From the NCBI GenBank assembly GCA_019894715.1, contig JAGXOA010000204.1, positions 51,179 to 115,178 on the forward strand: a stretch of 64,000 nt of DNA, in the 5' to 3' direction. Within the stretch, counting starts at the first letter, position 1. Every line of letters starts with the position of its first letter. The stretch comes from Promethearchaeota archaeon (GTDB lineage Archaea > Asgardarchaeota > Lokiarchaeia > Sigyniarchaeales > SOKP01). Of this stretch, positions 1-64,000 are shown piece by piece. The notes beneath the pieces are model-generated. The model had not been told where the DNA came from, made no database searches, and worked only from the letters and a program-made list of their open reading frames with translations. Both the position numbers and the translations under genes were made by a program.

Positions 1-1
1 T

Positions 2-241
2 TATTTATCCATAAAACAAATAGGACTTAAAAAACAAAAACGCCAGTACGTCCACCTTTCAGATGATATCAAAACAGCTATTACTGTAGGTATGAGAAGA
101 GAAAAAAGACCACCAATAGTTTTAATTATTGATGTTAAAAAAGCAAGAGAATCGGATATAAAATTTTATAAATCAGGTGAAATATATCTTGCTGATTATA
201 TACCTCCTGAATTTATTTCTATCTATAAAAATAATAAGTAA
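2..241 (+). CDS. kptA: RNA 2'-phosphotransferase (Tpt1/KptA family), C-terminal fragment; 5' end outside window
   Basis: ORF open from the window edge to TAA 239-241. Translation ...KRQYVHLSDDIKTAITVGMRREKRPPIVLIIDVKKARESDIKFYKSGEIYLADYIPPEFI fits the conserved C-terminal half of Tpt1/KptA (YVHLS..A..VG.R...P..L.ID......G..F..S......L....IPP..I). Absent from the ORF track because it has no start in the window. Confidence 0.65.
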   Translation, partial: YLSIKQIGLKKQKRQYVHLSDDIKTAITVGMRREKRPPIVLIIDVKKARESDIKFYKSGEIYLADYIPPEFISIYKNNK

Positions 242-561
242 GGAATAGTTTTTTTTTATATTATTTACTCTACTTGCCAAAAAATCTAATCCTTTTTTTA
301 AAGAATACCAAATTATAATTTTTGGATATATATCTATATATAGAGATTTGCACGTGAAATGAATCTTTCACGATGAAATAGGTACTATAATATTACTATT
401 TTCTCAATAATTTTTCCAAGTTACAATCCCAAATTAGAATAATTATTTATCTCTTTTCTTAAAGCAATTACTCATGTTAGAATGATACAATACCAAAAGG
501 AATAGAATTTAATAGAAGATATATCCTTTTAAATTATTGGAAATTAGAAAATTTCTTATAA

Positions 562-854
562 TTATTTTCTGTAATAAGGGAGAGGTTTAATTAACTCTTT
601 GTATGGATTATAATTATCATAAAAACCTCTTAAATTAAGTAGGTCTTTAAGAGTTTTCATATAATGGTTTGGATTAACTCCATTAGCTTTTTGATTTAAT
701 ATAAAGCAAAATCTAAGATTTTTAAATTAATTCCTTTTGACTGGGAATATCTATTCAGGAAATTTTCAAAATAGGGGATATTCTTTCTTACTTCTTCAAT
801 CTCTTAATTTCTAAACTCATTTTTTATATAAACAAATTTATCTTCATTTGTCAT
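562..854 (-). pseudogene. Decayed gene relic (unknown family) with one in-frame stop and one frameshift
   Basis: Minus strand reads MTNEDKFVYIKNEFRN*EIEEVRKNIPYFENFLNRYSQSKGINLKILDFALY. After a 1-nt frame change near 700 it reads LNQKANGVNPNHYMKTLKDLLNLRGFYDNYNPYKELIKPLPYYRK*. Composition is protein-like but the frame is broken, and no family was recognised. Confidence 0.3.
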
Positions 855-1026
855 TTAATTTTAAATCTCCTTTTTCAAATTTATTTGTTTATGAATTTTC
901 AATAGATTATACTATCTTTCAATTATTGGACTTAATAAGGTCTATTAGATTGTTATAAAAAATCTTTAAAAATTTATATATGAGAAAATAAAATATGTAA
1001 TAAAAACAAAAAAATAAAATAAAAAA

Positions 1027-1806
1027 ATGCCATTATCTATTTTTTACCTAATACCATTAACCGGATTACCAGAGACCTTACATTCATTGATATTCTTCTT
1101 ACTCATTCTTCCCGGACTATCAATCCTTACTGTATTATTATTTCCGAGAATTTTTACCTCTCTTTTTCTAAAAATTAAACGAAAAGTCTTCTATAAGTAC
1201 AAAGATGCCTATATTGAGACAGATACCATTATATTGTCTCGAAAAAAATATTTAAAACGGGTTATTTATTGTGCGTTACTTGTTTTTGGTTTGATGTCCT
1301 TTATAATGCCACGTATTGATGAAACCTTATTTCTTGATTCTATTGCTATTCAAAATTTTGAAAATTTAGGAATTCCCCCATATTTTGCAAATGTTATTTT
1401 CTTTTCCTTAGTTGGGATATTAACACCGATTGCTGTTGGGATTTTATCTATTGGATGGGCAATTGAAGATGCAGGTCTTATGCATTATAAAATACCCTCT
1501 AACCACAAGAATCTAAAACTCTTTGAAATTGAACCAATTCATATAAAATATAACAGTTATATAAAAGGTTTTGCGAATATCACATCAATTTTATTTGCAA
1601 TTGAAATGGTATCTGCATTTGGTCCCGTTATTTCAGATTTATCAAAATTTGCGGATTTATTTCAAATTATTATGTTTCCTGTTAATCTTCTTGTGATACT
1701 CCTTCCTATATATTATATTTATTCGAAAAAAGGATGTAATATTACCTCTCTTCGAAAAAACCTAAAACCCATAAAATCACTAAATGAATCAGAAATTTTT
1801 AAATAA
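1027..1806 (+). CDS. Hypothetical multi-pass membrane protein
   Basis: 259-aa ORF with several long hydrophobic segments (LIPLTGLPETLHSLIFFLLILPGLSILTVLLF, VIYCALLVFGLMSFI, NVIFFSLVGILTPIAVGILSIGWAI, FQIIMFPVNLLVILLPIYYIY). No recognisable family motif. Confidence 0.5.
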   Translation: MPLSIFYLIPLTGLPETLHSLIFFLLILPGLSILTVLLFPRIFTSLFLKIKRKVFYKYKDAYIETDTIILSRKKYLKRVIYCALLVFGLMSFIMPRIDETLFLDSIAIQNFENLGIPPYFANVIFFSLVGILTPIAVGILSIGWAIEDAGLMHYKIPSNHKNLKLFEIEPIHIKYNSYIKGFANITSILFAIEMVSAFGPVISDLSKFADLFQIIMFPVNLLVILLPIYYIYSKKGCNITSLRKNLKPIKSLNESEIFK

Positions 1807-1824
1807 TCAAGGTTCTTTAATTAC

Positions 1825-1843
1825 TTTTTTTTTTTTTTTTTTT
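1825..1843 (+). terminator. Oligo-T tract (19 T), likely archaeal intrinsic terminator
   Basis: An uninterrupted 19-T run begins 19 nt after the stop of the 1027-1806 ORF. Archaeal RNA polymerase terminates at oligo-T stretches. Confidence 0.45.
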
Positions 1844-2082
1844 ATCACTAGTTTGATCATTTTCAATCACTTTTTTTATAATATTATTATATTATCTACC
1901 CAAAAAAAAATTTCATAAATAATTTTTTTTTTAAAGAAAGATATTGTAAAAATACTTGTTCTTCTAAAGATATCATATTTAGATCATGACATTTTAATTA
2001 ATAATCTTAATATAGTTTTCCAGATAATTATAATAAATATATTTCTTTTATTGAGAAATTAATCATCATAAAAAATCTATAT

Positions 2083-3393
2083 GTGATTTTTATGGGTTTT
2101 CGAGAACATATAAAAAAATTAGACGAAGAAGGAATTCTTCGAAAAGTTGATATTGAAGTATCTAAATATTTGGAAATTTCTGGAATTTTAAAAGAAGTTG
2201 AACCTACTCCAGTAGTTTTTAATAAAATAACTGATAATAATTTTCGATTAATTGGTAATTTATTCTGTACAAAACAATCAATTGCATCTTACCTTGGAGT
2301 AACTCCCGCAGACTTAATACTAATGCTAACAAAAGCTATTGATAATCATTCTGAGCCCGAAACAATAAATAATGCACCATGTCAGGAAATTATTGAGACA
2401 AATGTAGATTTGGACAAACTACCTATTTTAATTCATTGTGAAAAAGATGGAGGTCCATATATTAGTTCTGGTGTTGTTGTCACCCGAGATCCTGAGTATG
2501 GACAAAATTTAGACTTTCATCGAGCAATGCAATTTTCAAAAAATCAATTTGCAACTAGAGTCGTAAGAGGACGTCATTTTCAAAAATTTTTAGAAAGAAA
2601 TGGAGAATTAGATGTAGCATTTTGTATTGGTAATACACCTAATGTTCTTATTGCTGCAGCAACATCTGTTGATATTGGTGTTGATGAACTAAGAATTGCA
2701 AATGCTCTAGAACCAATCCAAATTACTAAGGCTAAAACAGTTGATCTATTGGTTCCTGCTGACAGTGAATTTATTTTAGAAGGTCGTGTGTATTTAGAAG
2801 AAAAACATGCAGAAGGTCCTTTTGTTGATTTAACAGAGACATATGATATGATAAGAGAAGAACCTGTATTTGAAGTAAAAGCAATAACATATAAAAAGGA
2901 CGCTATATGGCAGGCTCTTCTTCCAGGAGCTCTTGAACATAAAATCCTAATGGGTATGCCAAGAGAACCTACTATATTCAGAAAAGTAAATGAAAAAGGA
3001 GTAAATTGTTTAGATGTAAATGTAAATCCCGGAGGGTGTTCATGGCTTCATGCAATAGTTCAGATAAATAAAAAATCTGATAATGATGGTAAATTGGCAA
3101 TTGAAGGTGCTTTTGAGGGTCATAGAAGCTGTAAACATGTTTACATTGTAGATAAAGATATAGATATCTATGATCCATTATCAGTAGAATGGGCCATGGC
3201 AACCCGATTTCAAGGCGATGTCGATATGATAGTCAAAGATAAAGAACCAGGTAGTAGTTTGGATCCAAGCGCAGAACCAGGAACAAAATTAACAACAAAA
3301 ATAGGATTTGATTTAACTGCTCCATTAGTTATCAAAGGTAAAAATTTTGGAAAAGCAGAATTTCCCAAAGTTGATATAAATAAATATTTTTAA
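2083..3393 (+). CDS. UbiD-family (prFMN-dependent) decarboxylase; candidate anhydromevalonate-phosphate decarboxylase
   Basis: 436 aa with UbiD-like sequence throughout (FREHIKKLDEEGILRKV..., GGPYISSGVVVTRDPEYGQNLDFHR, LRIANALEP, EGPFVDLTETYD). It directly precedes the aconitase-X pair and lies near UbiX and IPK. The true start is probably ATG 2092 (MGFREH...). Confidence 0.8.
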   Translation: MIFMGFREHIKKLDEEGILRKVDIEVSKYLEISGILKEVEPTPVVFNKITDNNFRLIGNLFCTKQSIASYLGVTPADLILMLTKAIDNHSEPETINNAPCQEIIETNVDLDKLPILIHCEKDGGPYISSGVVVTRDPEYGQNLDFHRAMQFSKNQFATRVVRGRHFQKFLERNGELDVAFCIGNTPNVLIAAATSVDIGVDELRIANALEPIQITKAKTVDLLVPADSEFILEGRVYLEEKHAEGPFVDLTETYDMIREEPVFEVKAITYKKDAIWQALLPGALEHKILMGMPREPTIFRKVNEKGVNCLDVNVNPGGCSWLHAIVQINKKSDNDGKLAIEGAFEGHRSCKHVYIVDKDIDIYDPLSVEWAMATRFQGDVDMIVKDKEPGSSLDPSAEPGTKLTTKIGFDLTAPLVIKGKNFGKAEFPKVDINKYF

Positions 3394-3410
3394 TCATTTA
3401 AGGTGATTTT

Positions 3411-4604
3411 ATGAAATTAACATTAGAAGAAAAAGATATGTTAGAAGGTAAGTATGGAAAGGCAACACAAAAATCAATGGAAATTTTAACCACTTTAGGT
3501 GATATATATGAAGCAGAAAAGATGATTGATATAAAAAGTGTACAAATATCTGGAGTTTCATATGCTAATCTTGGTGAAGCAGGATTAGATTTTTTAAGTA
3601 AAATGGCAATTGACGGAAAAGCTAGAATACTAACTACTTTAAATCCTGCTGGAATGGATCGAGATAACTGGCAAGCTTTAGGAATAGATGAAGAATTTGC
3701 AAAGAATCAAAATAGAGTTATTGACGCTTTCGCTAAAATGGAAGTTATTACAACTTGTACTTGTACGCCATATTTAATTGGTAATCTTCCACATTATGGC
3801 CAACATGTAGCATGGGCAGAGAGTAGTGCTGTATGTTTTTGTAATTCTGTGATTGGAGCGTATACAAACCGAGAAGGAGGACCTAGTGCTTTAGCATCCT
3901 CATTAACAGGAAAAACACCAAAATATGGATATCATTTAGAAGAAAATAGACATGGAGAAGTTTTATTTGAAATTAAGACATTAATTCAAGGAACAGATAA
4001 ATTTGGAGTCCTTGGTAAAGTAATTGGAGATAAATTAGGAGAATTAAAAAAGAAAATTCCCTATATTACAGGTATTCCTATCGCTAGTGTTGAAGAATTA
4101 AAATCATTTTGTGCTTCGGTGGCAACCTATGGGGGAACAGCTCTATTTCATATGGAAGGTATAACACCAGAAGCTTTAAAATATCCTAAACCTAAGAATA
4201 TTAAAATTGAAATTAATGAACAAGATATTAAAAAAGGGTTAGCAGAACTCATTGACGAAGATATTGAAGTAGATTTTGTTAGTATTGGATGCCCTCATGC
4301 CTCTATTGATGAAATAGCTCAAGTTGCAAAATTATTAAAAGGAAAAACTGTTAATAAAGAATTTTGGATAACAACTGGAAGGCCAACTAAAAAGATTGCT
4401 GATGAAGCAGGTTATACAAAGATAATAGAAAACGCAGGAGCAAAATTTGCCGCAGACACATGTTGTGTCGTTGCGCCTATAAAAGGAAGATTTAAAGGAA
4501 TTGTTGTAGATTCAGCAAAAGCTTGTTATTATGGTCGAGCCAAAAATAAATTTAAAGTTAAAATCGCTAATATTGAAGAATGTGTAAAGGAGGCGACACA
4601 ATAA
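3411..4604 (+). CDS. Aconitase X catalytic subunit (DUF521); candidate phosphomevalonate dehydratase large subunit
   Basis: 397 aa. MLEGKYGKATQKSMEILTTLGDIY..., VQISGVSY, TTLNPAGMD and conserved Cys (CTCTPY, CPHAS, CCVV) are typical of AcnX type IIb large subunits. GGTGA lies 4 nt before the ATG. Confidence 0.8.
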   Translation: MKLTLEEKDMLEGKYGKATQKSMEILTTLGDIYEAEKMIDIKSVQISGVSYANLGEAGLDFLSKMAIDGKARILTTLNPAGMDRDNWQALGIDEEFAKNQNRVIDAFAKMEVITTCTCTPYLIGNLPHYGQHVAWAESSAVCFCNSVIGAYTNREGGPSALASSLTGKTPKYGYHLEENRHGEVLFEIKTLIQGTDKFGVLGKVIGDKLGELKKKIPYITGIPIASVEELKSFCASVATYGGTALFHMEGITPEALKYPKPKNIKIEINEQDIKKGLAELIDEDIEVDFVSIGCPHASIDEIAQVAKLLKGKTVNKEFWITTGRPTKKIADEAGYTKIIENAGAKFAADTCCVVAPIKGRFKGIVVDSAKACYYGRAKNKFKVKIANIEECVKEATQ

Positions 4605-4997
4605 ATGAAGTTAGAAGGGAGAAAAATATATAAGGGGACTGCTAGTGGTGAAGCCATTGTTACTTCCCAAGGAATATCTTTCTTTGGAGGTGTCGATTCT
4701 GAGACAGGTGTAGTTGTAGAGAAAGATCATGAACTAGAAGGACAATCAATTTCTGGAAAAGTTTTAATATTTACTACAGGAAAAGGATCTACAGTAGGAT
4801 CCTATACAATATATCAAATGAAAAAAGGAAATACCGCACCTATAGCAATTGTTAATGAAACTATTGATACTGTAATTGCGGTTGGTTGTATTATTAGTGA
4901 AATTCCATGTGTTGATAAGATAGACATAAGTAAAATTAAAACAGGTCAAATAGTTACTGTAGATGGAACAAATGGAATAATAGAAGTTGAAGAATAA
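4605..4997 (+). CDS. Aconitase X swivel-domain subunit (DUF126); candidate phosphomevalonate dehydratase small subunit
   Basis: 130 aa. GEAIVTSQGISFFGGVDSETGVV...GQSISGKVLIFTTGKGSTVGSYTIYQM is the DUF126 pattern. It starts one base after the stop of the large subunit, with AGGAGG upstream at 4588-4593. Confidence 0.75.
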   Translation: MKLEGRKIYKGTASGEAIVTSQGISFFGGVDSETGVVVEKDHELEGQSISGKVLIFTTGKGSTVGSYTIYQMKKGNTAPIAIVNETIDTVIAVGCIISEIPCVDKIDISKIKTGQIVTVDGTNGIIEVEE

Positions 4998-5221
4998 TAT
5001 CTTTTTATTTTTTATTTATTTATAGAAATTTCTAAAATCTAATGATTTATGATGTTAAATCTACTTTAACAAAATTACGTTTCTGATTATTTATAATTTT
5101 TCAACTAAGGAGGAGTAAGAATTAAAAAGAAATGAAAATTTATCTAATAATATAAATAAACATACTAAATATGTAAAAAACACCTAATTATAGTATAATA
5201 TATTCAAAAATAAGTGATATT

Positions 5222-6188
5222 ATGGGAAGTGGAAAAGGTTTTGGAAAGACTATACTTTTTGGCGAAATTAAATTCTAAATTCAGAAATTAACGCAATCAC
5301 TTTGTAGTTTATGGTCTTCCTGCGATAGCTTCTGCCTTAGGTACATATACTACTACAGAAGTTAAAATAACAGAAGGTGAAGGTTGGGAAGTTATTGACG
5401 ATAGACCAGCCACACCAGGATATAAAAAACAGAAATTTGATGAAGCTCAACAATCAATAAAAAATGTCTTATCATTCCTAAATATAGATATAGAAAATCA
5501 AAAATTAATTTTATCCTTTGCTGGAGATCTATATGCTGCAAGCGGAGTAGGTGCTTCAGCAGCTCAGTGTACTTCTTTAGCTAGAGCTTTAAATGATGAA
5601 TTTATTTTAAATTTTAATGATGAAAAGATAAATGAAGCCGCTTATGAAGGAGAAAAAGCTTATCATGGAACACCTTCTGGTATAGACAATACAGCATCAA
5701 CATATGGAGGATTAATTTGGTTTGAAAAAAACCTTAGTGGTGGAAAGAATAAAATTGATAGGCTTGAATCAAAAGAGAAAATGTTTTTAGTTATTGGTAA
5801 TACAGGCTTAACAGCATCCACTATAGAAGTTGTTGGAGATGTACGTAAATTAAAGGATGAAAATCCTAAAAAATTTGAAAAAATATTCAATACCTATAAG
5901 GATATTGCGTTTAAAGCCAAAAATGCATTAATCGAAAGTGACGTAAAAACAGTAGGAAATTTAATGAATAAGAATCATGAATTACTTCAAGAAATTACAG
6001 TTTCTGGAGATATTAATGATATTATTGTTAAAATTGCTCTAGACAATGGAGCCTTAGGAGCTAAAATGACTGGAACAGGTCGTGGAGGTCTAGTGATTGC
6101 TTTAGCTTCTGATAAAAGTATTCAAGAAAAAATCTTTAATGCAATCCAAGAAAAGGGATATATGGCTTGGAAAACTACTATAGGATAG
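5222..6188 (+). pseudogene. mvk: Mevalonate kinase (GHMP kinase) with the frame interrupted by a 31-nt insert at 5267-5297
   Basis: ATG 5222 gives MGSGKGFGKTILFGE, then a stop at 5276. From 5298 another frame gives HFVVYGLPAIASAL...ASGVGASAAQCTSLARAL...KMTGTGRGGLVIAL to the stop at 6188. The ORF track reports only the last 135 aa (5781-6188). As read it is disrupted; see findings for the splice-like alternative. Confidence 0.75.
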
Positions 6189-6277
6189 TATGTAAATTAA
6201 TTAAAAAATATTAATGTGTCAAATTATCAATTTTTCTTTTTTAATAGTGTATAGAGATTAATTAGAGGATTTTAGAG

Positions 6278-8188
6278 TTGAATGAGACTGAAAAAATAAT
6301 ATTATTAAAATTAGGTGGAAGTCTACTAACTGAGAAAAATAAACCTTTTTCATTGAGAAAAGATGTTATTAAAAATGCTGTAAATCAAATTGGTAGAAGT
6401 AATAAAAAACTAATTATAATACATGGAGGGGGATCTTTTGGTCATCCTCTCGCAAAAAAATACAGTATTTCTAAAGGTATAAATAATTCAATAGAGAACC
6501 AAATAATGGGACTTTCAGAAACACATGATGCAATGAATAAGCTAAATTCATATGTAATCAGTGAATTTTTAGATCAATTAATTCCTGCTATATCAATTCA
6601 AACCTCGAGTATTTTTTTAAAAAAATCTCATGAGTATCTAATTAAGACAGTAGATATAATTGAAACTTACCTTAAATTAGGTCTTATCCCCATTTTATAT
6701 GGAGATATAGTGGTAGAGAAATCAGGGAATTTCTCAATTTTATCCGGAGATCAAATAATTTTAGAATTGTGTAATAATTTAAATAAATTTAAAGTAGAAA
6801 AAGTCATTTTCACAACAGAAACAGATGGTATATATATTAATGAAAATGATAGCACAGATAACACAAAATTGGCTACTGAAATACACTATAAAGATTTAGA
6901 TAATATTAATTTAGCTAATCTTGGTCAAAAAATAGATGTAACTGGAGGAATGAAGGGAAAAATAGATTCAATTAAGAAAATCTGTGATTTAAACATTCCT
7001 GTGCAAATAATCAATGGATTAAAACCAAATTACATTTTAAAAGCATTAAAATCAGAAAAAATCAAAGGAACTTATATTGGTATTGATAATAATGATAGAA
7101 TAACAAGAATTAGCAGAAGAAAAATCGAACATCTCAAAATTCCGATCGATTATAATGTTCAAAATAAATCTAATTATTTTGATGATATTGAATTGATATA
7201 TCATGCTTTTCCACAGATCAATTTTGATGATGTCAATCTCTCAACTAATTTTTTTGGGAAAATTATTTCAGCGCCTATATGTATAGCAGCTATAACAGGA
7301 GGTCATCCAGTAGCATATGAAATAAACAAAATTTTAGCGGATGCTGCTGAAAATCAAAATATTATAATGAGTGTGGGAAGTCAAAGAGCGGGATTAGTAG
7401 ATCCTGAACTATCAAAATCCTTTAGTATCGTGAGAGAAATAGCCCCAGATATACCAATTATTGGAAATTTAGGAATTGGTCAATTGAGTAGATCTAATTT
7501 TAATCTTGATGATTTTATAGATTGTATAAACATGATAAAAGCAGACGTTATGGCCGTTCATTTTAATGCTTTACATGAATTATTTCAAGAAAAAGGAGAT
7601 AAAACATATAATAATCTACTTGAAAACTTTAAAGAAGTAAAAAATGCAATAAAAATTCCAATTATTGCAAAAGAAGTAGGATCTGGATTTAATCAAGAAG
7701 TTGCACAGACTTTAGAAAATATAGGATTTGATGGGTTTGATGTGGGTGGTGCGGGAGGTACAAGCTTTGCCGCTATAGAATCCCATCGAAATAATAATCT
7801 AAATTCTATGTATACACGGAATCCTGCAGAATTATTTAGGGATTGGGGCATACCTACACCCGTTAGTATAAGTTATGTAAGAAAGGTTAGTCAAAAACCC
7901 ATAATATCCACAGGAGGTCTAAGAAATGGTATTGATATTGCTAAATCTATTGCTTTGGGTGCGAATATTGGAGGATTTGCCTATAAATTCCTATTAACTG
8001 CTTGGAAAGATTATAAGAATAATTCTAAATCTAATTCAATAAAAGAAATAATAACCTTAAAAAATGAACTGCAATCATGTTTGTGGTTAATGAATGCTTC
8101 TAATTCCAAAGAAATATTTAAGAAAAAGGACAAACTTATTATTTTAGGGAATTTATATAATTGGTTTAATCAAAATAAAACATTATAA
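6278..8188 (+). CDS. Fusion protein: isopentenyl phosphate kinase (N-terminal) + type-2 FMN-dependent IPP isomerase (C-terminal)
   Basis: 636 aa. The N-terminal ~260 aa is an amino-acid-kinase fold (ILLKLGGSLLTEK, IIHGGGSFGH, DVTGGM), as in IPK. The C-terminal ~350 aa carries IDI2 motifs (SAPICIAAITGG, MSVGSQRA, AKEVGSGF, GGAGGTSFAAIE, TGGLRNGIDIAKSIALGA). Confidence 0.8.
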   Translation: MNETEKIILLKLGGSLLTEKNKPFSLRKDVIKNAVNQIGRSNKKLIIIHGGGSFGHPLAKKYSISKGINNSIENQIMGLSETHDAMNKLNSYVISEFLDQLIPAISIQTSSIFLKKSHEYLIKTVDIIETYLKLGLIPILYGDIVVEKSGNFSILSGDQIILELCNNLNKFKVEKVIFTTETDGIYINENDSTDNTKLATEIHYKDLDNINLANLGQKIDVTGGMKGKIDSIKKICDLNIPVQIINGLKPNYILKALKSEKIKGTYIGIDNNDRITRISRRKIEHLKIPIDYNVQNKSNYFDDIELIYHAFPQINFDDVNLSTNFFGKIISAPICIAAITGGHPVAYEINKILADAAENQNIIMSVGSQRAGLVDPELSKSFSIVREIAPDIPIIGNLGIGQLSRSNFNLDDFIDCINMIKADVMAVHFNALHELFQEKGDKTYNNLLENFKEVKNAIKIPIIAKEVGSGFNQEVAQTLENIGFDGFDVGGAGGTSFAAIESHRNNNLNSMYTRNPAELFRDWGIPTPVSISYVRKVSQKPIISTGGLRNGIDIAKSIALGANIGGFAYKFLLTAWKDYKNNSKSNSIKEIITLKNELQSCLWLMNASNSKEIFKKKDKLIILGNLYNWFNQNKTL

Positions 8189-8197
8189 AACCATCAA

Positions 8198-8761
8198 TTA
8201 TTCAATATTTCCCCATCTTTTTATATCAGAATCAATTTTAAGTAGATCTAAAATCCTACCAGCTATTTGCTTAGTAAGATCATCAACAGTCTTAGGTTTA
8301 ATATAATAAGAAGGAATAGGAGGTGCTATAATTACTCCTAATTTAGCTAGCTCAAGCATATTTTTTATATGAATAACATTAAACGGACTTTCTCTTACTG
8401 TTAGGATTAAGGTTCTTTTCTCTTTTATTGCGACATCAGCAGCTCTTGTAATTAAATTATCAGCATAACCATGAGCAATACCAGCTAAAGTTTTCATAGA
8501 ACAAGGAACAATAACCATTGCTTTAAATTTGTGTGATCCACTTGCAGGAGGTGCAGACATTTGATCATTTCTATAGCTCTTTGTTGCTAGACTTTTAAGA
8601 TCAGAAATTTTGTAATCTGTTTCTAAACCAATAACTTCCTCTGCTACTTTAGAAATAATTAATTCTGTTTCTATTTTTTTTTCTCTTAAGACTTTTAATA
8701 ATTCAATAGCTAATGAGATTCCTGTTGCACCAGTTATTGCGATAACAATCAAATTTCTCAA
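8198..8761 (-). CDS. ubiX: Flavin prenyltransferase UbiX (prFMN synthase)
   Basis: 187 aa. IAITGATGISLAIELLK, MVIVPCSMKTLAGIAHGYADNLITRAADVAIKEKR and LTVRESP are typical of UbiX/Pad1. TTG start. Confidence 0.9.
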   Translation of the reverse strand: MRNLIVIAITGATGISLAIELLKVLREKKIETELIISKVAEEVIGLETDYKISDLKSLATKSYRNDQMSAPPASGSHKFKAMVIVPCSMKTLAGIAHGYADNLITRAADVAIKEKRTLILTVRESPFNVIHIKNMLELAKLGVIIAPPIPSYYIKPKTVDDLTKQIAGRILDLLKIDSDIKRWGNIE

Positions 8762-9026
8762 AATAAAATTATTTTCTCTTATATATAAAATAAAGTTTAA
8801 TGATTATAATAAAACTTGTTCTAATTAAAAATTGAATTTATATTTTTATAAAGATAATAACGTTGAATTTATTTTCAATTAATAAGTGGTTATTAGACTT
8901 TTCTTATACTTTTATATGTGATAATATTTTATGAAATTATAGAAATAAGGTAAATAAAAAACATACGTCATTTTATAAAATAAATGTATTTTTAGAGCTT
9001 TAAAAAAAAAAAATTATAGGTTTAAA

Positions 9027-9776
9027 ATGAGTGTAGATTGGAATAAAGCAGAGAAAAATCCGGATTCCAAACAGAAAATCTTTGGAAGATTTATGCTAGA
9101 TATAAGGACAAAAGTAAATGAACTTGAAAAAGAAGTTTCTGGATTTAGACAGGGTTTAAAACGGAAAACCGAATATTTAAACAAAGTTAATGAAGAAATT
9201 GCTAAGGCTGAAAATCTAATAGGAAGGTTGAATAGAGAAATCGTAGTAAAGAATACTAAAATTTCTGAATTAGAAAGTGATAATGAAAATAAATTAAAAG
9301 AAATAACAAAATTACAATCTAATTTAAATCAAACTAATGAAAAAATTAATAAAAATGAGCAAGAAATATCGATTTTAAATTTTAAACTAAAAGAATTAAA
9401 AGATTTAAAGAAAACAAAGTTAGAATTAGAGATAAGTTTAGAAAAATCAGAGAATAATATAAATGAGCTAAACCGAGAAATTATTGAAAAATCAAATGAA
9501 ATTATTGATGTACATGCAAAAATGAAAGAAAATAATAAATTCCTTGAGGAAAAAGAAAATACTATTAAAAATAATACAAACTACATCAATGAGCTGAAGA
9601 AAAATGTTATTAATAACGAAAACGAATTAGAAAATATAGCAGAAAACCAAGAAAAACAAGTGTATAATTTAAAGCGAATTTTTGAGCAGATCAAAGAAAT
9701 GATGGTTTTAAAAGGTTTTGTCTCAGATAAAGAATTAGAAATACTAATTAAAGAAGAAAATCAGGTTTTATTTTAA
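9027..9776 (+). CDS. Coiled-coil protein, unknown function
   Basis: 249 aa, almost entirely heptad-like and rich in K/E/N/L/I (NELEKEVSGF..., KISELESDNENKLKEITKLQSNLNQTNEKI...). No enzymatic motif. Confidence 0.5.
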   Translation: MSVDWNKAEKNPDSKQKIFGRFMLDIRTKVNELEKEVSGFRQGLKRKTEYLNKVNEEIAKAENLIGRLNREIVVKNTKISELESDNENKLKEITKLQSNLNQTNEKINKNEQEISILNFKLKELKDLKKTKLELEISLEKSENNINELNREIIEKSNEIIDVHAKMKENNKFLEEKENTIKNNTNYINELKKNVINNENELENIAENQEKQVYNLKRIFEQIKEMMVLKGFVSDKELEILIKEENQVLF

Positions 9777-9979
9777 TTTTAAATAATTTTATTTGATTTT
9801 TAAATAAAGATCATTGGGAAATTCTAATAATTTAGAACGCAATAATATCTTACTTTAAAATTTTATCTTTTAGAATTCCCTACTGGTTAATTTAAAATCT
9901 TAGTTTAATAATAGAAAAACTGATATTATAATTAAAAATTATTAAATTATATAGTTTAAAAAATAAAATTCTAATTATA

Positions 9980-10249
9980 ATGAAGGCAATAGTATCAGTA
10001 GTAGGATTAGATAAACCAGGAATTGTTGCTTCAGTATCTACTACTTTAGCAAATTATAATATAAACATAATTGATATTACTCAATCTTATGCTCATGACT
10101 TTTTTACAATGATTTTAATTGTAGATTTTGAGAATAGCAATGTTTCTTTAAAAAATATTTCCGAAAAGTTGAAAGAAGCTGGAGAAAAAATTGGAGTTTT
10201 TGTAACAATTCAACATGAAGATGTTTTTCGAGCTATGCATCGAATTTAA
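9980..10249 (+). CDS. ACT-domain protein (UPF0237 family)
   Basis: 89 aa. [33 protein letters not shown] is a classic ACT beta-alpha-beta start. It is paired with the UPF0210 gene, as in many prokaryotes. Confidence 0.75.
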
Positions 10250-10251
10250 TT

Positions 10252-10260
10252 GAGGAGGAG
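10252..10260 (+). promoter_or_regulatory. Shine-Dalgarno-like site for the UPF0210 gene
   Basis: GAGGAGGAG lies 6 nt upstream of ATG 10267. This G-rich motif stands out in an AT-rich background. Confidence 0.6.
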
Positions 10261-10266
10261 AACTTA

Positions 10267-11727
10267 ATGGAATCGTTTACATCGACAGAGATTTTAGAAA
10301 CAAAAAAAATGATTGATGAACAAGGATTAGATGTCAGAACAATAACGATGGGTATTAACTTATTAGATTGTGCAAATCCATCATTGGATAAAATGAAAGA
10401 AAATATTAATTCAAAAATATTTTCCTTAGCTGAAAATTTATCTGAAATAGCAACTACAATAGAAGAAGATTATGGAATCCCTATTATTAATAGAAGAATA
10501 ACTGTCACACCCATATCTCTAATATTAGGTTCTTTAAATACAATTCAAGAGATTCCATTAGAGGATATTCAAGCATTTAATGATCCCTTCTTTCAAAAAT
10601 ATAATATTAAGGATCCTAAGATAAATCAAAGAGCGATAGATTCTTGTATAGAAATCGCACAGTGTCTTGATAATATTTCAGAAAAAGTAAAAGTAGACTT
10701 TTTAGGAGGATTTTCGGCATTAGTCCATAAAGGATTCACACGAGCGGATTTATGTTTAATTCAAAGCTTACCAGAAGTATTATCAAAAACAGAAAGAGTC
10801 TGCAGCTCTATAAATTTAGCTACTACTCGATCAGGTATGAATATGAATGCTGTTAAGATGATGGGAAAGATTATCCATCAAATAGCCATGAACACACGAG
10901 ATAGAAATTCTATTGGATGTGCAAAAATAGTTGTTTTCTGTAATGCTGTAGAAGATAATCCCTTCATGGCAGGAGGTTTTCATGGTATTGGTGAATCTGA
11001 GTGTTGTATAAATGTTGGAGTGTCTGGTCCTGGTGTTATAAGAAATGTTGTAAAAAACCAAAAGAAGGTCGACTTTGAGACCCTTGCTGAGATAATTAAG
11101 AAGACAGCATTTAAGATCACTAGAATGGGACAATTAGTTGCTCAACAAGCAGCAAAAAGATTACATATTCCTTTTGGAATTGTTGATATATCATTAGCGC
11201 CAACAAATAGACCATTTGATAGTGTAGCTGGGATATTGGAAGAAATGGGAATTGAAATTACAGGAGGCCCTGGCACAACAGCAGCTTTAGCTTTATTAAC
11301 AGATGCAGTTAAGAAAGGAGGTTTAATGGCTTCATCATATGTCGGAGGATTATCAGGAGCATTCATTCCTGTTAGTGAAGATAAGTTTATGACTGAAGCT
11401 GCAAGAAAGAATATACTTACTATTGAGAAACTTGAAGCTATGACATCAGTATGTTCAGTAGGATTAGATATGGTTTGTATTCCGGGTTCTACACCACCAT
11501 CTACAATTTCAGGTATTATAGCTGATGAGGCAGCTATTGGGATGATAAATAATAAAACCACAGGAACACGTATTATACCTGTAATTGGAAAAAAAGTTAA
11601 TGAGACGGTAGAATTTGGAGGTTTACTAGGAAAATCTATAATAATGCCAGTGAAAGAAAGCTCCTGTGAAATGTTTATAAACAGACAAGGTAGAATTCCA
11701 GCACCAGTTCATTCCCAACGAAATTAG
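10267..11727 (+). CDS. UPF0210 (DUF711) family protein
   Basis: 486 aa. N-terminus [27 protein letters not shown] and later [28 protein letters not shown] and CSVGLDMV match the conserved UPF0210 pattern. Confidence 0.75.
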
Positions 11728-11988
11728 ATTATATGAAATCTAAAAATTAAAATATATGAAAATCAAAAAAAAAAAAATTGGTATTAATATATTAATAAGT
11801 AATAATTATTTGTTAAAAAATACTCCTCCTACTATTTAAATGATTTTAAAATAAGAATTAATCATTATCTAAATATTAATTTGAGAATTTTTGAACGAAT
11901 TCTAATTTGAAAAAGTATAAATTAAAAAAAAATTAATATAATTAAATAACAAAATAATGAAATAAAATAAAAAATAAGTGATTAAGAA

Positions 11989-12180
11989 ATGGATATATTT
12001 GCAGGAATGATGACGATTATCATCGTCTTACTTGTTGTTTGGTTTGTTGTCTCTCTATTAATAGCCATCTGGGTATACAAGGATGCTAAAAGCAGAGATA
12101 TGAATGCAGCTGTTTGGTTATTAATTGTATTATTAACTGGTTGTATAGGCTGTATTATTTATTTAGTTGTGAGAGACTAA
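11989..12180 (+). CDS. Small membrane protein, PLD-nuclease N-terminal (PLDc_N)-like
   Basis: 63 aa with two TM helices and the motif IAIWVYKDAKSRDMNAAVWLLIVLLTGCIGCIIYLV typical of PLDc_N small proteins. Confidence 0.55.
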   Translation: MDIFAGMMTIIIVLLVVWFVVSLLIAIWVYKDAKSRDMNAAVWLLIVLLTGCIGCIIYLVVRD

Positions 12181-12194
12181 TAATATTAATTTTA

Positions 12195-12205
12195 TTTTTT
12201 TTTTT
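12195..12205 (+). terminator. Oligo-T tract (11 T)
   Basis: T11 run lies 15 nt after the stop at 12180. Confidence 0.4.
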
Positions 12206-12230
12206 CATTTTGCTTATCATTAAGAGATGA

Positions 12231-12899
12231 TTGGAATTGATCATAACTTTTGAAGGAATAATTAAAAGTTATATAAGATCATTTTCAGGAAACAGCGCTT
12301 TTTATGTGGTCGATAAGAACAATATATCTTATTACTGCTTTACAGCAAAAAATATAAGAATTGGAGATGTTTCAGATAATATAAAAATTATAGGAAAGAA
12401 ACTAAAAACAGATAAGGTTAAGGTTGAATTTGTAGAAAATTTAACTCAAAATAGAATATATAATTTTTCTAGAAAAAAGTCTATAATATATTCAATTTCC
12501 CTTGTGTTATTATTTTTTTTTATTATCACTTTCATAGGATCAATCATAATGTCACAAAAATTCAGCATTTATCTAGATGATCCTCTCAATGAAGAAGAAT
12601 ACCTACTTGCAATGATTTCAATTACAATGGTTATGTTATCAATAGTTGGAATTGTAACTGTAAGTCCCCTTCTCTACCTAACATTAAAATCAAAAAAACA
12701 GAATAAACTAATTAAAAATATTATTGAAGGTAAAAAATTAATCGATGATAAAGAAAATATAAAATTAATAAATATTGAACAAAATGATATAAAATTTGGA
12801 AACAATGTAAATTATTGTCCAAATTGCAGTAAAAAATTATCTCTAAATATCAAATATTGCCCTTATTGTGGAAATAAAGTATTATCTCACCAAAGATAA
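12231..12899 (+). CDS. Paralog 1: OB-fold-like N-domain + 2 TM helices + C-terminal zinc ribbon
   Basis: 222 aa. N-domain FEGIIKSYIRSFSGNSAFYVVDKNNISYYCFTAKNIRIGDVSDNIKIIGKK...VKVEFVENLTQNR. Two hydrophobic helices. C-terminal CPNCSKKLSLNIKYCPYCGNKV. TTG start directly after an in-frame TGA. Confidence 0.6.
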   Translation: MELIITFEGIIKSYIRSFSGNSAFYVVDKNNISYYCFTAKNIRIGDVSDNIKIIGKKLKTDKVKVEFVENLTQNRIYNFSRKKSIIYSISLVLLFFFIITFIGSIIMSQKFSIYLDDPLNEEEYLLAMISITMVMLSIVGIVTVSPLLYLTLKSKKQNKLIKNIIEGKKLIDDKENIKLINIEQNDIKFGNNVNYCPNCSKKLSLNIKYCPYCGNKVLSHQR

Positions 12900-13065
12900 A
12901 AATGATTTTAAAACATCATAGCTTTTTATTAATTCTTCAACACACAAATTTATTCCTATTGTTGTCAAATAACTGGTTTTAATTATTTGAAAGATATATG
13001 GTTTTATCAAAAAGAATAAATACTTAGTTATTTTATAGATAAATATTATAAATCCAAAAAAAAAA

Positions 13066-13767
13066 GTGATTAAATTAATTGTCAAAATAGAGGGTACTAT
13101 CAAAAATTACACTAAATCCTATTCGGGGAATACTGCATTTATCATTATTGATAAAAACAACCATTCACACTATTGCTATTCAACAAATTATTCAAGAATA
13201 GGAGATGCTTCGGATAATGTAATAGTAATTGGGGTAAGAAATAAATATGGGGACAAGATTAGAGTAGAATATGCAGAAAATCTAACAAAAAACCGTAGAT
13301 ATATAAAAAGAAGAAAATCAAACACCTTATACACAATATCAATTTTATTTGTTCTAATATCGATTTTAATAATGGTGGTCTCAACTTTTGTGTTAATTGA
13401 TAGTGATATAAGTGATCCAAGTAATCAAGAACAAATTCTAAAATTTGTAATCGGTATTATGGGCTTAGTAGGCACTTTAGTAAGTTTGATTCCATTACTT
13501 CCTATTATATATTACCAAAAAAAAACGCTTAATTTACAACGACATATATATAGTCTATTAGAGAAAGAAGGTAAAAAAGTAACTGTTGATGACTATATCC
13601 AATCAAAGAAAATAAACCCAAATATTAACGCTCAAGACTTAAATGTTAATGATTTCATTCCTTCAAAAGATTTAGAAAACAGACCCAATGCCAAATTCTG
13701 TCCGACGTGTGGACAAAATTTAATGCCTAATATAAAATTTTGTTCTGCATGTGGAACAAAAAGTTAA
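13066..13767 (+). CDS. Paralog 2: OB-fold-like N-domain + 2 TM helices + C-terminal zinc ribbon
   Basis: 233 aa. IEGTIKNYTKSYSGNTAFIIIDKNNHSHYCYSTNYSRIGDASDNVIVIGVRN...IRVEYAENLTKNR, two TM helices, then CPTCGQNLMPNIKFCSACGTK. It aligns by eye with 12231-12899. Confidence 0.6.
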   Translation: MIKLIVKIEGTIKNYTKSYSGNTAFIIIDKNNHSHYCYSTNYSRIGDASDNVIVIGVRNKYGDKIRVEYAENLTKNRRYIKRRKSNTLYTISILFVLISILIMVVSTFVLIDSDISDPSNQEQILKFVIGIMGLVGTLVSLIPLLPIIYYQKKTLNLQRHIYSLLEKEGKKVTVDDYIQSKKINPNINAQDLNVNDFIPSKDLENRPNAKFCPTCGQNLMPNIKFCSACGTKS

Positions 13768-13842
13768 AATTTTTTTTTATTTTATTATTCTATTATAAAA
13801 TTAAAAAAAAGAATAAATATTTAATTATTTTTTTTTTCTAAA

Positions 13843-14295
13843 ATGTTAACAAGAAAGGTGATTAGAATATTATTAAATGTTTGTGGTACAATCAAAATTT
13901 TTCCTAAAAATTATTCCGGAAATATAGCTTTTGAGGTAAAGGATAAGGATAATTATCTCCATTATTGTTTTTTGACAAAAAGAAAATATATAGGAGATAT
14001 TTCAGATGAAGTTAATATTATTGGAATGAGTACAAGAGGTAAAAAGATCAGGGTTATTTTTTTGGAAAATATTACGAAAGGACAAGTATTATACATGTCA
14101 AGGAGTACAAATAAAAAATTAATAGAATTTATCGAAATGTATAGACAACTTGATGATCAAGGAAATTTACTCAATATTCAAGAATCTCCCGAAGATAATA
14201 CTGAAAAAGGTCAAATTCAAAATTTTTGTGGAGAATGTGGTTCAAAATTAACGACAGAGATGAAATTTTGCTCTTATTGTGGCGATAAAATCTAA
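13843..14295 (+). CDS. Paralog 3: OB-fold-like N-domain + zinc ribbon, no TM helices
   Basis: 150 aa. CGTIKIFPKNYSGNIAFEVKDKDNYLHYCFLTKRKYIGDISDEVNIIGMSTRGKKIRVIFLENITKGQ, then CGECGSKLTTEMKFCSYCGDK. By analogy with paralog 2 the real start may be GTG 13858. Confidence 0.6.
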   Translation: MLTRKVIRILLNVCGTIKIFPKNYSGNIAFEVKDKDNYLHYCFLTKRKYIGDISDEVNIIGMSTRGKKIRVIFLENITKGQVLYMSRSTNKKLIEFIEMYRQLDDQGNLLNIQESPEDNTEKGQIQNFCGECGSKLTTEMKFCSYCGDKI

Positions 14296-14445
14296 TTTTC
14301 AATATTTATTTTTTATCATATATTAATAATACTTGAAAATCTAACTATCTTATAAACCAAGATTTTTTAAATTACAATATAAAAATATAAATAATTATCA
14401 ATATCTACTACTATAATCTGAATTTTTCTTCAATCTAGCAACTAA

Positions 14446-15027
14446 GTGAGTACTATTATAAATAAAATAAAAAGATTAAAACTATTTTTTTCAGATTTAA
14501 AACCAATACTTCTTTCTCATCATCCAAAATGTGATAATTTTTATAATCATGTATATCATATTAGAGGTCGATGGTTATGCATAGGTTGCTTTACTTACTA
14601 TCCAACTATACTAATAACAATTGTTTTATCTTTAATCCTTTTTGGTTTTAATAAAACAACAAATGTTATACTATTTGGTATTTCGTTTATTTTTGCGCTT
14701 ACAGTATTGCTGAATGTATTTAATCTTACAAAAAGGAGATTTTTAAAAATTTCATCAAAGATTTCATTAGGAATTGGCACAGGTCTATTCATCATTTCAA
14801 CTCTTAAAATGGATTTTTTACCTGTTTTTGTTAAATTTTTATGTCTTTTACAGGTGAATTTTTTAGCAGGAGCAATAGGATACATAAGAGCTAATGGAAT
14901 AATAAAAGAATGTAAAGCTTGTGAATATAAAAAAGACTGGAAGAATTGTCCAGGTATGAGTATTATGATGAATAATTTATATAAACATGGATTTAAAAAA
15001 GAAAAAGAATTAAAGAAAAAAACATAG
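14446..15027 (+). CDS. Cys-rich multi-pass membrane protein (DUF2085-like?)
   Basis: 193 aa. HHPKCDNFYNHVYHIRGRWLCIGCF is followed by about 4 TM helices and a C-terminal CKACEYKKDWKNCPG. The family assignment is tentative. Confidence 0.45.
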   Translation: MSTIINKIKRLKLFFSDLKPILLSHHPKCDNFYNHVYHIRGRWLCIGCFTYYPTILITIVLSLILFGFNKTTNVILFGISFIFALTVLLNVFNLTKRRFLKISSKISLGIGTGLFIISTLKMDFLPVFVKFLCLLQVNFLAGAIGYIRANGIIKECKACEYKKDWKNCPGMSIMMNNLYKHGFKKEKELKKKT

Positions 15028-15053
15028 ATTTGCTCAGATTAAAGTAATAATTG

Positions 15054-16121
15054 TTAATATTCTCTTTCATAAACAAATTCTAACAAGTCTTCAAAAACTT
15101 CAAACTCATCCTCATTGATTGAAGATTTAAGCTTATTTAAAGATTCTTTGGCTTCTTTATAATAATTATCGGCTATATTTTTACATGAAGTTAAGACATC
15201 TGCTTCTTTATATAATTCTCTTACTCTTTCGACTTCTTTATCACTCATATTTGGATTTTCAAAGATTTCTATTAATTCATTCTTTTTATCATTATCCAAT
15301 TTATTTAATGCTTCAATTAATAAGCAAGTTTTCTTACCTTCTTTTATATCACTATCAGCAGGTTTTCCTGTTTTTTCTTCATCTCCAAACGTTCCTAAAA
15401 TGTCATCTTTAATCTGAAAGATAATTCCCAAATCCATACCATAAATACCTATAAATATTTTATTTTCTTTACTTGCATTGGCATATGTTGCTCCAATTAA
15501 AATTGATTTTTCAATTAATGATCCAGTTTTTAAAGAAATCATCTCAATATATTCATCTATATTGATATCTCTTTGGTTTACCATATCGATTTCTATTATT
15601 ACTCCATTAGCAATTTCAATAAATGCTTGTTTATATAAGAAAAGCGCTTCAAGATTTACTTTTTCATTGAATTTGTTCTCTAAATAAGGTTCCATACCAA
15701 TAAAATAAGCGGAGTCACCACCCAAAATACCCATGGAAGTACCAAACTCTAAAGTTTGCATTCTTTTAAGATTATATTGTTTATGATATTGTTGAAAACG
15801 ATAATGAAAGGTTGGTTCACCCCTTCTAAAATTATCATTATCAATTATGTCATCATGAATGAGAGAAGCATTATGTAAAAATTCTGTACCTACACAAATT
15901 GTTAGAATTCTATCATCTTTTTTTTCAGAAAAAGCATTATAAGCAGCTATACATAAAAGAGGTCTTATTCTTTTTCCACCTGCTAAGAAATACTCTTTTA
16001 ATTCAGAATAATAATTTTTTAGGAACTCATTATCTACTGAATTTATTTTATTTTCATAAAAAAAGCTGATTACATCATTTATTTTAGATTTATAAATCTC
16101 AGAATATTCTAAAAATTTCAT
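15054..16121 (-). CDS. Polyprenyl (geranylgeranyl) diphosphate synthase
   Basis: 355 aa with both Asp-rich motifs (LIHDDIIDND and FQIKDDILGTFG) plus GGKRIRP, defining trans-isoprenyl diphosphate synthases. Confidence 0.85.
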   Translation of the reverse strand: MKFLEYSEIYKSKINDVISFFYENKINSVDNEFLKNYYSELKEYFLAGGKRIRPLLCIAAYNAFSEKKDDRILTICVGTEFLHNASLIHDDIIDNDNFRRGEPTFHYRFQQYHKQYNLKRMQTLEFGTSMGILGGDSAYFIGMEPYLENKFNEKVNLEALFLYKQAFIEIANGVIIEIDMVNQRDINIDEYIEMISLKTGSLIEKSILIGATYANASKENKIFIGIYGMDLGIIFQIKDDILGTFGDEEKTGKPADSDIKEGKKTCLLIEALNKLDNDKKNELIEIFENPNMSDKEVERVRELYKEADVLTSCKNIADNYYKEAKESLNKLKSSINEDEFEVFEDLLEFVYEREY

Positions 16122-16227
16122 TATTTATCATATTTCTACTCAAATTGATAAAAATTTTAATTATTTATAAAAATTAAATTTATCGAGTGATTAAGGTTCT
16201 TTAGAGCAGATAAATATGAAGTAATGA

Positions 16228-17193
16228 CTATATTAAAGGACTATTTGGTAATAACGCTTTTAATAAATTTCTATCCCATAATTTGGTTTTTGAATTATAG
16301 ATTCCAAAAAGATCTTCACAGAAATTCCAATATGCCCAACCAATATCTCTTTTTTCAGCTTCTACTCTTATATTTTTGGTCCATCTAACTCTAGAATTAT
16401 AATCTGCTTTTGAAATAGCTCCAAATTCACCTAGAAAAAGTTGTATATTATTTTTTTTAGCCCAATCAACTGCATGATCTAAAGCTATATTAATAGCTAA
16501 CTTTTCTTGTGTTGTAGCTTGCCAAATTGTTCCTATCCATTGATCGCTATTCTGTACCCAATTAGCTCCTTGATGAGAAAATTCAAATGGATCATAAAAA
16601 TGAAAAGTTATTATAATGTTAGGATCATTTTTAGGTACTTCTAACATATTTAAATGTCTTAAATTATTGTGAAAAACAGGACCATAGATCAATTTTCTTT
16701 TAGGATTAATTCTTCTTATAACAAGATTAATATCATTAATAAAATGATTCCATAAATAAGGATTCTTGTCAAATTCATTAAAAGGTTCATTTAAAATTTC
16801 AAAAAATAAATTATCTGGATAATTTTGATATCTTGCAGATATTTGCTCCCATAGTGAAAAAAACCTTTTCTTATGTGTCTGCGGGGAAATCATAATTTCA
16901 CTGTAATGATGAATATTGATAATCGTGATCAGTCCTCTCGAGAGTGAATTTTGTATTACCCAATCTATTCTTTCAAAAAAGGATGGATTAATTGTATAGG
17001 GGGAATTTATATCAGCATGATTTGACCATCTTATAGGAATTCTGACTAAATTAAAACCTGCATTTTTTACAAGATCAAAGAACTGTTCTTGTAATATTTT
17101 CCCCCAATCACCCTCATTTGGTGCATCTAAGATATTACCAAAATTAATTCCTTGTAGATTTTGGAATTTAGAATTACTGCTATTTGAATTCAT
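16228..17193 (-). CDS. Glycoside hydrolase family 5 (cellulase-like)
   Basis: 321 aa. GFNLVRIPIRW, FEILNEP (acid/base Glu), HFYDPFEFSHQG and LGEFG (nucleophile Glu) are GH5 hallmarks. No N-terminal signal peptide is evident. Confidence 0.8.
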   Translation of the reverse strand: MNSNSSNSKFQNLQGINFGNILDAPNEGDWGKILQEQFFDLVKNAGFNLVRIPIRWSNHADINSPYTINPSFFERIDWVIQNSLSRGLITIINIHHYSEIMISPQTHKKRFFSLWEQISARYQNYPDNLFFEILNEPFNEFDKNPYLWNHFINDINLVIRRINPKRKLIYGPVFHNNLRHLNMLEVPKNDPNIIITFHFYDPFEFSHQGANWVQNSDQWIGTIWQATTQEKLAINIALDHAVDWAKKNNIQLFLGEFGAISKADYNSRVRWTKNIRVEAEKRDIGWAYWNFCEDLFGIYNSKTKLWDRNLLKALLPNSPLI

Positions 17194-17291
17194 ATTTGAA
17201 ATAAAGTAAAAAGAAAATAAAAAGAATACAGATTAATTTGTTATTTTTGAATAATTATATATTATATTCTCGATAAATCAATTATTCATTT

Positions 17292-17372
17292 TTATTTTGA
17301 TTTATCTATTTGAATATCTAATGGACTTTCTAAAGGCCCTTTAATGCCTAATTTTTCAGCAAAATTTAACAT
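17292..17372 (-). CDS. Candidate 26-codon small ORF with strong SD
   Basis: AAGGAGA lies 6 nt upstream of the ATG at 17372. The ORF encodes MLNFAEKLGIKGPLESPLDIQIDKSK and sits between the Rag-like GTPase and GH5 genes on the same strand. There is no homology evidence. Confidence 0.2.
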   Translation of the reverse strand: MLNFAEKLGIKGPLESPLDIQIDKSK

Positions 17373-17432
17373 GAATTTTCTCCTTGTATTATAAGTAGAA
17401 ATTATTTTTTAAATTTAAAAAATGGATTTAAA

Positions 17433-18365
17433 TTAGGACTTATTTGCAAAATTATTAATAAAATCTTCAAGAATATTATGAATAAGTTCATCCAGCTTAA
17501 TTTCATTAAAACTCTCAGAGAGAACTACAAGATAAGTTAGATTTGATCTAAGAAATTTTAATCTAGAAATTTTGACAATTCTTATTTTATCATTTGATTT
17601 GAATAAATGGCTCTCATTATATAAATATGAATCCAGTTTATTTTCTTCCCATAATCGATAAAAGATAACAAAAGAATCATAGATGAGATTTATTTTATTT
17701 TTTTGAGATTTTGACTGGGTAATGACTTTATTTTGGTCATCAATTACCAAACAAAGTACATTTGAATAATCTTTAATTTGTTTTTCTAAAATTTTTTTAA
17801 TTTTAGAGGTTTTCTCTGAAAAACTACTAAGAATTTCAGAGAAAGTGTTATGAATACTATAAATAAATTCTTGCTTGATACTTGTAAAATATATATCTGG
17901 TTTAATTTTTAGATTAATCAAATTTTGAATCTGATCTGTCAGTAAACTAAGATTTTCTTGAAGTAATTGGGGATTAAGATCAATTTTATTATAGATTAGA
18001 ATCAATTTGCTTTTACTATTTATTTTCATTATAATTTTATAAATATTTTCTATTTCTTCAATAATTTCTTGTGATATCTCTCGTATTGATTCATAATCAA
18101 ACATATAGATTACAATATTAGCTCTCTCAAAAGCTTTTATTTGTTTTTCCCCCTCCTTTAAGAAACTATTAATTTCCTGACCTGAAATATCAAAAATACT
18201 TAAATTAATATCTAACCAATTGTAATCAGTAGTTTCTATTCCACAAGTTGGTTCTAATGATTCTTTTAATAATAATTTTGGATTTGAATTCTCAAATATT
18301 ATTTTTTTTAGGCTTGTTTTTCCCACACCAGCTCTACCAATAAAAAGAATTTTATTTATTATGAT
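17433..18365 (-). CDS. Rag/Gtr1-like small GTPase with C-terminal roadblock-like domain; 5' end extended beyond the ORF-track start
   Basis: G1 GRAGVGKT (its G-R-A-G codons at 18327-18338 lie upstream of the GTG the track used), G3 FDISGQ, G4 YNKIDL. Overall it resembles RagA/Gtr1 (KILFIGRAGVGKTSLKKIIF..., VIYMFD). The C-terminal ~130 aa has an alpha-beta-beta-alpha-beta-beta-alpha pattern. The frame is closed by TGA at 18369-18371, leaving only ATC/ATA/ATT as possible starts. Confidence 0.7.
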   Translation of the reverse strand: MIINKILFIGRAGVGKTSLKKIIFENSNPKLLLKESLEPTCGIETTDYNWLDINLSIFDISGQEINSFLKEGEKQIKAFERANIVIYMFDYESIREISQEIIEEIENIYKIIMKINSKSKLILIYNKIDLNPQLLQENLSLLTDQIQNLINLKIKPDIYFTSIKQEFIYSIHNTFSEILSSFSEKTSKIKKILEKQIKDYSNVLCLVIDDQNKVITQSKSQKNKINLIYDSFVIFYRLWEENKLDSYLYNESHLFKSNDKIRIVKISRLKFLRSNLTYLVVLSESFNEIKLDELIHNILEDFINNFANKS

Positions 18366-18590
18366 TGATCAACAAAAATAAGGTTTTTTATAAGAAAACG
18401 TTCTTTTTAGTAAAATAAATAAGTATACTGATTTATAAAGTTCCTTGAATCATAAAGTTTAAAATAAATATTATGTTTGAACCCAATATTAAATAAATTT
18501 TTAAAATAAATCGTTTATTAGGAAATTTATTTGATTTGTCAATGTCATTGTAAAAATTTAAGCCAAGATAGAAGAATTAACTAATCATAA

Positions 18591-19814
18591 GTGTTTCAAT
18601 TGTTTGAAATTATAGAGCCTATAATATATTATAGATCGTCTGAGCATATGAAAGAAATTGCAGATAATTCAATACAATTAATTATAACTTCCCCTCCTTA
18701 TGGAAATATAAAAGATTACGGTATCAAGGAACAAATAGGATTTTCTCAAAACTTTAAGCAGTATTTTACACGACTTAACCTGGTATGGAATGAATGTTTT
18801 AGAATATTAGAACCTAAATGTCGTATGGTTATTAATATAGGAGATCAATATTTGAGAGCATCGGAACATGGACGTTACAGGATAATTTCAATAGCTAGTA
18901 AAATAATAGAAGATTGCACTAAAATGGGATTTGATTTTTTAGGAGATATAATTTGGCAAAAAATAAGTACAACTAATACTACAGGGGGATGTTCTCTTAT
19001 GGGATCAATATACTATCCAAGAAATGGATTATTAACTTTTGATTATGAACATATTTTAATTTTTAAAAAATATGAAGGAAAACCTAAAAAAGTCGAAAGA
19101 GATCGAAAGGAATTTTCAAAAATATCTCTTAGCGAATGGAAGAAATGGTATGTTGGACATTGGAAATTTCCTGGTGAAGTACAAAAAGAACATATGGCTA
19201 TGTTTCCTGAAGAATTACCATATAGAATCATTCGAATGTTTTCATTTATTGGAGATAAAGTTTTAGATCCTTTTACAGGTTCAGGAACTACTTTAAAAGT
19301 TGCAAAATCTTTATTTAGAAAAGGAATTGGATATGAGATAAACAAAGAGTTTAAAAAAACTATAATAGATAAAATAAACGAAGCTAAGACAGGATTTTTT
19401 AAAGATTATCAATATTTCTTGTATGTACTGTATAAGCAATCAACAGAAGAAGATTTCTCTATTAAATTTCAAGATCAAAAAAGAAAAGGTATTGTTATTA
19501 TAGAAAATAATGAAAATAAAAAAATCATATTAGATTATCTCCTTGTTTCCAATGGCAAAAATACCTCTCTTGAAAGAGAAATCTTAATAAAATTAGAGGA
19601 AAATACGGTACTTAATTATTTGATTAGAGAAGATGATGAATTCGTAAATACAAAATTCATAATTATTATAAAACACTCAAATAAAGAGATTAAAGAAATT
19701 GAAAAAATTTTAAAGGAAATTGCTCAAAGATATAATACTAAAAATAAATTTGATATAATACAATTTAATGATATTATGAAAAAGGATTTTCAATTTTCAA
19801 GATTATTTTCATAA
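18591..19814 (+). CDS. DNA methyltransferase, beta-class N4/N6 (SPPY type, probably N4-cytosine) with ~150-aa uncharacterised C-terminal extension
   Basis: Motif IV IITSPPYGN lies near the N-terminus and motif I VLDPFTGSGTTLKVA lies later, which is the beta-class order. No neighbouring endonuclease was recognised. Confidence 0.8.
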   Translation: MFQLFEIIEPIIYYRSSEHMKEIADNSIQLIITSPPYGNIKDYGIKEQIGFSQNFKQYFTRLNLVWNECFRILEPKCRMVINIGDQYLRASEHGRYRIISIASKIIEDCTKMGFDFLGDIIWQKISTTNTTGGCSLMGSIYYPRNGLLTFDYEHILIFKKYEGKPKKVERDRKEFSKISLSEWKKWYVGHWKFPGEVQKEHMAMFPEELPYRIIRMFSFIGDKVLDPFTGSGTTLKVAKSLFRKGIGYEINKEFKKTIIDKINEAKTGFFKDYQYFLYVLYKQSTEEDFSIKFQDQKRKGIVIIENNENKKIILDYLLVSNGKNTSLEREILIKLEENTVLNYLIREDDEFVNTKFIIIIKHSNKEIKEIEKILKEIAQRYNTKNKFDIIQFNDIMKKDFQFSRLFS

Positions 19815-19849
19815 GAATCATCAAAAAAAAGTTAGATAATATCTCTGAA

Positions 19850-20467
19850 TTATTTCTCAATTAAGATAACTCTTGCAGGAGCACCGTCACTTTTAAGTTT
19901 TAGAGGTAATCCAACAAATATATATTCACCAGAATTGATATTAGACAAATCAAGACCTTCAAATAGAGTCATATTATTAATAACAATCTCATGGACATCA
20001 TCATCATCTCCAAACTTTTTAACACTAAGATAATCCACTCCAAGAGTCTTAATCCCTTTATTAACAAGATATTTAGCAGCGTCAAATTTTATGTGAATAA
20101 AATCTTTTCGAAATTCTTTATACCCTCTCATTGAATTTTTAGTTTTTATGATAATTATATCATTTTCCAATATAAGAAACTTTTCTAGGTCTTTTTTATG
20201 TATTTCTAATTCGATATGAGTCAAATCAAGAACTTTGCATTTACCATAAAAACTCTCTAATGATAATTTATCTGCATAGGATCCATCATTTCTAATATGA
20301 CGAGGAGAATCTACATGTGTACCAGTATGGCACCCAAATTTAATCCAAGATTCATTTACAGAATTATTAGGGATAGAAGAGTATTGGAAAATTGAAACGT
20401 TTTCGTTTCCAGGATAGACAATTGTATCTTTATTTATCTTAAGAGAAATATCGTGAATTTTAACCAT
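19850..20467 (-). CDS. Cyclase-family protein / kynurenine formamidase-like
   Basis: 205 aa. GCHTGTHVDSPRH is the HxGTHxDxPxH signature of the putative cyclase (arylformamidase) family. Confidence 0.75.
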   Translation of the reverse strand: MVKIHDISLKINKDTIVYPGNENVSIFQYSSIPNNSVNESWIKFGCHTGTHVDSPRHIRNDGSYADKLSLESFYGKCKVLDLTHIELEIHKKDLEKFLILENDIIIIKTKNSMRGYKEFRKDFIHIKFDAAKYLVNKGIKTLGVDYLSVKKFGDDDDVHEIVINNMTLFEGLDLSNINSGEYIFVGLPLKLKSDGAPARVILIEK

Positions 20468-20623
20468 AAATTATCCTTTATATTTTTATTATCTCTAAAA
20501 ATAAATATGAATCAATATGATAAAAATATTAGGATAAAGACTTCGTAAATTATATACCCGCACAAGGTTATTCATCAAATAACTTTCTAATATAGATTTT
20601 TTATTTGAATCATTATAATATAA

Positions 20624-21493
20624 TTATTTACGACAATCTTTAGCTCTCAAGTAGTTTAATTTCTGTAAAGTTTCTTCTGGTGTATTTCTTTGCTTAGATT
20701 TTATGTTTCTATTCACTTGTCTAAGAAATTTTATCGCTTTTTTCTTTCCATAAATGATATTTTGAATTAGTTCTTCTTTATTATTTCCTCCAGAAATAGT
20801 AAGTGCCGTTTGAAAGCTTTGAGAGGGTTGTAAAGTTCTAAATTCTATTTGAAGAGCAGATAAGATTTCTCCAGGAGTATTGATTAGGCTATTAGATAAT
20901 TTCTTTTTTGTTTCATTAATAGTAAATTCATGAGTTAGACAAGTTTCATAGTGAGTTGATTTTGATATTAGAGAGAATCCTGCATGTAAGCCAGTAGGAT
21001 CATATTGAAATATTATATCAGAGGAATTATCATAGTCAGATAAATCATTATCATAGCCATCTAAGCCGTTAATATCAAAATCAAACACAAAATATATATT
21101 AAAATCATAGAAATTGTATTTTGAATAGTTTTTAAAAGTAAAATATGTATTGATATATGGTAAATTTGGCTCGTAGAAGATATCTATATATAATCTAATG
21201 AACTGATCTTTTTCTATTATTGGTATTGTAGAATTAATTTTATTTTCTTTAGTATTGCGTTTTAAATATTCATAGAGATTAAAATCTAGTGTTATTCTAT
21301 CGATAGTTTTTCCTTTTCTACTATTAATTAACTTATATATTGGTGTAGGTTCTATATTTTTAAGTACAACATGGATTGGTTTAAAATGATCCTCATTTAT
21401 TGTAAAACTTATCCATGGTCCTGCATATTCTTGTCTTGTAGAATATAAGATTGGTTTATTATTATATGTTAATTCTTTTACAGAAAATCCCAT
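20624..21493 (-). CDS. Hypothetical protein (beta-rich, unknown family)
   Basis: 289-aa intact ORF downstream of the Roadblock-GTPase gene on the same strand. No motif recognised. Confidence 0.5.
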   Translation of the reverse strand: MGFSVKELTYNNKPILYSTRQEYAGPWISFTINEDHFKPIHVVLKNIEPTPIYKLINSRKGKTIDRITLDFNLYEYLKRNTKENKINSTIPIIEKDQFIRLYIDIFYEPNLPYINTYFTFKNYSKYNFYDFNIYFVFDFDINGLDGYDNDLSDYDNSSDIIFQYDPTGLHAGFSLISKSTHYETCLTHEFTINETKKKLSNSLINTPGEILSALQIEFRTLQPSQSFQTALTISGGNNKEELIQNIIYGKKKAIKFLRQVNRNIKSKQRNTPEETLQKLNYLRAKDCRK

Positions 21494-21664
21494 TAAATAT
21501 CCAGATGAATTTCAGAGAGCTAATATGTTATTGAATTTTACATTGAGGGTATTTATGTTAATCACCTATAATTAATTTTTTAAAAATGACCTCTTATCAA
21601 TTATTTTTATATAATTTATAGTAAAAATTTTAAAAATAAATGTATTGGGGTAAAAGAAGGTTTT

Positions 21665-22624
21665 TTATTTTCTTCCTAATACTTTACTTGCCATATATGC
21701 AAATGCATCATGTACGTTTTCTCCAGTCCTTGCAGAAGTAAGAATATAATTATATCCAAATTTGTTAGAGATTTCCTTTATATCTTCTTCTGTAACGACA
21801 ATTTTATCTGTTAAATCGCTTTTATTTCCAACTATCATCATGGGTATATTATCTTCTATAGAATCTAAAATATCATCATGCCATTTTTCTACATTTAATA
21901 ATGTCCTCTCTCTAGTCCGATCTATCACAATTATCGCACAGTGAGCACCATTATAAAAATTCTTTCTGTAATTACAGAAATCTGCCTGACCAGCAACATC
22001 CCAAATAATAAAATTCACTATTGTTTTATCAGAGAACTTGTATGTATGTTTAGTTATATCTACTCCAATTGTAGCGGTATAACTTTCTTTGAATTTCTTT
22101 TTAACAAACCGTCTTATTAATGAAGATTTTCCTACTTGAAAATCGCCTATAAGGACTAATTTTGTTGAAAATTCACCTTCTGGGAATTTTCCACTACGAG
22201 TTTGAGAAAGTACTTTGATAATTTCAGGTATCTCTAAGCTAACATTTTCTTTTCTTTCTAATATTAATTCTATTTTAACAGCAATATGTTCAGAATAAAC
22301 CTTTAATTTAACATCTGGGGTTTCTGGCTGAACTAAAGTAGTCAATATTGAATTTTGGCCTTGTGAGCAAAATACAAATTTTTTATCTCCTGTTGTAGTA
22401 ATATTAAAAAATCCACTTTCAGTATCAAATTCTCTCTTTATTCTTTCAATATAGCTATCTATCATTGAAGATATTGCACCCATAACCGCATCAGAATCTA
22501 CGTCAGGCTCTTCTTTATGTTCTGAGGCGATAATTAAGCCATTTTTATCAACAATAGCAACAGCAATTATTCCTTCTACATGATCAATATAATTTTTTAA
22601 TAGTACATTTAAAGCATTTTCCAT
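21665..22624 (-). CDS. Fusion: N-terminal Roadblock/LC7 (MglB-like) domain + C-terminal Rab/Ras-like small GTPase
   Basis: N-terminus: HVEGIIAVAIVDKNGLIIASEH...DAVMGAISSMIDS...ILTTLV (Robl/LC7 pattern). C-terminus: G1 GDFQVGKSSL, G2 T in YTATIGVD, G3 WDVAGQ, G4 GNKSDL, G5 TSARTG. Confidence 0.8.
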   Translation of the reverse strand: MENALNVLLKNYIDHVEGIIAVAIVDKNGLIIASEHKEEPDVDSDAVMGAISSMIDSYIERIKREFDTESGFFNITTTGDKKFVFCSQGQNSILTTLVQPETPDVKLKVYSEHIAVKIELILERKENVSLEIPEIIKVLSQTRSGKFPEGEFSTKLVLIGDFQVGKSSLIRRFVKKKFKESYTATIGVDITKHTYKFSDKTIVNFIIWDVAGQADFCNYRKNFYNGAHCAIIVIDRTRERTLLNVEKWHDDILDSIEDNIPMMIVGNKSDLTDKIVVTEEDIKEISNKFGYNYILTSARTGENVHDAFAYMASKVLGRK

Positions 22625-22735
22625 ATTTCTCAGAAATTCTCATTCTTTTAATCTCTTAAAATAATAATTTTATTTATTTAATTTAAATATGTCCAATAAA
22701 ACAATGTTAATATTATATTATGAAAAATAGGTTCT

Positions 22736-23656
22736 TTATGCATTTTTTATTGAGATCTTATAGATCTCTTGTGTTATTTTTTTATATATTTTCTCTAATA
22801 CAATGGCAAATTCTTTGGGATTTTCTAAATTATCAGGTAAACCTAAATTCTCTAATGTCTCTATGTATTTTCCAGGTTTTCTAAAATGAAAAGTTATTTT
22901 ATCTTGATTTTCAATAAAATTCTTCTTATTTTTAAATTCTTGGATAGATATTTTAGGAACATTAAAGGAATAAAAATCTTCAACAATTTTCTCTTTTTCT
23001 AATTTTAAAGCTATACTTTTTTCAGAAATATCATGATACTTTCCAATCTTTAGGTCTTTAAGTAATTCTTTTTTCTTTTTCCCTCTAATTTTTAACAATA
23101 TTAATGGATCATAATCTAATACCTTAGATATATAAAGTATTGTCGCTGCAATATGTTTACAAGGAATTGCTTCATCAGGACAAGAACAAGAAGCATTTAA
23201 AACTTCAGATACTTCTGGAAATAATGAATGATTATTTTTTTCGAAAATTTCAATAATTCCTTCTGTTAGTTTTCCTTGTAATAATATCATTAAATTTAAT
23301 AAATTACTTCCAAGTTCTATTATAATTTTTTGCCAATCATCTTGAGGAATTATATTAAATGATACTTTAACTCTGTATGGTGTTGGTGCTGTTCCTTGAA
23401 CTAATGCAAATATCTGTCCTTTCTTTATGATAAGATTATTGATTCTCTCTTCTTCTTTTGCATACTGAATTCCACGTCTCATTCTATAAGGGCGACCAAT
23501 TTTTAGAATAGAGTAAATCCAATTTTTCCCCCAGGAAGTCTTAGCATAATTAATAAGATCTTTTTTAATTTGATTTATTTCCGCTTGTTTTTCTTTTTTG
23601 TCTGTGGTAAACTCTTTATTCTTAGAGTTTTTATTATAGTTTTTTAAGTCTCGCAT
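22736..23656 (-). CDS. SWIM zinc-finger protein (SNF2-helicase-associated)
   Basis: 306 aa. CSCPDEAIPCKHIAATILYI is the CxCx(n)CxH SWIM motif. It lies immediately downstream of the SNF2 helicase on the same strand. Confidence 0.75.
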   Translation of the reverse strand: MRDLKNYNKNSKNKEFTTDKKEKQAEINQIKKDLINYAKTSWGKNWIYSILKIGRPYRMRRGIQYAKEEERINNLIIKKGQIFALVQGTAPTPYRVKVSFNIIPQDDWQKIIIELGSNLLNLMILLQGKLTEGIIEIFEKNNHSLFPEVSEVLNASCSCPDEAIPCKHIAATILYISKVLDYDPLILLKIRGKKKKELLKDLKIGKYHDISEKSIALKLEKEKIVEDFYSFNVPKISIQEFKNKKNFIENQDKITFHFRKPGKYIETLENLGLPDNLENPKEFAIVLEKIYKKITQEIYKISIKNA

Positions 23657-23680
23657 ATTTCTATTTTCACATATATTTTT

Positions 23681-26600
23681 TTATAAATTCAAAGATATCA
23701 ATTCTTTTATTTTATCATTATCTAATTGGGAGAGCCATGATTCTCCACTTGTAATAATTGAATTTGCTAATTCTTTTTTCTCTTCTATAAGTTCATCAAT
23801 CTTTTCTTCTATAGTTCCAATAGTAATAAATTTATAGACATTGACATTTTTTGTTTGGCCAATTCTATAAGCTCTATCTGTTGCTTGTTTCTCTACTGCA
23901 GGATTCCACCATCTATCATAATGAAATATAGTTGTGGCTTTTGTAAGATTTAATCCTGTTCCACCTGCCTTAAGAGAAAGAATTAATATAGGAGAACTAT
24001 TAACATCATCAGATTGAAATTCTTCTATTATTTTCTTTCTATTTTCAGCAGAAATACTTCCATGAAAATAAAGAATAGGAAATTGATATTTGAAAGTAAG
24101 GATCTGTTCTAGTAAATCCCCCATCTGAGTGAATTGAGTAAAAATTATACTTTTTTCATTATTATTGATGACATTATCTAACTTTTCTAATAACCTTTCT
24201 AATTTATGAGATTGAGAAATAATTTCTTCAAATTCCTTTTTGGAAAGATTTGTTTTAAGAGATTTTTTTAAATATTGGTATGGATGATTACAAATTTGTT
24301 TAAATTTGGTTAATAATCCTAATATAAATATATTTTTATTCTTTTTATTTGAAGCATTATCATTAATTTGAGCAAGAGCTTCTTTGACTATGCTTTTATA
24401 TAAAAATAATTGAATTTTGCTCAGGTCTGTATAAATTTTCATCTCGTTTTTTTCAGGGAGATCTTGTATAATAGATTTATCTATTTTTAATCTTCTTAAA
24501 ATAAAAGGGGCAATAATTTTTTTTAATTTTGAAATAGCATTTTTATCAGAATATCTTTCGATTGGAATAATTATATCTTCTTGAAATTCTTTTCTATCAC
24601 CTAATAATCCAGGATTTAAAAATTCAAAAAGAGTCCACAGCTCAATAAGACGATTTTCTATTGGAGTACCACTTAAGCATACTTTATATTGGCTTTGTAA
24701 TTGATAAATAGCTTTAGTCTGTTGAGTACTATAATTTTTCATATTTTGAGATTCATCTACAATTATTCCGGTAAAGGGGATCGTTTTTAATAGATTGATA
24801 TCATTCCTTATCGTTGCAAAGGAAGTTAATATTATACTATGAGGAAATAAGTTTTTAGTAAATTCTAATATATTTTTTACTCGATTAGTACCATGATGAA
24901 GTATAACATCCAGATTTGGTGCAAATTTGTTTAATTCATGTTTCCAATTATATAATACTGAAGTAGGACAAATAATCAATGTACTACCAAAATCTTTAGG
25001 GTAGTTTTCTTTGAAATATAATAGCAATGCAATTATTTGTATTGTTTTCCCTAAACCCATATCATCTGCTAAACATAATCCAAAATTTAATTCACTCATA
25101 TTAACTAGCCAAGTTAGACCATCTTTTTGATAAGATCTTAGTTTTCCTTGGAAAGATTTAGGAGGATTTATTTTAGTGAAATTTTTTAAAGATTTAATTC
25201 TATTGACTATTTCATCAAATTGACCTTCAATTAGGACATCATAATTAGTTCCTCCTTCTTCTAATTGTGCTTCTCCAGATAAACCCAATTTAAGAGCATC
25301 CACATAATTAATATTACCCTCTAATTCATTAAACCCTCCAGAAGAGTTAGAAGGATTAAGAATCTTTTTTAAGTTATTGATATCTTGTTGTTCTACTAAG
25401 ATCCAATCTCCTTTCCAATTAATTAATGGCTGGTTTGAATCAATAATATCCTTTATCTCATCTTTTTCTAAAGTATCATTCCCAAGTTCAATCTGCCATT
25501 TATAATTTAAAATGTCATCAATTTGAAATATAGGATTTAAAACATTGGAATTACTTATTTTCTCTTTTTCTTTCTGTGTGGTAATAATAATTTTAGTAGA
25601 TAATTTTTGTCTACCACCTATATTAAAAACATCTGGTAAAATTATGTGATATCCACTTTGAATCAATAACTCTTTTGGAAAACTAAGAAAATTCATTACT
25701 TCATTAGAATTAACTAAAATATCCTCAGGAAATGAATTATTAAGTGCTTTCTTTATTGGAGGATATATTACTGTTGCCAGATAGAGACTTTTTAAAATAG
25801 ATTCAATAAGTTCTTCTTTATTTTGGATTCGGTCTAAAACTTTAGATGCTATTTTTTTACCAATCCAAAAATCTTTTAATGAAATTAAATCCATTGTATC
25901 TTCTGTAGAAATATAAAACTTTAAAACCCAATCTTCCTTGTTTTTTTGAGGATATTCTAATTTTATTGTGAGCCTTATTCCATATTTAGCTGTTGATATT
26001 TGAATAGAGTTAGTCCAGTTATTTATGAGTTTAGGAATAATTGACTCGTGTAATTTTACAATATTGAATGAATTTTGCCTTTTAATTAAAGATTTTAAGA
26101 ATTTATAGTCCCAACTTAAATTTGATTCTCTATTTTTTTCTTTTATTATATCTAGATTGTAAAACTCCTCAAATGTTTGAAATTTTATAGATTTTAATAT
26201 ATATCTGATGAGTAAATCTCCAACATTTTTAAAATAATGAGAAAAAATATAAGAATTATGCCATAATTCATCTGTATATTGATTTTCTCTGTTTTTGCTT
26301 GGTTTTTTTAAATTTTTAAAACTTGCAGGTAAATTAAATGCTTGCCATGAACTATTACTCAATATATAATTAAATCTTTCATTATCAAGCTCTGATTTAA
26401 GAATTATTTGCCATTTGCTTCTAAATTTATCATCTCCTTCCTTTTCAAAATGAGGAATAAAATTACCTCTATTTAAAATCTCAAAGACTAATTTAGTTAA
26501 TAATGCCCATGTTTTAACAGAATCAGTAAAATGGACAAATAATTTGTTTCTATTATTACCTTCAAATATCTCTAATTTATTTAGGTATCTTGCTGCAGGT

Positions 26601-26890
26601 ATTAAGGGTAAAACTTTTGCTGTAATCTCTCGAATTTCGAAAAAATCTCCAACTAAAAATGCTAAATTTATTTTACATGATACCAGAGTATCAATAGGAA
26701 TTTCAGGAAAAGATTGAGAAATTTCCATTGCTAAATTCCCTTCTAATGAGGAATTGTTTATCCATAAGATAAAAAAGCTTGATTTCTTAGGGATGTTTAT
26801 TTTCTTTGAAAGAATGGTGAATTTACTTGCCTCACTATTCCAATATTCTGAAGGAATATACGTTAGTTGTAAATCTGGCTTTAATTTCAT
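23681..26890 (-). CDS. SNF2-family helicase/translocase
   Basis: 1069 aa. Motifs LADDMGLGKTIQ (I), DESQNMKN (II), LSGTPIENR, LKAGGTGLNLT and QATDRAYRIGQ (VI), plus a long N-terminal SNF2-associated region. Confidence 0.9.
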   Translation of the reverse strand: MKLKPDLQLTYIPSEYWNSEASKFTILSKKINIPKKSSFFILWINNSSLEGNLAMEISQSFPEIPIDTLVSCKINLAFLVGDFFEIREITAKVLPLIPAARYLNKLEIFEGNNRNKLFVHFTDSVKTWALLTKLVFEILNRGNFIPHFEKEGDDKFRSKWQIILKSELDNERFNYILSNSSWQAFNLPASFKNLKKPSKNRENQYTDELWHNSYIFSHYFKNVGDLLIRYILKSIKFQTFEEFYNLDIIKEKNRESNLSWDYKFLKSLIKRQNSFNIVKLHESIIPKLINNWTNSIQISTAKYGIRLTIKLEYPQKNKEDWVLKFYISTEDTMDLISLKDFWIGKKIASKVLDRIQNKEELIESILKSLYLATVIYPPIKKALNNSFPEDILVNSNEVMNFLSFPKELLIQSGYHIILPDVFNIGGRQKLSTKIIITTQKEKEKISNSNVLNPIFQIDDILNYKWQIELGNDTLEKDEIKDIIDSNQPLINWKGDWILVEQQDINNLKKILNPSNSSGGFNELEGNINYVDALKLGLSGEAQLEEGGTNYDVLIEGQFDEIVNRIKSLKNFTKINPPKSFQGKLRSYQKDGLTWLVNMSELNFGLCLADDMGLGKTIQIIALLLYFKENYPKDFGSTLIICPTSVLYNWKHELNKFAPNLDVILHHGTNRVKNILEFTKNLFPHSIILTSFATIRNDINLLKTIPFTGIIVDESQNMKNYSTQQTKAIYQLQSQYKVCLSGTPIENRLIELWTLFEFLNPGLLGDRKEFQEDIIIPIERYSDKNAISKLKKIIAPFILRRLKIDKSIIQDLPEKNEMKIYTDLSKIQLFLYKSIVKEALAQINDNASNKKNKNIFILGLLTKFKQICNHPYQYLKKSLKTNLSKKEFEEIISQSHKLERLLEKLDNVINNNEKSIIFTQFTQMGDLLEQILTFKYQFPILYFHGSISAENRKKIIEEFQSDDVNSSPILILSLKAGGTGLNLTKATTIFHYDRWWNPAVEKQATDRAYRIGQTKNVNVYKFITIGTIEEKIDELIEEKKELANSIITSGESWLSQLDNDKIKELISLNL

Positions 26891-26961
26891 CTAAATATAG
26901 GACTCCATAAAATTATGTACTCTAGTTATTAGATTTTATAGATTTAAAAAAATTTTCGAAT

Positions 26962-27534
26962 CTATAATTGACCTTTTGTAGAGGGTATTTCATCAGAAAC
27001 AATCATTTTAGCTTGATGAATTGCTTTTGCTAATGCTTTAAAGCCAGCTTCTATCTTATGATGTTGATCTTGACCATAAATAATATGAAGATGCAAATTC
27101 ATTTTAGCATTTTCTGCGAAAGAATTAAAAAAATGCAATATGTCTTCTATTGCAATATCCTCAATATTACATTCTATTAATTTTAAATCTAAGATTAATG
27201 ATTTTCGTCCACAAAAGTCAATAACACAACGCGCTAACGATTCATCCATTGGAATTAAAGCGGATCCGTATCGATTAATCCCTTTTTTACTACCTAAAGC
27301 TTTAAATATACATTGTCCAAGCGAGATTCCAATGTCTTCTACTATATGGTGAGTTAGATCACCAGAAGCTTTTATTTCTAAATCTATTCCAGAGTGTTTT
27401 GATAAAAGGATAAGCATATGATCCAAGAACTTTACACCTGTATCAATATCATTCTTTCCTGAACCATCTAAATTTAATTTTATAATAATATTTGTTTCTG
27501 ATGTTTTTCTTTTTATTTCGGCAGTTCTATCCAA
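26962..27534 (-). CDS. hisB: Imidazoleglycerol-phosphate dehydratase
   Basis: 190 aa. RKTSETNI, DTGVKFLDHML, HHIVEDIGISLGQ, DESLARCVIDFCGR and HHKIEAGFKALAKA are IGPD motifs. TTG start. Confidence 0.9.
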   Translation of the reverse strand: MDRTAEIKRKTSETNIIIKLNLDGSGKNDIDTGVKFLDHMLILLSKHSGIDLEIKASGDLTHHIVEDIGISLGQCIFKALGSKKGINRYGSALIPMDESLARCVIDFCGRKSLILDLKLIECNIEDIAIEDILHFFNSFAENAKMNLHLHIIYGQDQHHKIEAGFKALAKAIHQAKMIVSDEIPSTKGQL

Positions 27535-27605
27535 TTTTTAATCACTTGTTAAGATCTTCTTATTAGAAATAGTATAATTAATTCTAGTTAAAGCTTTATT
27601 TTAAA

Positions 27606-29480
27606 TTATTCAAAAAAGTTTTCAATGTATTCTCGATAATTGTTTTCTATAGAATAAAGATCATAAATATCATAATCAATTTCCTTTTGGATTTTCTCTT
27701 TTTCTTCCTTTCCATTATTGTCATTCATCTTTAGTATTTTTATAACATTATTTTTTATTTTTAGTGCTTTTACTCTTTCATTTTGATCCTCAGGAATCTT
27801 AATTGGTAAATATCTGATTTTTTCAATTAATATGCGAGGAAATAGTTTTTTATAAGAGCCAAACGATTTAAGAAAATAAAATGATAACAAATGTGAATTA
27901 ATTAGACCAAGGAGATAATGATTATTGAATTCAATAATGCTTGAATCCTTTATCTTTAGATTATAGAAACTTTGCGAGCATAAAAAAAGATTTTCAACAT
28001 AAGTGGCACATATTAAATTACTTTGGCTAATCTGTCTAATTATAATCCTGTTAATATAATTATCAATATTTTTGTATTGGATTCCATCTTTTTTTCTATT
28101 TATATATTTATATTTGGTTATTGAATACCTATTTATTGAATATATAAATGGCATATAATCTTTTAATTCTTCTTTAGATGGATGATCTTGAATAATTTTC
28201 TCTATTTGAGCTAATTTGATACTTGCACCGCAAGTATTACATTTTCTTTTTTTTTTTGGAAGAGGATAATACTTATTACATTCAATGCAATTAAAGACCA
28301 GTCCTTCCTTAGAAAGTTCTACTCCTCTATTTAGTTTAACAACAAACCTATTATCTCCAAAGAGATGTTTTATTTTAGGAAAATTATGATTTAAATATTT
28401 TAAGATGGTAATGTCATAATTATCTAAATGAATTAAAAATTTATTATCCCATTCATCTAGTTGTGCTTGGAAAACCTTTTTAACCTTTTTAGTCTTGAAT
28501 GTACCTATCTTTATCTTTATTTCATTGTTTTCTCTTAGTTTTTTATCTTTTTCTTTTTGAAGAATGATAATTATATTTGATACCACAGAGTTTTTAAACG
28601 AAGGACCTAAATAAAATAGTTCTTTGATGCATGTTTTCCTTTTTATAAATTCTCTTATAATTTTTCTATTTGAAAGCGCCAATAAAGAATCAGGAACAAT
28701 ATATCCCAATTCTCCTTTTTCTTTTAGGATTTTAATACCTATTTCAATAAAAATTTGATAATAATCATATTGACCTATATTTGTTTCAAAATCCTGATTT
28801 TCAATGAATAGTCTCTGATTTTCAGGAATATCGCGAATGAATAAATATGGAGGATTTCCTACAACATAATCATATTTATTCATATGTAAAAATTCAAGAG
28901 AGCTCTTATTTTCAATATTAAAAAGAGGCAATGAATAATTACCCTCTTTTACAATAATTCTATTATAAAATTTGAATAAAACCAAATATATAGTAATTTG
29001 ACATAATATACACGCAATAGGATTAATATCTATTCCATAAATACTATTTTTTATTTTTATTATAATATTTTTTAATAATTCTGTATCTAAATCATTCATA
29101 TCAAGAACGTTGTATTTTAAACAATATTTTTCAATAAGTCTATGCAGTGCTTCTACTAAAAAATTTCCAGCCCCACAACTTATATCTATAATTTTTTTAT
29201 TTTCAATATCATTTTCAATTGTATATCCAATAGAGGACATGATATAATCTACAATGCTTTTTTGAGTATATACTTCCCCATATTGCTTTCTCTCATAATA
29301 TGGGATTATTTTCTCATAAATTGATCCCAGAATGTAAAATTTAGTATTTATATCGTCAATTAAAGTTTTTTTATATTCATTTATTAAAATATCAACAGTA
29401 TTCTTTATTCTTTGTTTAATATCTTCTTCATTTAAATCTTTAGTATAATGATCAGTAATGTCTAATGTTATCTTGTCCAT
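27606..29480 (-). CDS. N6-adenine DNA methyltransferase, gamma class (Eco57I/TaqI-like) with internal zinc ribbon
   Basis: 624 aa. Motif I IDISCGAGNFLVEA, then motif IV VVGNPPYLF. CIECNKYYPLPKKKRKCNTCG is inserted in the C-terminal half. No nuclease motif seen. Confidence 0.8.
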   Translation of the reverse strand: MDKITLDITDHYTKDLNEEDIKQRIKNTVDILINEYKKTLIDDINTKFYILGSIYEKIIPYYERKQYGEVYTQKSIVDYIMSSIGYTIENDIENKKIIDISCGAGNFLVEALHRLIEKYCLKYNVLDMNDLDTELLKNIIIKIKNSIYGIDINPIACILCQITIYLVLFKFYNRIIVKEGNYSLPLFNIENKSSLEFLHMNKYDYVVGNPPYLFIRDIPENQRLFIENQDFETNIGQYDYYQIFIEIGIKILKEKGELGYIVPDSLLALSNRKIIREFIKRKTCIKELFYLGPSFKNSVVSNIIIILQKEKDKKLRENNEIKIKIGTFKTKKVKKVFQAQLDEWDNKFLIHLDNYDITILKYLNHNFPKIKHLFGDNRFVVKLNRGVELSKEGLVFNCIECNKYYPLPKKKRKCNTCGASIKLAQIEKIIQDHPSKEELKDYMPFIYSINRYSITKYKYINRKKDGIQYKNIDNYINRIIIRQISQSNLICATYVENLFLCSQSFYNLKIKDSSIIEFNNHYLLGLINSHLLSFYFLKSFGSYKKLFPRILIEKIRYLPIKIPEDQNERVKALKIKNNVIKILKMNDNNGKEEKEKIQKEIDYDIYDLYSIENNYREYIENFFE

Positions 29481-29707
29481 GAATTTAATATATTTAATAA
29501 TTATACCTCTGATTTGATTAATATTATTCTAAAAGTTATTGATCTAAAAGAATTGATGATTAAATTATAAAATGTGATAATATAACTATGAAAATTTCAT
29601 ATATAAATTATAAATTTGGATTTTTATTAAAAAATAATATTTTTATAACATAAAGATATATAGAATTTGAATAAGAGATGCAATAATTATCAGAATGAAA
29701 ATAATTT

Positions 29708-30817
29708 ATGATTGAAGCTATAATCTTAATATCAATCTCAATAGTCTTATCAATAGTTGGAATATTTAATTTGTATTATAATCAAGAAAAATATGTAATG
29801 GAAGGTTTAGACTTTACATTATTATTTCTATATTTTATTGATGAAATTGTTTATTTTCTCTTCTTTAATTTGTCTTTTGAGACTGTTATTAGTATTAACA
29901 TGGCAATTTTCTTTTATAAAATTTCTATCCTTATAAGAATTCTTAAACTAATATTATTAGGCTCAATTCATAGTTACATATTATTCCAAACCAAAATAAG
30001 ATACTTACCTGCGTTTATTTATTGCTTTTTAGGTGGGATAATTGGAGTGCAATTATTTATTTTAGATGCTTTTGATGTTTCTATTATAGAAAATCATTAT
30101 TTTTTCATTTTAAAAGATCAATTATTATATTCACTTTTACTTATCTTTAATATTTTAATAATTGGATTTATGATATTTACTCAAATCAGATGTAATTCGA
30201 ATATAACTTTTGGAAAAATGAGAAAACTATTTAATATGTGTGTAATCCATTATATATTGAATATAATTGTATATATATTCTACTTTTTTTATCCAAATTA
30301 CAATTTAAGATACCTATACTCAATATTTTTTCTTAGTTTCCTTATTTTTACTAATTATCTCAATATCAAGAATTTTGAATTCTTTATTGTTGTTACAAAT
30401 AAGATATTTGATTTCTCAGTATTCCATAGATCGGGTGTATTATTATATTCCTATAATTTTGAAAAAGGAGAAGAAATTGAAGACTCCATGTTAAAAGGAT
30501 CTATTCTTATAGGGATAAATCATATTCTAGCTAATTTTATAGATAAAAAAGAAAAATTAGACCTTATTAAAATGCAAGATAGAGATATTACTTTTGAATT
30601 TAATTCGGAATTAGGATATGGGATATTATTGATAGCCAGAAATAACAATAAAATAATAATAAAAGCAGTAAAATTATTTATGAATAAATTCACACTTGAA
30701 TTTCGAGATTTATTGACCAGAATAAATAAAGAAAGAAAGATTTTTGATACCTCAGAATTTAGTAATACTAAGAATATAATGGAAGAATATTTTTGGTCTT
30801 TTCTCCAAAAAGAATAA
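29708..30817 (+). CDS. 7-TM membrane module fused to a C-terminal longin-like domain (paralog A)
   Basis: 369 aa. Seven hydrophobic helices span the first ~225 aa. The soluble tail IFDFSVFHRSGVLLYSYNF...SILIGINHILANF...LDLIKMQDRDITFEF..GYGILLIARNN..IIIKAVKLFMNKFTLEF...NIMEEYF has a beta-beta-alpha-beta-beta-beta-alpha-alpha pattern like AP-sigma/SRX/longin domains. Confidence 0.6.
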   Translation: MIEAIILISISIVLSIVGIFNLYYNQEKYVMEGLDFTLLFLYFIDEIVYFLFFNLSFETVISINMAIFFYKISILIRILKLILLGSIHSYILFQTKIRYLPAFIYCFLGGIIGVQLFILDAFDVSIIENHYFFILKDQLLYSLLLIFNILIIGFMIFTQIRCNSNITFGKMRKLFNMCVIHYILNIIVYIFYFFYPNYNLRYLYSIFFLSFLIFTNYLNIKNFEFFIVVTNKIFDFSVFHRSGVLLYSYNFEKGEEIEDSMLKGSILIGINHILANFIDKKEKLDLIKMQDRDITFEFNSELGYGILLIARNNNKIIIKAVKLFMNKFTLEFRDLLTRINKERKIFDTSEFSNTKNIMEEYFWSFLQKE

Positions 30818-30894
30818 TGGTTATGTTTTTCTTATTCTTTTTTTCTATAATCAAAAGTTTATTAACTATAAACACTAATTAATAATCTAATATA

Positions 30895-32013
30895 ATGAAC
30901 AATGCATTATTGATATCCTTAAACATTGGAATATTATTATCTATAGGTTTCAGTATTATAGTTATATTTTATTTAATTCTAAATCATATAAAATATGGTA
31001 CAAAATTTATTTCAATATTATTTATCTCAATTATTTTTATTGTTGGTATTCTTTTTCAAATTATTCTATTTTTTTCTTCAGAATTTTTTTTTACAGAACT
31101 AATTAACAGAATATTATTCAAATTTGTAATCGTTATTGAAGCGATATCCCTACTGATTGTATCTATTGCATTTAGTTTACTAAGACAATATGGAAAGATT
31201 CCAATGTATTCATTATTATTATTTATATTTATTTTTAGTTTATTGATTGGTACATTGATATCTGAAAACTCAGTCCTTGTTCAGGTTTTACTTGACTCTT
31301 CAATTAAATATTCTTTTAATAATGCCACTAAGATTATAAGTCTTACATATAGCGCACTTATCATAATATTTATAATTCACAACATAAGAATTATTAAAAC
31401 AATTACTCCCCTTAAAAAATTCATTAATGGGCTTATTATATATTCAATAATACTGTTTTTTTCTATAATTCTTTTTTTAATTTATATTATTACAGAGATT
31501 TTGGAAGTTATATTTGCATTTCTTTTTATTTTATGGTTTTTAATTATTATAACTGGAATAATTATCATTGTTAAACCCAGAATGTTCTTGAGTTTTACAA
31601 ATAAAATTTATTTTATTCATATTTATCACAAGACAGGAATTCTATTGTATTCCTATAAATTTAAGAAATCATTGGAAACAATTGGAGAATCTAAAGTGTG
31701 GGGTAATATTTTAATTGGACTTAATCATATTCTTTCTGAATTCACAAATAAAAAAGATCAAATAGATGTTCTTAAAACAAAAAATGCAGATATTTATGTT
31801 AATTACAATAATAAATATGGTTTTGCTGTTCTGGTATTAACTAATCATAAAAACTCATATATTGAAAATTGTGTGAATATCTTAACCAAAGAGTTTAAAG
31901 AATATTATGAGGATGAATTATTAGATTTACAAGATATCAATAAAATAATTAATGTCTCAGAATTTAAAGAAGCAAAAAAAATAATTGAAAAAAGTTTTAG
32001 TCTTTATTTATAA
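30895..32013 (+). CDS. 7-TM membrane module fused to a C-terminal longin-like domain (paralog B)
   Basis: 372 aa with the same architecture. The tail IYFIHIYHKTGILLYSYKF...WGNILIGLNHILSEF...IDVLKTKNADIYVNYNNKYGFAVLVLTNH...IENCVNILTKEFKEYY aligns by eye with paralog A. Confidence 0.6.
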   Translation: MNNALLISLNIGILLSIGFSIIVIFYLILNHIKYGTKFISILFISIIFIVGILFQIILFFSSEFFFTELINRILFKFVIVIEAISLLIVSIAFSLLRQYGKIPMYSLLLFIFIFSLLIGTLISENSVLVQVLLDSSIKYSFNNATKIISLTYSALIIIFIIHNIRIIKTITPLKKFINGLIIYSIILFFSIILFLIYIITEILEVIFAFLFILWFLIIITGIIIIVKPRMFLSFTNKIYFIHIYHKTGILLYSYKFKKSLETIGESKVWGNILIGLNHILSEFTNKKDQIDVLKTKNADIYVNYNNKYGFAVLVLTNHKNSYIENCVNILTKEFKEYYEDELLDLQDINKIINVSEFKEAKKIIEKSFSLYL

Positions 32014-32021
32014 AGATAAAA

Positions 32022-33620
32022 CTACCAATTTTTTCTATCTTTAAGAAGTTTATATATATATGAATCAACAAGAGCCTCCCAAGATGCTACAATAATATTT
32101 TCATGTGCCCCAATTGTTCCCCAACTTGTTTCTTTATCATGGGTCTCCGCTAAAACCCGTACTTTTGATTCTGTACCTTCTTGATTTATTATTCTAACTT
32201 TAAAATCAGATAAATCTATTTCTCCAATACTAGGATAAAAATACACTAAAGCCTTTTTAAGTGCATTATCGAGAGAATTTACAGGACCATTTCCCATAGC
32301 TGCTGTATGAAAATCCTTACCTCCAACTTTCACTTTTATTGTTGCTTCAGACATAAGATTATCTTTATACATTTCAGTAAATACTCTAAATCCTTCTAAT
32401 TTAAAGAATTTTTTTCGATAATAATTTGGATTCTGTATATTCATATCCATGCTTCTCATTAAAATTTCTAATGTTCCCTCAGCACCTTCAAAAGAATATC
32501 CTTGATTCTCTTTTTCTTTTATAAATTTTAATATTGCTGCTACTTTTGGACTATCTTCTTTAAAATTCAGTTCAAATTTTTTTGCCATATGCATTATTGA
32601 ACTTTTACCAGCTAATTCAGATACTTTTATATTACGTGAATTACCTACAGATTCGGGATTAATATGTTCATAAGTTTTTAAATTTTTAAGCATAGCAGAA
32701 ATATGAATCCCTCCTTTATGGGAAAATGCATTTTTTCCTACAAAGGGTTGTTCAAGTTTACTTGGCAAATTAGCCATTTCATAAATAAAATGAGATGTTT
32801 CTGTAAGATTTTTTAAGTTATCTTGCTTTATACAATCAATACCCAATTTTAGGTTAAATATTGGAATAATTGTTGTTAAATCTGTATTTCCACATCTTTC
32901 TCCAAAACCATTCATTGTTCCTTGGATCATTTTAGCTCCTTTATTCCAAGCCTCAAGAGCTATGGCATTAGCTAAACCTGAGTCATTATGAGCATGAATT
33001 CCTAATAGAATATCACCAAATTTATGTTTTATCTCAGAAAATATAGGTTCAATTTCATGAGGTAATAATCCTCCATTGGTATCGCATAATACAATCCATG
33101 AAGCTCCTGCTTCTTTTGCAACTGAAATAGTTTCTAAAGCATATTCTTTATTATTATTATATCCATCAAAAAAGTGTTCAGCATCATACAAAACATCAAT
33201 ATTGTTCTTGATTAGATAGGATATTGTATCTTTTATCATATTAAGATTTTCATCTAAAGATGTTTCTAATGCATCAGTAACATGCAAATCCCAACTCTTA
33301 CCAAATATTGTCGCCTGTTCTGTCTTTGTTTCTAAAATAGCTTTTATACTTTTATCCTTCTCAATTTTTATATTTTTTCTCCTTGTACTACTAAACGGGT
33401 AAATTTTAGTATTTGATAAGTCTAATTCTTTTATTTTTTTAAATAATTCAATATCTTTTGGATTTGAACCAGGCCAACCCACTTCAATCATTGGAATTTC
33501 GAGATCTTCTACTATTTTTTCAATAATTCGAATTTTATCCTCTATTGAAAAAGCAATTCCTGTCTTTTGAGCACCCTCTCTTAGCGTGGCATCATATATG
33601 TAGATTTCTCTTTTTTGCAT
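32022..33620 (-). CDS. cimA: Citramalate synthase (LeuA/CimA family, Geobacter-type)
   Basis: 532 aa. YDATLREGAQKTGIAFSIEDKIRI, EVGWPGSNPKD, HAHNDSGLANAIALEA and a C-terminal LeuA-dimer-like regulatory domain. Confidence 0.75.
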   Translation of the reverse strand: MQKREIYIYDATLREGAQKTGIAFSIEDKIRIIEKIVEDLEIPMIEVGWPGSNPKDIELFKKIKELDLSNTKIYPFSSTRRKNIKIEKDKSIKAILETKTEQATIFGKSWDLHVTDALETSLDENLNMIKDTISYLIKNNIDVLYDAEHFFDGYNNNKEYALETISVAKEAGASWIVLCDTNGGLLPHEIEPIFSEIKHKFGDILLGIHAHNDSGLANAIALEAWNKGAKMIQGTMNGFGERCGNTDLTTIIPIFNLKLGIDCIKQDNLKNLTETSHFIYEMANLPSKLEQPFVGKNAFSHKGGIHISAMLKNLKTYEHINPESVGNSRNIKVSELAGKSSIMHMAKKFELNFKEDSPKVAAILKFIKEKENQGYSFEGAEGTLEILMRSMDMNIQNPNYYRKKFFKLEGFRVFTEMYKDNLMSEATIKVKVGGKDFHTAAMGNGPVNSLDNALKKALVYFYPSIGEIDLSDFKVRIINQEGTESKVRVLAETHDKETSWGTIGAHENIIVASWEALVDSYIYKLLKDRKNW

Positions 33621-33889
33621 AATTTTTAACTCACTTTTTTTGTTTTGTTTCTGTTTCTTAGATTAAGAAATTTTAAACATAGGATATAGTTTACCAGAAA
33701 CTTTTTTTTTAAAATAAGTTTAAAATTTCTCTTATGAATTTGGATAATAATTCCAAATATTAAAATATTAATCTCTGATGGAATTATTATAAACTTCATG
33801 ATTAAGATGAAATTAGAATACATAATTTTTAATTTTTATGACATACAGATAAAATGAATATAAGCTAATTAAATTTTAATTCTTTAATT

Positions 33890-34534
33890 ATGAATAATTC
33901 TAAGAAAATCAATAAAGCTTACAAATATTGGGCGGAAACTTACGATAATGATAAAAATCTAACGAGAGATTTAGATCATAGAATAATAAAGAATCACAAG
34001 GATCTATATTTAAATAAAAAAATATTAGAACCAGGTTGTGGAACTGGCAAAAATACAATACAATTTTCAAATTATGGGGAAAGTGTTATTAGCTTTGATT
34101 CATCAGAAGAAATGCTAAAATTAGCAAGAAAGAAAAATAATAATAAGAACGTTTGTATTTTAAGACACAATATAAAAAAGAAGTGGCCTTTTCAAAATGA
34201 ATACTTTGATGTAGTATCTATTAATTTAGTTTTAGAACATTTAAAAAAAATAAAATTTACTTTTAAGGAATCTCATAGAGTTTTAAAAAGAAATGGATAT
34301 TTTTTTTTATCTGAAATCCATCCGATAAAACATCTAAAAGGAGGACAAGCTAAATTTAAAGATCTTACAACTATGAATATAATAAAAATTAAATCATACT
34401 TTCATTCACAAAGCGAGTATAATGACTTAGCAAATAAAGTAGGATTTAATAATAATCAATTTAAAGAATATTATAGTAAGAAAGATTTAAACAATATTCC
34501 AAGAATAATTTTTGGTATTATGAAAAAATTTTAG
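33890..34534 (+). CDS. Class I SAM-dependent methyltransferase
   Basis: 214 aa. Motif I ILEPGCGTGKNT, and later FDVVSINLVLEHL, typical of Methyltransf_11/25 proteins. Confidence 0.75.
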   Translation: MNNSKKINKAYKYWAETYDNDKNLTRDLDHRIIKNHKDLYLNKKILEPGCGTGKNTIQFSNYGESVISFDSSEEMLKLARKKNNNKNVCILRHNIKKKWPFQNEYFDVVSINLVLEHLKKIKFTFKESHRVLKRNGYFFLSEIHPIKHLKGGQAKFKDLTTMNIIKIKSYFHSQSEYNDLANKVGFNNNQFKEYYSKKDLNNIPRIIFGIMKKF

Positions 34535-34663
34535 AGATAGTAAAATTAAACCAACATCTCACAACTTTAAAAATATGTTTTTTATTTTAATCAATATATC
34601 TTAATAAAAAATTCAAAGATAGTAAGATTTTTTAAGTCGTGTTATCTTGAAAATTATGATTAA

Positions 34664-34915
34664 TTCAATATTAATAAAATTATACACGGGGTTATTATTA
34701 TATCATCACAAATAGAAAAACAAGATATTGAATGGGCTAAGGATTGGAATTCCATAGTTAAAATATTTGATTTAATTGAACATTTAAAAGAGGAATTAAG
34801 AAAATTAGACGTTATTTATCTGAGAAAGGTACAACAGAAAATCTTAATATTAAATTTAGAAAAATATACTTGGTCCCTACAAAATTATATTATAGATAAA
34901 TACACAAAAGAATAA
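34664..34915 (+). CDS. Candidate 83-codon ORF without a canonical start codon
   Basis: Frame open from 34664 to TAA 34913-34915. It reads ...SSQIEKQDIEWAKDWNSIVKIFDLIEHLKEELRKLDVIYLRKVQQKILILNLEKYTWSLQNYIIDKYTKE (helical, protein-like). It contains no in-frame ATG/GTG/TTG, so it is absent from the track. It sits in an otherwise empty 508-bp gap. Confidence 0.25.
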   Translation, partial: FNINKIIHGVIIISSQIEKQDIEWAKDWNSIVKIFDLIEHLKEELRKLDVIYLRKVQQKILILNLEKYTWSLQNYIIDKYTKE

Positions 34916-35042
34916 CAAATCAAATTCAAAAATTTTAGAGATAAATAACTATAGAATAAAAATCATATATAATTCCTGTTAAAAAAGTTAGTATTAGAAA
35001 CATTAAAATAAAGTAAATTTATTCAAATAGAAGATTTTATAA

Positions 35043-35795
35043 TTATTGTTCTGGTTCTTGCTCTTCCTCAACTATTTCAGATTCATTAATAATTTTACTC
35101 TTACCATTTGTCTTTTCTAGTAATTCAGTAAGGATTACATTATTAAATGACATAAGCATTCGTGGAGTGTATCCTTCCGCTAAATAATTACCATCATCCA
35201 CTTCTTCCTTCAAGGGAAACAATTGTTTTTCCATAATACTTGATCCCATATACTCTTTTTTATATTCTCTGTATCCATAGATCTTATTCTTAACAATTAC
35301 CATTTTTCTCTCATATCCTTCTGGTAATCCTGTTTTTTCTAAGATTAGCAAAATTTTCTCTCTCGATAATGAATCAAGTAATTGTAGATCTTTTTCTGTT
35401 CCTTCATAGGAAGGACCTTCTTGAATATGTTCATAGTCTATTTCCTTCTCAAGACCAGTCATAATCTTAAATGCCATAGTCTCATCCCCCTCATCCACGG
35501 CTGTTATTTTATATGCAATAGCATATTGATCCCTAATTTTAGGAGCGATTTTCGCAGCAACAAATTTCATTCTTGTTGTTACATTATTTCCATGCCAGAT
35601 CCATACACGATATCTTTTTGGATCGATAAATAATGTGATAAAATCAGAATCTAATAAATCAAACAATAAAACATCTTTTTCAATTTCTAATTCTTGAAAA
35701 TCTTGTATTTCATCATTAAATTGAAACACGACGATTTTTTCTTCTTCTTTATCAGATATCTGACTTTTTTTAACTGATTGTTTTTGATTTGACAT
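35043..35795 (-). CDS. Two-domain gelsolin/cofilin-like actin-binding protein
   Basis: 250 aa. LLDSDFITLFIDPKRYRVWIWHGNNVTTRMKFVAAKIAPKIRDQY...ITAVDEGDETMAFKIMTG matches the gelsolin-repeat pattern (D.Y.l......iy.W.G..s...e...AA........v..v.EG.E...F). A second, more divergent repeat follows, then an acidic tail. Confidence 0.6.
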   Translation of the reverse strand: MSNQKQSVKKSQISDKEEEKIVVFQFNDEIQDFQELEIEKDVLLFDLLDSDFITLFIDPKRYRVWIWHGNNVTTRMKFVAAKIAPKIRDQYAIAYKITAVDEGDETMAFKIMTGLEKEIDYEHIQEGPSYEGTEKDLQLLDSLSREKILLILEKTGLPEGYERKMVIVKNKIYGYREYKKEYMGSSIMEKQLFPLKEEVDDGNYLAEGYTPRMLMSFNNVILTELLEKTNGKSKIINESEIVEEEQEPEQ

Positions 35796-35892
35796 TGGTT
35801 AATTATTATATATATTTTTGAGATTTTTAATATTAATTATTTAAATATGATTTAATATCTTTTTATTTGCTGATAAAAATACAATTAAATAA

Positions 35893-35978
35893 TGCGGAAA
35901 GGGAGATTTGAACTCCCGAAGCTCCTTTGAGACTGGAGTCTGAGTCCAGCGCCTTTGACCAGACTTGGCGATTCCCGC
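35893..35978 (-). tRNA. tRNA-Leu (anticodon CAG), type II with long variable arm, no intron, no encoded CCA
   Basis: Hand-folded cloverleaf. Acceptor GCGGGAA/TTTCCGC (one G-U). D arm GCC..GGC with a GG loop. Anticodon stem CTGGA/TCCAG with loop CT-CAG-AC. Variable arm of about 14 nt. T arm GGGAG-TTCAAAT-CTCCC. Discriminator A. Confidence 0.85.
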
Positions 35979-36020
35979 AAATAATATTTTCAATAATCTT
36001 CCATAGATCTTTTATATAAT

Positions 36021-36707
36021 TTATTTACTATAGAAGGAATTTGGATTAAAAACTCTTTCAATATCCTCTTCATCAAATTCTCCACTCCAATTTTCTTTTA
36101 ATACAGTAAATTCATCATTTTTATTAGGATTTATTATTGTATGATAAGTACCAAAAGTATGTTCAAAAAAAGTGCCTGATTCTACAAAGTAATGAACTTT
36201 ATTACCATTTATTATTATAGGTTTACCCTCTAATATTTCCCATTGCTCACTTCTTTTTTTATGAGTTTGTATAGAAATTCCTAGATTTGACTTGATATAG
36301 ATTAGATTATAATCAAGATAAGTAAACTTTATGCTGTACCATTTTGATAAAAAATCTATATAACCAGAAGGAATATTATGTTCTTCCATAAATTTTTGAG
36401 GATTAATATCTTCCTTTTTAGAATCTTCATACTTGTAAGGATCATAGACAATTTCATGATTTGAAATATCTAGATTATAATCTATTTCTAAGGGTGAATT
36501 TGATTTATTTATGATCATATAATAATGGTTTGGAGCAATCTCTAATTTTTTTAAGGAAATATTTTCTGTGAGAAATTCTATATTATTTATCAAGTAAATT
36601 TTATTTAGTAATTCTTTATTGATTGATATCTTAAGTATAGTTGGACCATTTTTTCTTAATAAAGTTCCTTTTTCTTGACTAATTTTTTCTATGTGCATAT
36701 ATAACAA
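36021..36707 (-). CDS. Cupin-domain protein (type II phosphomannose-isomerase-like C-terminus)
   Basis: 228 aa. SIQTHKKRSEQWEILEGKPIIINGNKVHYFVESGTFFEHTFGTYHTIINP resembles the cupin_2/MPI motif (H..R.E.W.v..G......g......G......P.g..H...N). Confidence 0.55.
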   Translation of the reverse strand: MLYMHIEKISQEKGTLLRKNGPTILKISINKELLNKIYLINNIEFLTENISLKKLEIAPNHYYMIINKSNSPLEIDYNLDISNHEIVYDPYKYEDSKKEDINPQKFMEEHNIPSGYIDFLSKWYSIKFTYLDYNLIYIKSNLGISIQTHKKRSEQWEILEGKPIIINGNKVHYFVESGTFFEHTFGTYHTIINPNKNDEFTVLKENWSGEFDEEDIERVFNPNSFYSK

Positions 36708-36839
36708 CTCAATAATTTCATTTTCATAAAATCTTTTTAATTGTTTGAAATGAACAATTTAATATAAATTAAATTTTTACTGAAAAAGAATCTTAGTATT
36801 GATAAATATTGAATTTTAAAGGATAATGATAATGTAATT

Positions 36840-37736
36840 CTATTTTATCACATAATTTAATTTTTTCTTTTCTTCTATATCGAGATTTAATTCATTTCGT
36901 ATTACATTGCGTATAATATATCCACCAATATGAAGTATTGAATCTTTTAAAATATTATCCGCATCCATACTTGCATTACATGGATAAGAGTGATGTGATT
37001 TACTTATTTTTTCATTTATAGATGTATCACTATTCTTATGCTTCTCAAAATATTTACTTTTTAACTGTTGTAATATAAAATAAGTGGATCCACAAGGAGC
37101 ACTGACTAAAACACATACATCTTCAATATAATTCCCCTTTTTGTTGATTTTTAACGAAATTTTTGGTTTCCCTATCTTAAAATAGTCAATAAACTTATCG
37201 ATATAATGATGATTTTTTGTGATATTGAAATTGATTTTATTATATTCATCTTCTTCTTTATTTAGAGCACAAAAAGGTTTTGGAAAAGCTACTTGAATTC
37301 CTACCTTTTCAAAAGCTTCTAATACTTGTACTTGTAATCCAGGAGGTACCCATTTTGGATCCTCAATAGGAATAATTACAGCTTTTATATTTTTATCCCT
37401 CAGATATTCAGGTAAACCTGATAGTAAATCTTGATGTATATTTATAACTAATAAATATTCTAATAATGGAAAATTTTGAGGAAGAAAATCTTTTGGATCA
37501 TCAATAAATTGAGAAAGATTATCTCCAATTTTTTTATAATAATAAATATTACTTGAATAACTTTTCAATTCTTGTCTACATTTATCGCATTTAATCTTCT
37601 GTTCCAAGTCTTCACATGCGGCACAAAAATCATCATTATTTATAAGATGACCTACAAATTTCTCTGTAAATGTTTTAGCATCTGGAGTGGAACCATATAT
37701 GATTCCTAATCTAATGTTTTCATTCCCATAACTCAT
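36840..37736 (-). CDS. Cys-rich conserved hypothetical protein (possibly DUF166-like)
   Basis: 298-aa intact ORF with CAACEDL...CDKC and later Cys residues (VCVLVSAPCGS, YPCNAS). The family call is tentative. Confidence 0.4.
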   Translation of the reverse strand: MSYGNENIRLGIIYGSTPDAKTFTEKFVGHLINNDDFCAACEDLEQKIKCDKCRQELKSYSSNIYYYKKIGDNLSQFIDDPKDFLPQNFPLLEYLLVINIHQDLLSGLPEYLRDKNIKAVIIPIEDPKWVPPGLQVQVLEAFEKVGIQVAFPKPFCALNKEEDEYNKINFNITKNHHYIDKFIDYFKIGKPKISLKINKKGNYIEDVCVLVSAPCGSTYFILQQLKSKYFEKHKNSDTSINEKISKSHHSYPCNASMDADNILKDSILHIGGYIIRNVIRNELNLDIEEKKKLNYVIK

Positions 37737-37918
37737 TTTATTATATTTTATAAGGTTAATTAAGATTATATTTATTTTTATAATATTTCATAAAGATATT
37801 ATTTCTTTATGTGAACATGTTCTTAATAATTATTAATATAAAAAAGAAAATTTTTCAATTTTAATTTCTTTTTTTTAGATATATTCGAAATTTATTTTCA
37901 AATAATTAAAAAGATCTC

Positions 37919-38761
37919 ATGAAAATGAATGAACAAATTCCTATTTTATCTGAAATCTTAGATAATTTAACGTTTATATTTGATAATCCTGAAGTAACAT
38001 ATTCCTTAATACCAATAAAAAGCCATAAGAATCCAATATATGAATTAACTCTAACAAATCAAACTAAAAATACTTCTGAGGTTTATATTATAAAGAGACT
38101 TCAAATAGAATCTGCTAATATTGAATATAATTCAATTAAACTTCTAAAGAAACAAAATATGAATGTTCCATCGGTTTTATTATATAAAAATCCATTTATA
38201 ATTCAAGAAAAAATAATAGGGACAGATCTATGTGATTATATTAATGAGAATCTTATTGGAAAAAAAGATCTCTCAGAAGTTCCCAATGAAATTAAGGATA
38301 ATCTCTATAATGCCATAAAACTTCTAGCTAAATGGTTAGCCAAATTTCATAAAAATAATATAATTCCTAAGGATGACGAAGGTAAAATAATCGTATTAAA
38401 TAAAGGAGATGCTCGCTTAAAGAATTTTATTATTAACACTTCAAATGATAAACTATATGGAATAGATTTTGAAGAATCACATGAAGGTAATTATATAGAA
38501 GATATTTCATGGGTTTGTTGCTCTTTAATTGATACTAATCCAGGTATATTTGAGATGGAAGAACCATTACATAAAATAGAATTATTAAACTTATTTTTAA
38601 GAGAGTATTTTACTCTAAATCATGACTTTAAGTTTTCATTTAGTGACTTTACTAGATCTTTGATTGAAAACTTAAATAAAGTAATTATACGAAGGGAGCT
38701 AAATTTTGGTTTATTGAATAAAAATACCTTCCTTAGTAAAATAATAAAAGAAATAGATTGA
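37919..38761 (+). CDS. Protein-kinase-fold phosphotransferase (APH/choline-kinase/Kdo-kinase-like)
   Basis: 280 aa. EVYIIKRL (candidate ATP-binding Lys), catalytic-loop-like GDARLKNFII and metal-binding LYGIDFEES. Confidence 0.55.
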   Translation: MKMNEQIPILSEILDNLTFIFDNPEVTYSLIPIKSHKNPIYELTLTNQTKNTSEVYIIKRLQIESANIEYNSIKLLKKQNMNVPSVLLYKNPFIIQEKIIGTDLCDYINENLIGKKDLSEVPNEIKDNLYNAIKLLAKWLAKFHKNNIIPKDDEGKIIVLNKGDARLKNFIINTSNDKLYGIDFEESHEGNYIEDISWVCCSLIDTNPGIFEMEEPLHKIELLNLFLREYFTLNHDFKFSFSDFTRSLIENLNKVIIRRELNFGLLNKNTFLSKIIKEID

Positions 38762-38883
38762 ATTTGGGGTTTTTTTTTGAATTTTATAAAAAAAATTTTT
38801 GATTTTAAAGAATAGTTAAAAAGAATTTCTTTTATTAGATATTCATAAAAAATTCTTAAAATAATACAATTAGGATTATAAAA

Positions 38884-39636
38884 ATGAGTGGAATTACAGA
38901 CTCTAAATCTGCTATAAAGAAGATATTAATGCTTATTGATGAAATGAAAAGAATAAATTCAGATTCCATTCCAAAATTAATAGAGCAACCAAATAAATTA
39001 CTTGAATCCGTTGAAGCTTTTGAAATAGAAAAAAATAATAATTTAAAAACAATTGAAACAAATACAGATGAGATCAATGGTCTTAAAACTAAGATTTCAC
39101 AAAATGATAGAGATATTTTAAAATTAGAAGAAGATATCAAGGATCTAAACAGCAAGAAGCAAGATCATTTAGATAAAATACAGGAAGTACAAAATAAACT
39201 TACAGAAGTGCAAGAAACAATTAAGATTAAAAAGGAAGAACTTGAATCCAGGACAAAAAGATTAAAGGAATTGGATAACACAATCTCTAACCTAAAAGTG
39301 GATCAAGAAAAATTCGATGAAAAAATTAATATACTCCAAAAAGAATTGGAAGGAAATTATACAAAAAGAAAATCATTTGTAGATACTTATATGAATCGAG
39401 TTGCTGCTATGAATCTTTTAATTCGAAAAAATTATATACAATCATCTCAAATAAAATTGATAAAAGCACTACAATTAGATACTACACTAGATTTAAAAAG
39501 TGTTCTGATAGCAATTGATATGAGAGAAGATAAAGCAAAGCAAATTCTTAAGAAAATGGTTGAAAATAATGGGCCTATAGAGTATGATGAAGGATCAGGC
39601 ACAGTTACTCTATTAAAAGAGGTGGATTTTAAATGA
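38884..39636 (+). CDS. Coiled-coil protein with C-terminal winged-helix-like domain (partner 1)
   Basis: 250 aa with a long heptad region. The C-terminal ~60 aa IKLIKALQLDTTLDLKSVLIAIDMREDKAKQILKKMVENNGPIEYDEGSGTVTLL has a helix-turn-helix plus beta-wing pattern. Confidence 0.55.
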   Translation: MSGITDSKSAIKKILMLIDEMKRINSDSIPKLIEQPNKLLESVEAFEIEKNNNLKTIETNTDEINGLKTKISQNDRDILKLEEDIKDLNSKKQDHLDKIQEVQNKLTEVQETIKIKKEELESRTKRLKELDNTISNLKVDQEKFDEKINILQKELEGNYTKRKSFVDTYMNRVAAMNLLIRKNYIQSSQIKLIKALQLDTTLDLKSVLIAIDMREDKAKQILKKMVENNGPIEYDEGSGTVTLLKEVDFK

Positions 39637-40370
39637 GTATATCAAAAGAAGTTTTAAGTTTAATTGAACAATTTGAAAATATTTTTGATGCTTATCAGCA
39701 ATCTCTTAAGAAAGATTCAGATGAAATTATTCAAAATCTTAGCTCTATTTGGAAAAATATGAAATCAGAACAAGAAGATACAACAAAATTAGAAGAAATT
39801 ATAAGAAACCAAAATTCAGAATTAACTGAATTAAGAACAAAATCAACAGAATTAGATAAAAAAATAGAAGATTTGAAATCAAATAAAGAAGGACTAAATT
39901 CTAAAATAATTGACTTTGTCTCTACTCTTGAAAGAAATACCACTGAACTGAAAAAACCAGAATTTGAACTTGAGACAATCCTTTCAAATTTAAATTCAAC
40001 TAATGATAAAAATCAAGAAAAAGAAACAGAAAAGACAGAATTAGATCAAAGGAAATTAAGTAATGAACAAAAAGAAAAAGACTTGAAAATTAGTTTTTCT
40101 GAAGAAAAAATGGAAGGTTTAGAAAAACAATTGATAGAAATTCGAGGAAAAAACTTTTTTAGTTCTTTCTTAATTGAACATTCTGATGCAGAAGTACCAG
40201 AAGTAGAGATATTAGCAACAATTATGAATAAGGGAGGGCAAGCAAATCTGGAAGATTTAAAGAAATCTCTTGATATACCTCCAATTATGGCAGTGAGAAC
40301 TATTAAGCAATTAGCAGTAAAGGGTATTATAAATTTGAATGAAGATACCAATGCAATAACTATGAATTAA
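39633..40370 (+). CDS. Coiled-coil protein with C-terminal winged-helix-like domain (partner 2)
   Basis: 245 aa. It overlaps the previous gene by ATGA (39633-39636). Same architecture: VEILATIMNKGGQANLEDLKKSLDIPPIMAVRTIKQLAVKGIINLNEDTNAITM. Confidence 0.55.
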   Translation: MSISKEVLSLIEQFENIFDAYQQSLKKDSDEIIQNLSSIWKNMKSEQEDTTKLEEIIRNQNSELTELRTKSTELDKKIEDLKSNKEGLNSKIIDFVSTLERNTTELKKPEFELETILSNLNSTNDKNQEKETEKTELDQRKLSNEQKEKDLKISFSEEKMEGLEKQLIEIRGKNFFSSFLIEHSDAEVPEVEILATIMNKGGQANLEDLKKSLDIPPIMAVRTIKQLAVKGIINLNEDTNAITMN

Positions 40371-40545
40371 TTAATTTTTTACTTTTTTAATTTTTATTTT
40401 TAGAATCTTTATAAATTTGAATTAGATAGATAAGATTCATTTTTATAGCATTAGATATAATCTTACCGTTATGTACTATGGTACATAACACTTTTAAATA
40501 ATATTTCACTTTGTTAGACATATTCCCTAATATTAATAAGTAATA

Positions 40546-41577
40546 GTGAAAAAAATGTCTGAAAGTGGAATAATAAAAGATTTTATTCAAAACAATAAAA
40601 AATCATTATTTCTTTTAGTAATCATTGTAACAGCAGGATTAACTACTACTTTTATAATTTTAGAACTATTTAGAGCAAAAAATCGTATAATTTTAGCTAC
40701 TACTACGTCAACAAATGATTCAGGATTATTGGATTATATTTTACCAGAATTTATAAAAAACACAAACATAGAAGTCGATGTTTTATCTGTAGGTACAGGA
40801 CAGGCTTTAGAAATAGGTCAGAGAGGAGATGTCGACGTAATATTAGTACATTCAAGGGAACGTGAAGATTTATTTGTAAATAACAGTTATGGAGTTTATA
40901 GAACTTGCGTTATGTATAATGATTTCATTATAATTGGTCCAAGTACCGATCCTGCAGGTATTATGGGAATAGATAATATTAGTACGGTTATGAATAGATT
41001 AAAAGCAGGTGGTATATCAGGAAACATTACCTTCTATTCTAGAGGAGATGGATCAGGAACTCATTCAAAAGAATTATCTTTATGGGATTTAATCAATTTC
41101 ACACCTAGCCATAGTTCAGGATGGTATGTGGAGACGGGTGAGGGAATGGGTACAACATTAACTATAACTAATCAAGATAATGAAAATGAAGGCTATACAT
41201 TAGTAGATCGAGGGACATGGTTATTCACAAAGAATAACCTCAATTACTTAATAGCATTATCTGAAGCGATTGATGAAATACTATTAAATCCTTATGGTGT
41301 AATACCAATAAATCCAATTCTTCATCCCTATGTAAAATATGAATTTGTACTTGAATTTATTGGTTTCTTAGTTTCCCAAGATGGTCAAGATCTGATAAAT
41401 GACTATACAGTCAATGGTGAAAAATTATTTAATGCAAGTTTTGGTTCTTGTAATGAAACATTTAGTTGTGAAACAACAGAAGAAGAAATTAGCTTTTGGT
41501 CTCAATATAATGGAGGTTATCTAGGAGGAACTACATCAACTCTAAACTTCATATATAGAAGATTTGACGCGTTATGA
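40546..41577 (+). CDS. tupA: Tungstate (or molybdate) ABC transporter substrate-binding protein, TupA type
   Basis: 343 aa with an N-terminal TM/signal anchor. ILATTTSTNDSGLLDYILPEF...VDVLSVGTGQALEIGQRGDVDVILVHS...YNDFIIIGPSTDPAG matches the TupA (COG2998) signature. Confidence 0.75.
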   Translation: MKKMSESGIIKDFIQNNKKSLFLLVIIVTAGLTTTFIILELFRAKNRIILATTTSTNDSGLLDYILPEFIKNTNIEVDVLSVGTGQALEIGQRGDVDVILVHSREREDLFVNNSYGVYRTCVMYNDFIIIGPSTDPAGIMGIDNISTVMNRLKAGGISGNITFYSRGDGSGTHSKELSLWDLINFTPSHSSGWYVETGEGMGTTLTITNQDNENEGYTLVDRGTWLFTKNNLNYLIALSEAIDEILLNPYGVIPINPILHPYVKYEFVLEFIGFLVSQDGQDLINDYTVNGEKLFNASFGSCNETFSCETTEEEISFWSQYNGGYLGGTTSTLNFIYRRFDAL

Positions 41578-41599
41578 ATACCTTTAAACACAAATATAA

Positions 41600-42346
41600 T
41601 TGTTTTTTTTTTACTATCGTATAACCTATAAAAATAAAATTGTGAAAAGCTTGGAAAATGAATTTTTAGATGGCATAGTTAGAGCATTTGTTTTATTATT
41701 TACATTTGATGCAGAACTTTGGAATATTATACTTGTGTCTGTTCGAGTTTCAACAACAGCAATATTTATTGCTATTCTTATTGGATTACCTTTAGGCTCA
41801 TATTTAGGACTTAAAAATTTTAAAGGTAAAAAATTTCTCACAAATTTATTGAATACATTTATGGGATTTCCTCCTGTAGTGATGGGATTGATAATTTTCA
41901 TGCTCTTGTCAAGAAGTGGTCCTTTAGGATCTCTTGGCTTATTATATTCAACAACTGCTATGATTCTTGCTCAATTATTATTAGCAATCCCTATTATAAT
42001 TGGAACTACTAAGGCTGCTATTGAAAGTGGAGATCCAAATATAAAAGAGACAATAATTTCGATGGGATCCACAGAAACACAATTATGTTGGGAATTAATA
42101 AAAGATTCAAAAAGATCGATCATTGCTGGGATACTAGTCGCTTTTGGCCAAGCTATTTCCGAAGTAGGAGCAGTAATTATTGTTGGAGGTAATATCAGAT
42201 GGAATACCCGAACTTTTACCACAGCGATCGTATTAAACACACGAATGGGAGAGTTTGGGATGGCAATAGCTTTGGGAGTAATTCTAATTGGAATTACATT
42301 TATATTGAATTATATTCTAACACATATCCAAACTAAACGTGATTAA
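41600..42346 (+). CDS. tupB: Tungstate ABC transporter permease
   Basis: 248 aa, multi-pass, with an ABC permease EAA-like loop (ESGDPNIKETIISMGSTETQLCWELIKDSKRSIIAG). The start may be GTG about 41642. Confidence 0.7.
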   Translation: MFFFYYRITYKNKIVKSLENEFLDGIVRAFVLLFTFDAELWNIILVSVRVSTTAIFIAILIGLPLGSYLGLKNFKGKKFLTNLLNTFMGFPPVVMGLIIFMLLSRSGPLGSLGLLYSTTAMILAQLLLAIPIIIGTTKAAIESGDPNIKETIISMGSTETQLCWELIKDSKRSIIAGILVAFGQAISEVGAVIIVGGNIRWNTRTFTTAIVLNTRMGEFGMAIALGVILIGITFILNYILTHIQTKRD

Positions 42347-43435
42347 ATGAAATTTTTAACTCTTCAAAACATAAAAAAGGATTTTAAACTTAGAGATGGC
42401 TCAATACAGACTATATTACATGATATTAATTTAGATATTAAGGAGGGAGAATGTTTTACTATCATAGGACCTAATGGAAGTGGAAAATCAACTCTTTTAC
42501 GATTGATTGATTTGTTAGAACCATGCACAGAAGGAAAAATTTTTTTCAAAGAAAAAGAAATTTTAAATCTAAAGAAAAAGGAGCAAATAATTATACGCAG
42601 AGAATTATGCTTTGTTCGTCAAAAACCAGTAGTTTTAAATACATCTGTATATAGGAATATAGCATATGGATTAAAAATAAGAGGATTAAGTAAAGAAGAA
42701 ATAGATCAAAAAGTAAACAGAATTATTGATAAAATTGGATTGAATGGTTTAAAAAATAAAAATGCACGATCATTATCTGGCGGAGAGATGCAAAGAGTTG
42801 CTATAGCTATGAATTTTGTGTTAGATTCGGAATTATATTTATTAGATGAGGTTTCTGCTAATTTGGATCCTAAAAATGTAATCCTACTAGAATCATTTAT
42901 AAATGATCTCAGAAAAGAAAAAAAAACAATAATTATGAGTACTCACGATAGAATGGAAGCAATAAAATATTCGGATAGAATTGCTGTATTAAATAATGGC
43001 ACAATCACCCAAATAGGTTCTGTAAATGAGGTTTTTACCTCTCCTAAAGATGAATATACTGCACTTTTTATAGGTTATGAGAATATATTCAAAGGAATTG
43101 CTAAGATTGATAAAGTTTCTGAATTAACAAAAGTCAAAATTGATAATATTATTATAAATGCCTCAATCCAAGCTGAAGGAAATGTAAAGATATGTATTCA
43201 TCCAGAAAGTATTGGTATATCAAAAAATATAGATTCTCAAACAAGTTATCAAAATTTAATTAAGGGAAAAATAAAAAAAATAAGAGACCTTGGAAATACA
43301 TGTCATATTATTGTAAAATGCCTTTCTATTAATTTCTTAGTAACAATTACCAAATTATCAATGAAGAATCTGGATTTAAAACATGAATCTGAAGTTTTTA
43401 TACGATTTAAAGCAACCGATATAATTATAATGTAA
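42347..43435 (+). CDS. tupC: Tungstate ABC transporter ATP-binding protein with C-terminal TOBE-like domain
   Basis: 362 aa. Walker A GPNGSGKST, signature LSGGEMQRVAIA, Walker B LYLLDEVSANLD, and a C-terminal beta-rich extension. Confidence 0.8.
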   Translation: MKFLTLQNIKKDFKLRDGSIQTILHDINLDIKEGECFTIIGPNGSGKSTLLRLIDLLEPCTEGKIFFKEKEILNLKKKEQIIIRRELCFVRQKPVVLNTSVYRNIAYGLKIRGLSKEEIDQKVNRIIDKIGLNGLKNKNARSLSGGEMQRVAIAMNFVLDSELYLLDEVSANLDPKNVILLESFINDLRKEKKTIIMSTHDRMEAIKYSDRIAVLNNGTITQIGSVNEVFTSPKDEYTALFIGYENIFKGIAKIDKVSELTKVKIDNIIINASIQAEGNVKICIHPESIGISKNIDSQTSYQNLIKGKIKKIRDLGNTCHIIVKCLSINFLVTITKLSMKNLDLKHESEVFIRFKATDIIIM

Positions 43436-43570
43436 TTATACATTCTTTCTCTATTCATAATGATTCCATTCCAAAGATTAGCAAAAACTATAAAGAAAAA
43501 TTATATAAAGGATACATATAATTCTTTATTGAATCGATATGTATGACTAAATACTTCGATAGGTCCAATT

Positions 43571-44005
43571 ATGATTGATATTGCAAACAAAAAAGATATT
43601 ACAAGAATAGCCAAAGCATCGGGAAAAATATATTTAAAACAAGAAACTATAAACAAAATTAAGAATAAAGAAGTTAAAAAAGGCGATGTTGAAACAATTG
43701 CAAAAATAGCGGCAATAAATGGAGTAAAGAAAGTCCCAGAGATAATACCGTTATGTCATCCAATTCCTATAATGAAAATTGATATTGAATATAATTATAA
43801 CCAAGATCATTCAATAACAGTATATTGTATTGTTAAGAGCATCGCAAAAACAGGAGTTGAAATGGAAGCTTTAACAGGTGTGAGTTTAGCTCTTCTAAAT
43901 ATTTGGGATTTAGTCAAAATGTATGAGAAAAATGAGGAAGGACAATATCCTTCAACAATTATAAAAGATATAAAGGTAGAGAAGAAAATAAAAGTAAGAG
44001 ATTAA
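43571..44005 (+). CDS. moaC: Cyclic pyranopterin monophosphate synthase MoaC
   Basis: 144 aa. KGDVETIAKIAAINGVKKVPEIIPLCHPIPI and TGVEMEALTGVSLALLNIWDLVK. Confidence 0.9.
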   Translation: MIDIANKKDITRIAKASGKIYLKQETINKIKNKEVKKGDVETIAKIAAINGVKKVPEIIPLCHPIPIMKIDIEYNYNQDHSITVYCIVKSIAKTGVEMEALTGVSLALLNIWDLVKMYEKNEEGQYPSTIIKDIKVEKKIKVRD

Positions 44006-44014
44006 ATCAAAAAA

Positions 44015-44935
44015 ATGATGGATAAAAATAATAGAAAAATAAAACATATTCGATTTTCAATCACCTCTCTATGTAATTGTAAATGTATATATTGTGATAA
44101 AGAGGGTTTTATTCCTAAAACTACTGAATTAACTGTAGATGAAATAATAAAATTATGTAAGATTTTAGCTCAAATTCTAAATGTTACTAGAATTAAATTT
44201 ACAGGAGGAGAACCTTTATGTCGAAAAGAGATTATTTCAATTATTAAGAATGTTTCAGACTTAAAACTTTATAAAGATATTTCTATGACAACTAATGGAT
44301 TACTTTTATACAATAAAGCAGAGGAATTATATAATGCAGGACTTAATAGAATTAATGTTTCCTTAGGAACATTAAATTCACAGAGATATAAGAAAATATA
44401 TAATACTGATTCCCTCAACACAGTTCTTAAAGGTCTTGAAAAATCGAAGGAAGTTGGATTAAATCCAATAAAAATAAACTATGTTATTTTAAAAAATCTA
44501 AATGATGATGAATTTTGGAATATGAGTGATTTTTGCTCCAAAAATGGATATATTTTACAATTAATAGAACTACATAAAGTATCAAAATCTGTTGGGGAAA
44601 ATAATAGTTTCTATCAAAAATATCACTATGATACTGGTCCTCTTATTAGAGAACTTGAGAAGAAAGCAGAGGAAATAATAATTCGAGGAAATATGCAGAA
44701 TAGGAAGACCTTTATTTTCTCTAATGGATCTATTATTGAAACAATTATACCTAATCATGAATCTTGTATGGGATGCACAAAATTAAGAGTAGGATGTGAC
44801 GGAAATTTATTTGGTTGTTTATTCCGCTCAGATCTTGGAAGAAATATTAAAGAAACATTGAAAGATCATCATTCTTTAGAAAAATATGAAGAAATTGTTA
44901 AACAAATAGTACAATCAAGAGAACCATTTTATTAA
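44015..44935 (+). CDS. moaA: GTP 3',8-cyclase MoaA (radical SAM)
   Basis: 306 aa. Radical-SAM cluster CNCKCIYC, then FTGGEPL, TTNG, and a C-terminal second cluster CMGCTKLRVGCDGNLFGCLF. Confidence 0.9.
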   Translation: MMDKNNRKIKHIRFSITSLCNCKCIYCDKEGFIPKTTELTVDEIIKLCKILAQILNVTRIKFTGGEPLCRKEIISIIKNVSDLKLYKDISMTTNGLLLYNKAEELYNAGLNRINVSLGTLNSQRYKKIYNTDSLNTVLKGLEKSKEVGLNPIKINYVILKNLNDDEFWNMSDFCSKNGYILQLIELHKVSKSVGENNSFYQKYHYDTGPLIRELEKKAEEIIIRGNMQNRKTFIFSNGSIIETIIPNHESCMGCTKLRVGCDGNLFGCLFRSDLGRNIKETLKDHHSLEKYEEIVKQIVQSREPFY

Positions 44936-44955
44936 AATTATATAGAAAAAAGTGA

Positions 44956-45237
44956 ATTATTATCGTAGAAGTATTATATTTTGCAGATTTTAAAGATATC
45001 TCAGGTAAAAGTAGAGAATTATTTTTATTAGAAAAAAAAAGTTTAAGAGAATTAATTGATCTTATAATAGGTAAATATCCAAAAATTAAAGATCTAATAT
45101 TAGAAAATAATGATAATAAGATTAAAAATACAATTTCAATAGCAATAAATGATAACATCACAAAAAGTATAGATCTAAATATATCTCTTAATAATGAAGA
45201 TAAGATAGCTTTTTTATTACCATTTTCAGGAGGTTAA
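44956..45237 (+). CDS. moaD: Molybdopterin synthase sulfur-carrier subunit MoaD (ThiS/MoaD fold); not in the ORF track
   Basis: 93-codon open frame between moaA and moaE. It is bounded upstream by TGA 44953-44955 and ends ...DKIAFLLPFSGG*. It reads IIIVEVLYFADFKDISGKSRELFLLEKKSLRELIDLIIGKYPKIKDL..., the MoaD pattern with a C-terminal Gly-Gly. It contains no ATG/GTG/TTG codon at all, so the start is likely ATT 44956/44959 or ATC 44962 (GTGA lies 6 nt upstream of the ATC). Confidence 0.8.
   Translation: MIIVEVLYFADFKDISGKSRELFLLEKKSLRELIDLIIGKYPKIKDLILENNDNKIKNTISIAINDNITKSIDLNISLNNEDKIAFLLPFSGG
45229..45234 (+). promoter_or_regulatory. Shine-Dalgarno site for moaE
   Basis: GGAGGT (the Gly-Gly codons of moaD) lies 7 nt upstream of the TTG 45242 start of moaE. 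Confidence 0.6.
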
Positions 45238-45241
45238 TTAA

Positions 45242-45691
45242 TTGAACGAGAAAATCACATTACAAATAGATTCAGGAATTTATTTGAAAGGAAAAATTAG
45301 ATTTGAAGAAATAATTAACTCAATAAAATCGAATCCTAAGATTGAAGAAGTAGGGTCAATTTTAACCTTTACAGGAATTGTAAGGAAATCTTCAGAAGAT
45401 GGAAGACTTGTTAATGGTCTGATTATTGATTCATATGAAGAACTTGCTAACAAAACGATTGGGAGAATATGTAGCGATATATTAAAAGAAGAAGGAATAA
45501 TTGATCTAAGAATAATACATTTGATTGGAGAATTCTCAATCTCAGAAGATTTGGTATATGTTGTAGTGGCTAGTGCTCATAGAAAAGAAGGATTTCAAGC
45601 GTTAAGTACTGCTGTAGAACGTTATAAAAAAGAATTATCTGTGTGGAAAAAAGAGTTATATCTTGATAGTGAACCAAAATGGATTCATTAA
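45242..45691 (+). CDS. moaE: Molybdopterin synthase catalytic subunit MoaE
   Basis: 149 aa. GSILTFTGIVR, LRIIHLIGEFSISEDLVYVVVASAHRKEGFQALSTAVERYKKELSVWKKE. Confidence 0.85.
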   Translation: MNEKITLQIDSGIYLKGKIRFEEIINSIKSNPKIEEVGSILTFTGIVRKSSEDGRLVNGLIIDSYEELANKTIGRICSDILKEEGIIDLRIIHLIGEFSISEDLVYVVVASAHRKEGFQALSTAVERYKKELSVWKKELYLDSEPKWIH

Positions 45692-45747
45692 AGATTTTTA
45701 GATTCCTATAATTTAGATTATAATAATATAGAAATAAATCGATTTAA

Positions 45748-46974
45748 ATGAAATTTCTTAACACTATTAGAGTTGAAGAATTAAAAAATATACTTGAAAA
45801 GATCTCAACTAATGTGCTAGAAGAAGAACTTATTCCTTTAGAAGAATCCTATAATCGAGTATTATCAAGAGATATAATGAGTAATATTGATGTTCCTCAT
45901 TTTCGAAAAGCTAGGATGGATGGTTATGCTGTTATAGCAAAAGATACATTTAATGCAGATGAAGATAAGATAATAACACTTGAATTAATTGAGATAATCG
46001 ATGCTGGAACCATTCCAAAACAGAAAATAAAAAAAGGACAATGTTCATATGTAGCAACTGGAGCAGCAATACCTGATGATGCTGATGGAGTAGTGATGGT
46101 TGAGTTTACTAATAAAAATAACAATAAAATACATATTTCTAAAGCAATTACTCCAGGGACGCATCTTATTAACATTGGTGCTGATATTCAAAAAGATCAA
46201 ATTATCTATAAAAAAAACCAACTAATTAATTTACCAACATTAGGTATTTTCTCCTCTTGTGGAATTCATCAAATACCAGTCTATAAGAAAATAACTGTTA
46301 GTCTAATTAGCACCGGTAATGAAATTGTTCCTATATCTTCAAAAAAGCTAGAAATTGGAAAGATTTATGATGTCAATTCAATAATGCTAAAAAAAGCAAT
46401 TGAAAATATAGGAATAGATGTATTGTTTTTAGGAATTGTTAAAGATAATTTTAGAGATTTAGAAGAAGTCATTTATAAAGGATTAGAGAATAGTGATATA
46501 GTAATTCTCTCAGGGGGAACATCTAAAGGTGAGGGAGATTTAGCACCAAAAGTTTTAGAAAAATTTCAAAATATTGAAATTTTAATACATGGTGTTAAAA
46601 TAAAACCAGGAAAACCGTTAATTTTTGCTAAATTAAAAGAGAAAATAATTTTCATCCTTCCTGGTTATCCTACGTCAGCCCTAAGTTGCTTTTATATATT
46701 TATTGATGATTTTCTGAGAAGAATTTCTAAACTTCCATTAAAGAAAAAAAGTTCTAAAAAATTAGAAATAGGAGAAAGGATATACAGTTCAATTGGAAGA
46801 CATGAGTTTAAACCAGTTAAAATCGAAAAACAAGATGGAATAGAAAGGATATTTCCTATAAAAACAGGTTCTGAAGCAATCAGTACGATGTTTTATGCAG
46901 ATGGATATATTGAAATTGAAGAATTAGAATCTATTGTTGAAAAAGGAGATATAAGACAATTTAATACATTTTAA
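45748..46974 (+). CDS. moeA: Molybdopterin molybdenum/tungsten transferase MoeA (copy 1)
   Basis: 408 aa. DVPHFRKARMDGYAV, ATGAAIPDDADGVVMVE, STGNE, LSGGTSKGEGD, HGVKIKPGKP and LPGYPTSA. Confidence 0.85.
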   Translation: MKFLNTIRVEELKNILEKISTNVLEEELIPLEESYNRVLSRDIMSNIDVPHFRKARMDGYAVIAKDTFNADEDKIITLELIEIIDAGTIPKQKIKKGQCSYVATGAAIPDDADGVVMVEFTNKNNNKIHISKAITPGTHLINIGADIQKDQIIYKKNQLINLPTLGIFSSCGIHQIPVYKKITVSLISTGNEIVPISSKKLEIGKIYDVNSIMLKKAIENIGIDVLFLGIVKDNFRDLEEVIYKGLENSDIVILSGGTSKGEGDLAPKVLEKFQNIEILIHGVKIKPGKPLIFAKLKEKIIFILPGYPTSALSCFYIFIDDFLRRISKLPLKKKSSKKLEIGERIYSSIGRHEFKPVKIEKQDGIERIFPIKTGSEAISTMFYADGYIEIEELESIVEKGDIRQFNTF

Positions 46975-46993
46975 AATTATAGTATGATTTTAT

Positions 46994-47530
46994 ATGAAAG
47001 TTCATGAACAGCATAAAGAAGAAGGACCAAAAACAATAAATATTGCTTTGGTTATAGTAAGTACTAGTCGTTTTGAAGAACAACAATTAGAAAAAGAAAC
47101 TTCTGATAAAACAATTCCTTTAGTTAAAGAAATTATAGATAATAACAAGGAAATATTTTTAAAACAATCAGAAATCATACCAGATTCTAATATTAATATT
47201 CGAGAAGTTTTAAAAAAGTACCTTAAAGAGGACTCCATTAACTCAATTATATTCAGCGGAGGTACAGGTTTATCAAAAAAAGATATTACTTATGAAACTA
47301 TACAGCCATTATTGGAAAAAGAACTCATTGGTTTTGGAGAAATTTTTAGGTTTTTATCATATCAAAAGATTGGAGTTGCTGCAATATTATCAAGAGCAAC
47401 AGCTGGTAAAATACGTGATAAAATGATCTTTTTACTTCCAGGATCGCCTAATGCAATAAAATTAGCACTCAATAAAATTATTATCCCTGAAATTAAGCAT
47501 ATGATCTACATAATTAATAAAAAAGAGTGA
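46994..47530 (+). CDS. moaB: Molybdenum cofactor biosynthesis protein MoaB/MogA family
   Basis: 178 aa. IALVIVSTSR, IIFSGGTGLSKKDITYE and LPGSPNAIKLAL. Confidence 0.8.
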   Translation: MKVHEQHKEEGPKTINIALVIVSTSRFEEQQLEKETSDKTIPLVKEIIDNNKEIFLKQSEIIPDSNINIREVLKKYLKEDSINSIIFSGGTGLSKKDITYETIQPLLEKELIGFGEIFRFLSYQKIGVAAILSRATAGKIRDKMIFLLPGSPNAIKLALNKIIIPEIKHMIYIINKKE

Positions 47531-47536
47531 GCAATT

Positions 47537-48784
47537 ATGGAAAGATTACATAAAATAGGATTTTCTAAATTGACTTCAGTGGAAGATGCTTTAAAAAAAT
47601 TATTTTCTATCATAAAGAGTGCACAATCATTTGAAATTAATACTATTGACTCACTGAATTATACCGTAGCAAATGATATTAAAAGTATCATTGATATACC
47701 TCATTTTGATAGATCTGCCATGGATGGGTATGCTTTAATATCTGAAGATTCATTTGGTGCTTCTATAAATGCTCCTAAGTATTGTAAAAATATCGGAATA
47801 AATGAAATAGGTGAAGTATCAAATATATCTCTTAATAATTTTGAGGTAGTTAGAATTTCAACAGGAGCCCAAATACCAAAAGGAGCTGATGCTGTGGTAA
47901 AAATTGAAGATACTGAGATTGATGGGGATACTATTAAAATATATAGTCCTGTTGGGCCAGGAAAGAATATTACAAAGCGAGCAAACGATATAAAAAAGGG
48001 AGAAATTATCATACAAAAAGGTACTCAATTAAAACCAGAACATATTGCTCTAATATGCTCTCAAGGCATCAATAAAATTATTGTAAGAAAAGAACCAAAG
48101 GTGAGTATTTTTGGAACAGGAAATGAATTAATTGAAGTCGGAAAAATTCTTGAAAAGAAGCAAATTTATAATTCCAATACACCTATGATTTCAAATCTTG
48201 TTAAATTATATGGGGGAAGGGTAATAGAAGAAAATATTATTGAGGATAATAAGGAACTTATAAAAGGAAGTTTCTTAAATGCTATTTCTGTATCCGATAT
48301 AATAATATTCACTGGAGGGACATCTGTTGGAACAAAAGATTATTTACCAGAATTAATGGATAAAAATGCATACATTTTAGCTCATGGTGTTGCAATGAGA
48401 CCTGGAGCTCCAATACTAATTGCTAATAAAGAAGACACACTAATTTTCTGCTTACCAGGAACTCCTGTTGCTGCATACATAGGATTTTTAAAATTTGTTG
48501 GACCTTCTATTAAAAAGATTTTAAATTCTATAAATTTGGATCCTAGAGAAGAATGTATAGCTTCGATAAAAGAAGATGTTCCAGTCTCTTCTATAGGGTT
48601 TTTGCATAATCTAAGAATAAGGATTGAAAAAGAAAAAACTCAATTAATTGCAGTCCCTATTAGATTAAAAGGCTCAAGTATGATTAGTTCTCTTACTAAA
48701 TCAGACGGTATTGTCGAAATATCTCCATTTCAAGAAGGATTAAAAAAAGCAGACCCTGTATTGGTTAAATTACATCCTAAATGA
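47537..48784 (+). CDS. moeA: Molybdopterin molybdenum/tungsten transferase MoeA (copy 2)
   Basis: 415 aa. DIPHFDRSAMDGYAL, STGAQIPKGADAVVKIE, GTGNEL, FTGGTSVGTKD, HGVAMRPGAP and LPGTPVAA. Confidence 0.85.
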   Translation: MERLHKIGFSKLTSVEDALKKLFSIIKSAQSFEINTIDSLNYTVANDIKSIIDIPHFDRSAMDGYALISEDSFGASINAPKYCKNIGINEIGEVSNISLNNFEVVRISTGAQIPKGADAVVKIEDTEIDGDTIKIYSPVGPGKNITKRANDIKKGEIIIQKGTQLKPEHIALICSQGINKIIVRKEPKVSIFGTGNELIEVGKILEKKQIYNSNTPMISNLVKLYGGRVIEENIIEDNKELIKGSFLNAISVSDIIIFTGGTSVGTKDYLPELMDKNAYILAHGVAMRPGAPILIANKEDTLIFCLPGTPVAAYIGFLKFVGPSIKKILNSINLDPREECIASIKEDVPVSSIGFLHNLRIRIEKEKTQLIAVPIRLKGSSMISSLTKSDGIVEISPFQEGLKKADPVLVKLHPK

Positions 48785-48925
48785 GATTATATTAGTTTGA
48801 TTCCTATAATTTCATATAAACATCATTTCATTCCAATTATTTGAACATGTTCTATAAAAGAAATTTAAGGGAATTAGACTTGTATAAAACAATTAATTCA
48901 AGATAATAATTAAAATTGAATATCA

Positions 48926-49144
48926 ATGAATAAAGAGACCTATCTTAATAAAGGGATAAAAGAAATAATTATTGAATTCCCAAAAGTCAAAAATATATTA
49001 GAGGAGTATGAGATTGGATGTGGAAAATGTGCAAAAGGATTATGTCATTTAAAGGATATTTTAAATAATAATGAAATAAATCCAGAAATGGAAAAAAAAA
49101 TCATGATGAAAATTATGCAAATAATCGCTTCTGATACCATATAA
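48926..49144 (+). CDS. Small Cys-containing protein (DUF1858-like?)
   Basis: 72 aa. EFPKVKNILEEYEIGCGKCAKGLCHLKDIL. The family call is tentative. Confidence 0.4.
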   Translation: MNKETYLNKGIKEIIIEFPKVKNILEEYEIGCGKCAKGLCHLKDILNNNEINPEMEKKIMMKIMQIIASDTI

Positions 49145-49259
49145 AGCTTAAATGTCTAAGATTGTATTTAAATAAATCAAGAATTTTTCAAATTTTTTAT
49201 CTTTTAATTTATTTTAATAAAAAATTAAAGTTTATCTTCATTTCCAAGATTGCATTACG

Positions 49260-50123
49260 ATGATTATAGATAAAGTAAAAAAGATAAAAGAACAATATAA
49301 TATCATTGGTAGAACTGATGAAATAAGGAAAATGATATTAGCTCGTTCAGTTGATAAAAATATACTTATTGAAGGAGAGGTTGGTGTTGGCAAAACAACA
49401 TTAGCAGAAGCCATTTCTCAATATTATGATTCAAATTTCTACCGTATTGATTGCTCGGAAGAGACATTGACTCATAATTTAATTGGACATTTTGATCCAC
49501 CTTTAGTAATTGCAAAAGGATATATAGAGGAATCTTATGTATATGGGGCATTAGCCACTGCTATGTCTAATGGAGGTTGTTTGTTTATAAATGAAATAAA
49601 TAGAATGCCAGAAAGTACTCAAAATTCTTTATTAACTGCTCTCGACGAAAAAATTCTTGATATACCAAAACTTAAGAAGATAAAAGCTAAAGATGGATTT
49701 TTTGTTATAGCTACACTTAATCCATCTGCTCATGTAGGTGTTAATGTTTTAGGAGAAGCTATTATGGATAGATTTATCTGGATTAAACTTGATTATCAAT
49801 CAAAAGAAGAAGAACAAGAGATCATTAGGAAAGAAGTAAACATTAAGAATATTCCAAAAGATAATATAGCTGAGATATCTCAGAAAATCATTGAGTCAAC
49901 AAGGAAAACAATGTCAATCAGAAGAGGAAGTTCTATCAGAGGAGGTATAGATTTAGCTGCTTTGATATCACAATATGAAAATAATCAAAGCACTCAAAAT
50001 TGGATAGAAGCAGCAATAATGGCATTATATAATAAAATCGAACTTGAGGATGGAAACACAAGAACTAAAAGAGAAATTATCTCAGATATTGTATTATCTG
50101 TATTAAACAAGTCAGATTTTTAG
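49260..50123 (+). CDS. AAA+ ATPase, MoxR/CbbQ/ChlI-like
   Basis: 287 aa. Walker A GEVGVGKTTLA, Walker B CLFINEINR, sensor ATLNP, and Arg finger region GEAIMDRF. Confidence 0.8.
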   Translation: MIIDKVKKIKEQYNIIGRTDEIRKMILARSVDKNILIEGEVGVGKTTLAEAISQYYDSNFYRIDCSEETLTHNLIGHFDPPLVIAKGYIEESYVYGALATAMSNGGCLFINEINRMPESTQNSLLTALDEKILDIPKLKKIKAKDGFFVIATLNPSAHVGVNVLGEAIMDRFIWIKLDYQSKEEEQEIIRKEVNIKNIPKDNIAEISQKIIESTRKTMSIRRGSSIRGGIDLAALISQYENNQSTQNWIEAAIMALYNKIELEDGNTRTKREIISDIVLSVLNKSDF

Positions 50124-50125
50124 TA

Positions 50126-51238
50126 ATCGATGATCTCTCTGAGGAAGAATATAAAGAGGGGGAGAGAAAGCGACTACATGTTAGAAATACAGACCTTCCC
50201 TCAGATAGAAATATTTTACGTTTAGAAATTATAAGAAAAAGAAAAAAAAGACCTAGTTATTATCAACATTTAGCTAATACTTTAGATTATAAACAAATAA
50301 AAGAACTGACTTATACTGCAATCGAGAATAAAAATTTAGAGGCCGTTAGAGGTTTATTGAAATCAAATGTTTTTGCAGCTACTGATGCTCTAAATTGCGA
50401 TGAGGGTGTACGATTCTTTTCTGAAAAAGCAAAAGAAACTCCCAGTTTTATGCCAGAAGTTTATTTTTTCATTAGACGCCCTATATCTAAAAAGTATAGA
50501 TATATTTTTAGAAGATTAGCTCGTCAAAGTATTTTAACTTCTTCTTTAAAAATTACCAGCAAAGGTATACGTGGATATAAAAGAAAAACATTGCCCTATT
50601 ATAAATTAGATATGGGAGAGTTTAACATAGATGAAACTATCCAACATAATCCGCTAAAAATATTAAACAAGACTTTAACATATAAAGATATATATGGAAT
50701 TAAAAGGAAGCGCCAAAAAAGAAACGTAATTTTAATCCTTGATACGAGTGGAAGTATGTTTGGTAAACTTTTATTAAATGCTGCTTTAACTACTTCTGTA
50801 TTAGCTCATAATTTAGAAAAAGAAAATTATTCTATTGTATTATTTAATTCAACAGCAATGGTATTAAAGGGTATAAAAGAAAAGAAGAAAATTACGACCA
50901 TTATTGATGATATTTTGGATTCTGAAGCTGTAGGATTTACAAATATTGCCATTGGTCTTGAAAAAGGTTTAAATGAATTAAACAAAATACAAAAAAGAGT
51001 TAAGAACGAATTTGCAATACTAATCACAGATGGTAATTATAATCGAGGAGAAAATCCGATTAATATTGCTAGAAATTTCCCAAAATTACATGTTATTGGA
51101 ATCCCCCCTGATAATGATGCAAATTCTGGATTAAATATATGTAAAGAAATAGCAAAAGCAGGAAAAGGTAAATTTTTTGCTGTTAAGGGTTATAGAGAAA
51201 TACCTCGAACTTTAATTAGTATATTATCTCAAAATTAA
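50126..51238 (+). CDS. von Willebrand factor A (VWA) domain protein; 5' end extended beyond the ORF-track start
   Basis: MIDAS LILDTSGSM, later ILITDG. The frame is open from 50069, but the first canonical start is TTG 50357. The 77 codons 50126-50356 (DDLSEEEYKEGERKRLHVRNTDLPSDRNILRLEIIRKRKK...) are stop-free and protein-like. The start is either ATC 50126 or the gene is fused to the AAA+ gene by a -1 shift on T5 (50117-50121). Confidence 0.7.
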   Translation: MDDLSEEEYKEGERKRLHVRNTDLPSDRNILRLEIIRKRKKRPSYYQHLANTLDYKQIKELTYTAIENKNLEAVRGLLKSNVFAATDALNCDEGVRFFSEKAKETPSFMPEVYFFIRRPISKKYRYIFRRLARQSILTSSLKITSKGIRGYKRKTLPYYKLDMGEFNIDETIQHNPLKILNKTLTYKDIYGIKRKRQKRNVILILDTSGSMFGKLLLNAALTTSVLAHNLEKENYSIVLFNSTAMVLKGIKEKKKITTIIDDILDSEAVGFTNIAIGLEKGLNELNKIQKRVKNEFAILITDGNYNRGENPINIARNFPKLHVIGIPPDNDANSGLNICKEIAKAGKGKFFAVKGYREIPRTLISILSQN

Positions 51239-51419
51239 TCCTTAGACAACGTTGAACTACCATCACCTAAAAGTGTTGGATTCGTAATGCCGATCCCTTA
51301 GGAGGTCATTTATGGAAAATGTCCATAAATGTCCAGAATTTTTGCAACGGTAAATCTGAAAAACTTGCATCAAAAATTATAAAAATTAAGAAAAAATAAA
51401 GGAAATTCCTCAAGATATA

Positions 51420-51977
51420 ATGTTAGAAAAACAAAAAAATATTCCCAAGAAGATATTAGGAATACCACCACCTGCAATCCTTTTAATTCTTAATAATGCT
51501 ACTATTGAAGATATGAAAAAAATAACAGGGATTCTACCTTTAGGTGTTAAAGCTCAATGTATAAATACAGAAGAAGCAATGACATTACTTTTTAAAGAAT
51601 CAAAATTATTGAAGAATTATCCAAAAAAATGGCAATGTAAAAGTCTCTATATAGGTGGTTTATGGTCAGCATATCACTTTTGTGCATCAGCAGATTTGGT
51701 TATTGCTGTAAAGATGAAAAATGTTTGGGATAGAGATATGAAAATTTTAGAAGAAATTGAAAAATGTATGAATAATTTTAAAAAAGATTTTATTGTGGCT
51801 CATTTACTTGGATTAGACTTCTGTAAGGATAATAACTTAAAAACGGAAGGTGCTATATTAATCTTTAAAAAAATAATTAAAACTATACTTAAAACTGATT
51901 TTAATCTCATCTTAACCTCAGATCATTCTGGAGAAGAAAATATTCCTTATTTTGAAGTCTTCACTCATATTAATTAA
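51420..51977 (+). CDS. Hypothetical protein with weak resemblance to the C-terminal half of alkaline-phosphatase-superfamily enzymes
   Basis: 185 aa. FIVAHLLGLDFCKDNN and FNLILTSDHSGE recall AlkP-superfamily metal-site motifs, but the N-terminal nucleophile half is absent. Confidence 0.35.
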   Translation: MLEKQKNIPKKILGIPPPAILLILNNATIEDMKKITGILPLGVKAQCINTEEAMTLLFKESKLLKNYPKKWQCKSLYIGGLWSAYHFCASADLVIAVKMKNVWDRDMKILEEIEKCMNNFKKDFIVAHLLGLDFCKDNNLKTEGAILIFKKIIKTILKTDFNLILTSDHSGEENIPYFEVFTHIN

Positions 51978-52098
51978 TTGTTCTTTTTTATCTACGTATT
52001 AATATGATTATTAAAAATTCGAACCCACATTCTTTTTTAATAACTATTTTCAATTCATTATATGGTATAATATAAAATTAAATATCAGAGAAATTAAA

Positions 52099-53433
52099 GT
52101 GGTTAGACCTCCCAAGACAGATAAAAATATATGTATTCGTTGTAAAGGGGCAAGACTATTATGCGGAAAAAAAACTTGTCCAATATTGCTAAAGAATTCT
52201 ATATTAAAATCCATTTTACCTTTCAAGATAGGTGAATCACTGAGAAATGTAGAGATTTTTGGAGCAAGTCCTCCTGGTTTTTTTGTAGGGCACCATAATT
52301 ATCCAAAAGTTAATATAGGGCCTTTAGTTCCCTTTAATGAATTTGAAACATTTAGTGATATTTCTGATTATCATATTCTTGATGCTCCGGAATTATGGTT
52401 TGGAACTTCAATGAATAAAATTATCAGATACAGAAGTAGTTTAGTTAGAAATAATTTTAAAGTTGACGTTCATATAGGAAAACATAAATTAAAGAATACT
52501 CTACCTTTTAAAACTAAAAAGCTTCTAGAAACCTCACAAGAACTTTCAATGGCGGCCCGTCCTGTGGATACAGAAACTAAACTAGACAAAATTAGTCTTC
52601 GAATGATCATGGATAATCATGCTCAACCAATGGGTCCATCTGGAAATACTGAAAAAATTGAAATCACAGAAAACATTAAAGTTCATCCAAAAGTGGAATA
52701 TTGTATTGCAGACACAGATTTAAAAGCGAAAGATGCAGTATCAGATTATTTATTTCTTAAAGGAAATGTACCTCTATCCACAATAGAAAGAATTTTTGCA
52801 GCTGGTTTATTAGGAGAACAGAAAAATAGAAGATTAGTTCCAACAAGATGGTCAATAACCGCAATAGATGATATTATTTCAAAAACTTTGATTAAAGAAG
52901 TTAAAAAGTTTCCTGAAATTAACCAATATCAGATATTTGAAGCAAAATACCTTGATAATTACTTTAAGATTTTGCTATTTCCTGGTAAGTTTCTATATGA
53001 AATGAATGAGGTATGGGCACCAAATTCAGTTTGGAATTTATCACTTAATGGAAATAACATTAATTTAAGACCTCAAATAATGACTGATTATGAATTCTAT
53101 CAAGGAAGAAAAAATTATGCTAGCAATATCACTGGTGCGTATTATGCTGCAAGAAAGTCTGTTCTGGAGTACCTTTATAACATAAGAAGACAAGCCAGGG
53201 TACTTATCTTTCGAGAAGTCGGATCTGAGTATGTGACTCCATTAGGTGTTTGGGTTATAAGAGAAACGGTAAAAAACGCTATGAATATTGGAAAACCAAT
53301 TATTACAGATAATTTTGATGATGCACTTAGAAAAATGACTCAAGATTTTATTGTAGGGTTAAAACATTGGAAAAAAAGCAGTAAAATAATTAATTATCTA
53401 AAAACCCAAAAAACATTAGATTGCTTCATTTAG
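52099..53433 (+). CDS. Archaeal Nre-family DNA repair protein with C-terminal PCNA-interaction motif
   Basis: 444 aa. The N-terminal Cys cluster CIRCKGARLLCGKKTCPIL and length/pattern fit Nre (DUF650/DUF651). The C-terminus QKTLDCFI* is a PIP-box-like motif (QxxLxxF+hydrophobic). Confidence 0.65.
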   Translation: MVRPPKTDKNICIRCKGARLLCGKKTCPILLKNSILKSILPFKIGESLRNVEIFGASPPGFFVGHHNYPKVNIGPLVPFNEFETFSDISDYHILDAPELWFGTSMNKIIRYRSSLVRNNFKVDVHIGKHKLKNTLPFKTKKLLETSQELSMAARPVDTETKLDKISLRMIMDNHAQPMGPSGNTEKIEITENIKVHPKVEYCIADTDLKAKDAVSDYLFLKGNVPLSTIERIFAAGLLGEQKNRRLVPTRWSITAIDDIISKTLIKEVKKFPEINQYQIFEAKYLDNYFKILLFPGKFLYEMNEVWAPNSVWNLSLNGNNINLRPQIMTDYEFYQGRKNYASNITGAYYAARKSVLEYLYNIRRQARVLIFREVGSEYVTPLGVWVIRETVKNAMNIGKPIITDNFDDALRKMTQDFIVGLKHWKKSSKIINYLKTQKTLDCFI

Positions 53434-53531
53434 AGAATTAAAAATAGAATAAATACTAAAAAAGCTATTTTTTTGGAAAAAAGAAACATAAGAGATAAAA
53501 ATTAGAATTTATATAAAGTATTAAGATTTAA

Positions 53532-56500
53532 ATGAATTTGTTCAATTTAGTTCTTATGGCAAAATTTAAATCTACAACAAAAACAAAATTATTTTTATTT
53601 GTATCAATAATTTTAATCTTTATTATACCTAATATATCAAATGCCACAGTAAATAACTACATTAAATTAGAAAATATTCAACCTTCTTATTATAATCCCA
53701 TTAATCTAGGAGAAATTTCTGCAGAAAAGGAATCATGGATTGATATATTTTCTGATTTAGACAAAAATGAAAATGGTATTAGTGATAATTTGGATAATAA
53801 ATTAAATGAACTACTACAAGTAGGGAAAACACAAAAGAAATTGACATCTGAAGAAATTATTAATAAAATTTATAATAATGATGATATAGACAATCAAATT
53901 ACTAAAGAATCAATAAATATAATTATTAGATTCCCTGAAAGTGAATTTAATGATGTTATTTCTCTTTTTCAACAATTAGGAGGGAATATTAAATCCATGT
54001 ATTCAACAATAATAAATGGATTTGCAGGAAATATTGCTTATGAAGGTCTAATAGAATTTTCTAGGTTGCTTAAACATGATAATATTCCATTTTATATTGA
54101 AGAAGACGCAAAAGGAGAAACAACTCTATATTATACTGGATTAAATATGAATGTAAGACCTTACGTATGGAATACACTTGGATATGATGGCGATGAAGAT
54201 GGTTCTATAGCCGTTCTTGATACAGGGATAGATGATAGCCATAACATGCATGAAGGATATTCAGCTGGCGATTTTAATAATAAAATTGTTGGATGGCAAG
54301 ATTTTGTAGGAAGTGGCCCAACACCATATGATGATAATGGACATGGTTCTCATTGTTCAGGAATAGCTGCAGGAGATGGGTCCCCTAAATTGGATACTTC
54401 TGGTAGAACTGTGAGCTCAAATGGATTAGCCTTAGATTTAACAGGATATACTGTTCCAGAACAATCTTTACTTGAAACTCTAATGAGATTTAACGTTACA
54501 GAAGCAGGAACAATTGATGTAGAAAGTCAATATTATGATTATACTCCTATTGATGATGTGGATGTATATGCTTATATCTATTATAATGGAATAATGAAAG
54601 CAAGTTTTGAGACTACAAATAATACTTGGACATCAAATATGTCATATAGTGTACCAAGTAATGAATTAGGAAATTATAGTGTAAGAATATTGATTAACTT
54701 TGTCGATGATAATAGTGATTTTGATGTTGATGATGCAAACTTTGGGTTTAGAGTTCGAGCTCAATGGCCTTTTAATCCACCACTATTAGGTTCAGGCGAT
54801 CCTTGGAAAGGTATAGCTCATGACACCCATTTAGTAGGAGTAAAAGTAGCAGATACTCATGGGGGTGTATATACATCAGACTTAGTAGATGCAATATATT
54901 GGGTTGTTAGTAATAGAGATGTTTTCCATATTACAACAATTTCTATAAGTTTAGGGTGGGATAGCAGCCAAACATCTATAATTAATGCTTGTAACTATGC
55001 CGTTCAAAATGGAATTGTAGTAGTTGTTGCAGGAGGAAATGATGGTTCTGGAGGTTATCAAATCACAAGCCCAGGAGATGCAGATAAAGTTATTACTGTT
55101 GCTGCAAACAATGTTAAAGATGAAATTACGGAATATAGTGGAGAAGGAGGATTATCTTATACAGGAGCTACAACTAAGCCTGATATAACGGCTCCGGGAG
55201 GCAGTTCAAGTATACTCCAAATCTTTTCCACAGATACCGACGATAATGATGCAGAAGGAATTTTTTATAATGATTGGTTTGAAGATGATTTAGCTGGAAT
55301 GCAAGGTACTTCAATGGCAACTCCAGCAGTGGCAGGAGCAACTAATCTATTAATTGAAGCTATGGGTGGATATAATAATTGGAATTATACTGAAAAAGAA
55401 GCATTGAAAGTAAAAGCTTTACTTTTAATGACCGCAACAGAAACATACCCATTACAAAGAGAAGATTATCCTGGTGACTCTCCTTTATTGAATAGAGGAG
55501 GAAAAGATGTTCATGAAGGATATGGGAGAATAAATATTGATATGGCAATCGAGGCATACACACAGAACTTAGATTTTATTTCTGAAAAAAATGTAACAAT
55601 ATCGAGTAGTTTGATAAATCCATTTAGTAAACATGGTTTTGCATGTAATGCATTTTTACATAAAGGAGCAAACTACACATTGGAATTAGATATTCCATCA
55701 GGTAGCGATTTTGATTTATTTATTTACAATGATGATCCTACTTTAGTTGGAGACCCAATAATAGAAGCCTCAAGTATATCTAGTGGTATTGGAGTTGATG
55801 AATCTGTAGAATTTATTCCAACAGAAACAGGTGTTTATTATATCGTTGTTAAAGCCGTTTCAGGTGAAGGTGAAGCAAGTTTATCTTTTAACCAAGATAC
55901 TCATGATATAGTTGTTTCTCTATTTGCTCCAGACACAGCCTATCTTGCAGATAAATTTGAGATAACGGCAGCAATAGGTAATACAGGAACATCTGATGAA
56001 GTTAATATAGACTTTTCAACTTTCTTTAATAATGAATCCTTAATTTCTCAAATAATTCCATCTCTTCAAAGTGGTGATAACCAATTAATTACTTTTAGAT
56101 GGTCTCCTATTGAATATGGACTAAATAATTTATCAGTCCTATCAAGTAATGTTGCTGGAGAGATCTCTCTTGCTAATAATCTCCAAACTCAATTTGTTGA
56201 TGTTATAAGACCGCTAATATTTAATTATGAAATGCAAGAAAATTATCCATATAATTGGATTTCAACCGCAGCAGGAACGGAATTAAATATGGGTGATGAT
56301 GATTCTGATACTATTCCTTTATCTTTCAGTTTTCCTTTTTATAATGATACCTTCACAGAAGTATACATCTGTTCAAATGGATATCTTAGTTTTACTGATT
56401 CAACTCCTACAGATTTTACTGAAGATAATTTACCTTCAAGTGATTCTGATAATTCCTATTTAATAGCTCCTTTTTGGACGGATTTGGACCCAGACAATTT

Positions 56501-57134
56501 TGCTTCTGGATTTATAAGATATTATGGAAATAGTGATTATTTAGCAATTGAATGGAATACAATGTATGAAATTGACGGTCTTAATATAGGAACTTTTCAA
56601 GTTGTTCTTAATAAATCTGGTGATATATTCTTTAATTATGATTATACTCAAAATACACATGTAGGATACACTTGTGGTCTCAATTTTGGATTGGATACCC
56701 GTTATTACAACAATTATGAAGATCTCTATTTTAGGAATGACTTTTCTTTAAGATTTACAAACGACACCACCTCACCTACATGGATTTCAGGATCAGGAAA
56801 TATAACTGCATATTATGGGGAAAATTTCATATATAATTTCAATGCACAAGACACAGGAGGTATAAGAAATTATTGGATTAGTGATTTAGAAAATTTTGAT
56901 ATAACCGAGTTAGGTGCTCTTTCTAATTATACAATTCTACAATTAAATGCATCATATTCCTTAGAAATTAGAGCATATGACTTTAGCGATAATTATAGTT
57001 CCATATCTATTATTGTCAATGTTAGAGAGAAACCCCAAGGGATTCCTGGATATCATATTGTTCTTTTAATAGGGATGATTGGATTTTCAATAATCCTAAT
57101 AACCTATTACAAACGTAAAAAATTTTTGATCTAA
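53532..57134 (+). CDS. Large secreted/anchored subtilisin-like serine protease (peptidase S8) with accessory domains
   Basis: 1200 aa with an N-terminal signal anchor. Catalytic triad contexts are AVLDTGIDDSH (Asp), HGSHCSGIAAG (His) and GTSMATPAVAG (Ser). A PPC-like domain follows (FDLFIYNDDP...GVYYIVVKAVSGEG), then a CARDB-like segment, a NIDO-like segment, and C-terminal GIPGYHIVLLIGMIGFSIILITYYKRKK. Confidence 0.85.
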   Translation: MNLFNLVLMAKFKSTTKTKLFLFVSIILIFIIPNISNATVNNYIKLENIQPSYYNPINLGEISAEKESWIDIFSDLDKNENGISDNLDNKLNELLQVGKTQKKLTSEEIINKIYNNDDIDNQITKESINIIIRFPESEFNDVISLFQQLGGNIKSMYSTIINGFAGNIAYEGLIEFSRLLKHDNIPFYIEEDAKGETTLYYTGLNMNVRPYVWNTLGYDGDEDGSIAVLDTGIDDSHNMHEGYSAGDFNNKIVGWQDFVGSGPTPYDDNGHGSHCSGIAAGDGSPKLDTSGRTVSSNGLALDLTGYTVPEQSLLETLMRFNVTEAGTIDVESQYYDYTPIDDVDVYAYIYYNGIMKASFETTNNTWTSNMSYSVPSNELGNYSVRILINFVDDNSDFDVDDANFGFRVRAQWPFNPPLLGSGDPWKGIAHDTHLVGVKVADTHGGVYTSDLVDAIYWVVSNRDVFHITTISISLGWDSSQTSIINACNYAVQNGIVVVVAGGNDGSGGYQITSPGDADKVITVAANNVKDEITEYSGEGGLSYTGATTKPDITAPGGSSSILQIFSTDTDDNDAEGIFYNDWFEDDLAGMQGTSMATPAVAGATNLLIEAMGGYNNWNYTEKEALKVKALLLMTATETYPLQREDYPGDSPLLNRGGKDVHEGYGRINIDMAIEAYTQNLDFISEKNVTISSSLINPFSKHGFACNAFLHKGANYTLELDIPSGSDFDLFIYNDDPTLVGDPIIEASSISSGIGVDESVEFIPTETGVYYIVVKAVSGEGEASLSFNQDTHDIVVSLFAPDTAYLADKFEITAAIGNTGTSDEVNIDFSTFFNNESLISQIIPSLQSGDNQLITFRWSPIEYGLNNLSVLSSNVAGEISLANNLQTQFVDVIRPLIFNYEMQENYPYNWISTAAGTELNMGDDDSDTIPLSFSFPFYNDTFTEVYICSNGYLSFTDSTPTDFTEDNLPSSDSDNSYLIAPFWTDLDPDNFASGFIRYYGNSDYLAIEWNTMYEIDGLNIGTFQVVLNKSGDIFFNYDYTQNTHVGYTCGLNFGLDTRYYNNYEDLYFRNDFSLRFTNDTTSPTWISGSGNITAYYGENFIYNFNAQDTGGIRNYWISDLENFDITELGALSNYTILQLNASYSLEIRAYDFSDNYSSISIIVNVREKPQGIPGYHIVLLIGMIGFSIILITYYKRKKFLI

Positions 57135-57153
57135 ACTTTTAATTAAAAATTTC

Positions 57154-57177
57154 TTTTTTTTTCTTTAATTTTTTTTT
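57154..57177 (+). terminator. Twin oligo-T tracts (T9 ... T9)
   Basis: Two 9-T runs (57154-57162 and 57169-57177) lie 20-43 nt after the protease stop codon. Confidence 0.45.
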
Positions 57178-57206
57178 ATTGTATTACTTTATTAGATATA
57201 TATATC

Positions 57207-58562
57207 TTGATCGAATCTCAACCTAAAAATTTAATAAAAAAATTATTTAAATTGCTTTACAGATTTTCTTCACAAGAATCAGGAATTTTTGATAAAGAGC
57301 AAAATGAAAATCCAATTATCTATCATTATTATTATGAAATTATTAGATATTGGAATAAAATCAATTTTATTATCAAAAAAAATCTAAGATATACTAACAA
57401 ATCGTTAAAATTAGAGCAAGATGATCTACCTATTTATTTTTATATAACTTATAGAGTAATTTGGGAAATTGCTTCTATATCTTCTATTTTGAAGGATCTA
57501 AATTTCTATTTTAAAAAAAAAAAAGAAGAAGAAATTTCAATAAAATCTTTTCTAAATGGATTAAAAACTTTTTCTCTTTCAAAAGCGCTAATAAATAAAG
57601 ATATAAAAGAAATATTAAGTATTAAACTCGCAATTCCTTCTTTTTTTATAGATAAATTATCGAATTATATGAATTTGGATTTCTTAAGAGAGAATCTGGA
57701 AGCTATGAATAACTTAAATAATCAAATGTACACTATATGGTTTAATCTAAATAAAATTGAAGAAAAAAATTTATATAATCAGGAATTTATCATTAACAAT
57801 CTACAACAAAAAGGAGTAAAAGTTTTAAAAGATGAGCAAATAAAATACCTTTTTCATGTAAATAATAGAAGAAAAATAATTGAAAGTGAATGGTTTAAAA
57901 GAGGATATCTCTCATTTCAAGATAAAGGCTCTTCAGCAGTTATTGAAATACTAAATGCTAGAGTAAATGAATATATATATGATATGTGTGCCGCTCCAGG
58001 AATGAAAACAAGTTTAATTGCCCAAAAATTAAATAATAAAGGCAAAATTATTGCTGTAGAATTTAATAGAGATAGAACCAAAAAATTAAGAAAGCTATTG
58101 AATCACCTGAATGTAAAAGGAGTTGATCTAATAATTGCAGATAGTATAGATGCTCCTTTTAAAGAAGATTTAAAGTTCGATAAAATCCTCTTAGATGCCC
58201 CATGCTCTGGAAGTGGAACTTTTAAATCAAACCCAGAATTAAAATGGCGCCAAAATTCAAGATTTCTAAATCAGAACATCATACTTCAAGAAAAATTAAT
58301 TGCTTCGGCAATTGAACTTTTAAAACCAGGAGGAATACTTGTATATTCAACATGTAGTCTATATGCTGAAGAAGGAGAATTACAAATAAGTAAGTTTTTA
58401 GATTATTTAGAACCTTTAAATTTACCCAAATGGCTCTCACCAAGTTATAAAGTTGGTAATAAAACTATTAAAGGAACAGGAAGATTATATCCCGCAAAAC
58501 ATAAAACTCAAGGTTTTTTTATAGGAAAATTCAAAAAATTAAATAATAATACCAAACATTAG
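57207..58562 (+). CDS. NOL1/NOP2/Sun-family RNA (cytosine-C5) methyltransferase
   Basis: 451 aa. FQDKGSSAV, DMCAAPGMKT, LLDAPCSGSGT (motif IV Cys) and VYSTCSL (motif VI Cys). TTG start. Confidence 0.85.
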   Translation: MIESQPKNLIKKLFKLLYRFSSQESGIFDKEQNENPIIYHYYYEIIRYWNKINFIIKKNLRYTNKSLKLEQDDLPIYFYITYRVIWEIASISSILKDLNFYFKKKKEEEISIKSFLNGLKTFSLSKALINKDIKEILSIKLAIPSFFIDKLSNYMNLDFLRENLEAMNNLNNQMYTIWFNLNKIEEKNLYNQEFIINNLQQKGVKVLKDEQIKYLFHVNNRRKIIESEWFKRGYLSFQDKGSSAVIEILNARVNEYIYDMCAAPGMKTSLIAQKLNNKGKIIAVEFNRDRTKKLRKLLNHLNVKGVDLIIADSIDAPFKEDLKFDKILLDAPCSGSGTFKSNPELKWRQNSRFLNQNIILQEKLIASAIELLKPGGILVYSTCSLYAEEGELQISKFLDYLEPLNLPKWLSPSYKVGNKTIKGTGRLYPAKHKTQGFFIGKFKKLNNNTKH

Positions 58563-58581
58563 GACTTAATCCATTACATAA

Positions 58582-59400
58582 ATGATTATAATGCAAAATA
58601 AAGAAAGATACTTAACAATAAGTCAGATAGATGCTACTATTGTAAAAGGACCGCATCAAAAGGAACTCGAAGATATTGGAAGAAAAATTGCTCCATTAAT
58701 TAGAGATATAAATTTAATAAAAATAAAAAACATCCTTTCGGAAGATTTAGGTGGTATTGTGGAAAATATTGGTTTAGATGAAGATTGGTCTATTACACTA
58801 GAATTTTTTCCAGAAGTAAAAATACACATATCATATTTCTTTTATGGTGATGAATTTGGAGATATTGAATCTGATCTGAAAATACTTTTTTCTGGAAAAC
58901 ATGTATCTTGGGTACCTGGTGAGGATTTAGCAACATATATTGATATCTTTATAGATTTTTTAAAAAGAAGAATAAAAAACTATGAACCTGTAAATCAAAA
59001 ATATGATAAAAAATCAGATTTATTGCTTAAAGTCTTTAAACAACGAAAATCCATATTCAAATTATTAGAAGATAAAGATATAATAGAATTAAAAAGTTTT
59101 TTAGATGCTGAAGTTATGAAAAATAGTTCACAATGGAGGATTAAAAAGGAAATATTTCCAGAAATAAATATTGTAATTTTATATTCCATAAGAGATGAGA
59201 AATTAGATATTTCATATTATGGTAAAAATCTAAAAAATATGGAAAGTTATCATATAGAATTGATTGCAATATTTATCATAAATCATATTTTAAGGTTTAT
59301 AACAATTAAAAATCAAGAAAAGAAATTACCTAATATTTGCTATATGATGTTTTCAAGGTTATTTTCAAAAGAAAAAGGTTGGGATTATAGAAATATATAA
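58582..59400 (+). CDS. Hypothetical protein
   Basis: 272-aa intact ORF 20 nt downstream of the RNA methyltransferase. No motif recognised. Confidence 0.45.
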   Translation: MIIMQNKERYLTISQIDATIVKGPHQKELEDIGRKIAPLIRDINLIKIKNILSEDLGGIVENIGLDEDWSITLEFFPEVKIHISYFFYGDEFGDIESDLKILFSGKHVSWVPGEDLATYIDIFIDFLKRRIKNYEPVNQKYDKKSDLLLKVFKQRKSIFKLLEDKDIIELKSFLDAEVMKNSSQWRIKKEIFPEINIVILYSIRDEKLDISYYGKNLKNMESYHIELIAIFIINHILRFITIKNQEKKLPNICYMMFSRLFSKEKGWDYRNI

Positions 59401-59480
59401 CTATCCTTAAAGAATCCTATTTTACCTATCCTAATCTAATTGTGCATTATCAAATAAAAAATAATTGTTTATTTAGAAAT

Positions 59481-60041
59481 TTAAATTGCTGTCCACAATT
59501 GAGCTCTACCTTTCTTCCCAGTACGTTTTATTTTACGATCACTTTCTAAATCTGAGATTAATTTCCATATTTCAGAATTAGTGAGCTTAAAATATTTTCT
59601 CAATTCTGGTGTAGACATTTCAGTATCATTTAGAATATTTGTTATTAATCTTTTGACTTCTTCAACTGTATCAACATCAGAACTTTTAGAAACACCTTCG
59701 ACATCTTCATCATCATCAGATTCCATCTCAACCATTATACGAGAAGCAATTTTATTTAGATTTTTTATATTTGTTTCGATTCCTCTTGGTTTCATAAAAA
59801 GACAACATAATTCTAAATCTTTTGGAAAAGCAACAACATAAAAATCATCATATAAAATAGCTCTTGGTTTTTTTCCTGCATTACCTCCACGAAATGATAA
59901 ATAAAAATTAACAGCAAAATCATCTAAATTAACAAAATCATTTATTTCATCATATTTTTTCTTCCATTTTAGAAAAGGTCCATTAATTAGATCAAAACCG
60001 ACTAAAGCTACAGAAAATAATTCTTTTTCATTAAAATTCAT
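59481..60041 (-). CDS. Longin-like N-domain + acidic linker + C-terminal winged-helix protein, coupled to the Arf-like GTPase
   Basis: 186 aa. ELFSVALVGFDLINGPFLKWKKKY...FAVNFYLSF...RAILYDDFYVVAFPKDLELCCLFMKP...NLNKIASRIMVEM has a beta-beta-alpha-beta-beta-beta-alpha pattern like uDENN/longin. Then comes DDDEDVEG, then TPELRKYFKLTNSEIWKLISDLESDRKIKRTGKKGRAQLWTAI (wHTH-like). Its ATG overlaps the GTPase stop as ATGA (60038-60041). Confidence 0.55.
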   Translation of the reverse strand: MNFNEKELFSVALVGFDLINGPFLKWKKKYDEINDFVNLDDFAVNFYLSFRGGNAGKKPRAILYDDFYVVAFPKDLELCCLFMKPRGIETNIKNLNKIASRIMVEMESDDDEDVEGVSKSSDVDTVEEVKRLITNILNDTEMSTPELRKYFKLTNSEIWKLISDLESDRKIKRTGKKGRAQLWTAI

Positions 60042-60586
60042 TTCATTAACCTCTTTCTTTTTATTACTTTATTTAGTTCTTTTTCAATTATTTGCATTAA
60101 TTGCATTCGATCTTCAGAACTAATCGCAGTTAAGCCAATAGTTCTTGTATGGAGTACATCTTGTACTCTTTTAAAGTTCATTCTTCCATCTTTTTTACAT
60201 AAATCTTGTTTATTTGCAATTGCAATTATAGGACAATCATCAATCATAATATTTTTTGCCTCATCAATAAGTTGTCTTGAATTTAAAACATTTTTGGGAG
60301 TAGAATCAGTTACAACAAATATTAGATCTGAACCGACAACAAAATCTTTTAAATATGTTTTGATATACTGAGTTTGACCCCCAAAATCCCAGACCTTTAA
60401 ATTAAATCCCCCAAATTCAACCGTTCTTAGATCAAATCCTGCAGTTGGCACATATTTCTTTGTTATCTCTTTTTGAGCTAACATTTTAACCATAGTCGTT
60501 TTACCTACTGCTGGAAATCCAATAATAGATACTTTAATTGTATCATTAAGATAAGATGTTTTTAGCATGATTGAGTTTATATGCAT
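60038..60586 (-). CDS. Arf/Arl-like small GTPase
   Basis: 182 aa. G1 GFPAVGKTT, G2 T in PTAGFD, G3 WDFGGQ (Arf-type WDxGGQ), G4 ANKQDL. Confidence 0.75.
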   Translation of the reverse strand: MHINSIMLKTSYLNDTIKVSIIGFPAVGKTTMVKMLAQKEITKKYVPTAGFDLRTVEFGGFNLKVWDFGGQTQYIKTYLKDFVVGSDLIFVVTDSTPKNVLNSRQLIDEAKNIMIDDCPIIAIANKQDLCKKDGRMNFKRVQDVLHTRTIGLTAISSEDRMQLMQIIEKELNKVIKRKRLMK

Positions 60587-60758
60587 TTATGTAGTTAATA
60601 GAAGTACTATATTTTAAAATAAAAAAAAAGTGTAATACCTTGGTGATATCCAAATCTTACATATTTAGATTTTCTCGATTACTATTATTCAAATATGAGA
60701 ATAACAACTTTTTATTGAGAAAAATTAAAAAGTTTTAAGATATAAATAATCAATATCT

Positions 60759-61574
60759 ATGGAAAATAATAATCAGAGAAATTTAGAAATAAGTTTTAAA
60801 GAAATAATTATAGATGGATTAAAATTATTCAAAAAAACCTATACTAAAATAATTCCTATTTTTCTATTGTTTAGTGTTATAAGTATTATTTTTAAAGTAT
60901 TTTCCTTAACTGAAATTAATTATAAATTAGCAATATTAACCGAATCGTCAGAACAAAATAGTCCTGAATTTATCTTATTGTATATTGGGGCTATTTTTAT
61001 AGAATTTATAATAGTCAACTTCTTTCTAAATTTATCCTTATCAATAGTCTCTCTTTACTTATATAAAATCCATAACCAACAAGAAGGTGATTATAAAAAA
61101 GATCTTAAAGAAACAATAAATAAAAGACTCATTTTAATTCTTTTTGTCTTGGCAGTTGTTGTTCCTTTTGCCTTTATATTGATTATTCCTGGATTACTGA
61201 TCTATGGATATTATATTTTTTCAATTTTTACAAATAATCTTCCAGAAATAAAAAAACCACTTTCAAAAGCAAAAAATATCTCTGGAGGTAATCTTCGGAG
61301 AATTATTATAATTTTTTTAATAGGATTTTTAATTATATTCTCTGGAAATTTTATTAGTAATTTATTTTTTATAGATATCTATAGATCATTAATAATTTCG
61401 AGAAATTATGGGATGTTATTTCTTTATTATAGCTCATGTAATCTTCTTGGGATTATTTTATCTCCACTCATTATTTCATTACTAACTTCTTTATTCTCTT
61501 CTTGCTTTAAATCATATAAAAAAGAATTAAAACAACAAAAACCTATTCGAAATAAAGACTATTCTAAAAGATAA
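60759..61574 (+). CDS. Hypothetical multi-pass membrane protein
   Basis: 271 aa with about 6 hydrophobic helices. No family motif recognised. Confidence 0.5.
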   Translation: MENNNQRNLEISFKEIIIDGLKLFKKTYTKIIPIFLLFSVISIIFKVFSLTEINYKLAILTESSEQNSPEFILLYIGAIFIEFIIVNFFLNLSLSIVSLYLYKIHNQQEGDYKKDLKETINKRLILILFVLAVVVPFAFILIIPGLLIYGYYIFSIFTNNLPEIKKPLSKAKNISGGNLRRIIIIFLIGFLIIFSGNFISNLFFIDIYRSLIISRNYGMLFLYYSSCNLLGIILSPLIISLLTSLFSSCFKSYKKELKQQKPIRNKDYSKR

Positions 61575-61705
61575 TAGAATTATTTATTAATTTATAAGAG
61601 ATGAATTAATGGACTAATTAATTTAAAAAATTAATAAATAAATTAAAGAATTTTCTTTTTAATTCAGATAAAAATATATTATTGATTTAATTTAATGGAT
61701 TTGAG

Positions 61706-62497
61706 ATGAAGATAGAATTCGAGAAGAAATTTGAATTAAATAAGGATGACATATCTAATCCTGTCATTTTAATTGGGTGGCCGGGAATTGCGTTAGTAGG
61801 GAAATTAGCTATTAGTTCCATTAAGGATTCAATCGAAGCACAATTATTATATGATATAAAATATTATGATTTTCCTCCAAAAAGTTATGTAGAAAATGGC
61901 TTTTTAGGTATTCCTACTGCTAAGCTCTACTATAAAAAAAGAGAATCAGGAGATATTTTTATTTTGACTGGAGATTACCAACCTCAAACACCTGAAGGTG
62001 TTTTTGATTTTTCTCAAAAATTTTGTGAAAAAATGAAAGAATTGACAGATAATAAAATCAGCATGTATATTAGCACGGGAGCTATGGTTTCAGATAAAAT
62101 AATTGATAAAAAGATTCCAGATACTTATGTTTGTGGAACAGATGAAAAAATTGTTGATTCATTTTTAGAATATGATAATACTCTTATAATGGAGAATGGT
62201 GTAATCGCAGGAGCAAATGGAATCTTACCCGCTTGGGCAGGAAATAATGGTTTTGCCCCAGGAATATGTTTATTAGCGGAGACACTACCTTTACAGATGA
62301 TAAATGTAGATCCAAAAGCATCAAAAGCTTTAGTAACTTTATTAAAAGATTATTTTAAACTTGAAATGGATTATTCAGAATTAGATAAACAAATTAAAGA
62401 TATGGAAGAAATGCTTGAAAAATTTAGAGCCCAAACAAATTATTTTCCAAATGATGTTCCACACAGTAAAGAACATGAAGATTCTTATTTTCGCTAG
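61706..62497 (+). CDS. PAC2-family protein (proteasome assembly chaperone-like, PbaA/PbaB type)
   Basis: 263 aa. PVILIGWPGIALVGKLAISSI, FILTGDYQP and GVIAGANGILPAWAG fit the PAC2/COG1938 pattern, followed by a C-terminal helical tail. Confidence 0.6.
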   Translation: MKIEFEKKFELNKDDISNPVILIGWPGIALVGKLAISSIKDSIEAQLLYDIKYYDFPPKSYVENGFLGIPTAKLYYKKRESGDIFILTGDYQPQTPEGVFDFSQKFCEKMKELTDNKISMYISTGAMVSDKIIDKKIPDTYVCGTDEKIVDSFLEYDNTLIMENGVIAGANGILPAWAGNNGFAPGICLLAETLPLQMINVDPKASKALVTLLKDYFKLEMDYSELDKQIKDMEEMLEKFRAQTNYFPNDVPHSKEHEDSYFR

Positions 62498-62552
62498 GAC
62501 CTTTATTGATAATAAATAATAGATAATTTATTCTTAAAAGAGCATCTACTTT

Positions 62553-63422
62553 TTAGAGAAAACTACAATTCTTTATAATTTCTTCAGATTGCTCTATGAT
62601 ACTATTTTTAATAAAATCTTCAATTGATATTATTTTTTCACAATGCCCTGCGGCCATTGATGCATCTAGTGATTCTTTTAGAGCATAGTGAAATACTTTC
62701 TTATGGAACTTATCATCAAATATATTTTGTCTTATTATTTTTTTTTTCCAATAATCTGAAGCAAGACTCTCTTTTGTTGGAATAATTGCAGTTCCAAAAC
62801 AGACAGCTTCAGCGCCCATAAAAAGTGCTCCTAAAAAGCCTCTTGCATCACCAATTCCACCTGCAGCTATAATAGGTATATTTAAAAGCTTTTTAGCCAT
62901 AGTTAGATTTACAAGGGTTGTGTTTTGATATGGATTTTTAAATCCAGTTCCTTCAAGACCAACAAGAGTTATGGCATCTACTCCAGCTTTTTCTGCTGAT
63001 TTAGCATGTTTAATTGTGGAACATTTATGAAACCAATAACATTCAGCATCCTGAATTCTTTCGCCAATCTTTTTTGCATTATAAGCTGAAGTTGTGAAGA
63101 TTTTTACACCTTCATCAATTGCTATATTTAAGAATTGCAAATAAGAATCTTCATCTCTTCCAAGATTTTTCCCTTGCTTATTAGAAATAGGAGGTGATAT
63201 TGTAAAATTAATCCCCCATGGTTTATTTGTCAATTCTTTAACTTTTTTGATTTCTTCTGTGAATTCTTCAATAGTTTTAAAATTTATAGCTGTCAATATA
63301 CCTAATCCTCCTGCATTTGAAAATGCAGCAGTGAATTCAGCCTTTCCAATTATAGCAAAAGCACCCATAATAATTGGATACTCTATATTAGTCATTTCGG
63401 TTATTTTTGTTTGCCATTTCAT
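62553..63422 (-). CDS. Nitronate monooxygenase / FabK-like FMN oxidoreductase (NMO family)
   Basis: 289 aa. YPIIMGAFAIIGKAEFTAAFSNAGGLGIL and PIIAAGGIGDARGFLGALFMGAEAVCFGT. Confidence 0.75.
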   Translation of the reverse strand: MKWQTKITEMTNIEYPIIMGAFAIIGKAEFTAAFSNAGGLGILTAINFKTIEEFTEEIKKVKELTNKPWGINFTISPPISNKQGKNLGRDEDSYLQFLNIAIDEGVKIFTTSAYNAKKIGERIQDAECYWFHKCSTIKHAKSAEKAGVDAITLVGLEGTGFKNPYQNTTLVNLTMAKKLLNIPIIAAGGIGDARGFLGALFMGAEAVCFGTAIIPTKESLASDYWKKKIIRQNIFDDKFHKKVFHYALKESLDASMAAGHCEKIISIEDFIKNSIIEQSEEIIKNCSFL

Positions 63423-63707
63423 GTTTTAAATTCCTTCTTTGTTAGATTTTTTAAATAAAATCAACTCCAATAGGGAGATTTTTATTGGTATATTAAATTA
63501 TTAAATAGTTATACATAAAATCCTTCTTTTACCTTCTAATAAATGATAACTAACTATTATAAATTTTGAATTTAGACATATGTAATCGGATTTTGATTAA
63601 ATTATCAAAATTTTGAAGTTTTTAATTTAAGAAACAAAAAATATATAGTATTCGTTAATTATCTAATTTTAGACTATTGAACTTAAAATAATTTAATCTC
63701 TAAGACC

Positions 63708-64000
63708 TTGTTGAATGAAAAAAAAAACGTAGGAAATATAATTAAATTAAATGATAATTTCTGTAATCTAAATCAAAAATCGAGGAATTATATCAAAGAT
63801 ATACTAAAGATAATAACGAGAGTAATAGGCTTTAGATATATATGTAGTATTATTGTATTTGGTAGCCAAATAATTGGTATAGAAGAAGATTCGCCTGTTT
63901 CTGATTGTGATCTATTAATAATTTTTTATGACAATACACCTAAAAAGAACCTAAAGATATTAGAGAAATATTTACTTTCATTAGAAATAAAACATGAATA
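63708..64000 (+). CDS. Nucleotidyltransferase-domain protein (minimal NTase fold), N-terminal fragment; 3' end outside window
   Basis: Open frame from TTG 63708/63711 to the window end. IVFGSQIIGIEEDSPVSDCDLLIIF is the GS-x(n)-DxD NTase signature. Absent from the track because no stop lies in the window. Confidence 0.55.
   Translation, partial: MLNEKKNVGNIIKLNDNFCNLNQKSRNYIKDILKIITRVIGFRYICSIIVFGSQIIGIEEDSPVSDCDLLIIFYDNTPKKNLKILEKYLLSLEIKHE

Follow-up and report, generated by a model that had tools for sequence, protein, structure and literature searches.

The mevalonate kinase gene of a Lokiarchaeota/Promethearchaeota (Asgard) archaeon is split by a 31-nt insert (5267-5297), which is probably a bulge-helix-bulge (BHB) type intron of the pre-mRNA. 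We read the element as a putative new mRNA intron of the cbf5 type, in a new gene and a new phylum. All coordinates refer to the window, i.e. the whole stretch of 64,000 nucleotides (64 kb) that was analysed, and the features are collected in Table 1.

Reading frame, locus and host

Exon 1 encodes MGSGKGFGKTILFGE, and translation continued past this point adds IKF before the frame ends at TAA 5276-5278. Exon 2 starts with HFVVYGLPAIASAL... in a different frame, which is closed by TAA 5289-5291 and has its earliest ATG, GTG or TTG at 5781. Without 5267-5297 (31 nt) the two parts give a single protein of 311 amino acids, and the sequence across the predicted exon junction reads ...TTTGGCGAA|CACTTTGTA... 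The joined protein scores 230.8 bits against the TIGR00549 mevalonate kinase model (cut-off 163 bits), with residues 8 to 284 matched across the junction. Aligned with the solved mevalonate kinase 2hfs, the junction region is free of gaps (GFGKTILFGEHFVVYG versus GYGKVILFGEHFVVHG). The intron has ATTAAATTC at its 5' end and CGCAAT at its 3' end, and neither junction can be moved by even one nucleotide, since A5267 and C5298 are not the same base, nor are A5266 and T5297.

These results bear out the preliminary description, which had proposed an exact 31-nt split of an otherwise complete enzyme, junctions that do not move by a base, and an exon 2 frame without a start codon before 5781. Its statement that the pathway locus is otherwise intact was confirmed as well: the gene sits in an archaeal mevalonate-pathway cluster, and the order AcnX large subunit, AcnX small subunit, mevalonate kinase recurs wherever related contigs reach far enough. 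The search for a second mevalonate kinase, which had been named as a check, gave none among the other open reading frames of the 64-kb window (Pfam and NCBIfam scan). Outside the window, the same samples contain P0001, a mevalonate kinase gene that lacks the intron and is 85% identical. Its locus has the same gene order and a neighbouring protein with 83% identity, so it is the ortholog from a different organism and not a second copy.

The closest homologues carry the label Lokiarchaeota or Promethearchaeota, and the window encodes Gtr1/RagA-like, Roadblock-Ras and Arf-like GTPases. The only tRNA in the window, Leu-CAG, is intronless. A tRNA scan of the fetched loci for local tRNA introns gave a single 94-nt tRNA-Thr from a distant lineage and nothing usable.

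Table 1. Features of the split mevalonate kinase gene and its neighbourhood (window coordinates).
Feature	Position	Strand	Remark
UbiD-family decarboxylase and large and small subunits of aconitase X (AcnX)	2083..4997	+	NCBIfam, Pfam; upstream
Shine-Dalgarno-like GTGA	5214..5217	+	4 nt 5' of the exon 1 ATG; read from sequence
Exon 1, mevalonate kinase	5222..5266	+	15 codons, ATG 5222, MGSGKGFGKTILFGE; basis: translation
Distal exon-exon helix, 5' strand AAGACUAUA	5246..5254	+	codons K9, T10, I11; pairs with 5310-5318
Central helix H, 5' strand GGCG	5261..5264	+	Gly14 codon GGC and G of Glu15
5' bulge A A|A	5265..5267	+	5' splice site 5266/5267; unpaired in minimum-free-energy fold
Putative intron, 31 nt, ATTAAATTCTAAATTCAGAAATTAACGCAAT	5267..5297	+	removal restores family consensus; orthologous inserts at same site
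Inner hairpin h'	5268..5291	+	5268-5276 with 5283-5291, one A.A mismatch, loop 5277-5282
In-frame TAA	5276..5278	+	ends translation of unspliced mRNA after 18 residues
Central helix H, 3' strand CGCA, intronic	5292..5295	+	CGC invariant in 9/9 alleles, though non-coding
3' splice-site triplet A U|C	5296..5298	+	site 5297/5298; unpaired in fold
Exon 2, mevalonate kinase	5298..6188	+	residues 16-311 and stop codon 6186-6188
Distal exon-exon helix, 3' strand UAUGGUCUU	5310..5318	+	codons Y20, G21, L22
Isopentenyl phosphate kinase fused to type 2 IPP isomerase	6278..8188	+	NF040647 residues 8-267, TIGR02151 residues 280-616; downstream

Fold and splice-site geometry

The minimum-free-energy fold calculated with ViennaRNA pairs GCG 5262-5264 with CGC 5292-5294, leaves AAA 5265-5267 bulged and forms a hairpin of 5268-5276 with 5283-5291. 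It is identical to the fold first drawn by hand (GCG/CGC, AAA bulge, TTAA/TTAA). By itself the fold energy is weak (z = -1.54), with 15 of 200 shuffles folding equally well or better.

In the canonical motif, exon positions p-5 to p-2 form a 4-bp helix, while p-1, p and the first intron nucleotide form the bulge (PMC4090602). Both predicted cuts lie between the second and third nucleotide of their bulges (AA|A at 5265-5267 and AU|C at 5296-5298), and the same holds for all nine alleles described below. With both junctions set beforehand by the protein alignment, an equally good BHB layout is found at 35 of 127,780 positions (2.7e-4), counted over 31-nt intervals of the window on both strands. 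The substrate geometry of the archaeal splicing endonuclease that had been postulated for this site therefore agrees with the canonical bulge positions. Together with the comparative data, the cut-site geometry argues for a BHB-type intron as the probable substrate of this enzyme.

In the central helix the pairs G5262-C5294, C5263-G5293 and G5264-C5292 are invariant across the aligned sequences. The fourth position, G5261/A5295, is G.A in 7/10 of them and G.U in 3/10 (2/9 intron alleles), which in part answers the weak point raised at the outset, a helix of three Watson-Crick pairs. The ensemble probability of this helix ranges from 0.05 to 0.84 in single sequences. It is not open to a covariation test, because its exon strand is set by coding.

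The outer helix h, next to the 3' bulge, has one pair (U5260-A5299); beyond it come four mismatches (U.U or U.C) and a C-G pair. The outer exon-exon helix of the strict hBHBh' form is thus absent, and the element is therefore a relaxed and not a canonical BHB motif. The initial concern about an outer helix of 1-2 bp remains valid in this sense; behind it, however, lies a conserved 9-bp distal exon-exon helix, which closes the loop in place of the canonical outer helix. Its pairing probability is about 1 in 9/10 sequences, and 8-9 of its 9 pairs form in intron-bearing genes as compared to 5-7 of 9 in intronless ones.

The inner helix h', beside the 5' bulge, is a 9-bp hairpin in which four pairs are changed on both sides. 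The TTAA/TTAA pairing, initially considered cheap in AT-rich DNA, lies within this hairpin and so belongs to a helix with compensatory changes. The first two pairs (U-A, U-A) do not vary where present, and the hairpin of the 30-nt allele L043 is offset by one nucleotide. Of the cells in the tested structure as a whole, 90% are paired; sliding the partner strand lowers this to 38-43%, and the observed covariation score was reached by none of 500 shuffles. The RNAalifold consensus favours a rival pairing of GCGAAAU (5262-5268) with AYUUUGU (5299-5305), the probability of which is 0-0.58 in single-sequence ensembles.

A generic BHB scan of the window for intervals that would merge open reading frames was unspecific and returned thousands of trivial gene-end extensions. 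A covariance model gave the intron 67.8 bits (E 7.5e-17) and no more than 13.4 bits to any other position of the window. Searched with such a model of the intron core, the window held no further copies and the fetched loci only the known mevalonate kinase sites.

Alleles, selection and rival explanations

Comparison with orthologous mevalonate kinase loci, which the preliminary description had also put forward, found the insert again in 16 contigs of other assemblies and samples, with nine distinct alleles. The insertion site is identical in all of them (Glu15|His16); eight alleles measure 31 nt and one (L043) 30 nt. An identical insert is carried by two further contigs, one from assembly ERZ27271186 and one from run SRR14373431, the former differing from the window by 2 mismatches in 7,194 nt overall. 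Contigs with the insert were found in ENA, NCBI, JGI and Logan, covering different samples and assemblers, and the divergence of the alleles keeps step with that of the host gene. Genome bins with the intron include GCA_016926735.1, GCA_029856295.1, CAZGJX01 and CAZBEU01.

Every allele has an in-frame stop within the intron, and the exon 2 frame is closed inside the intron in four of nine (W, L002, L037 and L043). In L043 the two exons are in one frame, yet an in-frame TAA and TAG are retained. The element thus does not depend on the reading frame. The start codon and the GKTILFGE motif are present in all related intron-bearing genes. GGAGTGA, AGTGA or GGTGA precedes the start codon in 8/10 of these genes; no Shine-Dalgarno-like motif was seen in the 14 nt inspected upstream of L009 and L041.

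Among the first four alleles dN/dS is 0.10-0.16 with dS of 0.9-1.5. It is 0.04-0.17 for residues 16-176, although the window offers no start codon for these 161 codons, and 0.08-0.38 for residues 177-311. Where both members of a pair bear the intron it is 0.08 (L002/L037) and 0.10 (L038/L040). No other frameshift or stop was found in any of the 10 genes. These substitution patterns indicate that the gene is functional and under strong purifying selection.

The intron shows fewer changes than four-fold degenerate sites (5/31 versus 0.52, 0/31 versus 0.38 and 1/31 versus 0.20), and the pattern of change indicates that the hairpin/intron structure is under selection. In a comparison of flanking codons that was picked after the structure was known, all 10 intron-bearing genes use AAG for K9, CTN for L12, GGC for G14 and GGT for G21. 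The seven intronless relatives have TTA for L12 in 7/7 and AAA for K9 in 6/7, with GGC for G14 in 1/7 and GGT for G21 in 2/7; their Gly14 codons are GGT, GGA or GGC. Only the structural codons differ between the two groups, and extra synonymous conservation over 26 codons around the junction is not significant (9/24 versus 45/164, p = 0.34). Among relatives the intron has a patchy distribution, which follows a recombined 5' end of the gene. Genes that are 96% identical in the gene body can differ in intron presence, and the near-identical genes L038 and L044 are with and without it, respectively. The conservation of flanking codons and intron could thus be due in part to shared descent of a recombining 5' cassette and not to structural selection.

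The insert might also be removed from the RNA by a different mechanism, the hairpin and the alternative helix (5262-5268/5299-5305) aligning the junctions for a nuclease other than EndA and a ligase. The RNAalifold consensus contains this helix, its probability is 0.3-0.58 in several alleles, and the canonical outer helix is missing. We consider the mechanism improbable, as it leaves unexplained both the invariant intronic AACGC and the exact BHB cut positions at the two junctions (chance 2.7e-4). The alternative helix is mostly forced by the Gly-Glu and His-Phe-Val codons, and we know of no enzyme of the kind needed. The chances are slimmer still for translational recoding, with unspliced mRNA giving the complete enzyme through ribosomes that hop past the insert or change frame over it. 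A short hairpin, a stop codon soon past the break and a slightly flexible length (30 or 31 nt) would suit such an event; the take-off codon GAA/GAG, however, does not match the landing codons AAU, UAU, AAA or UAG, and a hop from UUU to UUU would lose the conserved GEHF. Moreover, the would-be take-off codon is not followed directly by the stop, and one frameshift could not join the exons in W, L002 and L037, where the exon 1 frame shuts at 5276 and the exon 2 frame is open from 5292 only.

The two alternatives weighed in the preliminary description, a plain pseudogene and an assembly artefact, are both contradicted by the comparative data. The gene is formally broken, and the intronless P0001 in the same samples might suggest that mevalonate kinase is supplied from elsewhere in the genome. 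A pseudogene is nevertheless highly improbable given a dN/dS of about 0.1 with synonymous sites near saturation, also between insert-carrying pairs, and no further disabling mutation. All nine alleles keep the start codon and motif of exon 1 and have an insert of 30-31 nt at precisely the same position, while P0001 belongs to another organism. For an assembly or sequencing artefact nothing was found in favour, and the recovery of the same insert in many independent assemblies from four sources, with alleles diverging along with the host gene, makes its probability negligible. Internal initiation and a two-piece protein were rejected on sequence grounds, as were a single frameshift and bypass.

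Proposed splicing and known systems

For the preferred reading as a BHB-type intron, we infer the splicing itself, EndA and RtcB as its agents, and use of the BHB conformer over the competing fold. RtcB is an RNA ligase in archaea. In the proposed scheme GCG of the Gly14-Glu15 codons would pair with CGC near the intron 3' end to form the central helix, on which the 9-bp hairpin of the intron would stack, with AA|A bulged on the 5' side and AU|C unpaired on the 3' side. The distal exon-exon helix (5246-5254 with 5310-5318) would close the structure. The RNA-splicing endonuclease EndA would then cleave after the second nucleotide of each bulge, and RtcB would link ...GGC GAA to CAC UUU...; the resulting mRNA would encode all 311 residues of the enzyme, whereas the unspliced mRNA would yield only an 18-residue peptide. 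Neither an EndA nor an RtcB gene was found in the window. Asgard archaea are reported to have the broad-specificity (alpha-beta)2 EndA with an L1 loop, and the paper in question credits cleavage of non-canonical (relaxed) motifs to loop-bearing enzymes of the (alpha-beta)2 and epsilon2 types (PMC5829648); a Lokiarchaeota/Promethearchaeota host fits these reports. When 8 spliced protein sequences were sought by exact match in a collection of 15 billion proteins, most of it derived from DNA, 0/8 were present, which is uninformative either way.

The nearest known system is the intron of cbf5 pre-mRNA in Crenarchaeota, the motifs of which are often relaxed (Watanabe 2002; Yokobori 2009, PMC2738675). 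Like the element described here it is short, lies in an archaeal coding sequence, has BHB-type bounds and is patchy among relatives, with gains and losses; it has also been linked to a hetero-oligomeric, broad-specificity EndA, which we count as a further likeness (PMC2738675). The two differ in gene (pseudouridine synthase Cbf5 versus mevalonate kinase) and in phylum (Crenarchaeota versus Asgard). Splicing of cbf5 has been demonstrated by experiment, whereas that of mevalonate kinase is proposed from sequence, and in the latter intron presence varies even between genes 96% identical in the gene body and coincides with a recombined 5' end. With the BHB introns of tRNA and rRNA (hBHBh', relaxed HBh'; PMC4090602, PMC5829648) the element shares the 3-nt bulge, the helix of four positions, the 3-nt triplet, cuts after the second nucleotide and an intron-internal helix h', and its 31 nt are inside the range of 11-129 nt for tRNA introns (PMC4090602). 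Unlike these it has an mRNA host, an outer helix of one pair plus U.U mismatches, and mostly G.A at the outermost central position. In Haloferax volcanii the mRNA of HVO_1309 is likewise a substrate of the splicing endonuclease, and removal of its BHB intron is apparently needed for efficient expression; that intron, however, lies in the untranslated leader of a euryarchaeal gene and leaves the reading frame uninterrupted (PMC7714728).

Two further systems resemble the element in part. Bypassing elements (phage T4 gene 60; yeast mitochondrial byps) are also short, hairpin-bearing, non-coding inserts in the reading frame of one protein, but they need matching take-off and landing codons, which the mevalonate kinase insert does not have. 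In eukaryotes HAC1/XBP1 mRNA carries a small coding-sequence intron bounded by stem-loops that is removed without the spliceosome by Ire1 together with tRNA ligase or RtcB; the unspliced mRNA gives no active protein, and the system is a regulated stress switch. The small coding-mRNA intron is common to both cases, while Ire1 stands in place of the proposed EndA and the splice-site structure differs. The regulation of HAC1/XBP1 likewise sets it apart from the mevalonate kinase case. The role of RtcB in XBP1 splicing has been described (PMC8718801).

No report on a mevalonate kinase intron or on Asgard mRNA BHB introns was found in the literature searched, most subscription-journal papers being outside the search. 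In the same literature cbf5 of Crenarchaeota is the only gene with an intron in an archaeal coding sequence, in addition to the one Haloferax 5'-UTR case (PMC7714728). If true, the present element would be the second coding-sequence case, and endonuclease-dependent mRNA splicing would be no crenarchaeal oddity. The affected enzyme is central to a lipid pathway and its host belongs to the Asgard archaea, the group closest to eukaryotes. The predicted junction, the excised RNA of 31 nt and the cleavage sites are all exact, and hence checkable.

It is doubtful, though conceivable, that the mevalonate kinase intron is the tip of a wider Asgard class of mRNA introns spliced by EndA and RtcB, that it acts as a gate on the enzyme, and that its 5' cassette is spread or erased by recombination. 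If such a class exists, gene callers would hide its members as truncated or frame-read-through proteins. A gate would mean that full-length enzyme, and hence isoprenoid-lipid synthesis, needs the tRNA-splicing machinery acting on the message, and under the cassette reading the recombination partners would be co-occurring lineages. L038 and L044 form a natural experiment on intron gain or loss and on the recruitment of exon codons for splice-site structure.

A profile search with the false N-terminal peptides, meant to collect more alleles from frame-2 read-through products, gave only short fragments of ordinary mevalonate kinases. The public mis-calls at these loci are truncations of 135, 283 or 293 aa, or proteins with false N-termini such as MERPYFLAKF..., and because of such mis-calls pathway reconstructions could wrongly rate the enzyme as defective.

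Reading frames and selection on the gene

The preliminary description had proposed that a 31-nt insert splits the mevalonate kinase (MVK) gene, and its reading of both frames was confirmed. Exon 1 starts at ATG 5222, with GTGA upstream at 5214-5217, and encodes MGSGKGFGKTILFGE, then IKF, then TAA at 5276-5278. Exon 2 is read in a different frame, HFVVYGLPAIASAL..., up to the stop at 6186-6188; this frame is shut by TAA 5289-5291 and its earliest potential start codon is at 5781. Exact deletion of the insert gives a 311-aa protein, which scores 230.8 bits against the curated MVK model TIGR00549 (cut-off 163), the match beginning at residue 8, and aligns without gaps over the junction with the solved mevalonate kinase 2hfs. 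The gene is found inside the complete archaeal mevalonate-pathway cluster of the window, which includes a UbiD-family decarboxylase, UbiX, both aconitase X subunits and an isopentenyl-phosphate kinase-IPP isomerase fusion.

Alleles were collected by scanning public genomes and metagenomes and by looking up mis-called proteins. Nine distinct insert alleles, window included, were obtained, 31 nt long in eight and 30 nt in one (locus L043). Every allele has an in-frame stop within the insert, so that an unspliced message would encode merely an 18-25 residue peptide. Exon 1 always keeps its start codon and GKTILFGE, and usually the ribosome-binding motif. The L043 allele has a 1-nt deletion on the hairpin 5' strand, by which the hairpin is shifted by one position against the central helix. 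Its exons are in a common frame, yet TAA and TAG are retained inside the insert, and purifying selection on the gene persists. The frame of the insert is thus irrelevant, as expected under removal before translation.

In comparisons of the first four intron-bearing genes, dN/dS was 0.10-0.16 at dS 0.9-1.5 (synonymous sites near saturation). For residues 16-176, untranslatable in the window unless joined to exon 1, it was 0.04-0.17, including comparisons between two intron-bearing genes (L002/L037, 0.08; L038/L040, 0.10). Judged by these ratios, selection on the gene is strong.

The explanations that dispense with splicing can be weighed against these data. An assembly artefact, one of the doubts raised earlier, is excluded by the insert at the identical site between Glu15 and His16 in 16 further contigs; the insert-bearing region also occurs in an ENA assembly (2 mismatches per 7,194 nt) and in the Logan assembly of run SRR14373431. 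The other doubt, a pseudogene, is removed by the strong selection and the retained exon 1 motifs. A single frameshift is unworkable in the window, L002 and L037, where the two frames are never open over a common stretch. For translational bypassing the take-off and landing codons fail to match, and internal initiation would give a product that lacks residues 1-176, a stretch under selection.

Predicted splice-site geometry and structural conservation

In the canonical bulge-helix-bulge (BHB), the four exon nucleotides preceding the last two belong to the central helix, and the bulge consists of the last two nucleotides of the exon and the first of the intron; the 4-bp helix includes the first two anticodon nucleotides (PMC4090602). 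The BHB-type geometry claimed for the insert was borne out: the two junctions, set independently via protein alignment, each lie between bulge nucleotides 2 and 3 in 9/9 alleles. When 31-nt intervals were taken at every position of the AT-rich window (26.4% G+C), an equally good layout was found at 35 of 127,780 positions (2.7e-4). The hand-drawn fold proved to be the minimum-free-energy fold, its energy by itself being unremarkable (z = -1.54).

Coordinates of features in the window and in related loci (slash, predicted cut)
Feature	Position (strand)	Detail
Exon 1	5222-5266
Insert	5267-5297
Exon 2	5298-6188
Central helix, 5' strand	5261-5264	GGCG
5' bulge	5265-5267	AA/A
Central helix, 3' strand	5292-5295	CGCA
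3' triplet	5296-5298	AU/C
Distal exon-exon helix	5246-5254 with 5310-5318
Rival helix	5262-5268 with 5299-5305	GCGAAAU with AYUUUGU
30-nt allele	L043 1462-1491	JGI Ga0073582_101666
Kinase-isomerase fusion	6278-8188	single 636-aa ORF
Zinc-ribbon ORFs	12231-14295 (+)	three successive ORFs (222, 233, 150 aa), each zinc-ribbon-terminated, no further recognisable domain
Small GTPase	17433-18326 (-)	Gtr1/RagA-like
Separate methylase	18591-19814	N6/N4
Small GTPase	21665-22624 (-)	Roadblock/LC7-Ras-family fusion
Gene block	22736-29480 (-)	SWIM zinc-finger protein; 1,069-aa SNF2-family helicase with DUF3670; histidine-pathway IGPD; Eco57I/TaqI-type DNA methylase
Small GTPase	60038-60586 (-)	Arf-like
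tRNA-Thr(UGU)	L022 1084-1177	94 nt

The weakness of the outer helix noted earlier is real. By the 3' cut there is one U-A pair, followed by four U.U/U.C mismatches and then C-G, and because of this degeneracy the predicted element is at best a relaxed (HBh'-like) BHB motif.

Covariation was evaluated on a 10-sequence alignment. The proposed structure had 90% of cells paired, against 38-43% with the partner strand slid, and the observed score was matched in 0/500 shuffles. Four hairpin pairs show both-sided changes, from U-A to A-U (two pairs) and to C-G (two pairs). The non-coding intronic CGC, partner of the GCG in the Gly-Glu codons, shows no variation, and central-helix position four is G.A in 7/10 sequences and G.U in 3/10. 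Intron substitutions are rarer than changes at 4-fold degenerate sites within the respective genes (5/31 versus 0.52, 1/31 versus 0.20 and 0/31 versus 0.38). From these comparisons we conclude that the intron structure is under selection.

Ten intron-bearing genes were further compared with 7 intronless relatives. Lys9 is AAG in 10/10 intron-bearing genes (intronless: AAA 6/7, AAG 1/7), Leu12 is CTN in 10/10 (TTA 7/7), Gly14 is GGC in 10/10 (GGT 3/7, GGA 3/7, GGC 1/7) and Gly21 is GGT in 10/10 (GGT 2/7, GGA 2/7, GGG 2/7, Asn AAC 1/7). These codons form the central and distal helices; the latter has 8-9 of its 9 pairs in intron-bearing genes versus 5-7 in intronless ones, with a predicted pairing probability of ~1 in 9/10 sequences. 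The contrast is supportive of the structure, the codons having been chosen after it was seen and hence giving no independent test; across a broad 26-codon stretch no significant excess conservation was seen.

RNAalifold favours over the BHB central helix a rival helix, whose 3' strand is ACUUUGU in the window and AUUUUGU in the other alleles, and RNA processing by an unknown route via this fold is possible at low probability. Single-sequence ensembles gave probabilities of 0.05-0.84 for the central and 0-0.58 for the rival helix. The rival helix is ranked below, since it consists almost entirely of coding positions and leaves the invariant intronic AACGC unexplained; it may act as an inhibitory or regulatory conformer or simply result from the coding sequence.

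Host, proposed splicing enzyme and known introns

The nearest full-length homologues carry the NCBI names Lokiarchaeota or Promethearchaeota archaeon. Asgard archaea typically encode Gtr1/RagA-like, Roadblock-Ras and Arf-like GTPases, and the three eukaryote-like small GTPases of these types in the window support such an origin. For Asgard archaea an (alpha-beta)2 splicing endonuclease (EndA) with an L1 loop has been reported, and cleavage of relaxed motifs is ascribed to the forms with L1-type loops, (alpha-beta)2 and epsilon2 (PMC5829648). As neither EndA nor RNA ligase genes were found within the 64-kb window, we infer the step of cleavage and ligation, in which a predicted host (alpha-beta)2 EndA would cut the relaxed motif of the MVK pre-mRNA.

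The cbf5 pre-mRNA intron of Crenarchaeota is short, lies in coding sequence, has a relaxed motif, is linked to hetero-oligomeric endonucleases and shows patchy gain and loss (PMC2738675). The putative MVK intron is like it in these respects, with a predicted link to the endonuclease, and differs in gene and phylum. A 2020 study named cbf5 as the sole additional BHB intron reported before and added a Haloferax 5' UTR intron (PMC7714728). Within the searchable literature, of incomplete coverage, no paper describing an MVK intron or BHB introns in Asgard mRNAs was found. On its sequence features, we class the insert as a putative cbf5-type element whose gene and phylum are both new for the type.

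Distribution and further observations

Intron-bearing loci supply 11 of the 181 cluster representatives from two homology searches, the remainder having an unbroken GKTILFGEH. They occupy at least 4 separate places on a neighbour-joining tree, with intronless genes among their nearest neighbours. The intronless homologue P0001, from the same samples, shares 85% identity with the protein of the window, and its locus is orthologous (neighbouring protein 83% identical). Intronless P0026 is 96% identical to the protein of intron-bearing L038. Compared with its intronless twin L044, L038 is 96% identical at nt 84-912 and 77% over the first 84, identity rising from 0.72 to 1.0 through the first 300 nt; the intron's presence or absence thus goes along with recombinational replacement of the gene 5' end. 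The intron may be either ancestral and repeatedly erased, or spreading as a cassette.

Public protein collections contain mis-called MVKs from intron-bearing loci (P0003, P0006, P0017, P0019, P0121, P0122, P0125, P0147, P0148, P0160, P0180; window 5781-6188). Some have false N-termini from the intron read in the exon 2 frame (MVRLYFLARFISNFGNKRNHF..., MAKFISQLRNKRYHF..., MERPYFLAKF...) and others are cut to 135, 283 or 293 aa; P0006, at least, bears the NCBI name 'mevalonate kinase'. The intronless MVK at L003 2960-2990 (JBHLQY010000022, labelled Thorarchaeota) has no ATG/GTG/TTG past the upstream gene's stop: the sequence is GTG ACA TAA ACG GGA ACT..., where L007, L008, L038, L040 and L043 have TAA ATG GGA. 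Possible explanations are an ACG start codon, coupled re-initiation and a base error.

The fusion of isopentenyl phosphate kinase with type 2 IPP isomerase also occurs in L033, L036 and L037 (631-637-aa ORFs), and the two enzymes have a gene each in L040 (2180-3642), L043 (2396-3882) and L045; the fusion may be restricted to the window's subclade. The zinc-ribbon ORFs may be tandem paralogues, and the gene block with the separate methylase may form a restriction or defence region. The tRNA-Thr call in L022, from a distant lineage, is long enough for an intron.

Follow-up and report, generated by a model that had tools for sequence, protein, structure and literature searches.

Among described proteins, the closest counterparts of the N-terminal domain reported here are OB folds of the tRNA_anti/RPA type, namely RPA14, domain D of RPA32, Stn1/Ten1, the N-domain of XseA and the anticodon domains of class IIb aaRS. 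These gave the best fold matches: the strand order is the same in our predicted five-strand barrel, and the β1 glycine and a 'v.v.G...F..l.D...' rhythm are common to both. In RPA14 and Ten1 a helix follows the barrel, as it does in this family. In contrast to them, the present family is tethered to the membrane and occurs in a context unrelated to replication, telomeres or translation. In the case of the C-terminal domain, the closest counterparts are small bacterial and archaeal membrane proteins with a Zn_Ribbon_1 domain (PF13240), in which a C4 ribbon of this Pfam family lies at a cytoplasmic end, but which have no OB domain. Because the function of those proteins is largely unknown, a Zn_Ribbon_1 match names the module and not its role. 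More generally, no known group is more closely related to eukaryotes than the Asgard archaea, and many of their membrane proteins still lack a functional assignment.

We analysed a window of 64,000 nucleotides from a Promethearchaeota archaeon (contig JAGXOA010000204.1), in which three open reading frames on the + strand combine both modules. Copy 1 (12231-12899, 222 aa, TTG start; AF2 model m0568d61c4ff4) consists of an OB domain (12231-12482), two membrane helices (12495-12551 and 12606-12662) and a zinc ribbon (12816-12869). Copy 2 (13066-13767, 233 aa, GTG start) follows the same plan, with the OB domain at 13066-13320, the helices at 13342-13398 and 13444-13500 and the ribbon at 13699-13752. 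Copy 3 (13843-14295, 150 aa, ATG start; AF2 model m23e9b5b1047f) contains the OB domain (13858-14112), a helix (14113-14142) and the ribbon (14227-14280), and has no membrane segment. The N-domain common to the three is about 85 aa long. BLASTP comparisons gave E values of 5e-45 between copies 1 and 2, 2e-18 between 1 and 3 and 1e-20 between 2 and 3, and the paralogy is thus far above chance. This bears out the initial annotation, which had read three consecutive same-strand genes with a shared N-terminal module from the letters alone; its by-eye consensus also agrees with the computed alignment, where the invariant positions include G9, S19-G20-N21, A23-F24, D28, Y35-C36, I44-G45-D46, S48-D49, I54-G55 and E69-N70.

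Some gene boundaries need adjustment. As the orthologs of copy 3 all begin with MIK... at a GTG, its true start is probably the GTG at 13858 (145 aa) and not the ATG at 13843; gene callers place the start of copy 1 at 12237 (220 aa). The copies are alike in DNA by only about 70-77%, and this in short stretches, so the triplication is old. In the sister genome (L001), copy 2 has an ortholog of 236 aa and a decayed remnant of the copy 1 ortholog is found. Nevertheless, the OB-family genes are maintained, with dN/dS values of 0.30-0.43 against orthologs and intact reading frames despite a genome of 25% GC. A 23-nt AT-rich motif on the + strand upstream of copy 2 (13012-13034) recurs upstream of copy 3 (13809-13831) as direct repeat D3/D5; these two matches in the window compare with 0.13 expected, and the motif is absent from the sister genome. 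It is possibly a duplicated promoter region. A sigma-70 promoter scan, which is inapplicable to an archaeon, yielded 33 sites where 32.5 were expected and thus no excess.

The identity of the N-domain as an OB-fold barrel is supported by structure prediction. For copy 3, AlphaFold gave a model with a mean pLDDT of 86, most ten-residue blocks of the N-domain exceeding 90, which shows the β1-β5 barrel pattern (strands at residues 10-19, 28-34, 39-44, 56-63 and 68-76) with a sixth short strand, followed by a helix. When the models of copies 1 and 3 were compared with the PDB using Foldseek, the best 50 matches were all OB folds of the nucleic-acid-binding class (E 6e-4 to 1e-2, probability about 1.0), in line with the anticodon-binding/RPA type that had been proposed from the sequence. 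The fold matches include ExoVII XseA, Stn1/Ten1, RPA14/32, the LysRS/AsnRS anticodon domains, RecO, PriB and Rim1; CusF and CcmE are also among them, ranking well below the nucleic-acid-type OB folds. The invariant glycine on β1 and the G/D turn positions are compatible with an OB barrel. Different from the tRNA_anti/RPA-type folds, the model has no capping α-helix between β3 and β4, where residues 45-55 form a loop; this is not disqualifying, because many small OB folds lack that helix.

A second difference from those folds concerns sequence, as neither PF01336 nor any other OB family was matched. None of the three window proteins matched tRNA_anti (PF01336), RPA or SSB families in Pfam at E ≤ 1, and none of these was among the 25 most-matched Pfam families listed for 17 members. 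A PDB sequence search with the N-domain returned no match below E 0.03. The domain also stayed unmatched in Pfam, NCBIfam, PADLOC and PDB sequence searches using single sequences and profiles of 3, 17 and 20 sequences. The net charge of the OB domain is +4 to +9 in the window's clade and near neutral in other members; since it is clearly basic only in this clade, the case for a general nucleic-acid-binding role is weaker. One cysteine on strand β3, within an HYC motif, is invariant across the aligned family sequences.

At the other end of the proteins, the C-termini of all three copies follow the pattern CxxC-x10-CxxC. The zinc ribbon seen there earlier was recovered in each copy by Pfam Zn_Ribbon_1, with 27.0, 25.7 and 26.7 bits for copies 1, 2 and 3 against a gathering cut-off of 25, and 15 of the 17 family members matched at E ≤ 1. 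Between the two modules, a pair of strong hydrophobic segments occurs in copy 1 (aa 89-107 and 126-144) and in copy 2 (aa 93-111 and 127-145) but not in copy 3, which agrees with the hairpin of two TM helices first ascribed to copies 1 and 2 only. Among the 27 anchored members of the family, the loop between the helices contains 8 K/R against 43 D/E, and the 15 residues after TM2 contain 105 K/R against 27 D/E. As this distribution follows the positive-inside rule, an in-in orientation is supported, in which the OB domain and the zinc ribbon are both predicted to be cytoplasmic; that the two modules face the same side had been suggested before. The segment after the OB domain of copy 3 aligns to the segment after TM2 of copy 1. 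The anchored form, which is the widespread one, is also the ancestral state; in a single subclade the hairpin was lost, and this gave rise to the soluble form. Thus, the initial annotation was right about the presence of the hairpin in copies 1 and 2 but had the polarity reversed in describing it as inserted there: the soluble form lost it.

As far as sequence comparison can tell, the three genes constitute an undescribed, Asgard-only family, OB-TM2-ZnR of Promethearchaeota. Its architecture is an N-terminal OB domain (motifs SGN...HYC...SD..IG...K.R), two membrane helices, a disordered linker and a terminal C4 ribbon, and is complete in 27 of the 31 unique members. The family is tiny, with 16 credible representatives among 1.84 billion proteins searched, and all its named sources are MAGs of Promethearchaeota (Loki-type Asgard). 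The suspicion that the arrangement fits no described family is consistent with the blank searches of Pfam, NCBIfam, PADLOC and PDB sequences for the N-domain. The copy number of the OB gene varies from 0 to 3, in addition to the decayed copy in the sister genome. An exhaustive profile search gave a single non-Asgard match, a bacterial protein of 1370 aa (P0018, E 1.6e-5 summed over five repeats), which was rejected because its repeats are CBM60 carbohydrate-binding modules; we judge it to be a summed weak match of β-strands. A word-indexed homolog search with a 22-sequence profile gave fragments only.

Two further genes frame the three copies. Upstream, at 11989-12180 on the + strand, lies a gene for a mini-protein of 63 aa, a PLDc_N-like two-helix hairpin with a CIGC motif in helix 2. 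The initial annotation had called it a PLDc_N-type mini membrane protein; the gene exists and the hairpin is present, but the match to Pfam PLDc_N (PF13396; E 0.0026, 18.1 bits) is below the cut-off of 23.3 bits, and related fusions score 16.4 bits. Its relatives have an invariant core. Downstream of copy 3, at 14446-15027 on the + strand, a four-helix Cys/His-rich membrane protein of 193 aa (c193) is encoded. Its invariant motifs are HHPxC...HVYH...CIGC at the N-terminus and CxxC...W..CPxM...H at the C-terminus; its cytoplasmic ends hold six invariant cysteines and four invariant or nearly invariant histidines, with CIGC at the start of helix 1. It has no Pfam domain and no PDB match, and its homologs all come from Asgard MAGs or from metagenome contigs without a name. 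The dN/dS values are 0.06 for the mini-protein (against the sister genome) and 0.23 for c193, the OB family evolving faster at 0.3-0.4.

Related loci were gathered by a genome scan with the mini-protein, which is far better conserved than the divergent OB alignment. In most of these loci the mini-protein adjoins OB family members or c193, the latter in 27 loci. According to an HMM scan of the fetched loci, 15 distinct ones have an OB family member beside the mini-protein, c193 or both; L061 is a further case. The gene order is mini-OB(x1-3)-c193 or mini-c193-OB(x1-2), and the flanking genes vary between loci. Ten loci reached via the OB protein itself serve as an unbiased sample: in seven the mini-protein is adjacent or fused; of the other three, one has c193 at the edge of its contig, another lacks both genes and the last is uninformative. 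In one protein (P0014, locus L007) the mini-protein is naturally fused to the N-terminus of an OB-TM2-ZnR protein. About a dozen loci have the mini-protein and c193 with no OB gene inside the fetched flank, and at least one divergent OB copy (P0012, L058) stands alone. Overall, the OB family belongs to a conserved module with the mini-protein and c193, two membrane proteins that are likewise confined to Asgard archaea. Other membrane proteins at loci with the mini-protein and c193 end in the same ribbon: PLDc_N-ZnR fusions (L029 and L035), a one-helix protein (L036) and a 279-aa ectodomain-TM-ZnR protein (L061). The zinc ribbon may be a docking module common to several of them.

The window also contains mevalonate and GGPP synthase genes adjacent to the module. 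A functional link to these was dropped, because in other genomes the module sits among unrelated genes. As a separate observation, the nearby mevalonate kinase coding sequence carries a conserved, structured 31-nt insert resembling a bulge-helix-bulge (between window positions 5266 and 5298), which recurs across dozens of metagenomic contigs and is probably an endonuclease-type mRNA intron. Archaeal protein-coding genes are very rarely spliced, and this insert is possibly of wider interest than the OB-ZnR finding itself.

With regard to function, we tentatively propose, at somewhat less than even confidence, that the copies are cytoplasm-facing ligand-binding adaptors, that is, accessory subunits of an Asgard-specific inner-membrane module whose core would consist of the mini-protein and c193. 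The anchored copies would be held in the membrane by the two-helix hairpin, with two small binding modules facing the cytoplasm. Of these, the N-terminal barrel would recognise a ligand, the leading candidates being single-stranded nucleic acid or a protein tail, and the zinc ribbon, on its flexible linker, would serve for docking. The soluble copy, the same protein minus the hairpin, would probably associate or compete with the anchored copies, and contact between the two forms could run via the homologous OB domain and the helix that follows it, like the OB pairs of RPA14/32 and Stn1/Ten1. That the proteins form a physical complex, which kind of ligand is bound and what the soluble copy does are inferences. 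Counted against this proposal are the restriction of the links between the mini-protein, c193 and the OB proteins to adjacency and one fusion, the loci with mini-protein and c193 that lack an OB gene, the lone divergent copy, the near-neutral OB domains, the fast evolution relative to the partners, and profile and PDB sequence searches that gave no link to any nucleic-acid-binding OB family.

The same topology, with both termini in the cytoplasm, and a soluble sibling that lacks exactly the hairpin would also suit a membrane-tethered regulator, in which the anchored copies hold a cytoplasmic factor or are themselves released, much as bacterial anti-sigma factors or the SREBP hairpin do, and the soluble copy is free, active or in competition with them. 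With its Cys/His-rich termini, c193 could be a redox or metal sensor. Furthermore, a single bacterial relative came to light (Dehalococcoidia, L052), and in it fusions of a PLDc_N hairpin with a double zinc ribbon directly follow an ECF sigma factor gene, the usual place of anti-sigma factors. However, this bacterial context is a single locus, sigma factors are absent from archaea, an OB fold is unusual for a promoter-binding factor, and the module has no protease, transcription factor or DNA-binding domain. We consider such a switch unlikely.

The cysteines invite a different explanation, namely that the OB domain is a CusF/CcmE-like chaperone that passes a metal or cofactor, or relays thiol chemistry, to c193. 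In its favour are the invariant β3 cysteine, the conserved cysteines and histidines at the ends of c193, the CIGC motif shared by the mini-protein and c193, and the occurrence of CusF and CcmE among the fold matches. It is, however, distinctly unlikely in our view. Those two matches rank low, besides its one cysteine the OB domain lacks conserved typical ligands (His, Met), the mini-protein cysteines are missing from the fused P0014 and from a Cys-less mini subfamily, and the module includes no transporter or redox enzyme.

The fast evolution of the OB family relative to its neighbours, its copy number of 0 to 3 and the pseudogene in the sister genome could also point to conflict or defence, with anchored copies acting as membrane-disrupting effectors triggered via the β-barrel (compare Cap15, with two helices and a barrel) and the soluble copy as regulator. 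We regard this as highly improbable: PADLOC gave no credible match (best E 0.0033 for Csx19, then 0.021), no nuclease, ATPase, cyclase or sensor gene belongs to the module, and the core partners are highly conserved, within stable housekeeping synteny. Hardly any weight is left for genuine RPA/SSB-like ssDNA-binding proteins of replication or repair: the likeness to RPA/SSB raised in the initial annotation stands at the fold level (RPA14, RPA32, Rim1 and PriB among the matches) and archaeal RPAs also have a zinc-binding element, but most members are integral membrane proteins, many are near neutral in charge, neither nearby replication or repair genes nor sequence similarity to RPA or SSB families were found, and the ribbon is set off from the barrel by the hairpin and the disordered linker instead of being embedded in the OB fold as in RPA.

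Taken together, five proteins that had been labelled 'zinc ribbon domain-containing' (three) or 'hypothetical' (two) become one defined, testable unit. It comprises three families with a clear topology, and offers a natural fusion, an easily expressed soluble variant and conserved positions for mutagenesis. Should the OB domains bind nucleic acid or a regulator at the membrane, membrane state and information processing would be coupled in a new way in this lineage. Otherwise, a new OB-fold family would still be gained for domain databases.

Finally, the module can be set beside known systems. Like the small PLDc_N hairpins (PF13396) and the N-terminus of cardiolipin synthase, the mini-protein has a two-helix hairpin and a W.Y.DA..R..-W...-...G...Y rhythm, and it matches both Pfam and the NCBIfam cardiolipin-synthase entry below threshold; it differs in its clade-specific CIGC motif and in having no phospholipase D domain nearby. 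B. subtilis YxlE may be a PLDc_N protein; literature searches on PLDc_N, Asgard OB/zinc-ribbon membrane proteins and YxlD/YxlE returned nothing usable. The DUF35 scaffold (PF12172 + PF01796) of the archaeal thiolase/HMG-CoA synthase complex likewise combines a zinc ribbon and an OB fold, and mevalonate-pathway genes lie nearby in the window. Here, however, the order is reversed, with the membrane hairpin between the modules, PF01796 is not matched, zf-ChsH2 matches weakly in 3 of 17 members, and other genomes do not retain the mevalonate genes beside the module. NfeD/YuaF, which pairs with SPFH proteins, is likewise a small anchored protein, and its cytoplasmic OB barrel binds a membrane protein partner from a neighbouring gene. 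In our family the OB domain is N-terminal, thus in reversed order, no Pfam match to NfeD (PF01957) was obtained, no SPFH gene is present in 20 loci, and the top fold matches include no NfeD structure. The DUF35, NfeD and defence identities were dropped, as diagnostic domains, gene order or neighbours did not match. In the case of SREBP and membrane-bound anti-sigma factors there is no homology, and neither a site-specific protease nor a transcription factor domain is found here. The likeness is one of layout: the binding domains stay cytoplasmic on a hairpin or other anchor, there is also a soluble form, and the bacterial PLDc_N-zinc-ribbon relative lies in an ECF sigma operon. An Asgard-specific membrane-tethering switch, in which the anchored copies would hold nucleic acid or a transcription or translation factor, c193 would be the controlling sensor and the hairpin-less paralog the free form, is very unlikely in our estimate; if true, it would represent an archaeal equivalent of anti-sigma sequestration or of membrane tethering as in SREBP, assembled from different components.

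In the window, whose G+C content is about 25%, three open reading frames follow each other on the + strand: copy 1 (12231-12899, 222 aa), copy 2 (13066-13767, 233 aa) and copy 3 (13843-14295, 150 aa). The true start of copy 3 is probably the GTG at 13858, because its orthologs open with MIK... at a GTG. The three are clear paralogs (BLASTP, pairwise E values of 5e-45, 2e-18 and 1e-20) and have in common an N-domain of about 85 aa and a terminal CxxC-x10-CxxC ribbon. The initial annotation had described a zinc ribbon at the end of all three, a two-helix hairpin in copies 1 and 2 and a soluble copy 3. These features were recovered, as the ribbon passed the Pfam Zn_Ribbon_1 threshold in 3/3 copies and strongly hydrophobic 19-residue segments numbered two, two and zero, respectively. 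Since residues 142-217 of copy 1, from the end of the second helix onward, align in BLAST to residues 77-150 of copy 3, the latter corresponds to the same protein minus the hairpin.

Sequence libraries gave no recognition of the N-domain (Pfam, NCBIfam and PDB sequence searches), and AlphaFold models were used. A first model of copy 1, based on a three-sequence alignment, had an N-domain pLDDT of about 85. The model of copy 3, based on 17 sequences, reached a mean pLDDT of 86, and in its N-domain most blocks of 10 residues scored above 90. This model shows strands at 10-19, 28-34, 39-44, 56-63 and 68-76 as well as a sixth, short strand and a helix (residues 91-100). For both models, the best 50 Foldseek matches in the PDB were all OB folds, among them the ExoVII large subunit, Stn1/Ten1, RPA14/RPA32, the anticodon-binding domains of LysRS and AsnRS, and also RecO, PriB, Rim1, IF1, S12, CcmE and CusF. 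E values were modest (6e-4 to 1e-2), as is usual for so small a fold; because the match list is uniform, the N-domain is nevertheless modelled as an OB fold, as had been proposed from the sequence. The glycine of beta1 and the turn glycine/aspartate are conserved at positions expected of an OB barrel.

Regarding membrane topology, charges were summed over the 27 anchored members of the family. The loop between the helices carries 8 Lys/Arg vs 43 Asp/Glu, and the 15 residues past the second helix carry 105 Lys/Arg vs 27 Asp/Glu. The positive-inside rule therefore places the C-terminal side in the cytoplasm and, as there are two helices, the OB domain as well, in line with the earlier suggestion that both modules face the same side. 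For a Cys4 zinc ribbon, too, the cytoplasm is the expected location.

To see how widely the family occurs, 1.84 billion representative proteins were searched exhaustively with a HMMER profile. The search returned 17 proteins, one of them a false positive (P0018, rejected because its match was built from CBM60 repeats). Across all fetched loci, 31 distinct proteins were gathered: 27/31 have the architecture of OB domain, two-helix hairpin and ribbon (OB-TM2-ribbon), with the ribbon missing from one of the 27, and 4/31 are soluble. All named sources are Promethearchaeota/Promethearchaeia (Loki-type) MAGs. A neighbour-joining tree built from the OB domain places the soluble proteins inside the window's subclade of anchored proteins, so that the soluble form is derived. 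Copy 1 groups with an anchored protein of locus L008, copy 2 with anchored proteins of L001 (a sister Lokiarchaeon) and L022, and copy 3 with the soluble proteins of L001 and L022. In L001, the 460-nt gap between the upstream mini-protein gene and the anchored gene (8757-9217) contains a degenerate remnant of copy 1, limited to the N-domain and with stop codons (tblastn E 2e-12); judged from this remnant, L001 has lost one of the three paralogs. Together with the tree, this indicates a three-copy common ancestor and loss of different copies among the window's relatives. The soluble paralog of L008 (1144-2342) behaves differently in its two halves: its OB domain groups with its anchored neighbour and not with the other soluble proteins, and its C-terminal half resembles and groups with copy 3, which hints at gene conversion between tandem paralogs. 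A 23-nt AT-rich motif occurs upstream of copies 2 and 3 (13012-13034 and 13809-13831; two matches in the window vs 0.13 expected) and was not found in L001; it may have been left by promoter duplication or by gene conversion.

The OB genes adjoin two other conserved genes. Upstream of copy 1 lies a 63-aa hairpin mini-protein (11989-12180, +), which is 90% identical to that of L001, contains the invariant WLLIVLLTGCIGCIIY and resembles Pfam PLDc_N below threshold only. Downstream of copy 3 lies c193 (14446-15027, +), a 193-aa protein with four hydrophobic helices and lysine-rich, presumably cytoplasmic ends. Its homologs are confined to Asgard MAGs and metagenome contigs, and it has no relatives in Pfam, NCBIfam or PDB. 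The ends bear invariant SHHPxC, HVYH, CIGC and CxxC...W..CPxM...H motifs, from which we infer ligands enough for two or three metal sites. Compared with orthologs, dN/dS was 0.30-0.43 for copies 1-3, 0.23 for c193 and 0.06 for both the mini-protein and the neighbouring DUF711 gene (rough values, at dS of 0.7-1.2). By these ratios, copies 1-3 are maintained, yet evolve faster than their partners.

The highly conserved mini-protein was used to scan one genome per species. This gave 44 loci, nearly all from Promethearchaeota, with others from Hodarchaeota, one Odinarchaeota and one Dehalococcoidia. In HMM scans of the fetched loci, c193 lies directly 3' of the mini-protein in 27, and an OB family member is present in 15, plus L061. 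It stands between mini-protein and c193 in the window, L001, L022, L011 and L013, and after c193 in L014, L017, L019, L028, L031, L034, L037, L044 and L045. The genes flanking the module vary by lineage, which makes its proximity to mevalonate and GGPP synthase genes in the window incidental. Conversely, among ten loci found via the OB protein, the mini-protein is adjacent or fused in seven; the other three have c193 at a contig edge, the OB protein P0012 alone, or are uninformative. P0014 (L007) is an OB-TM2-ribbon protein with the mini-protein hairpin fused at its N-terminus; the resulting protein has four helices, and the fusion places the mini-protein C-terminus on the cytoplasmic side.

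Zinc ribbons recur in these surroundings. Immediately upstream of mini-c193, L029 and L035 carry a gene for a PLDc_N hairpin with a terminal Zn_Ribbon_1 fused to it. L036 has a one-helix ribbon protein downstream of c193, and in L061 the OB protein and c193 are separated by an ectodomain-helix-ribbon protein of 279 aa. In the only bacterial locus, L052 (Dehalococcoidia MAG WRNG01000014.1, 2503-4813), an ECF sigma factor gene precedes genes for small membrane proteins and for two PLDc_N hairpins with fused double ribbons; one of these two fusion proteins carries an additional helix and an extracytoplasmic domain. The arrangement resembles that of a sigma/anti-sigma operon. Separately, a Cys-less mini-protein subfamily (L051, L053-L057, about 2900-4160) always directly follows a polytopic membrane protein of about 300-330 aa, and a GTPase-like gene comes after it in L053-L057. 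Two members of the polytopic family were scanned; that of L055 has a weak Bax1-I match, and those of L055 and L057 have weak C-terminal C1/RING-like zinc finger matches.

Elsewhere in the window, Gtr1/RagA- and Arf/Ras-type small GTPase genes flank the region (17433-18326 and about 21665-22624), one with a weak Roadblock/LC7 match; as typical 'eukaryotic signature' genes they fit an Asgard archaeon. Between the RagA-like GTPase and cyclase genes lies an N6/N4 DNA methyltransferase gene (PF01555, 18591-19814), absent from the syntenic region of L001, which may be a strain-specific insertion.

Upstream of the module, the mevalonate kinase gene is interrupted (window 5222-6188; also L001 1855-2821 and L062-L116). 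Exon 1 (5222-5266) encodes MGSGKGFGKTILFGE, a 31-nt insert follows (5267-5297, between ...LFGE and HFVVYG...), and exon 2 (5298-6188) begins HFVVYGLPAIA; gene callers annotate the downstream part only. Joining the exons restores the canonical GHMP kinase motif GKxILFGEHxVVYG. As there is no overlap between the two reading frames, a simple frameshift is unable to join them. A metagenome scan found an insert at the same place in 55 contigs, with 41 different sequences, mostly of 31 nt. In the consensus structure, the last exon-1 codons (GCG) pair with CGC near the insert 3' end, including a compensatory change (GGC to GGU, matched by CGC to CAC), the 5' junction AA|A is left as a 3-nt bulge, and the insert's internal hairpin is rich in compensatory changes. 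Paired cells amount to 88.5% overall vs 41-47% with partners slid, double changes occur at seven pairs, and none of 500 shuffles reached the pairing or covariation values. Provided that G16 and A/U/C50 are taken as a fourth pair, 3-nt bulges oppose each other four pairs apart and each junction follows the second residue of its bulge, as in bulge-helix-bulge (BHB) geometry. The covariation thus supports a relaxed BHB fold that includes the exon-insert helix. A broad-specificity (alpha-beta)2 splicing endonuclease is reported for Asgard archaea, and BHB introns of cbf5 pre-mRNA are known in Crenarchaeota (PMC5829648, PMC2738675). Translational bypass of the insert is the alternative; given the geometry, the endonuclease and the cbf5 precedent, the insert is probably an Asgard mRNA intron spliced by an endonuclease.

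Returning to the module, the established anatomy is an OB barrel and a zinc ribbon facing the cytoplasm and anchored by a hairpin, with genes adjoining those of a conserved hairpin mini-protein, fused once, and of the Cys/His-rich polytopic c193. From this anatomy, the adjacency and the fusion, copies 1-3 could be interchangeable accessory subunits of a complex that the mini-protein and c193 form in the membrane. The OB domain would be the ligand-binding part, and the ribbon would be a docking module common to other accessory proteins. Rival explanations would have the module act as a sequestration switch, or in metal or thiol handling, or as a conflict element; lastly, the OB proteins might be true RPA/SSB. 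Both the class of fold and the rhythm of the sequence suggest the nucleic-acid-binding OB superfamily. A protein ligand is equally open, because many members are near-neutral in charge and the predicted domain resembles RPA14 and Ten1, both protein-binding OB folds. Pfam, NCBIfam and PADLOC have no entry for the OB sequence family, its OB-hairpin-ribbon architecture, c193 or the three-gene module, and a literature search found no paper on any of them. The constituent parts belong to known kinds, namely an OB fold, a Zn_Ribbon_1 and a PLDc_N-like hairpin.

Follow-up and report, generated by a model that had tools for sequence, protein, structure and literature searches.

The question raised by this locus is what two adjacent genes, here called A and B, do with a seven-helix membrane (7TM) module fused to a cytoplasmic longin domain. 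The host is a Lokiarchaeia-type Asgard archaeon. Asgard genomes carry about a hundred small-GTPase genes and dozens of genes for longin and roadblock proteins. To our knowledge, how regulators are matched to these GTPases and how the GTPases are tethered to the membrane is almost wholly unexplained. Asgard GTPases lack eukaryotic lipid anchors, and their genes rarely share operons with regulators (PMC10933270). A and B encode a conserved 7TM-longin fusion that lacks any annotation and through which a membrane sensor may be tied to the control of GTPases.

Gene features and paralogy

The window, that is the whole stretch of DNA analysed, is 64,000 nucleotides long. The pair and its flanking regions are as follows.

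29481..29707: intergenic stretch of 227 nt separating gene A from the divergently oriented Eco57I-like methylase gene, presumed A promoter region
29708..30817, + strand: gene A, ORF for a 369-aa 7TM-longin protein of the A-type orthogroup
30818..30894, + strand: A-B spacer, 77 nt, with a T-rich run and an AT-rich TATA-like stretch as read from the sequence
30895..32013, + strand: gene B, ORF for a 372-aa 7TM-longin protein of the B-type orthogroup

The first-pass annotation had reported two same-strand ORFs of 369 and 372 aa, each with seven hydrophobic helices and a soluble C-terminal domain, and had called them tandem paralogs. The ORFs were recovered at exactly these coordinates, the peptides it quoted are all present (all in protein A), and both proteins have the 7TM module followed by a soluble domain of about 145 aa. 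The paralogy was likewise borne out. The C-terminal ~144 aa of A and B are 36% identical (BLASTP E 3e-28), and the TM halves are homologous over 215 collinear columns (hhalign probability 99.8%, E 1.8e-30) when a profile of 27 A-type orthologues is aligned with a profile of 40 B-type orthologues. As judged by these two comparisons, A and B are paralogs along their full length. A-type orthologues were recovered at E 1e-33 to 1e-46. A search of the window for more family members returned none beyond A and B.

Seven-helix membrane module

29708..30373, + strand: 7TM module of A, residues 1-222, aligning collinearly with that of B
30895..31575, + strand: 7TM module of B, residues 1-227, oriented N-out/C-in according to AF2 helices and positive-inside counts

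The AF2 model of B (65-sequence alignment, pLDDT 84, pTM 0.78) places the TM helices at residues 3-29, 37-63, 68-97, 104-122, 143-170, 174-200 and 203-226, with an extracellular beta hairpin (residues 127-141, nt 31273-31317) between TM4 and TM5. Counts of K+R in 65 homologues are 2.7-2.9 per loop for loops 1-2, 3-4, 5-6 and the segment after TM7, and only 0.03-1.2 for the loops on the opposite side. The topology is therefore N-out and C-in, so that the soluble domain faces the cytoplasm. Conserved polar residues of the B module lie in its outer half (S61, S/T67, E68, N71, K76, S126, Y139, Y197, R206, W214), conserved loop motifs (KYG, Y-K-P, K174) lie on the cytoplasmic side, and TM7 has conserved positions at R206, L208, I210 and W214. 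The TM part as a whole is conserved far less strongly than the longin part. Searches of Pfam and NCBIfam with A and B, TM module included, gave zero matches.

The first-pass annotation suggested a primitive GPCR-like logic. B has the GPCR-type helix number and N-out/C-in orientation, and in Foldseek the bundle best matches receptors and rhodopsins rather than carriers (260-283 columns aligned with SSTR2, the TAS1R TM domain, CaSR and cryorhodopsins; target-normalised TM-score to GPCRs/cryorhodopsins 0.42-0.52). As a statement of homology, however, the suggestion fell, the bundle resembling GPCRs and rhodopsins only as any 7TM up-down bundle would. Pfam 7tm is absent among 65 members even at E 10, and the consensus reads ...SFLKEYKKIP at the end of TM3, without DRY, and lacks NPxxY in TM7. 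GPCR ancestry of the module is not supported. Membership of the microbial rhodopsins or heliorhodopsins was rejected on the lack of a conserved lysine in TM7 and of any match to Bac_rhodopsin.

It is also conceivable, if unlikely, that the proteins are transporters or channels, in which the 7TM module moves or senses a solute and the longin domain serves as a tail for regulation in cis or for oligomerisation, acting without a GTPase, parallel to the CBS, USP or PAS/GAF-type tails of transporters. The conserved polar or charged residues E68, K76 and R206 lie inside the bundle, in keeping with such a role, and longins have been placed in a broader group of PAS/GAF-like folds (PMC4917890). However, placement of the whole protein in a known transporter family, an outcome against which the first-pass annotation had set its own reading, was not seen, since Pfam and NCBIfam hold no similar transporter family even at E 10. 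Nor does the self hhalign of the TM profile contain the internal 3+1+3 repeat of SWEET/PQ-loop carriers (probability 0.2%), a class that was rejected on this ground. The lower conservation of the TM part relative to the longin part is the opposite of what is expected for a substrate-specific carrier, and the structural matches to receptors and rhodopsins also tell against transport.

Cytoplasmic longin domain

30374..30814, + strand: A cytoplasmic longin domain, residues 223-369, with 36% identity to the B domain
31576..32010, + strand: B cytoplasmic longin domain, residues 228-372, by Foldseek, profile and Pfam matches

In the AF2 model, the B domain has strands at residues 238-245, 250-255, 292-294, 299-305 and 310-316, a helix at 265-281 after the second strand, and helices after the last strand at 321-337, 339-345 and 360-367. 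The order is beta-beta-alpha-beta-beta-beta-alpha-alpha, with the five-stranded sheet lying between one helix on one side and two on the other, which is that of longins and that predicted in the first-pass annotation; the domain-only model agrees. The best 50 Foldseek matches of the C-terminal domain in the PDB are all longin proteins, AP sigma among them as the first-pass annotation had guessed, and the best matches of the full-length model are exclusively longins, too. The top match is SRX (2fh5_A, E 3.8e-4), and the others include AP2 sigma, the AP sigma/mu N-terminal domains, zeta- and delta-COP, Sec22b (TM 0.66/0.74), Ykt6, TRAPP and Mon1-Ccz1, with sequence identities of 7-18%. Roadblock/LC7 membership was rejected, as two to three helices follow beta5 in place of the circularly permuted order with an N-terminal helix (alpha-beta-beta-alpha-beta-beta-beta) and no roadblock protein occurs among the best 50 matches.

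The A longin domain matches the family HMMs A2 (E 1.9e-53) and A3 (E 1.6e-43). When the A3 profile was run against 177,635 PDB sequences, the five best matches were to TRAPPC1, Trs23 and Bet5 (E 0.002-0.04); the narrower A2 profile gave nothing but a spurious helical match to a PNPase fragment. Similarities to curated Pfam longin families all fall below threshold: Sybindin in 10/48 members (best 6e-4), Fuz_longin_1 in 6/48 (best 8e-6) and Intu_longin_1 in 7/48 and 14/65 (best 5e-4). Weak matches to Robl_LC7 (4/48 members) and SRP-alpha_N (two members) were also recorded. One distant member carries the IMG label 'Roadblock/LC7/MglB family'. Ten A-type orthologues gave zero Pfam matches, so the idea that one of the two genes is Mon1-like and the other Ccz1-like finds no support. 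The similarities, weak but convergent, suggest that the domain is nearest by sequence to longins of the Rab-GEF type (TRAPP Bet5/Trs23, Ccz1/Inturned, Mon1/Fuzzy). The A-B family is a new, divergent longin family.

Longin domains also serve GTPase-free roles, e.g. in SNARE regulation and as coat subunits. A trafficking or targeting component, in the form of a SNARE-like longin, a coat-adaptor small-subunit analogue or an SRX-like anchor, would account for the structural matches to SRX, the AP sigma/mu N-terminal domains, zeta-/delta-COP, Sec22b and Ykt6 and for the two weak SRP-alpha_N matches. We nevertheless regard it as highly improbable. These matches, all of low identity, reflect a shared fold, the longin domain ends the protein with no SNARE or coiled-coil segment after it, and neither coat large subunits nor an SRP GTPase are encoded near A-B. 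A longin SNARE proper (Sec22, Ykt6, VAMP7) was rejected, the longin domain being C-terminal without a coiled coil and the membrane part N-terminal and polytopic. The view of the first-pass annotation that a 7TM-longin fusion was undescribed has held in Pfam, NCBIfam and the searchable literature, including the text of Liu et al. (10.1101/2020.10.19.343400).

Distribution and other fusions of the domain

Close homologues of B number 88, all of them unnamed or 'hypothetical', and clustering at 50% leaves 375 representatives. Relatives of the B type are present in no fewer than 124 species genomes. Conservation of this depth rules out chance or an AT-rich artefact. The taxon labels of the B homologues are all Asgard except that of P0007, and in the profile across genomes that the first-pass annotation proposed every named relative is Asgard. 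P0007 is labelled an Izemoplasmatales bacterium, lies on a 2.7-kb contig and is probably misbinned.

The same domain stands on at least five further 7TM subfamilies and on about 12 MFS proteins (among them P0158, P0170, P0174, P0182, P0185 and P0210). It is C-terminal in every one of these fusions and hence cytoplasmic. It is also found standing alone. Attachment to membrane proteins is a recurrent theme of this longin domain, in keeping with the membrane-fixed platform proposed below. The MFS fusions favour the transporter alternative.

A further fusion, P0232, joins the domain to PAS-HisKA-HATPase_c. It speaks for a receptor in which the longin domain is an adaptor into two-component or chemotaxis-like signalling and not towards a GTPase, as do the MCPsignal gene and two response-regulator genes near the distant 7TM-longin L087. 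Liu et al. report many Asgard fusions of NPRL2-like longins with two-component domains (10.1101/2020.10.19.343400). We consider this adaptor role quite unlikely for A-B, however: the conserved neighbourhood holds no two-component genes in 80 loci, and even at the P0232 locus, a Roadblock gene and one for a small GTPase lie 1.5-3 kb upstream, so that this fusion does not speak against GTPases.

Helix alpha1 and proposed pairing of A and B

about 30485-30538, + strand: A central helix alpha1, about residues 260-277, SMLKGSILIGINHILANF
31687..31743, + strand: B central helix alpha1, residues 265-283, ...WGNILIGLNHILSEF

Gene A lies immediately upstream of B in 79 loci, and one further locus reads A-A-B, giving 80 of the 87 loci with the family detected; the remaining family loci are contig edges or other subfamilies. 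Gene A is always the upstream member. This arrangement points to an old duplication of which both copies were always kept. Nowhere is the family more conserved than in helix alpha1, and in A- and B-types alike conservation peaks in this helix and the beta1-beta2 hairpin. Residues G270, G275, N277, I279 and F283 are invariant, and fixed differences separate the A- and B-types (W269/K, N271/S, E282/N). Alpha1 is also the least confident part of both AF2 models, full-length and domain-only (pLDDT 49-63). Known longin/roadblock dimers join through beta3 and alpha1, and bind the GTPase at the face of alpha1 (Levine 2013, PMC3747258; Tran 2024, PMC10933270). By analogy, the obligatory tandem and the conserved alpha1 predict a side-by-side A-B dimer through beta3 and alpha1.

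GTPases and gene neighbourhood

20624..21493, - strand: orphan protein, 289 aa, directly downstream of the Roadblock-Rab-like GTPase gene and conserved with it in 52/80 loci
21665..22624, - strand: Roadblock(13-95)-Rab-like(155-315) fusion GTPase by Pfam Robl_LC7 and Ras, candidate partner
27606..29480, - strand: Eco57I/TaqI_C-type orphan DNA methylase by Pfam, divergent neighbour of A

The first-pass annotation based a link to GTPases on the presence of three such genes in the window. Their identity is now clear, the other two being a Gtr1/RagA-like GTPase (17433-18326) and an Arf-like GTPase (60038-60586), but three GTPases per 64-kb window weigh little by themselves, since Asgard genomes encode about a hundred. 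The Roadblock-Rab-like GTPase, whose best PDB match is Rab1B (5e-35), is the best candidate partner of A-B. Its synteny with A-B extends across Lokiarchaeia-type genomes: in 55/80 loci an orthologous gene (median 56% identity) precedes B at a distance of no more than 10 kb, usually at -4.7 kb. The 289-aa orphan protein has no similarity in Pfam or the PDB.

The syntenic block with the Roadblock-Rab-like GTPase also carries two DNA methylases and is interrupted by inserted genes (IGPD, TrmO, a glycosidase, SWIM+SNF2). The subclade to which the window belongs (L006, L010, L015, L016, L022) has the GTPase at least 9 kb off or lacks it in the 10-kb flank. The GTPase linkage may thus be inherited gene order, and not functional, given a block that is broken and shared with methylases. 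The Eco57I/TaqI_C-type methylase is present in 68/80 loci at about -3.4 kb, and its divergent arrangement with A is conserved in 68/80; it is probably syntenic by descent with no functional link to A. Among distant TM-longin subfamilies, a GTPase is nearby in one of the seven loci inspected individually, and a metagenome scan for a distant 7TM-longin subfamily yielded one 2.5-kb locus. That most distant loci lack GTPases (L088 adjoins two large peptidases and L086 unknown genes) again favours the transporter alternative. A link of A-B to small GTPases is plausible but unproven.

Proposed mechanism and significance

Our tentative reading, to which we assign a rough probability of 0.45, is that A-B is a membrane-fixed, paired longin platform for a partner, most probably a small GTPase, to which the 7TM modules relay a signal. 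We infer heterodimerisation, GTPase binding and the sensing role of the 7TM modules. The A and B longin domains would pair through beta3 and alpha1, like known longin/roadblock pairs, and fourteen TM helices would keep the platform permanently on the cytoplasmic side of the membrane. The alpha1 face may then dock a soluble partner, and a docked GTPase, for which the Roadblock-Rab-like protein is the best candidate, would be recruited, held or regulated there. The 7TM modules might pass on an external or membrane signal by way of their outer polar residues and cytoplasmic loop motifs. In a bolder form, which we think improbable, A-B is a ligand- or nutrient-gated, membrane-embedded longin heterodimer under whose direct control a Rab/Rag-like GTPase changes its nucleotide state or stays at the membrane, and the Asgard 7TM-longin and MFS-longin fusions would be a covalent 'Rosetta stone', predating eukaryogenesis, of eukaryotic transceptor coupling.

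A longin platform welded to a polytopic membrane protein, paired and present across so many species genomes (at least 124), would be a testable answer to the anchoring problem, and with the family comes one particular GTPase as a candidate partner. Should the coupling be real, membrane sensing and longin-based GTPase control were already joined in archaeal relatives of eukaryotes. If it is false, the family still adds a longin subfamily that is new and widespread, along with an orphan 7TM module, both missed by current databases.

Comparison with known systems

The TRAPP subunits Bet5/Trs23 (TRAPPC1/TRAPPC4; Pfam Sybindin) share the longin fold and give the best PDB sequence matches of the family profile, although the similarity is below family thresholds. 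In TRAPP, two paralogous longins pair as a platform for Rab1 (PMC3747258); A and B are likewise paralogous longins, and the GTPase syntenic with them is most similar to Rab1. However, in TRAPP the longins are soluble and form part of a multi-protein complex whose GEF activity needs Bet3, whereas those of A and B are covalently attached to a 7TM module. The tri-longin Rab GEFs Mon1-Ccz1, Fuzzy-Inturned and HPS1-HPS4 are heterodimers of paralogous longin proteins; they are among the structural matches of A-B (5ldd, 7q3d/7q3e, 9rs8), and Intu_longin_1 and Fuz_longin_1 are the commonest weak Pfam matches of the family. They have three longins per subunit and are soluble and lipid-recruited, whereas A and B have one longin per subunit and are permanently inserted in the membrane. 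In the SRP receptor, SRX (SR-alpha) binds the membrane-anchored Arf-like GTPase SR-beta, so that a longin fold docks a GTPase at the membrane. There the GTPase holds the TM anchor and the longin is a soluble monomer; in A-B this is reversed, the longin being anchored and in a conserved pair.

The Asgard longin/roadblock repertoire comes from the same organisms and domain superfamily, and shuffles the domain into new architectures as the A-B family does (PMC10933270; 10.1101/2020.10.19.343400). In the searchable text of these papers, that repertoire consists of soluble proteins and GTPase or two-component fusions, with no polytopic-membrane fusion or tandem pair described. Eukaryotic transceptors, in which a solute-sensing multi-pass protein is coupled to a longin/roadblock GTPase platform, follow the logic proposed for A-B. 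SLC38A9 couples to Ragulator-Rag, and GPR155/LYCHOS to GATOR1. PQLC2 recruits C9orf72-SMCR8-WDR41 (PMC7039192). Their coupling is non-covalent and lysosomal, whereas A and B each combine the two parts in one polypeptide at the archaeal cell membrane; the analogy is functional only, with no homology of the TM modules claimed. GPCRs and microbial rhodopsins have seven TM helices, N-out and C-in, like A and B, but no sequence similarity to them, and GPCRs act through a heterotrimeric G protein, which is not involved in A-B. In bacterial MglA-MglB and the conservons (CvnA-D), a platform of the roadblock superfamily works with a Ras-like GTPase, and the conservons add a membrane sensor. Those platforms have the roadblock topology with its N-terminal helix and are separate polypeptides in an operon with the GTPase, whereas in A-B the domain has the longin topology and forms one polypeptide with the membrane module, with which the GTPase shares no operon.

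Gene organization and paralogy

The first-pass annotation described two adjacent same-strand open reading frames, and their positions and lengths were borne out:

29708-30817, plus strand: gene A, open reading frame of 369 aa
30895-32013, plus strand: gene B, open reading frame of 372 aa

The genes are 77 nt apart, both on the plus strand, in a window with a G+C content of ~25%. B is 100% identical to hypothetical protein P0001 from a 'Candidatus Lokiarchaeota archaeon' MAG. Over the C-terminal 144 residues A and B share 36% identity (BLASTP, E 3e-28). Their hydrophobic halves were left unaligned by BLASTP; when a profile of 27 A-type orthologues was compared by hhalign with one of 40 B-type orthologues, these halves aligned over 215 collinear columns (99.8%, E 1.8e-30). 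Since the hydrophobic halves align in the profile comparison as well, A and B are full-length paralogs. A is directly followed by B in 79 of the 87 loci in which the family was detected, and one more has the order A-A-B; the remainder either run into contig ends or represent different subfamilies. At the A-A-B locus (L022, 6888-10432) one genome thus carries three tandem 7TM-longin genes, not two.

Fold of the soluble domain

Neither A nor B is matched by any Pfam or NCBIfam family. In the AlphaFold2 model of B the order of elements in the C-terminal domain is beta-beta-alpha-beta-beta-beta-alpha-alpha(-alpha). Foldseek placed at the top of the PDB matches of the full model AP-1/AP-2 sigma, zeta-COP, TRAPP Bet5/Trs23/sedlin, Mon1-Ccz1, SRX, Ykt6 and Fuzzy-Inturned. 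When the domain was modelled on its own (pLDDT 76), its best 50 Foldseek matches were longin proteins exclusively, with no roadblock protein among them; SRX had the lowest E-value (3.8e-4), and the highest TM-scores were those of Sec22b (0.66/0.74) and Ykt6 (0.62/0.65). The five best matches of a profile built from 48 diverse domains, searched against 177,635 PDB sequences, were to TRAPPC1, Trs23 and Bet5 (E 0.002-0.04). Scanned member by member against Pfam, the domains gave sub-threshold matches to Sybindin (10/48), Intu_longin_1 (7/48 and 14/65), Fuz_longin_1 (6/48, best 8e-6) and Robl_LC7 (4/48). All profile matches of the soluble domain lie below curated thresholds, yet they are convergent, and the longin fold that had been assigned by eye was correct. 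The soluble domain represents a longin family that is divergent and unannotated and lies nearest to longins of the Rab-GEF type.

Conservation in the family peaks in the beta1-beta2 hairpin with alpha1, the central longin helix (IYHKSGILLYSY...WGNILIGLNHILSEF). This stretch is common to A and B, but at either end of it some positions are fixed differently in the two types (W/K, N/S, E/N). Helix alpha1 (B residues 265-283, window 31687-31743) has the lowest AlphaFold pLDDT, 49-63, in the full-length and domain-only models alike, which would suit an element that gains order only in a complex.

Membrane module and topology

The AlphaFold2 model of B, built on a 65-sequence alignment, is confident (pLDDT 84, pTM 0.78) and contains seven transmembrane helices, with a beta hairpin joining TM4 and TM5. 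Counted across the alignment, K+R amount to 2.7-2.9 per loop in loops 1-2, 3-4, 5-6 and the segment after TM7, and to 0.03-1.2 on the alternate side. Because the positive residues concentrate on one set of loops, the N-terminus is placed outside and the soluble domain in the cytoplasm. The conserved polar residues of the module (S61, S/T67, E68, N71, K76, S126, Y139, Y197, R206, W214) are all confined to the outer half, and the cytoplasmic loops hold short conserved motifs (KYG; Y99-K101-P103; K174). No internal repeat was found in the module. Homology to GPCRs or rhodopsins is unsupported: Foldseek matches of the bundle are generic (TM 0.42-0.52 on target), none of the 65 members gives a 7tm Pfam signal, and DRY, NPxxY and a TM7 lysine are absent. 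The architecture and fold of the A-B family are held to be as described here with a probability of about 0.9.

Distribution and domain architectures

When 1.84 billion representatives were searched exhaustively with a profile, 375 proteins were retrieved at E ≤ 1e-3. The named relatives from this search are all Asgard, labelled by their submitters as Lokiarchaeia/Promethearchaeota, Hel-, Hod-, Hermod-, Odin- and Thor-; 124 GTDB species genomes carry B-type relatives. One close homologue (P0007, 47% identity), labelled 'Candidatus Izemoplasmatales bacterium', lies on a 2.7-kb contig and most likely reflects misbinning of Asgard DNA, not presence of the family in a bacterium.

Clustering of the domain set the A/B group apart from at least five further 7TM-longin subfamilies and from one mixed group, in which the longin follows an 11-12-TM MFS transporter or a PAS-HisKA-HATPase_c kinase, or stands alone. 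In membrane fusions the domain invariably follows the membrane part on its C-terminal side. IMG applies the label 'Roadblock/LC7/MglB family' to a fragment of a distant MFS-like member. The MFS fusions suggest that A and B could instead act as a channel or transporter whose tail is regulatory. Likewise, the kinase fusion, MCP/response-regulator neighbours at one family locus (L087) and the longin fusions reported by Liu et al. (10.1101/2020.10.19.343400) suggest a receptor that signals into two-component pathways.

Gene neighbourhood

Conserved block upstream of B (strand; loci of 80; typical distance from B)
N6_N4 methylase; plus; 36/80
289-aa orphan; minus; 52/80; -5.8 kb
Roadblock-Rab-like GTPase; minus; 55/80; -4.7 kb
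Eco57I-like methylase; minus; 68/80; -3.4 kb
A; plus; -1.2 kb
B; plus; reference, offset 0

The corresponding genes of the window, and others near A-B, are:

20624-22624, minus strand: Roadblock(13-95)-Rab1-like(155-315) fusion GTPase and 289-aa orphan
22736-26890, minus strand: SWIM zinc-finger protein and 1069-aa SNF2/DUF3670 helicase
27606-29480, minus strand: Eco57I/TaqI_C-type orphan DNA methylase
35043-35795, minus strand: 250-aa acidic orphan

Rab1 is the closest match of the syntenic GTPase's G domain (5e-35). The gene is always followed by the 289-aa orphan, the pair being kept in 52-55 of 80 loci; the orphan has no similarity in Pfam or the PDB and may be a regulator or effector of the adjoining GTPase. 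The block also holds two DNA methylases for which a functional tie is implausible, and it admits insertions: in the window SWIM, SNF2 and IGPD genes part the GTPase from the methylase. The SWIM protein occurs in 4 and the helicase in 7 of 80 related loci, and this pair is therefore a lineage-specific insertion. Within the subclade to which the window belongs, the GTPase lies 9 kb or more away or outside the flank, and the genes downstream of A-B are more variable than the upstream block (LeuA in 18/80 loci). For these reasons the linkage to the GTPase has limited meaning; the upstream block is relatively stable, yet its stability is weak evidence of function.

The Eco57I/TaqI_C-type methylase is a conserved divergent neighbour of A (68/80 loci). 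At locus L088 (4528-5952), which represents a distant subfamily, an MFS-longin gene is likewise flanked by a divergent N6_Mtase gene, a parallel that may reflect chance or an old block duplication. The acidic orphan, with no Pfam match, lies downstream of A-B in 52/80 loci at a variable distance of 1.5-10 kb.

Among seven distant-subfamily loci, a roadblock gene and GTPase are close only at the histidine-kinase fusion, and neither is near the other six. Upstream of the gene for the PAS-HisKA-HATPase-longin protein P0232 at that locus (L089, 5180-9494), at a distance of 1.5-3 kb, are genes for a stand-alone Robl_LC7 protein, a 147-aa orphan and a small GTPase. Asgard GTPase genes generally lie outside operons of longin or roadblock genes (Tran et al., PMC10933270). 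With this rarity and six of seven distant loci lacking a nearby GTPase, neighbourhood is a poor test either way.

Two further GTPases are encoded in the window:

17433-18326, minus strand: Gtr1/RagA-like GTPase, 297 aa (Pfam 4e-14)
59481-60586, minus strand: Arf-like GTPase (60038-60586) and 186-aa open reading frame (59481-60041)

The length of the former leaves room for a C-terminal roadblock domain, as in eukaryotic Rags, and its orthologues are near the A-B block in only 2/80 loci. The Arf-like gene overlaps the downstream 186-aa frame, which has no Pfam match, by 4 nt; they are probably a two-gene operon of a GTPase with an unknown partner.

Proposed function and known systems

Longin and roadblock domains form side-by-side dimers via beta3 and alpha1, and small GTPases dock on the face with the two alpha1 helices in MglB, TRAPPC1/C4, Rag roadblock domains and SRX (Levine 2013, PMC3747258). 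Given these precedents, the conserved alpha1 and the obligatory tandem, the best supported reading is one in which an A-B heterodimer would present a longin platform at the inner membrane face, with a small GTPase as its most probable client and the 7TM modules as its input side. Heterodimerization is predicted with odds slightly better than even; a small GTPase client is put at somewhat below even. A trafficking or SRP-receptor-like role is a rival to this platform.

Asgard longin and roadblock domains are abundant and promiscuous: published counts put the longin domains of Lokiarchaeum at 41 and the asCOGs of the superfamily at 130, and fusion to GTPases as well as to two-component domains has been reported (PMC10933270; 10.1101/2020.10.19.343400; PMC4917890). 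The literature, published supplementary tables aside, yielded no description of a longin joined to a polytopic membrane protein, nor of a conserved A-B pair. In eukaryotes, SLC38A9 and GPR155 are cases similar to PQLC2. This last, a polytopic transceptor which recruits longin-containing GTPase regulators, is the nearest eukaryotic functional analogy to A-B, and its association is non-covalent (PMC7039192).

Follow-up and report, generated by a model that had tools for sequence, protein, structure and literature searches.

Near-cognate start codons are known from bacteria, in which the E. coli genes infC and pcnB are initiated at AUU, and the AUU of infC is deeply conserved and serves the autoregulation of IF3. 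Where it has been measured, initiation at AUU or AUC is inefficient, reaching about 0.1-3% of that at AUG in E. coli. AUA, AUU and AUC starts also occur in AT-rich systems, namely animal mitochondria and the Mycoplasma/Spiroplasma code tables, where the translation machinery is reduced and mitochondria use a modified tRNA-Met. In eukaryotes, near-cognate initiation is governed by the stringency of eIF1, eIF1A and eIF5, and AUH codons (AUA, AUU and AUC) are among the weaker near-cognate starts. To our knowledge, archaea are without IF3 and have aIF1 as its analogue.

The start codons given for archaea in reviews are AUG, GUG and UUG only (PMC7531240), and the archaeal homologues of the eukaryotic start-site selection factors have been reviewed (PMC6412873, PMC7531240). 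Near-cognate sites were seen but set aside in the ribosome profiling of Haloferax, where they made up about 30% of the putative alternative sites (PMC7261190). A literature search found no specific report of AUH starts in Asgard archaea or in archaea generally.

In this study, a 64-kb stretch of Lokiarchaeial DNA (64,000 nt, hereafter the window) was analysed, in which moaD lies between moaA and moaE and has no canonical start codon. The archaeal MoaD and SAMP1 proteins (1vjk, 3po0, TIGR01687) share with it a length of about 90 aa, the beta-grasp fold, the C-terminal Gly-Gly and a gene position directly 5' of moaE, whereas all relatives examined start at ATG or TTG and the window moaD has neither. 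Like infC and pcnB, it is a conserved housekeeping gene with an AUU, an SD-like element and a third-position mismatch that would be read by the initiator tRNA; unlike that of infC, its ATT is confined to one lineage and shows no evident regulatory role. The AT-rich organelle and mollicute systems resemble the window in being very AT-rich and in showing ATG-to-ATH start changes in many genes (4 of ~58 in the window), but the host is a free-living archaeon with initiation of the aIF1/aIF1A/aIF2 type, and a change of the genetic code is not implied, TGA, TAA and TAG all serving as stops in the window. The likeness to eukaryotic near-cognate initiation lies in the start-site selection factors, which are homologous in archaea, whereas eukaryotes scan from the cap and at moaD an SD-like element or stop-start coupling within the operon would define the site.

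Identity and integrity of moaD

The moaD frame comprises 93 sense codons (44956-45234), preceded by TGA 44953-55 and followed by TAA 45235-37, and its translation is IIIVEVLYFADFKDISGKSRELF...DKIAFLLPFSGG* (reading IIIVEVLYFADFKDISGK...AFLLPFSGG). Every codon was checked and no ATG, GTG, TTG or CTG was present, so the original prediction of a 93-codon frame without ATG, GTG or TTG between the end of moaA (44935) and the start of moaE (45242) held at each codon. The first three codons are ATT 44956, ATT 44959 and ATC 44962. ATG, GTG and TTG make up 2.95% of the window codons, and because this usage gives P = 0.063 for none in 92 codons, their absence from the interior of moaD is unremarkable by itself and the anomaly concerns the start codon only. 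The open frame is not a chance product, since the window has a GC content of ~26%, at which stops account for ~9% of random triplets and a 93-codon open frame has a probability of ~2e-4 (arithmetic from the GC content). Read-through of the TGA, or a start further upstream, was rejected, as the sequence upstream of it holds more in-frame stops and no start, and TGA ends 6 of the 58 window genes.

The moaD product matched Pfam ThiS (PF02597) over the full profile (positions 1-76; E = 3.4e-11, 44 bits vs a cut-off of 22.5) and TIGR01687 moaD_arch over profile positions 1-88 (52.4 bits vs a cut-off of 49.5). In the family alignment all family-invariant residues are kept, including G92 and G93, and the C-terminus (...LLPFSGG*) places the Gly-Gly, the thiocarboxylation site, directly before the stop TAA. 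For a member of the MoaD/ThiS family it would be expected that a MoeB/UbaA-type E1 adenylates and thiocarboxylates the protein and that the sulfur then passes to cPMP within MoaE. In the AF2 model (pLDDT 86.3), strand beta-1 spans residues 2-7; with the strand beginning at residue 2, the initiator would therefore lie among the first three or four codons. The Foldseek search of the PDB with this predicted model returned H. volcanii SAMP1 as the top match (3po0, TM 0.83/0.87), followed by P. furiosus MoaD (1vjk), human MOCS2A (5mpo) and MoaD (1fm0_D), and the family profile matches solved MoaD and SAMP1 chains.

The modelled fold is thus closely related to that of archaeal SAMP1. With the SAMP1 equivalog profile NF041918, however, the product scored 35.3 bits, below the cut-off of 60, and because of this score it should be filed as MoaD-type and not as SAMP1. 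A modifier role may be compatible with the high structural similarity to SAMP1, of which membership is not claimed.

MoaD is needed in a 1:1 ratio with MoaE. The complete operon moaC-moaA-moaD-moaE-moeA-moaB is present in the window, its order recurs in relatives, and an intact ABC-type transporter (permease and ATPase with TOBE domain) lies 5' of it. The Pfam ThiS and TIGR01687 matches, the beta-grasp model and the moa operon agree with the earlier assignment as a MoaD with C-terminal Gly-Gly in the expected operon slot, indicating that 44956-45237 encodes a genuine, intact, full-length archaeal MoaD, the small sulfur-carrier subunit of molybdopterin synthase. The coordinates of the features are given in Table 1.

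Table 1. Features of the moaD locus and of the other window genes lacking a canonical start codon (positions within the window)
Feature	Position	Strand	Description
moaA (radical-SAM GTP 3',8-cyclase)	44015..44935	+	Radical_SAM and Mob_synth_C; stop TAA 44933-35, 20 nt before the moaD frame opens
SD-like GTGA	44952..44955	+	Last three bases are the in-frame TGA closing the moaD frame upstream; GTG 1 nt out of frame
Candidate initiators ATT ATT ATC	44956..44964	+	Three tandem near-cognate codons
moaD coding frame	44956..45237	+	93 codons and TAA; product would be 91-93 aa depending on the AUH codon used; beta-grasp sulfur carrier with Gly-Gly end
GGAGGT	45229..45234	+	moaD Gly-Gly codons, also the moaE Shine-Dalgarno, 7 nt before TTG 45242; likewise in relatives
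moaE (molybdopterin synthase catalytic subunit)	45242..45691	+	TTG start
Antisense ORF, spurious	44898..45161	-	~86-87 aa
Rag-like GTPase start	18357..18373	-	TTGATCA ATC ATA ATA (AAT AAA...); gene 17433-18368
VWA protein start	50121..50128	+	MoxR stop TAG, then TAATC; ATC 50126-28 opens the conserved N-terminus; gene 50126-51238
Conserved small gene, 83 codons	34664-34915	+	GGGG TT ATT ATT ATA at 34688..34702; no canonical codon

Annotation of the locus

The protein itself is an ordinary archaeal MoaD that is already in GenBank, as MBY9007300.1 ('MoaD/ThiS family protein [Candidatus Lokiarchaeota archaeon]', 93 aa, MIIVEV...), which differs from the window moaD translation only in having Met for the first Ile. 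Because of this Met, the NCBI pipeline must have taken ATT 44956 as the start; NCBI also took ATA as the start of the Rag gene of a relative (GCA_016926735.1). For the same contig (121,033 bp), the annotation at ENA leaves moaD uncalled and has in its place the antisense ORF, which has no Pfam match, in keeping with the earlier description of this ORF as spurious. The gene had also been described as hidden, which is true for ORF finders bound to ATG, GTG and TTG but not for NCBI. Such ORF finders lose moaD and call the antisense ORF, and a metabolic reconstruction built on them would score Moco synthesis as incomplete.

Start position of moaD in relatives

The start of moaD was compared across 37 loci. 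One of them, L001, comes from a genome and has a MoaA that is 69% identical; the other 36 come from metagenomes, with MoaD identities of 42-55%. A canonical start was observed in all 37, shortly before the conserved V/I-L-Y-F: 35 loci start four codons before this motif (28 with ATG and 7 with TTG) and two start three codons before it, both with TTG. The usual form in relatives is ATA/ATT ATG AAA GTN GAA, vs ATT ATT ATC GTA GAA in the window. ATT 44959 aligns with the start ATG or TTG of 35 of the 37 relatives (the -4 position), and its flanking codons resemble the ATA/ATT ATG context of the relatives. In this alignment ATT 44959 is homologous by position to the start codon of the relatives, and the ATT would be accounted for by a change at the third position.

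The window lineage is the only one of 38 whose moaD has no canonical start, and conservation of the non-canonical start was not found among them. Same-genus or closer relatives were not found either, MoaA identity reaching at most 69% in the genome scan and MoaD identity at most 55% in the metagenome scan. The comparison with relatives that had been proposed together with the original prediction thus gave 37 of 37 canonical starts and an ATT at the homologous codon of the window, at a best MoaD identity of only 55%.

Candidate start codons and ribosome positioning

The SD-like GTGA at 44952-55 precedes the three AUH codons by 0 nt (ATT 44956), 3 nt (ATT 44959) and 6 nt (ATC 44962), the last distance being the one first noted, and its coordinates were confirmed. 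Among the canonical-start window genes, ~10 of 53, mostly operon-internal, carry GGAGG, GAGGT or (G)GTGA at 4-10 nt before the start; by chance, a stretch of 10 nt would contain a GTGA with P = 0.016. The start context of the window mevalonate kinase is GTGAT-ATT-ATG. When the window was scanned for tRNAs and Rfam families in search of an initiator tRNA or an rRNA 3' end, only a tRNA-Leu was detected. SD sequences are reportedly rare in Lokiarchaea (PMC7531240).

GTGA 44952-55 is a putative ribosome-positioning signal of moaD. Because the spacing from GTGA is 3 or 6 nt for ATT 44959 and ATC 44962 and 0 nt for ATT 44956, one of the former two is favoured, and the start of moaD is likely to be ATT 44959, the homologue of the relatives' start, or ATC 44962, which has the most typical SD spacing. 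ATT 44956, the choice made in GenBank, abuts GTGA and is the least likely of the three. The proposal that initiation uses ATT 44956, ATT 44959 or ATC 44962 therefore stands as the best-supported reading, with the first codon demoted and the relatives' start falling on the second.

AUH codons at the start positions of other genes

Start codons were also compared for the moa genes of 39 related loci (L001-L039). The moaE of L013 has ATA, and the moeA of L011 and of L014 has ATT, at the position where other loci have ATG, and each of these AUH codons stands behind GGAGG or GAGGAG. Together with the window moaD, AUH starts amount to 4 of ~151 moa gene instances (~2.6%, 38 loci), and all four cases are ATG-to-ATH changes at the homologous codon.

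All stop-to-stop frames of the 64-kb window were scanned, followed by family and homology searches, and three further conserved genes without a canonical start were found, so that with moaD 4 of ~58 window genes (~7%) belong here. In the Rag-like GTPase, the Gtr1_RagA match runs from residue 6, and no canonical codon occurs before a GTG inside the P-loop, at which the public protein (P0019, 297 aa) begins and is thus shortened. The window start region, TTGATCA ATC ATA ATA AAT AAA, corresponds to TTGATCA GTT ATA ATG AAT AAA in the closest canonical-start relative (73% identical), making ATA 18359-57 the homologue of its ATG. An ATA before AAT AAA, with an in-frame stop just 5' and no canonical codon, was also observed in GCA_016926735.1, in GCA_964525635.1 and in a paralogue; by this alignment, AUA is kept at the Rag start position in three species, with no more than 55-67% identity between their proteins.

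In the VWA protein gene, the next canonical codon is TTG 50357, and the ~70 residues upstream of it are well conserved; the alignment with homologues of 366-367 aa sets in at about codon 24 of the window frame. The arrangement of MoxR stop and TAATC without a canonical start is found in four species (the window, two other MAGs and Lokiarchaeum GC14_75), in all of which the ATC opens the conserved I-D-D-F/L-S-E. TAATCGATGAY is also kept in two VWA loci that do have a TTG, four codons further downstream, and varies there at third positions of the VWA frame. The third gene, of 83 codons, has 27 homologues (best identity 70%), and the closest homologue has its Met opposite the first codon of ATT ATT ATA (34694-34702), just 3' of GGGG. 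The recurring absence of canonical starts, first noted for the Rag-like GTPase and the VWA gene, is therefore real, extends across species and is wider than listed then, since it includes the 83-codon gene and the moaE and moeA of relatives. Gene calling with ATG, GTG and TTG only leaves the public Rag-like GTPase starting past most of the P-loop and the VWA protein ~75 residues short.

A 298-codon frame (5292-6188) that is start-less for 163 codons was considered as another such gene and rejected, as it forms the main part of a mevalonate kinase gene whose start is an ordinary ATG at 5222. The first 15 codons of this gene (ATG 5222...GGC GAA) lie in another frame than 5292-6188, and the gene is split by a 31-nt segment (5267-5297) in which there is a stop codon and which breaks up the conserved G-E-H-x-V-V-Y-G motif. 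With the 31 nt conceptually removed, the TIGR00549 score rose from 211.8 to 230.8 bits and the alignment was continuous from profile position 3. The insert is also present in an independent MEGAHIT contig; in a fit of a bulge-helix-bulge (BHB) intron or a hop, no clean BHB was found and the hairpin was not significant. The gene lies within an archaeal mevalonate-pathway cluster with AcnX, UbiD, a UbiX-type flavoprotein and an AA-kinase/FMN-dehydrogenase fusion.

Correctness of the sequence at the moaD start

The start site of moaD is identical in the window, in the 121,033-bp MEGAHIT contig and in the Logan contig of SRR14373431 (...GAAAAAAGTGAATTATTATCG...), and the exact MoaE protein occurs on four contigs from different samples or assemblers, two of which extend as far as the moaD start. 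The data are taken to be Illumina because a Nextera adapter is present in a sibling contig. A/T runs of at least 7 nt inside intact ORFs number 103, including a 9-A run within moaD.

These observations bear on the proposal that a spurious extra A hides a GTG start, the true sequence being GTGATTATT (one A fewer, GTG ATT ATT ATC...) and not GTGAATTATTATC, so that an assembly or sequencing artefact would have masked an ordinary start. It is an uncomfortable coincidence that GTG 44952-54 misses the frame by exactly one base, and in 15 of the 37 relatives an ATG, GTG or TTG stands in frame two codons 5' of the ATG ('GTG ATA ATG AAA'), where this GTG would fall. Against this, the site is the same in three assemblies made with different assemblers from an Illumina Nextera library, and long homopolymers are intact in the ORFs while the suspect site is only AA. 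The restored GTG would in addition be without an SD (upstream TATAGAAAAAA), the conserved -4 ATG would remain ATT even after the correction, and the three other window genes without a canonical start have no single-base fix. The artefact is disfavoured by the three identical Illumina assemblies, the intact homopolymers and the position of the relatives' start, which is not that of the GTG, and we regard it as very improbable.

Explanations of the moaD start

In the best explanation of these observations, which we regard as probable, translation of a functional moaD begins at a near-cognate AUU or AUC. An ancestral moaD ATG would have become ATT by a third-position substitution, and the gene would still be translated as an internal cistron of its operon. 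The initiator tRNA would pair with the near-cognate AUU at 44959 or AUC at 44962, placed there by the SD-like GTGA, and the product would have 91-92 residues, with Met first and strand beta-1 following directly. Against such initiation of moaD speak the low efficiency of AUU and AUC where it has been measured, set beside the 1:1 need for MoaD and MoaE, the reviews that give archaea AUG, GUG and UUG only, the occurrence of the non-canonical state in just 1 of 38 lineages, and the GTG that lies one base out of frame. More widely, a few percent of the genes of this low-GC Lokiarchaeial lineage would be initiated at AUA, AUU or AUC.

The main rival is a loss of the start codon without compensation, by which moaD would be recently silenced or barely expressed, an incipient pseudogene, with Moco made by means of another MoaD- or SAMP-type protein encoded elsewhere, or with its synthesis in the course of being lost. 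Such a loss would fit a canonical start that is missing in only 1 of 38 lineages, with no close relative showing persistence of a start-less moaD, and it would fit the general weakness of AUH starts in model systems; the fold is moreover as near to SAMP1 as to MoaD, and archaea often have several such proteins. It accords poorly, however, with 93 codons that are intact where random frames close within ~11 codons, with the retention of every invariant residue and of the SD-like GTGA, with a moa operon and an upstream ABC-type transporter that are intact as a whole, and with the conservation across species of other genes that have AUH at the start. Decay of moaD is thus considered unlikely. A further rival, in which ribosomes start on the out-of-frame GTG 44952 and reach the moaD frame by a programmed +1 shift, with TTG or ATG plus A acting likewise in the Rag gene, would draw on the NTG-A that directly precedes the frame in moaD (GTGA), in the window Rag gene (TTGA) and in L045a (ATGA). 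This sequence is automatic whenever the upstream in-frame stop is TGA, and slippery or stimulatory elements are not apparent. In the Rag loci L044 and L045b, shifting by +1 after TTG leads to a TAA, and the conserved out-of-frame ATG of the VWA gene would need a shift in the opposite direction; the frameshift was rejected on these grounds and is hardly credible.

Near-cognate initiation of moaD can be set beside what is seen in the other genes. Since other AUH-start genes are conserved across species, the best-supported reading is that the lineage tolerates AUH start codons and has probably maintained them for long in some genes. A more general proposal is that AUA, AUU and AUC are routine primary starts in low-GC Lokiarchaeia (Promethearchaeota), some of them long conserved (the Rag ATA and the MoxR-VWA TAATC) and often as tandem AUH codons behind an SD-like element; judged from the comparisons of start regions, we lean only slightly towards it.

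Significance

If it is only an isolated mutation, the moaD case is a minor annotation curiosity. The AUH loci, some of them cross-species, are concrete places at which the start stringency of aIF1, aIF1A and aIF2 could be tested in cultured Lokiarchaeia. If routine AUH use is true, Asgard gene calls would systematically miss or shorten a few percent of proteins, and the archaeal lineage nearest to eukaryotes would be less stringent in its choice of start codons.

Genes lacking canonical start codons

Besides moaD, three further genes of the window lack a canonical start codon, and their coordinates are listed in the table together with those of the mevalonate pathway genes.

Features of the window (window coordinates)
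Feature	Position	Strand	Remarks
Archaeal-type mevalonate pathway cluster	2011-8803		UbiX-type flavoprotein gene on opposite strand
Mevalonate kinase, split	5222-6188	+	31-nt insert 5267-5297
Rag/Gtr1-like GTPase	17433-18373	-	Compared loci L044, L045, L047, L057
Conserved small protein	34664-34915	+	27 homologues, motif DxEWAxDW...LILNLxKYAWSLQN
VWA protein, 3' of MoxR AAA+ gene	50121-51238	+	Compared loci L050, L052-L055

For the Rag/Gtr1-like GTPase, which is truncated to 297 aa in the public annotation, no canonical start is present upstream of the P-loop. The ATA at 18359-57 is the homologue of an ATG in a 73%-identical relative and is kept in two further species and in a tandem paralogue, and a conserved TGATC motif was observed 5' of this codon. 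In the conserved small protein, which matched no Pfam family, ATG, GTG and TTG are all absent from the frame; its ATT ATT ATA (34694-34702) aligned with the Met of a homologue and is preceded by GGGG (34688-91), and a nearby ATG, at 34656, lies in a different frame.

The annotation of the VWA protein is about 75 residues too short. The first codon of its conserved N-terminus is ATC, overlapping or adjoining the MoxR stop codon (TAATC), and this arrangement of the MoxR-VWA junction is shared by four species, Lokiarchaeum GC14_75 among them. A MoxR-VWA fusion produced by -1 frameshifting at GAT TTT is a further conceivable arrangement. In addition, a conserved out-of-frame ATG (TCGATGAT) lies 4 nt 3' in the VWA gene, and it could be an SD-like GATGAT serving the TTG start of other species.

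Near-cognate AUA, AUU or AUC (AUH) codons were also observed in moa genes of other Lokiarchaeial metagenome contigs (L011, L013 and L014). Exactly at the position of the orthologues' ATG, moaE of L013 carries ATA and moeA of L011 and L014 carries ATT, in each case with GGAGG or GAGGAG 6-9 nt before the AUH codon.

The first 69 nt of ENA contig k141_903090 (locus L042, 1-69) are an Illumina Nextera adapter, an untrimmed contamination in a public assembly, which proves Illumina as the sequencing platform.

Split mevalonate kinase

The mevalonate kinase is interrupted between ...GKTILFGE and HFVVYGLPAIA... by an insert containing a stop codon. With the insert conceptually removed, the TIGR00549 match is continuous and scores 230.8 bits, versus 211.8 bits otherwise. 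An 8-nt direct repeat, GAAATTAA, is present at 5264-71 and 5284-91; no clean BHB motif was found at the insert, and the hairpin there was not significant. Candidate explanations for the insert include an mRNA intron and a disabling insertion. The surrounding archaeal mevalonate pathway cluster is otherwise intact, encoding UbiD-family decarboxylase, AcnX large and small subunits, mevalonate kinase, an AA_kinase+FMN_dh fusion (636 aa) and UbiX-type flavoprotein.

Tandem isoleucine codons

Three successive Ile codons at the opening were a tendency among the start-less genes, namely ATT ATT ATC (44956-64), ATC ATA ATA (18365-57) and ATT ATT ATA (34694-702) in the window, and ATA ATA ATA and ATA ATT ATA at the related loci L044 and L045. 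Ile makes up 12.5% of residues, which by chance would put such a triple at ~0.2% of positions. The ATA/ATT-ATG start context common among relatives accounts for part of the pattern, and tandem AUH codons may be selected as a boost to weak initiation.
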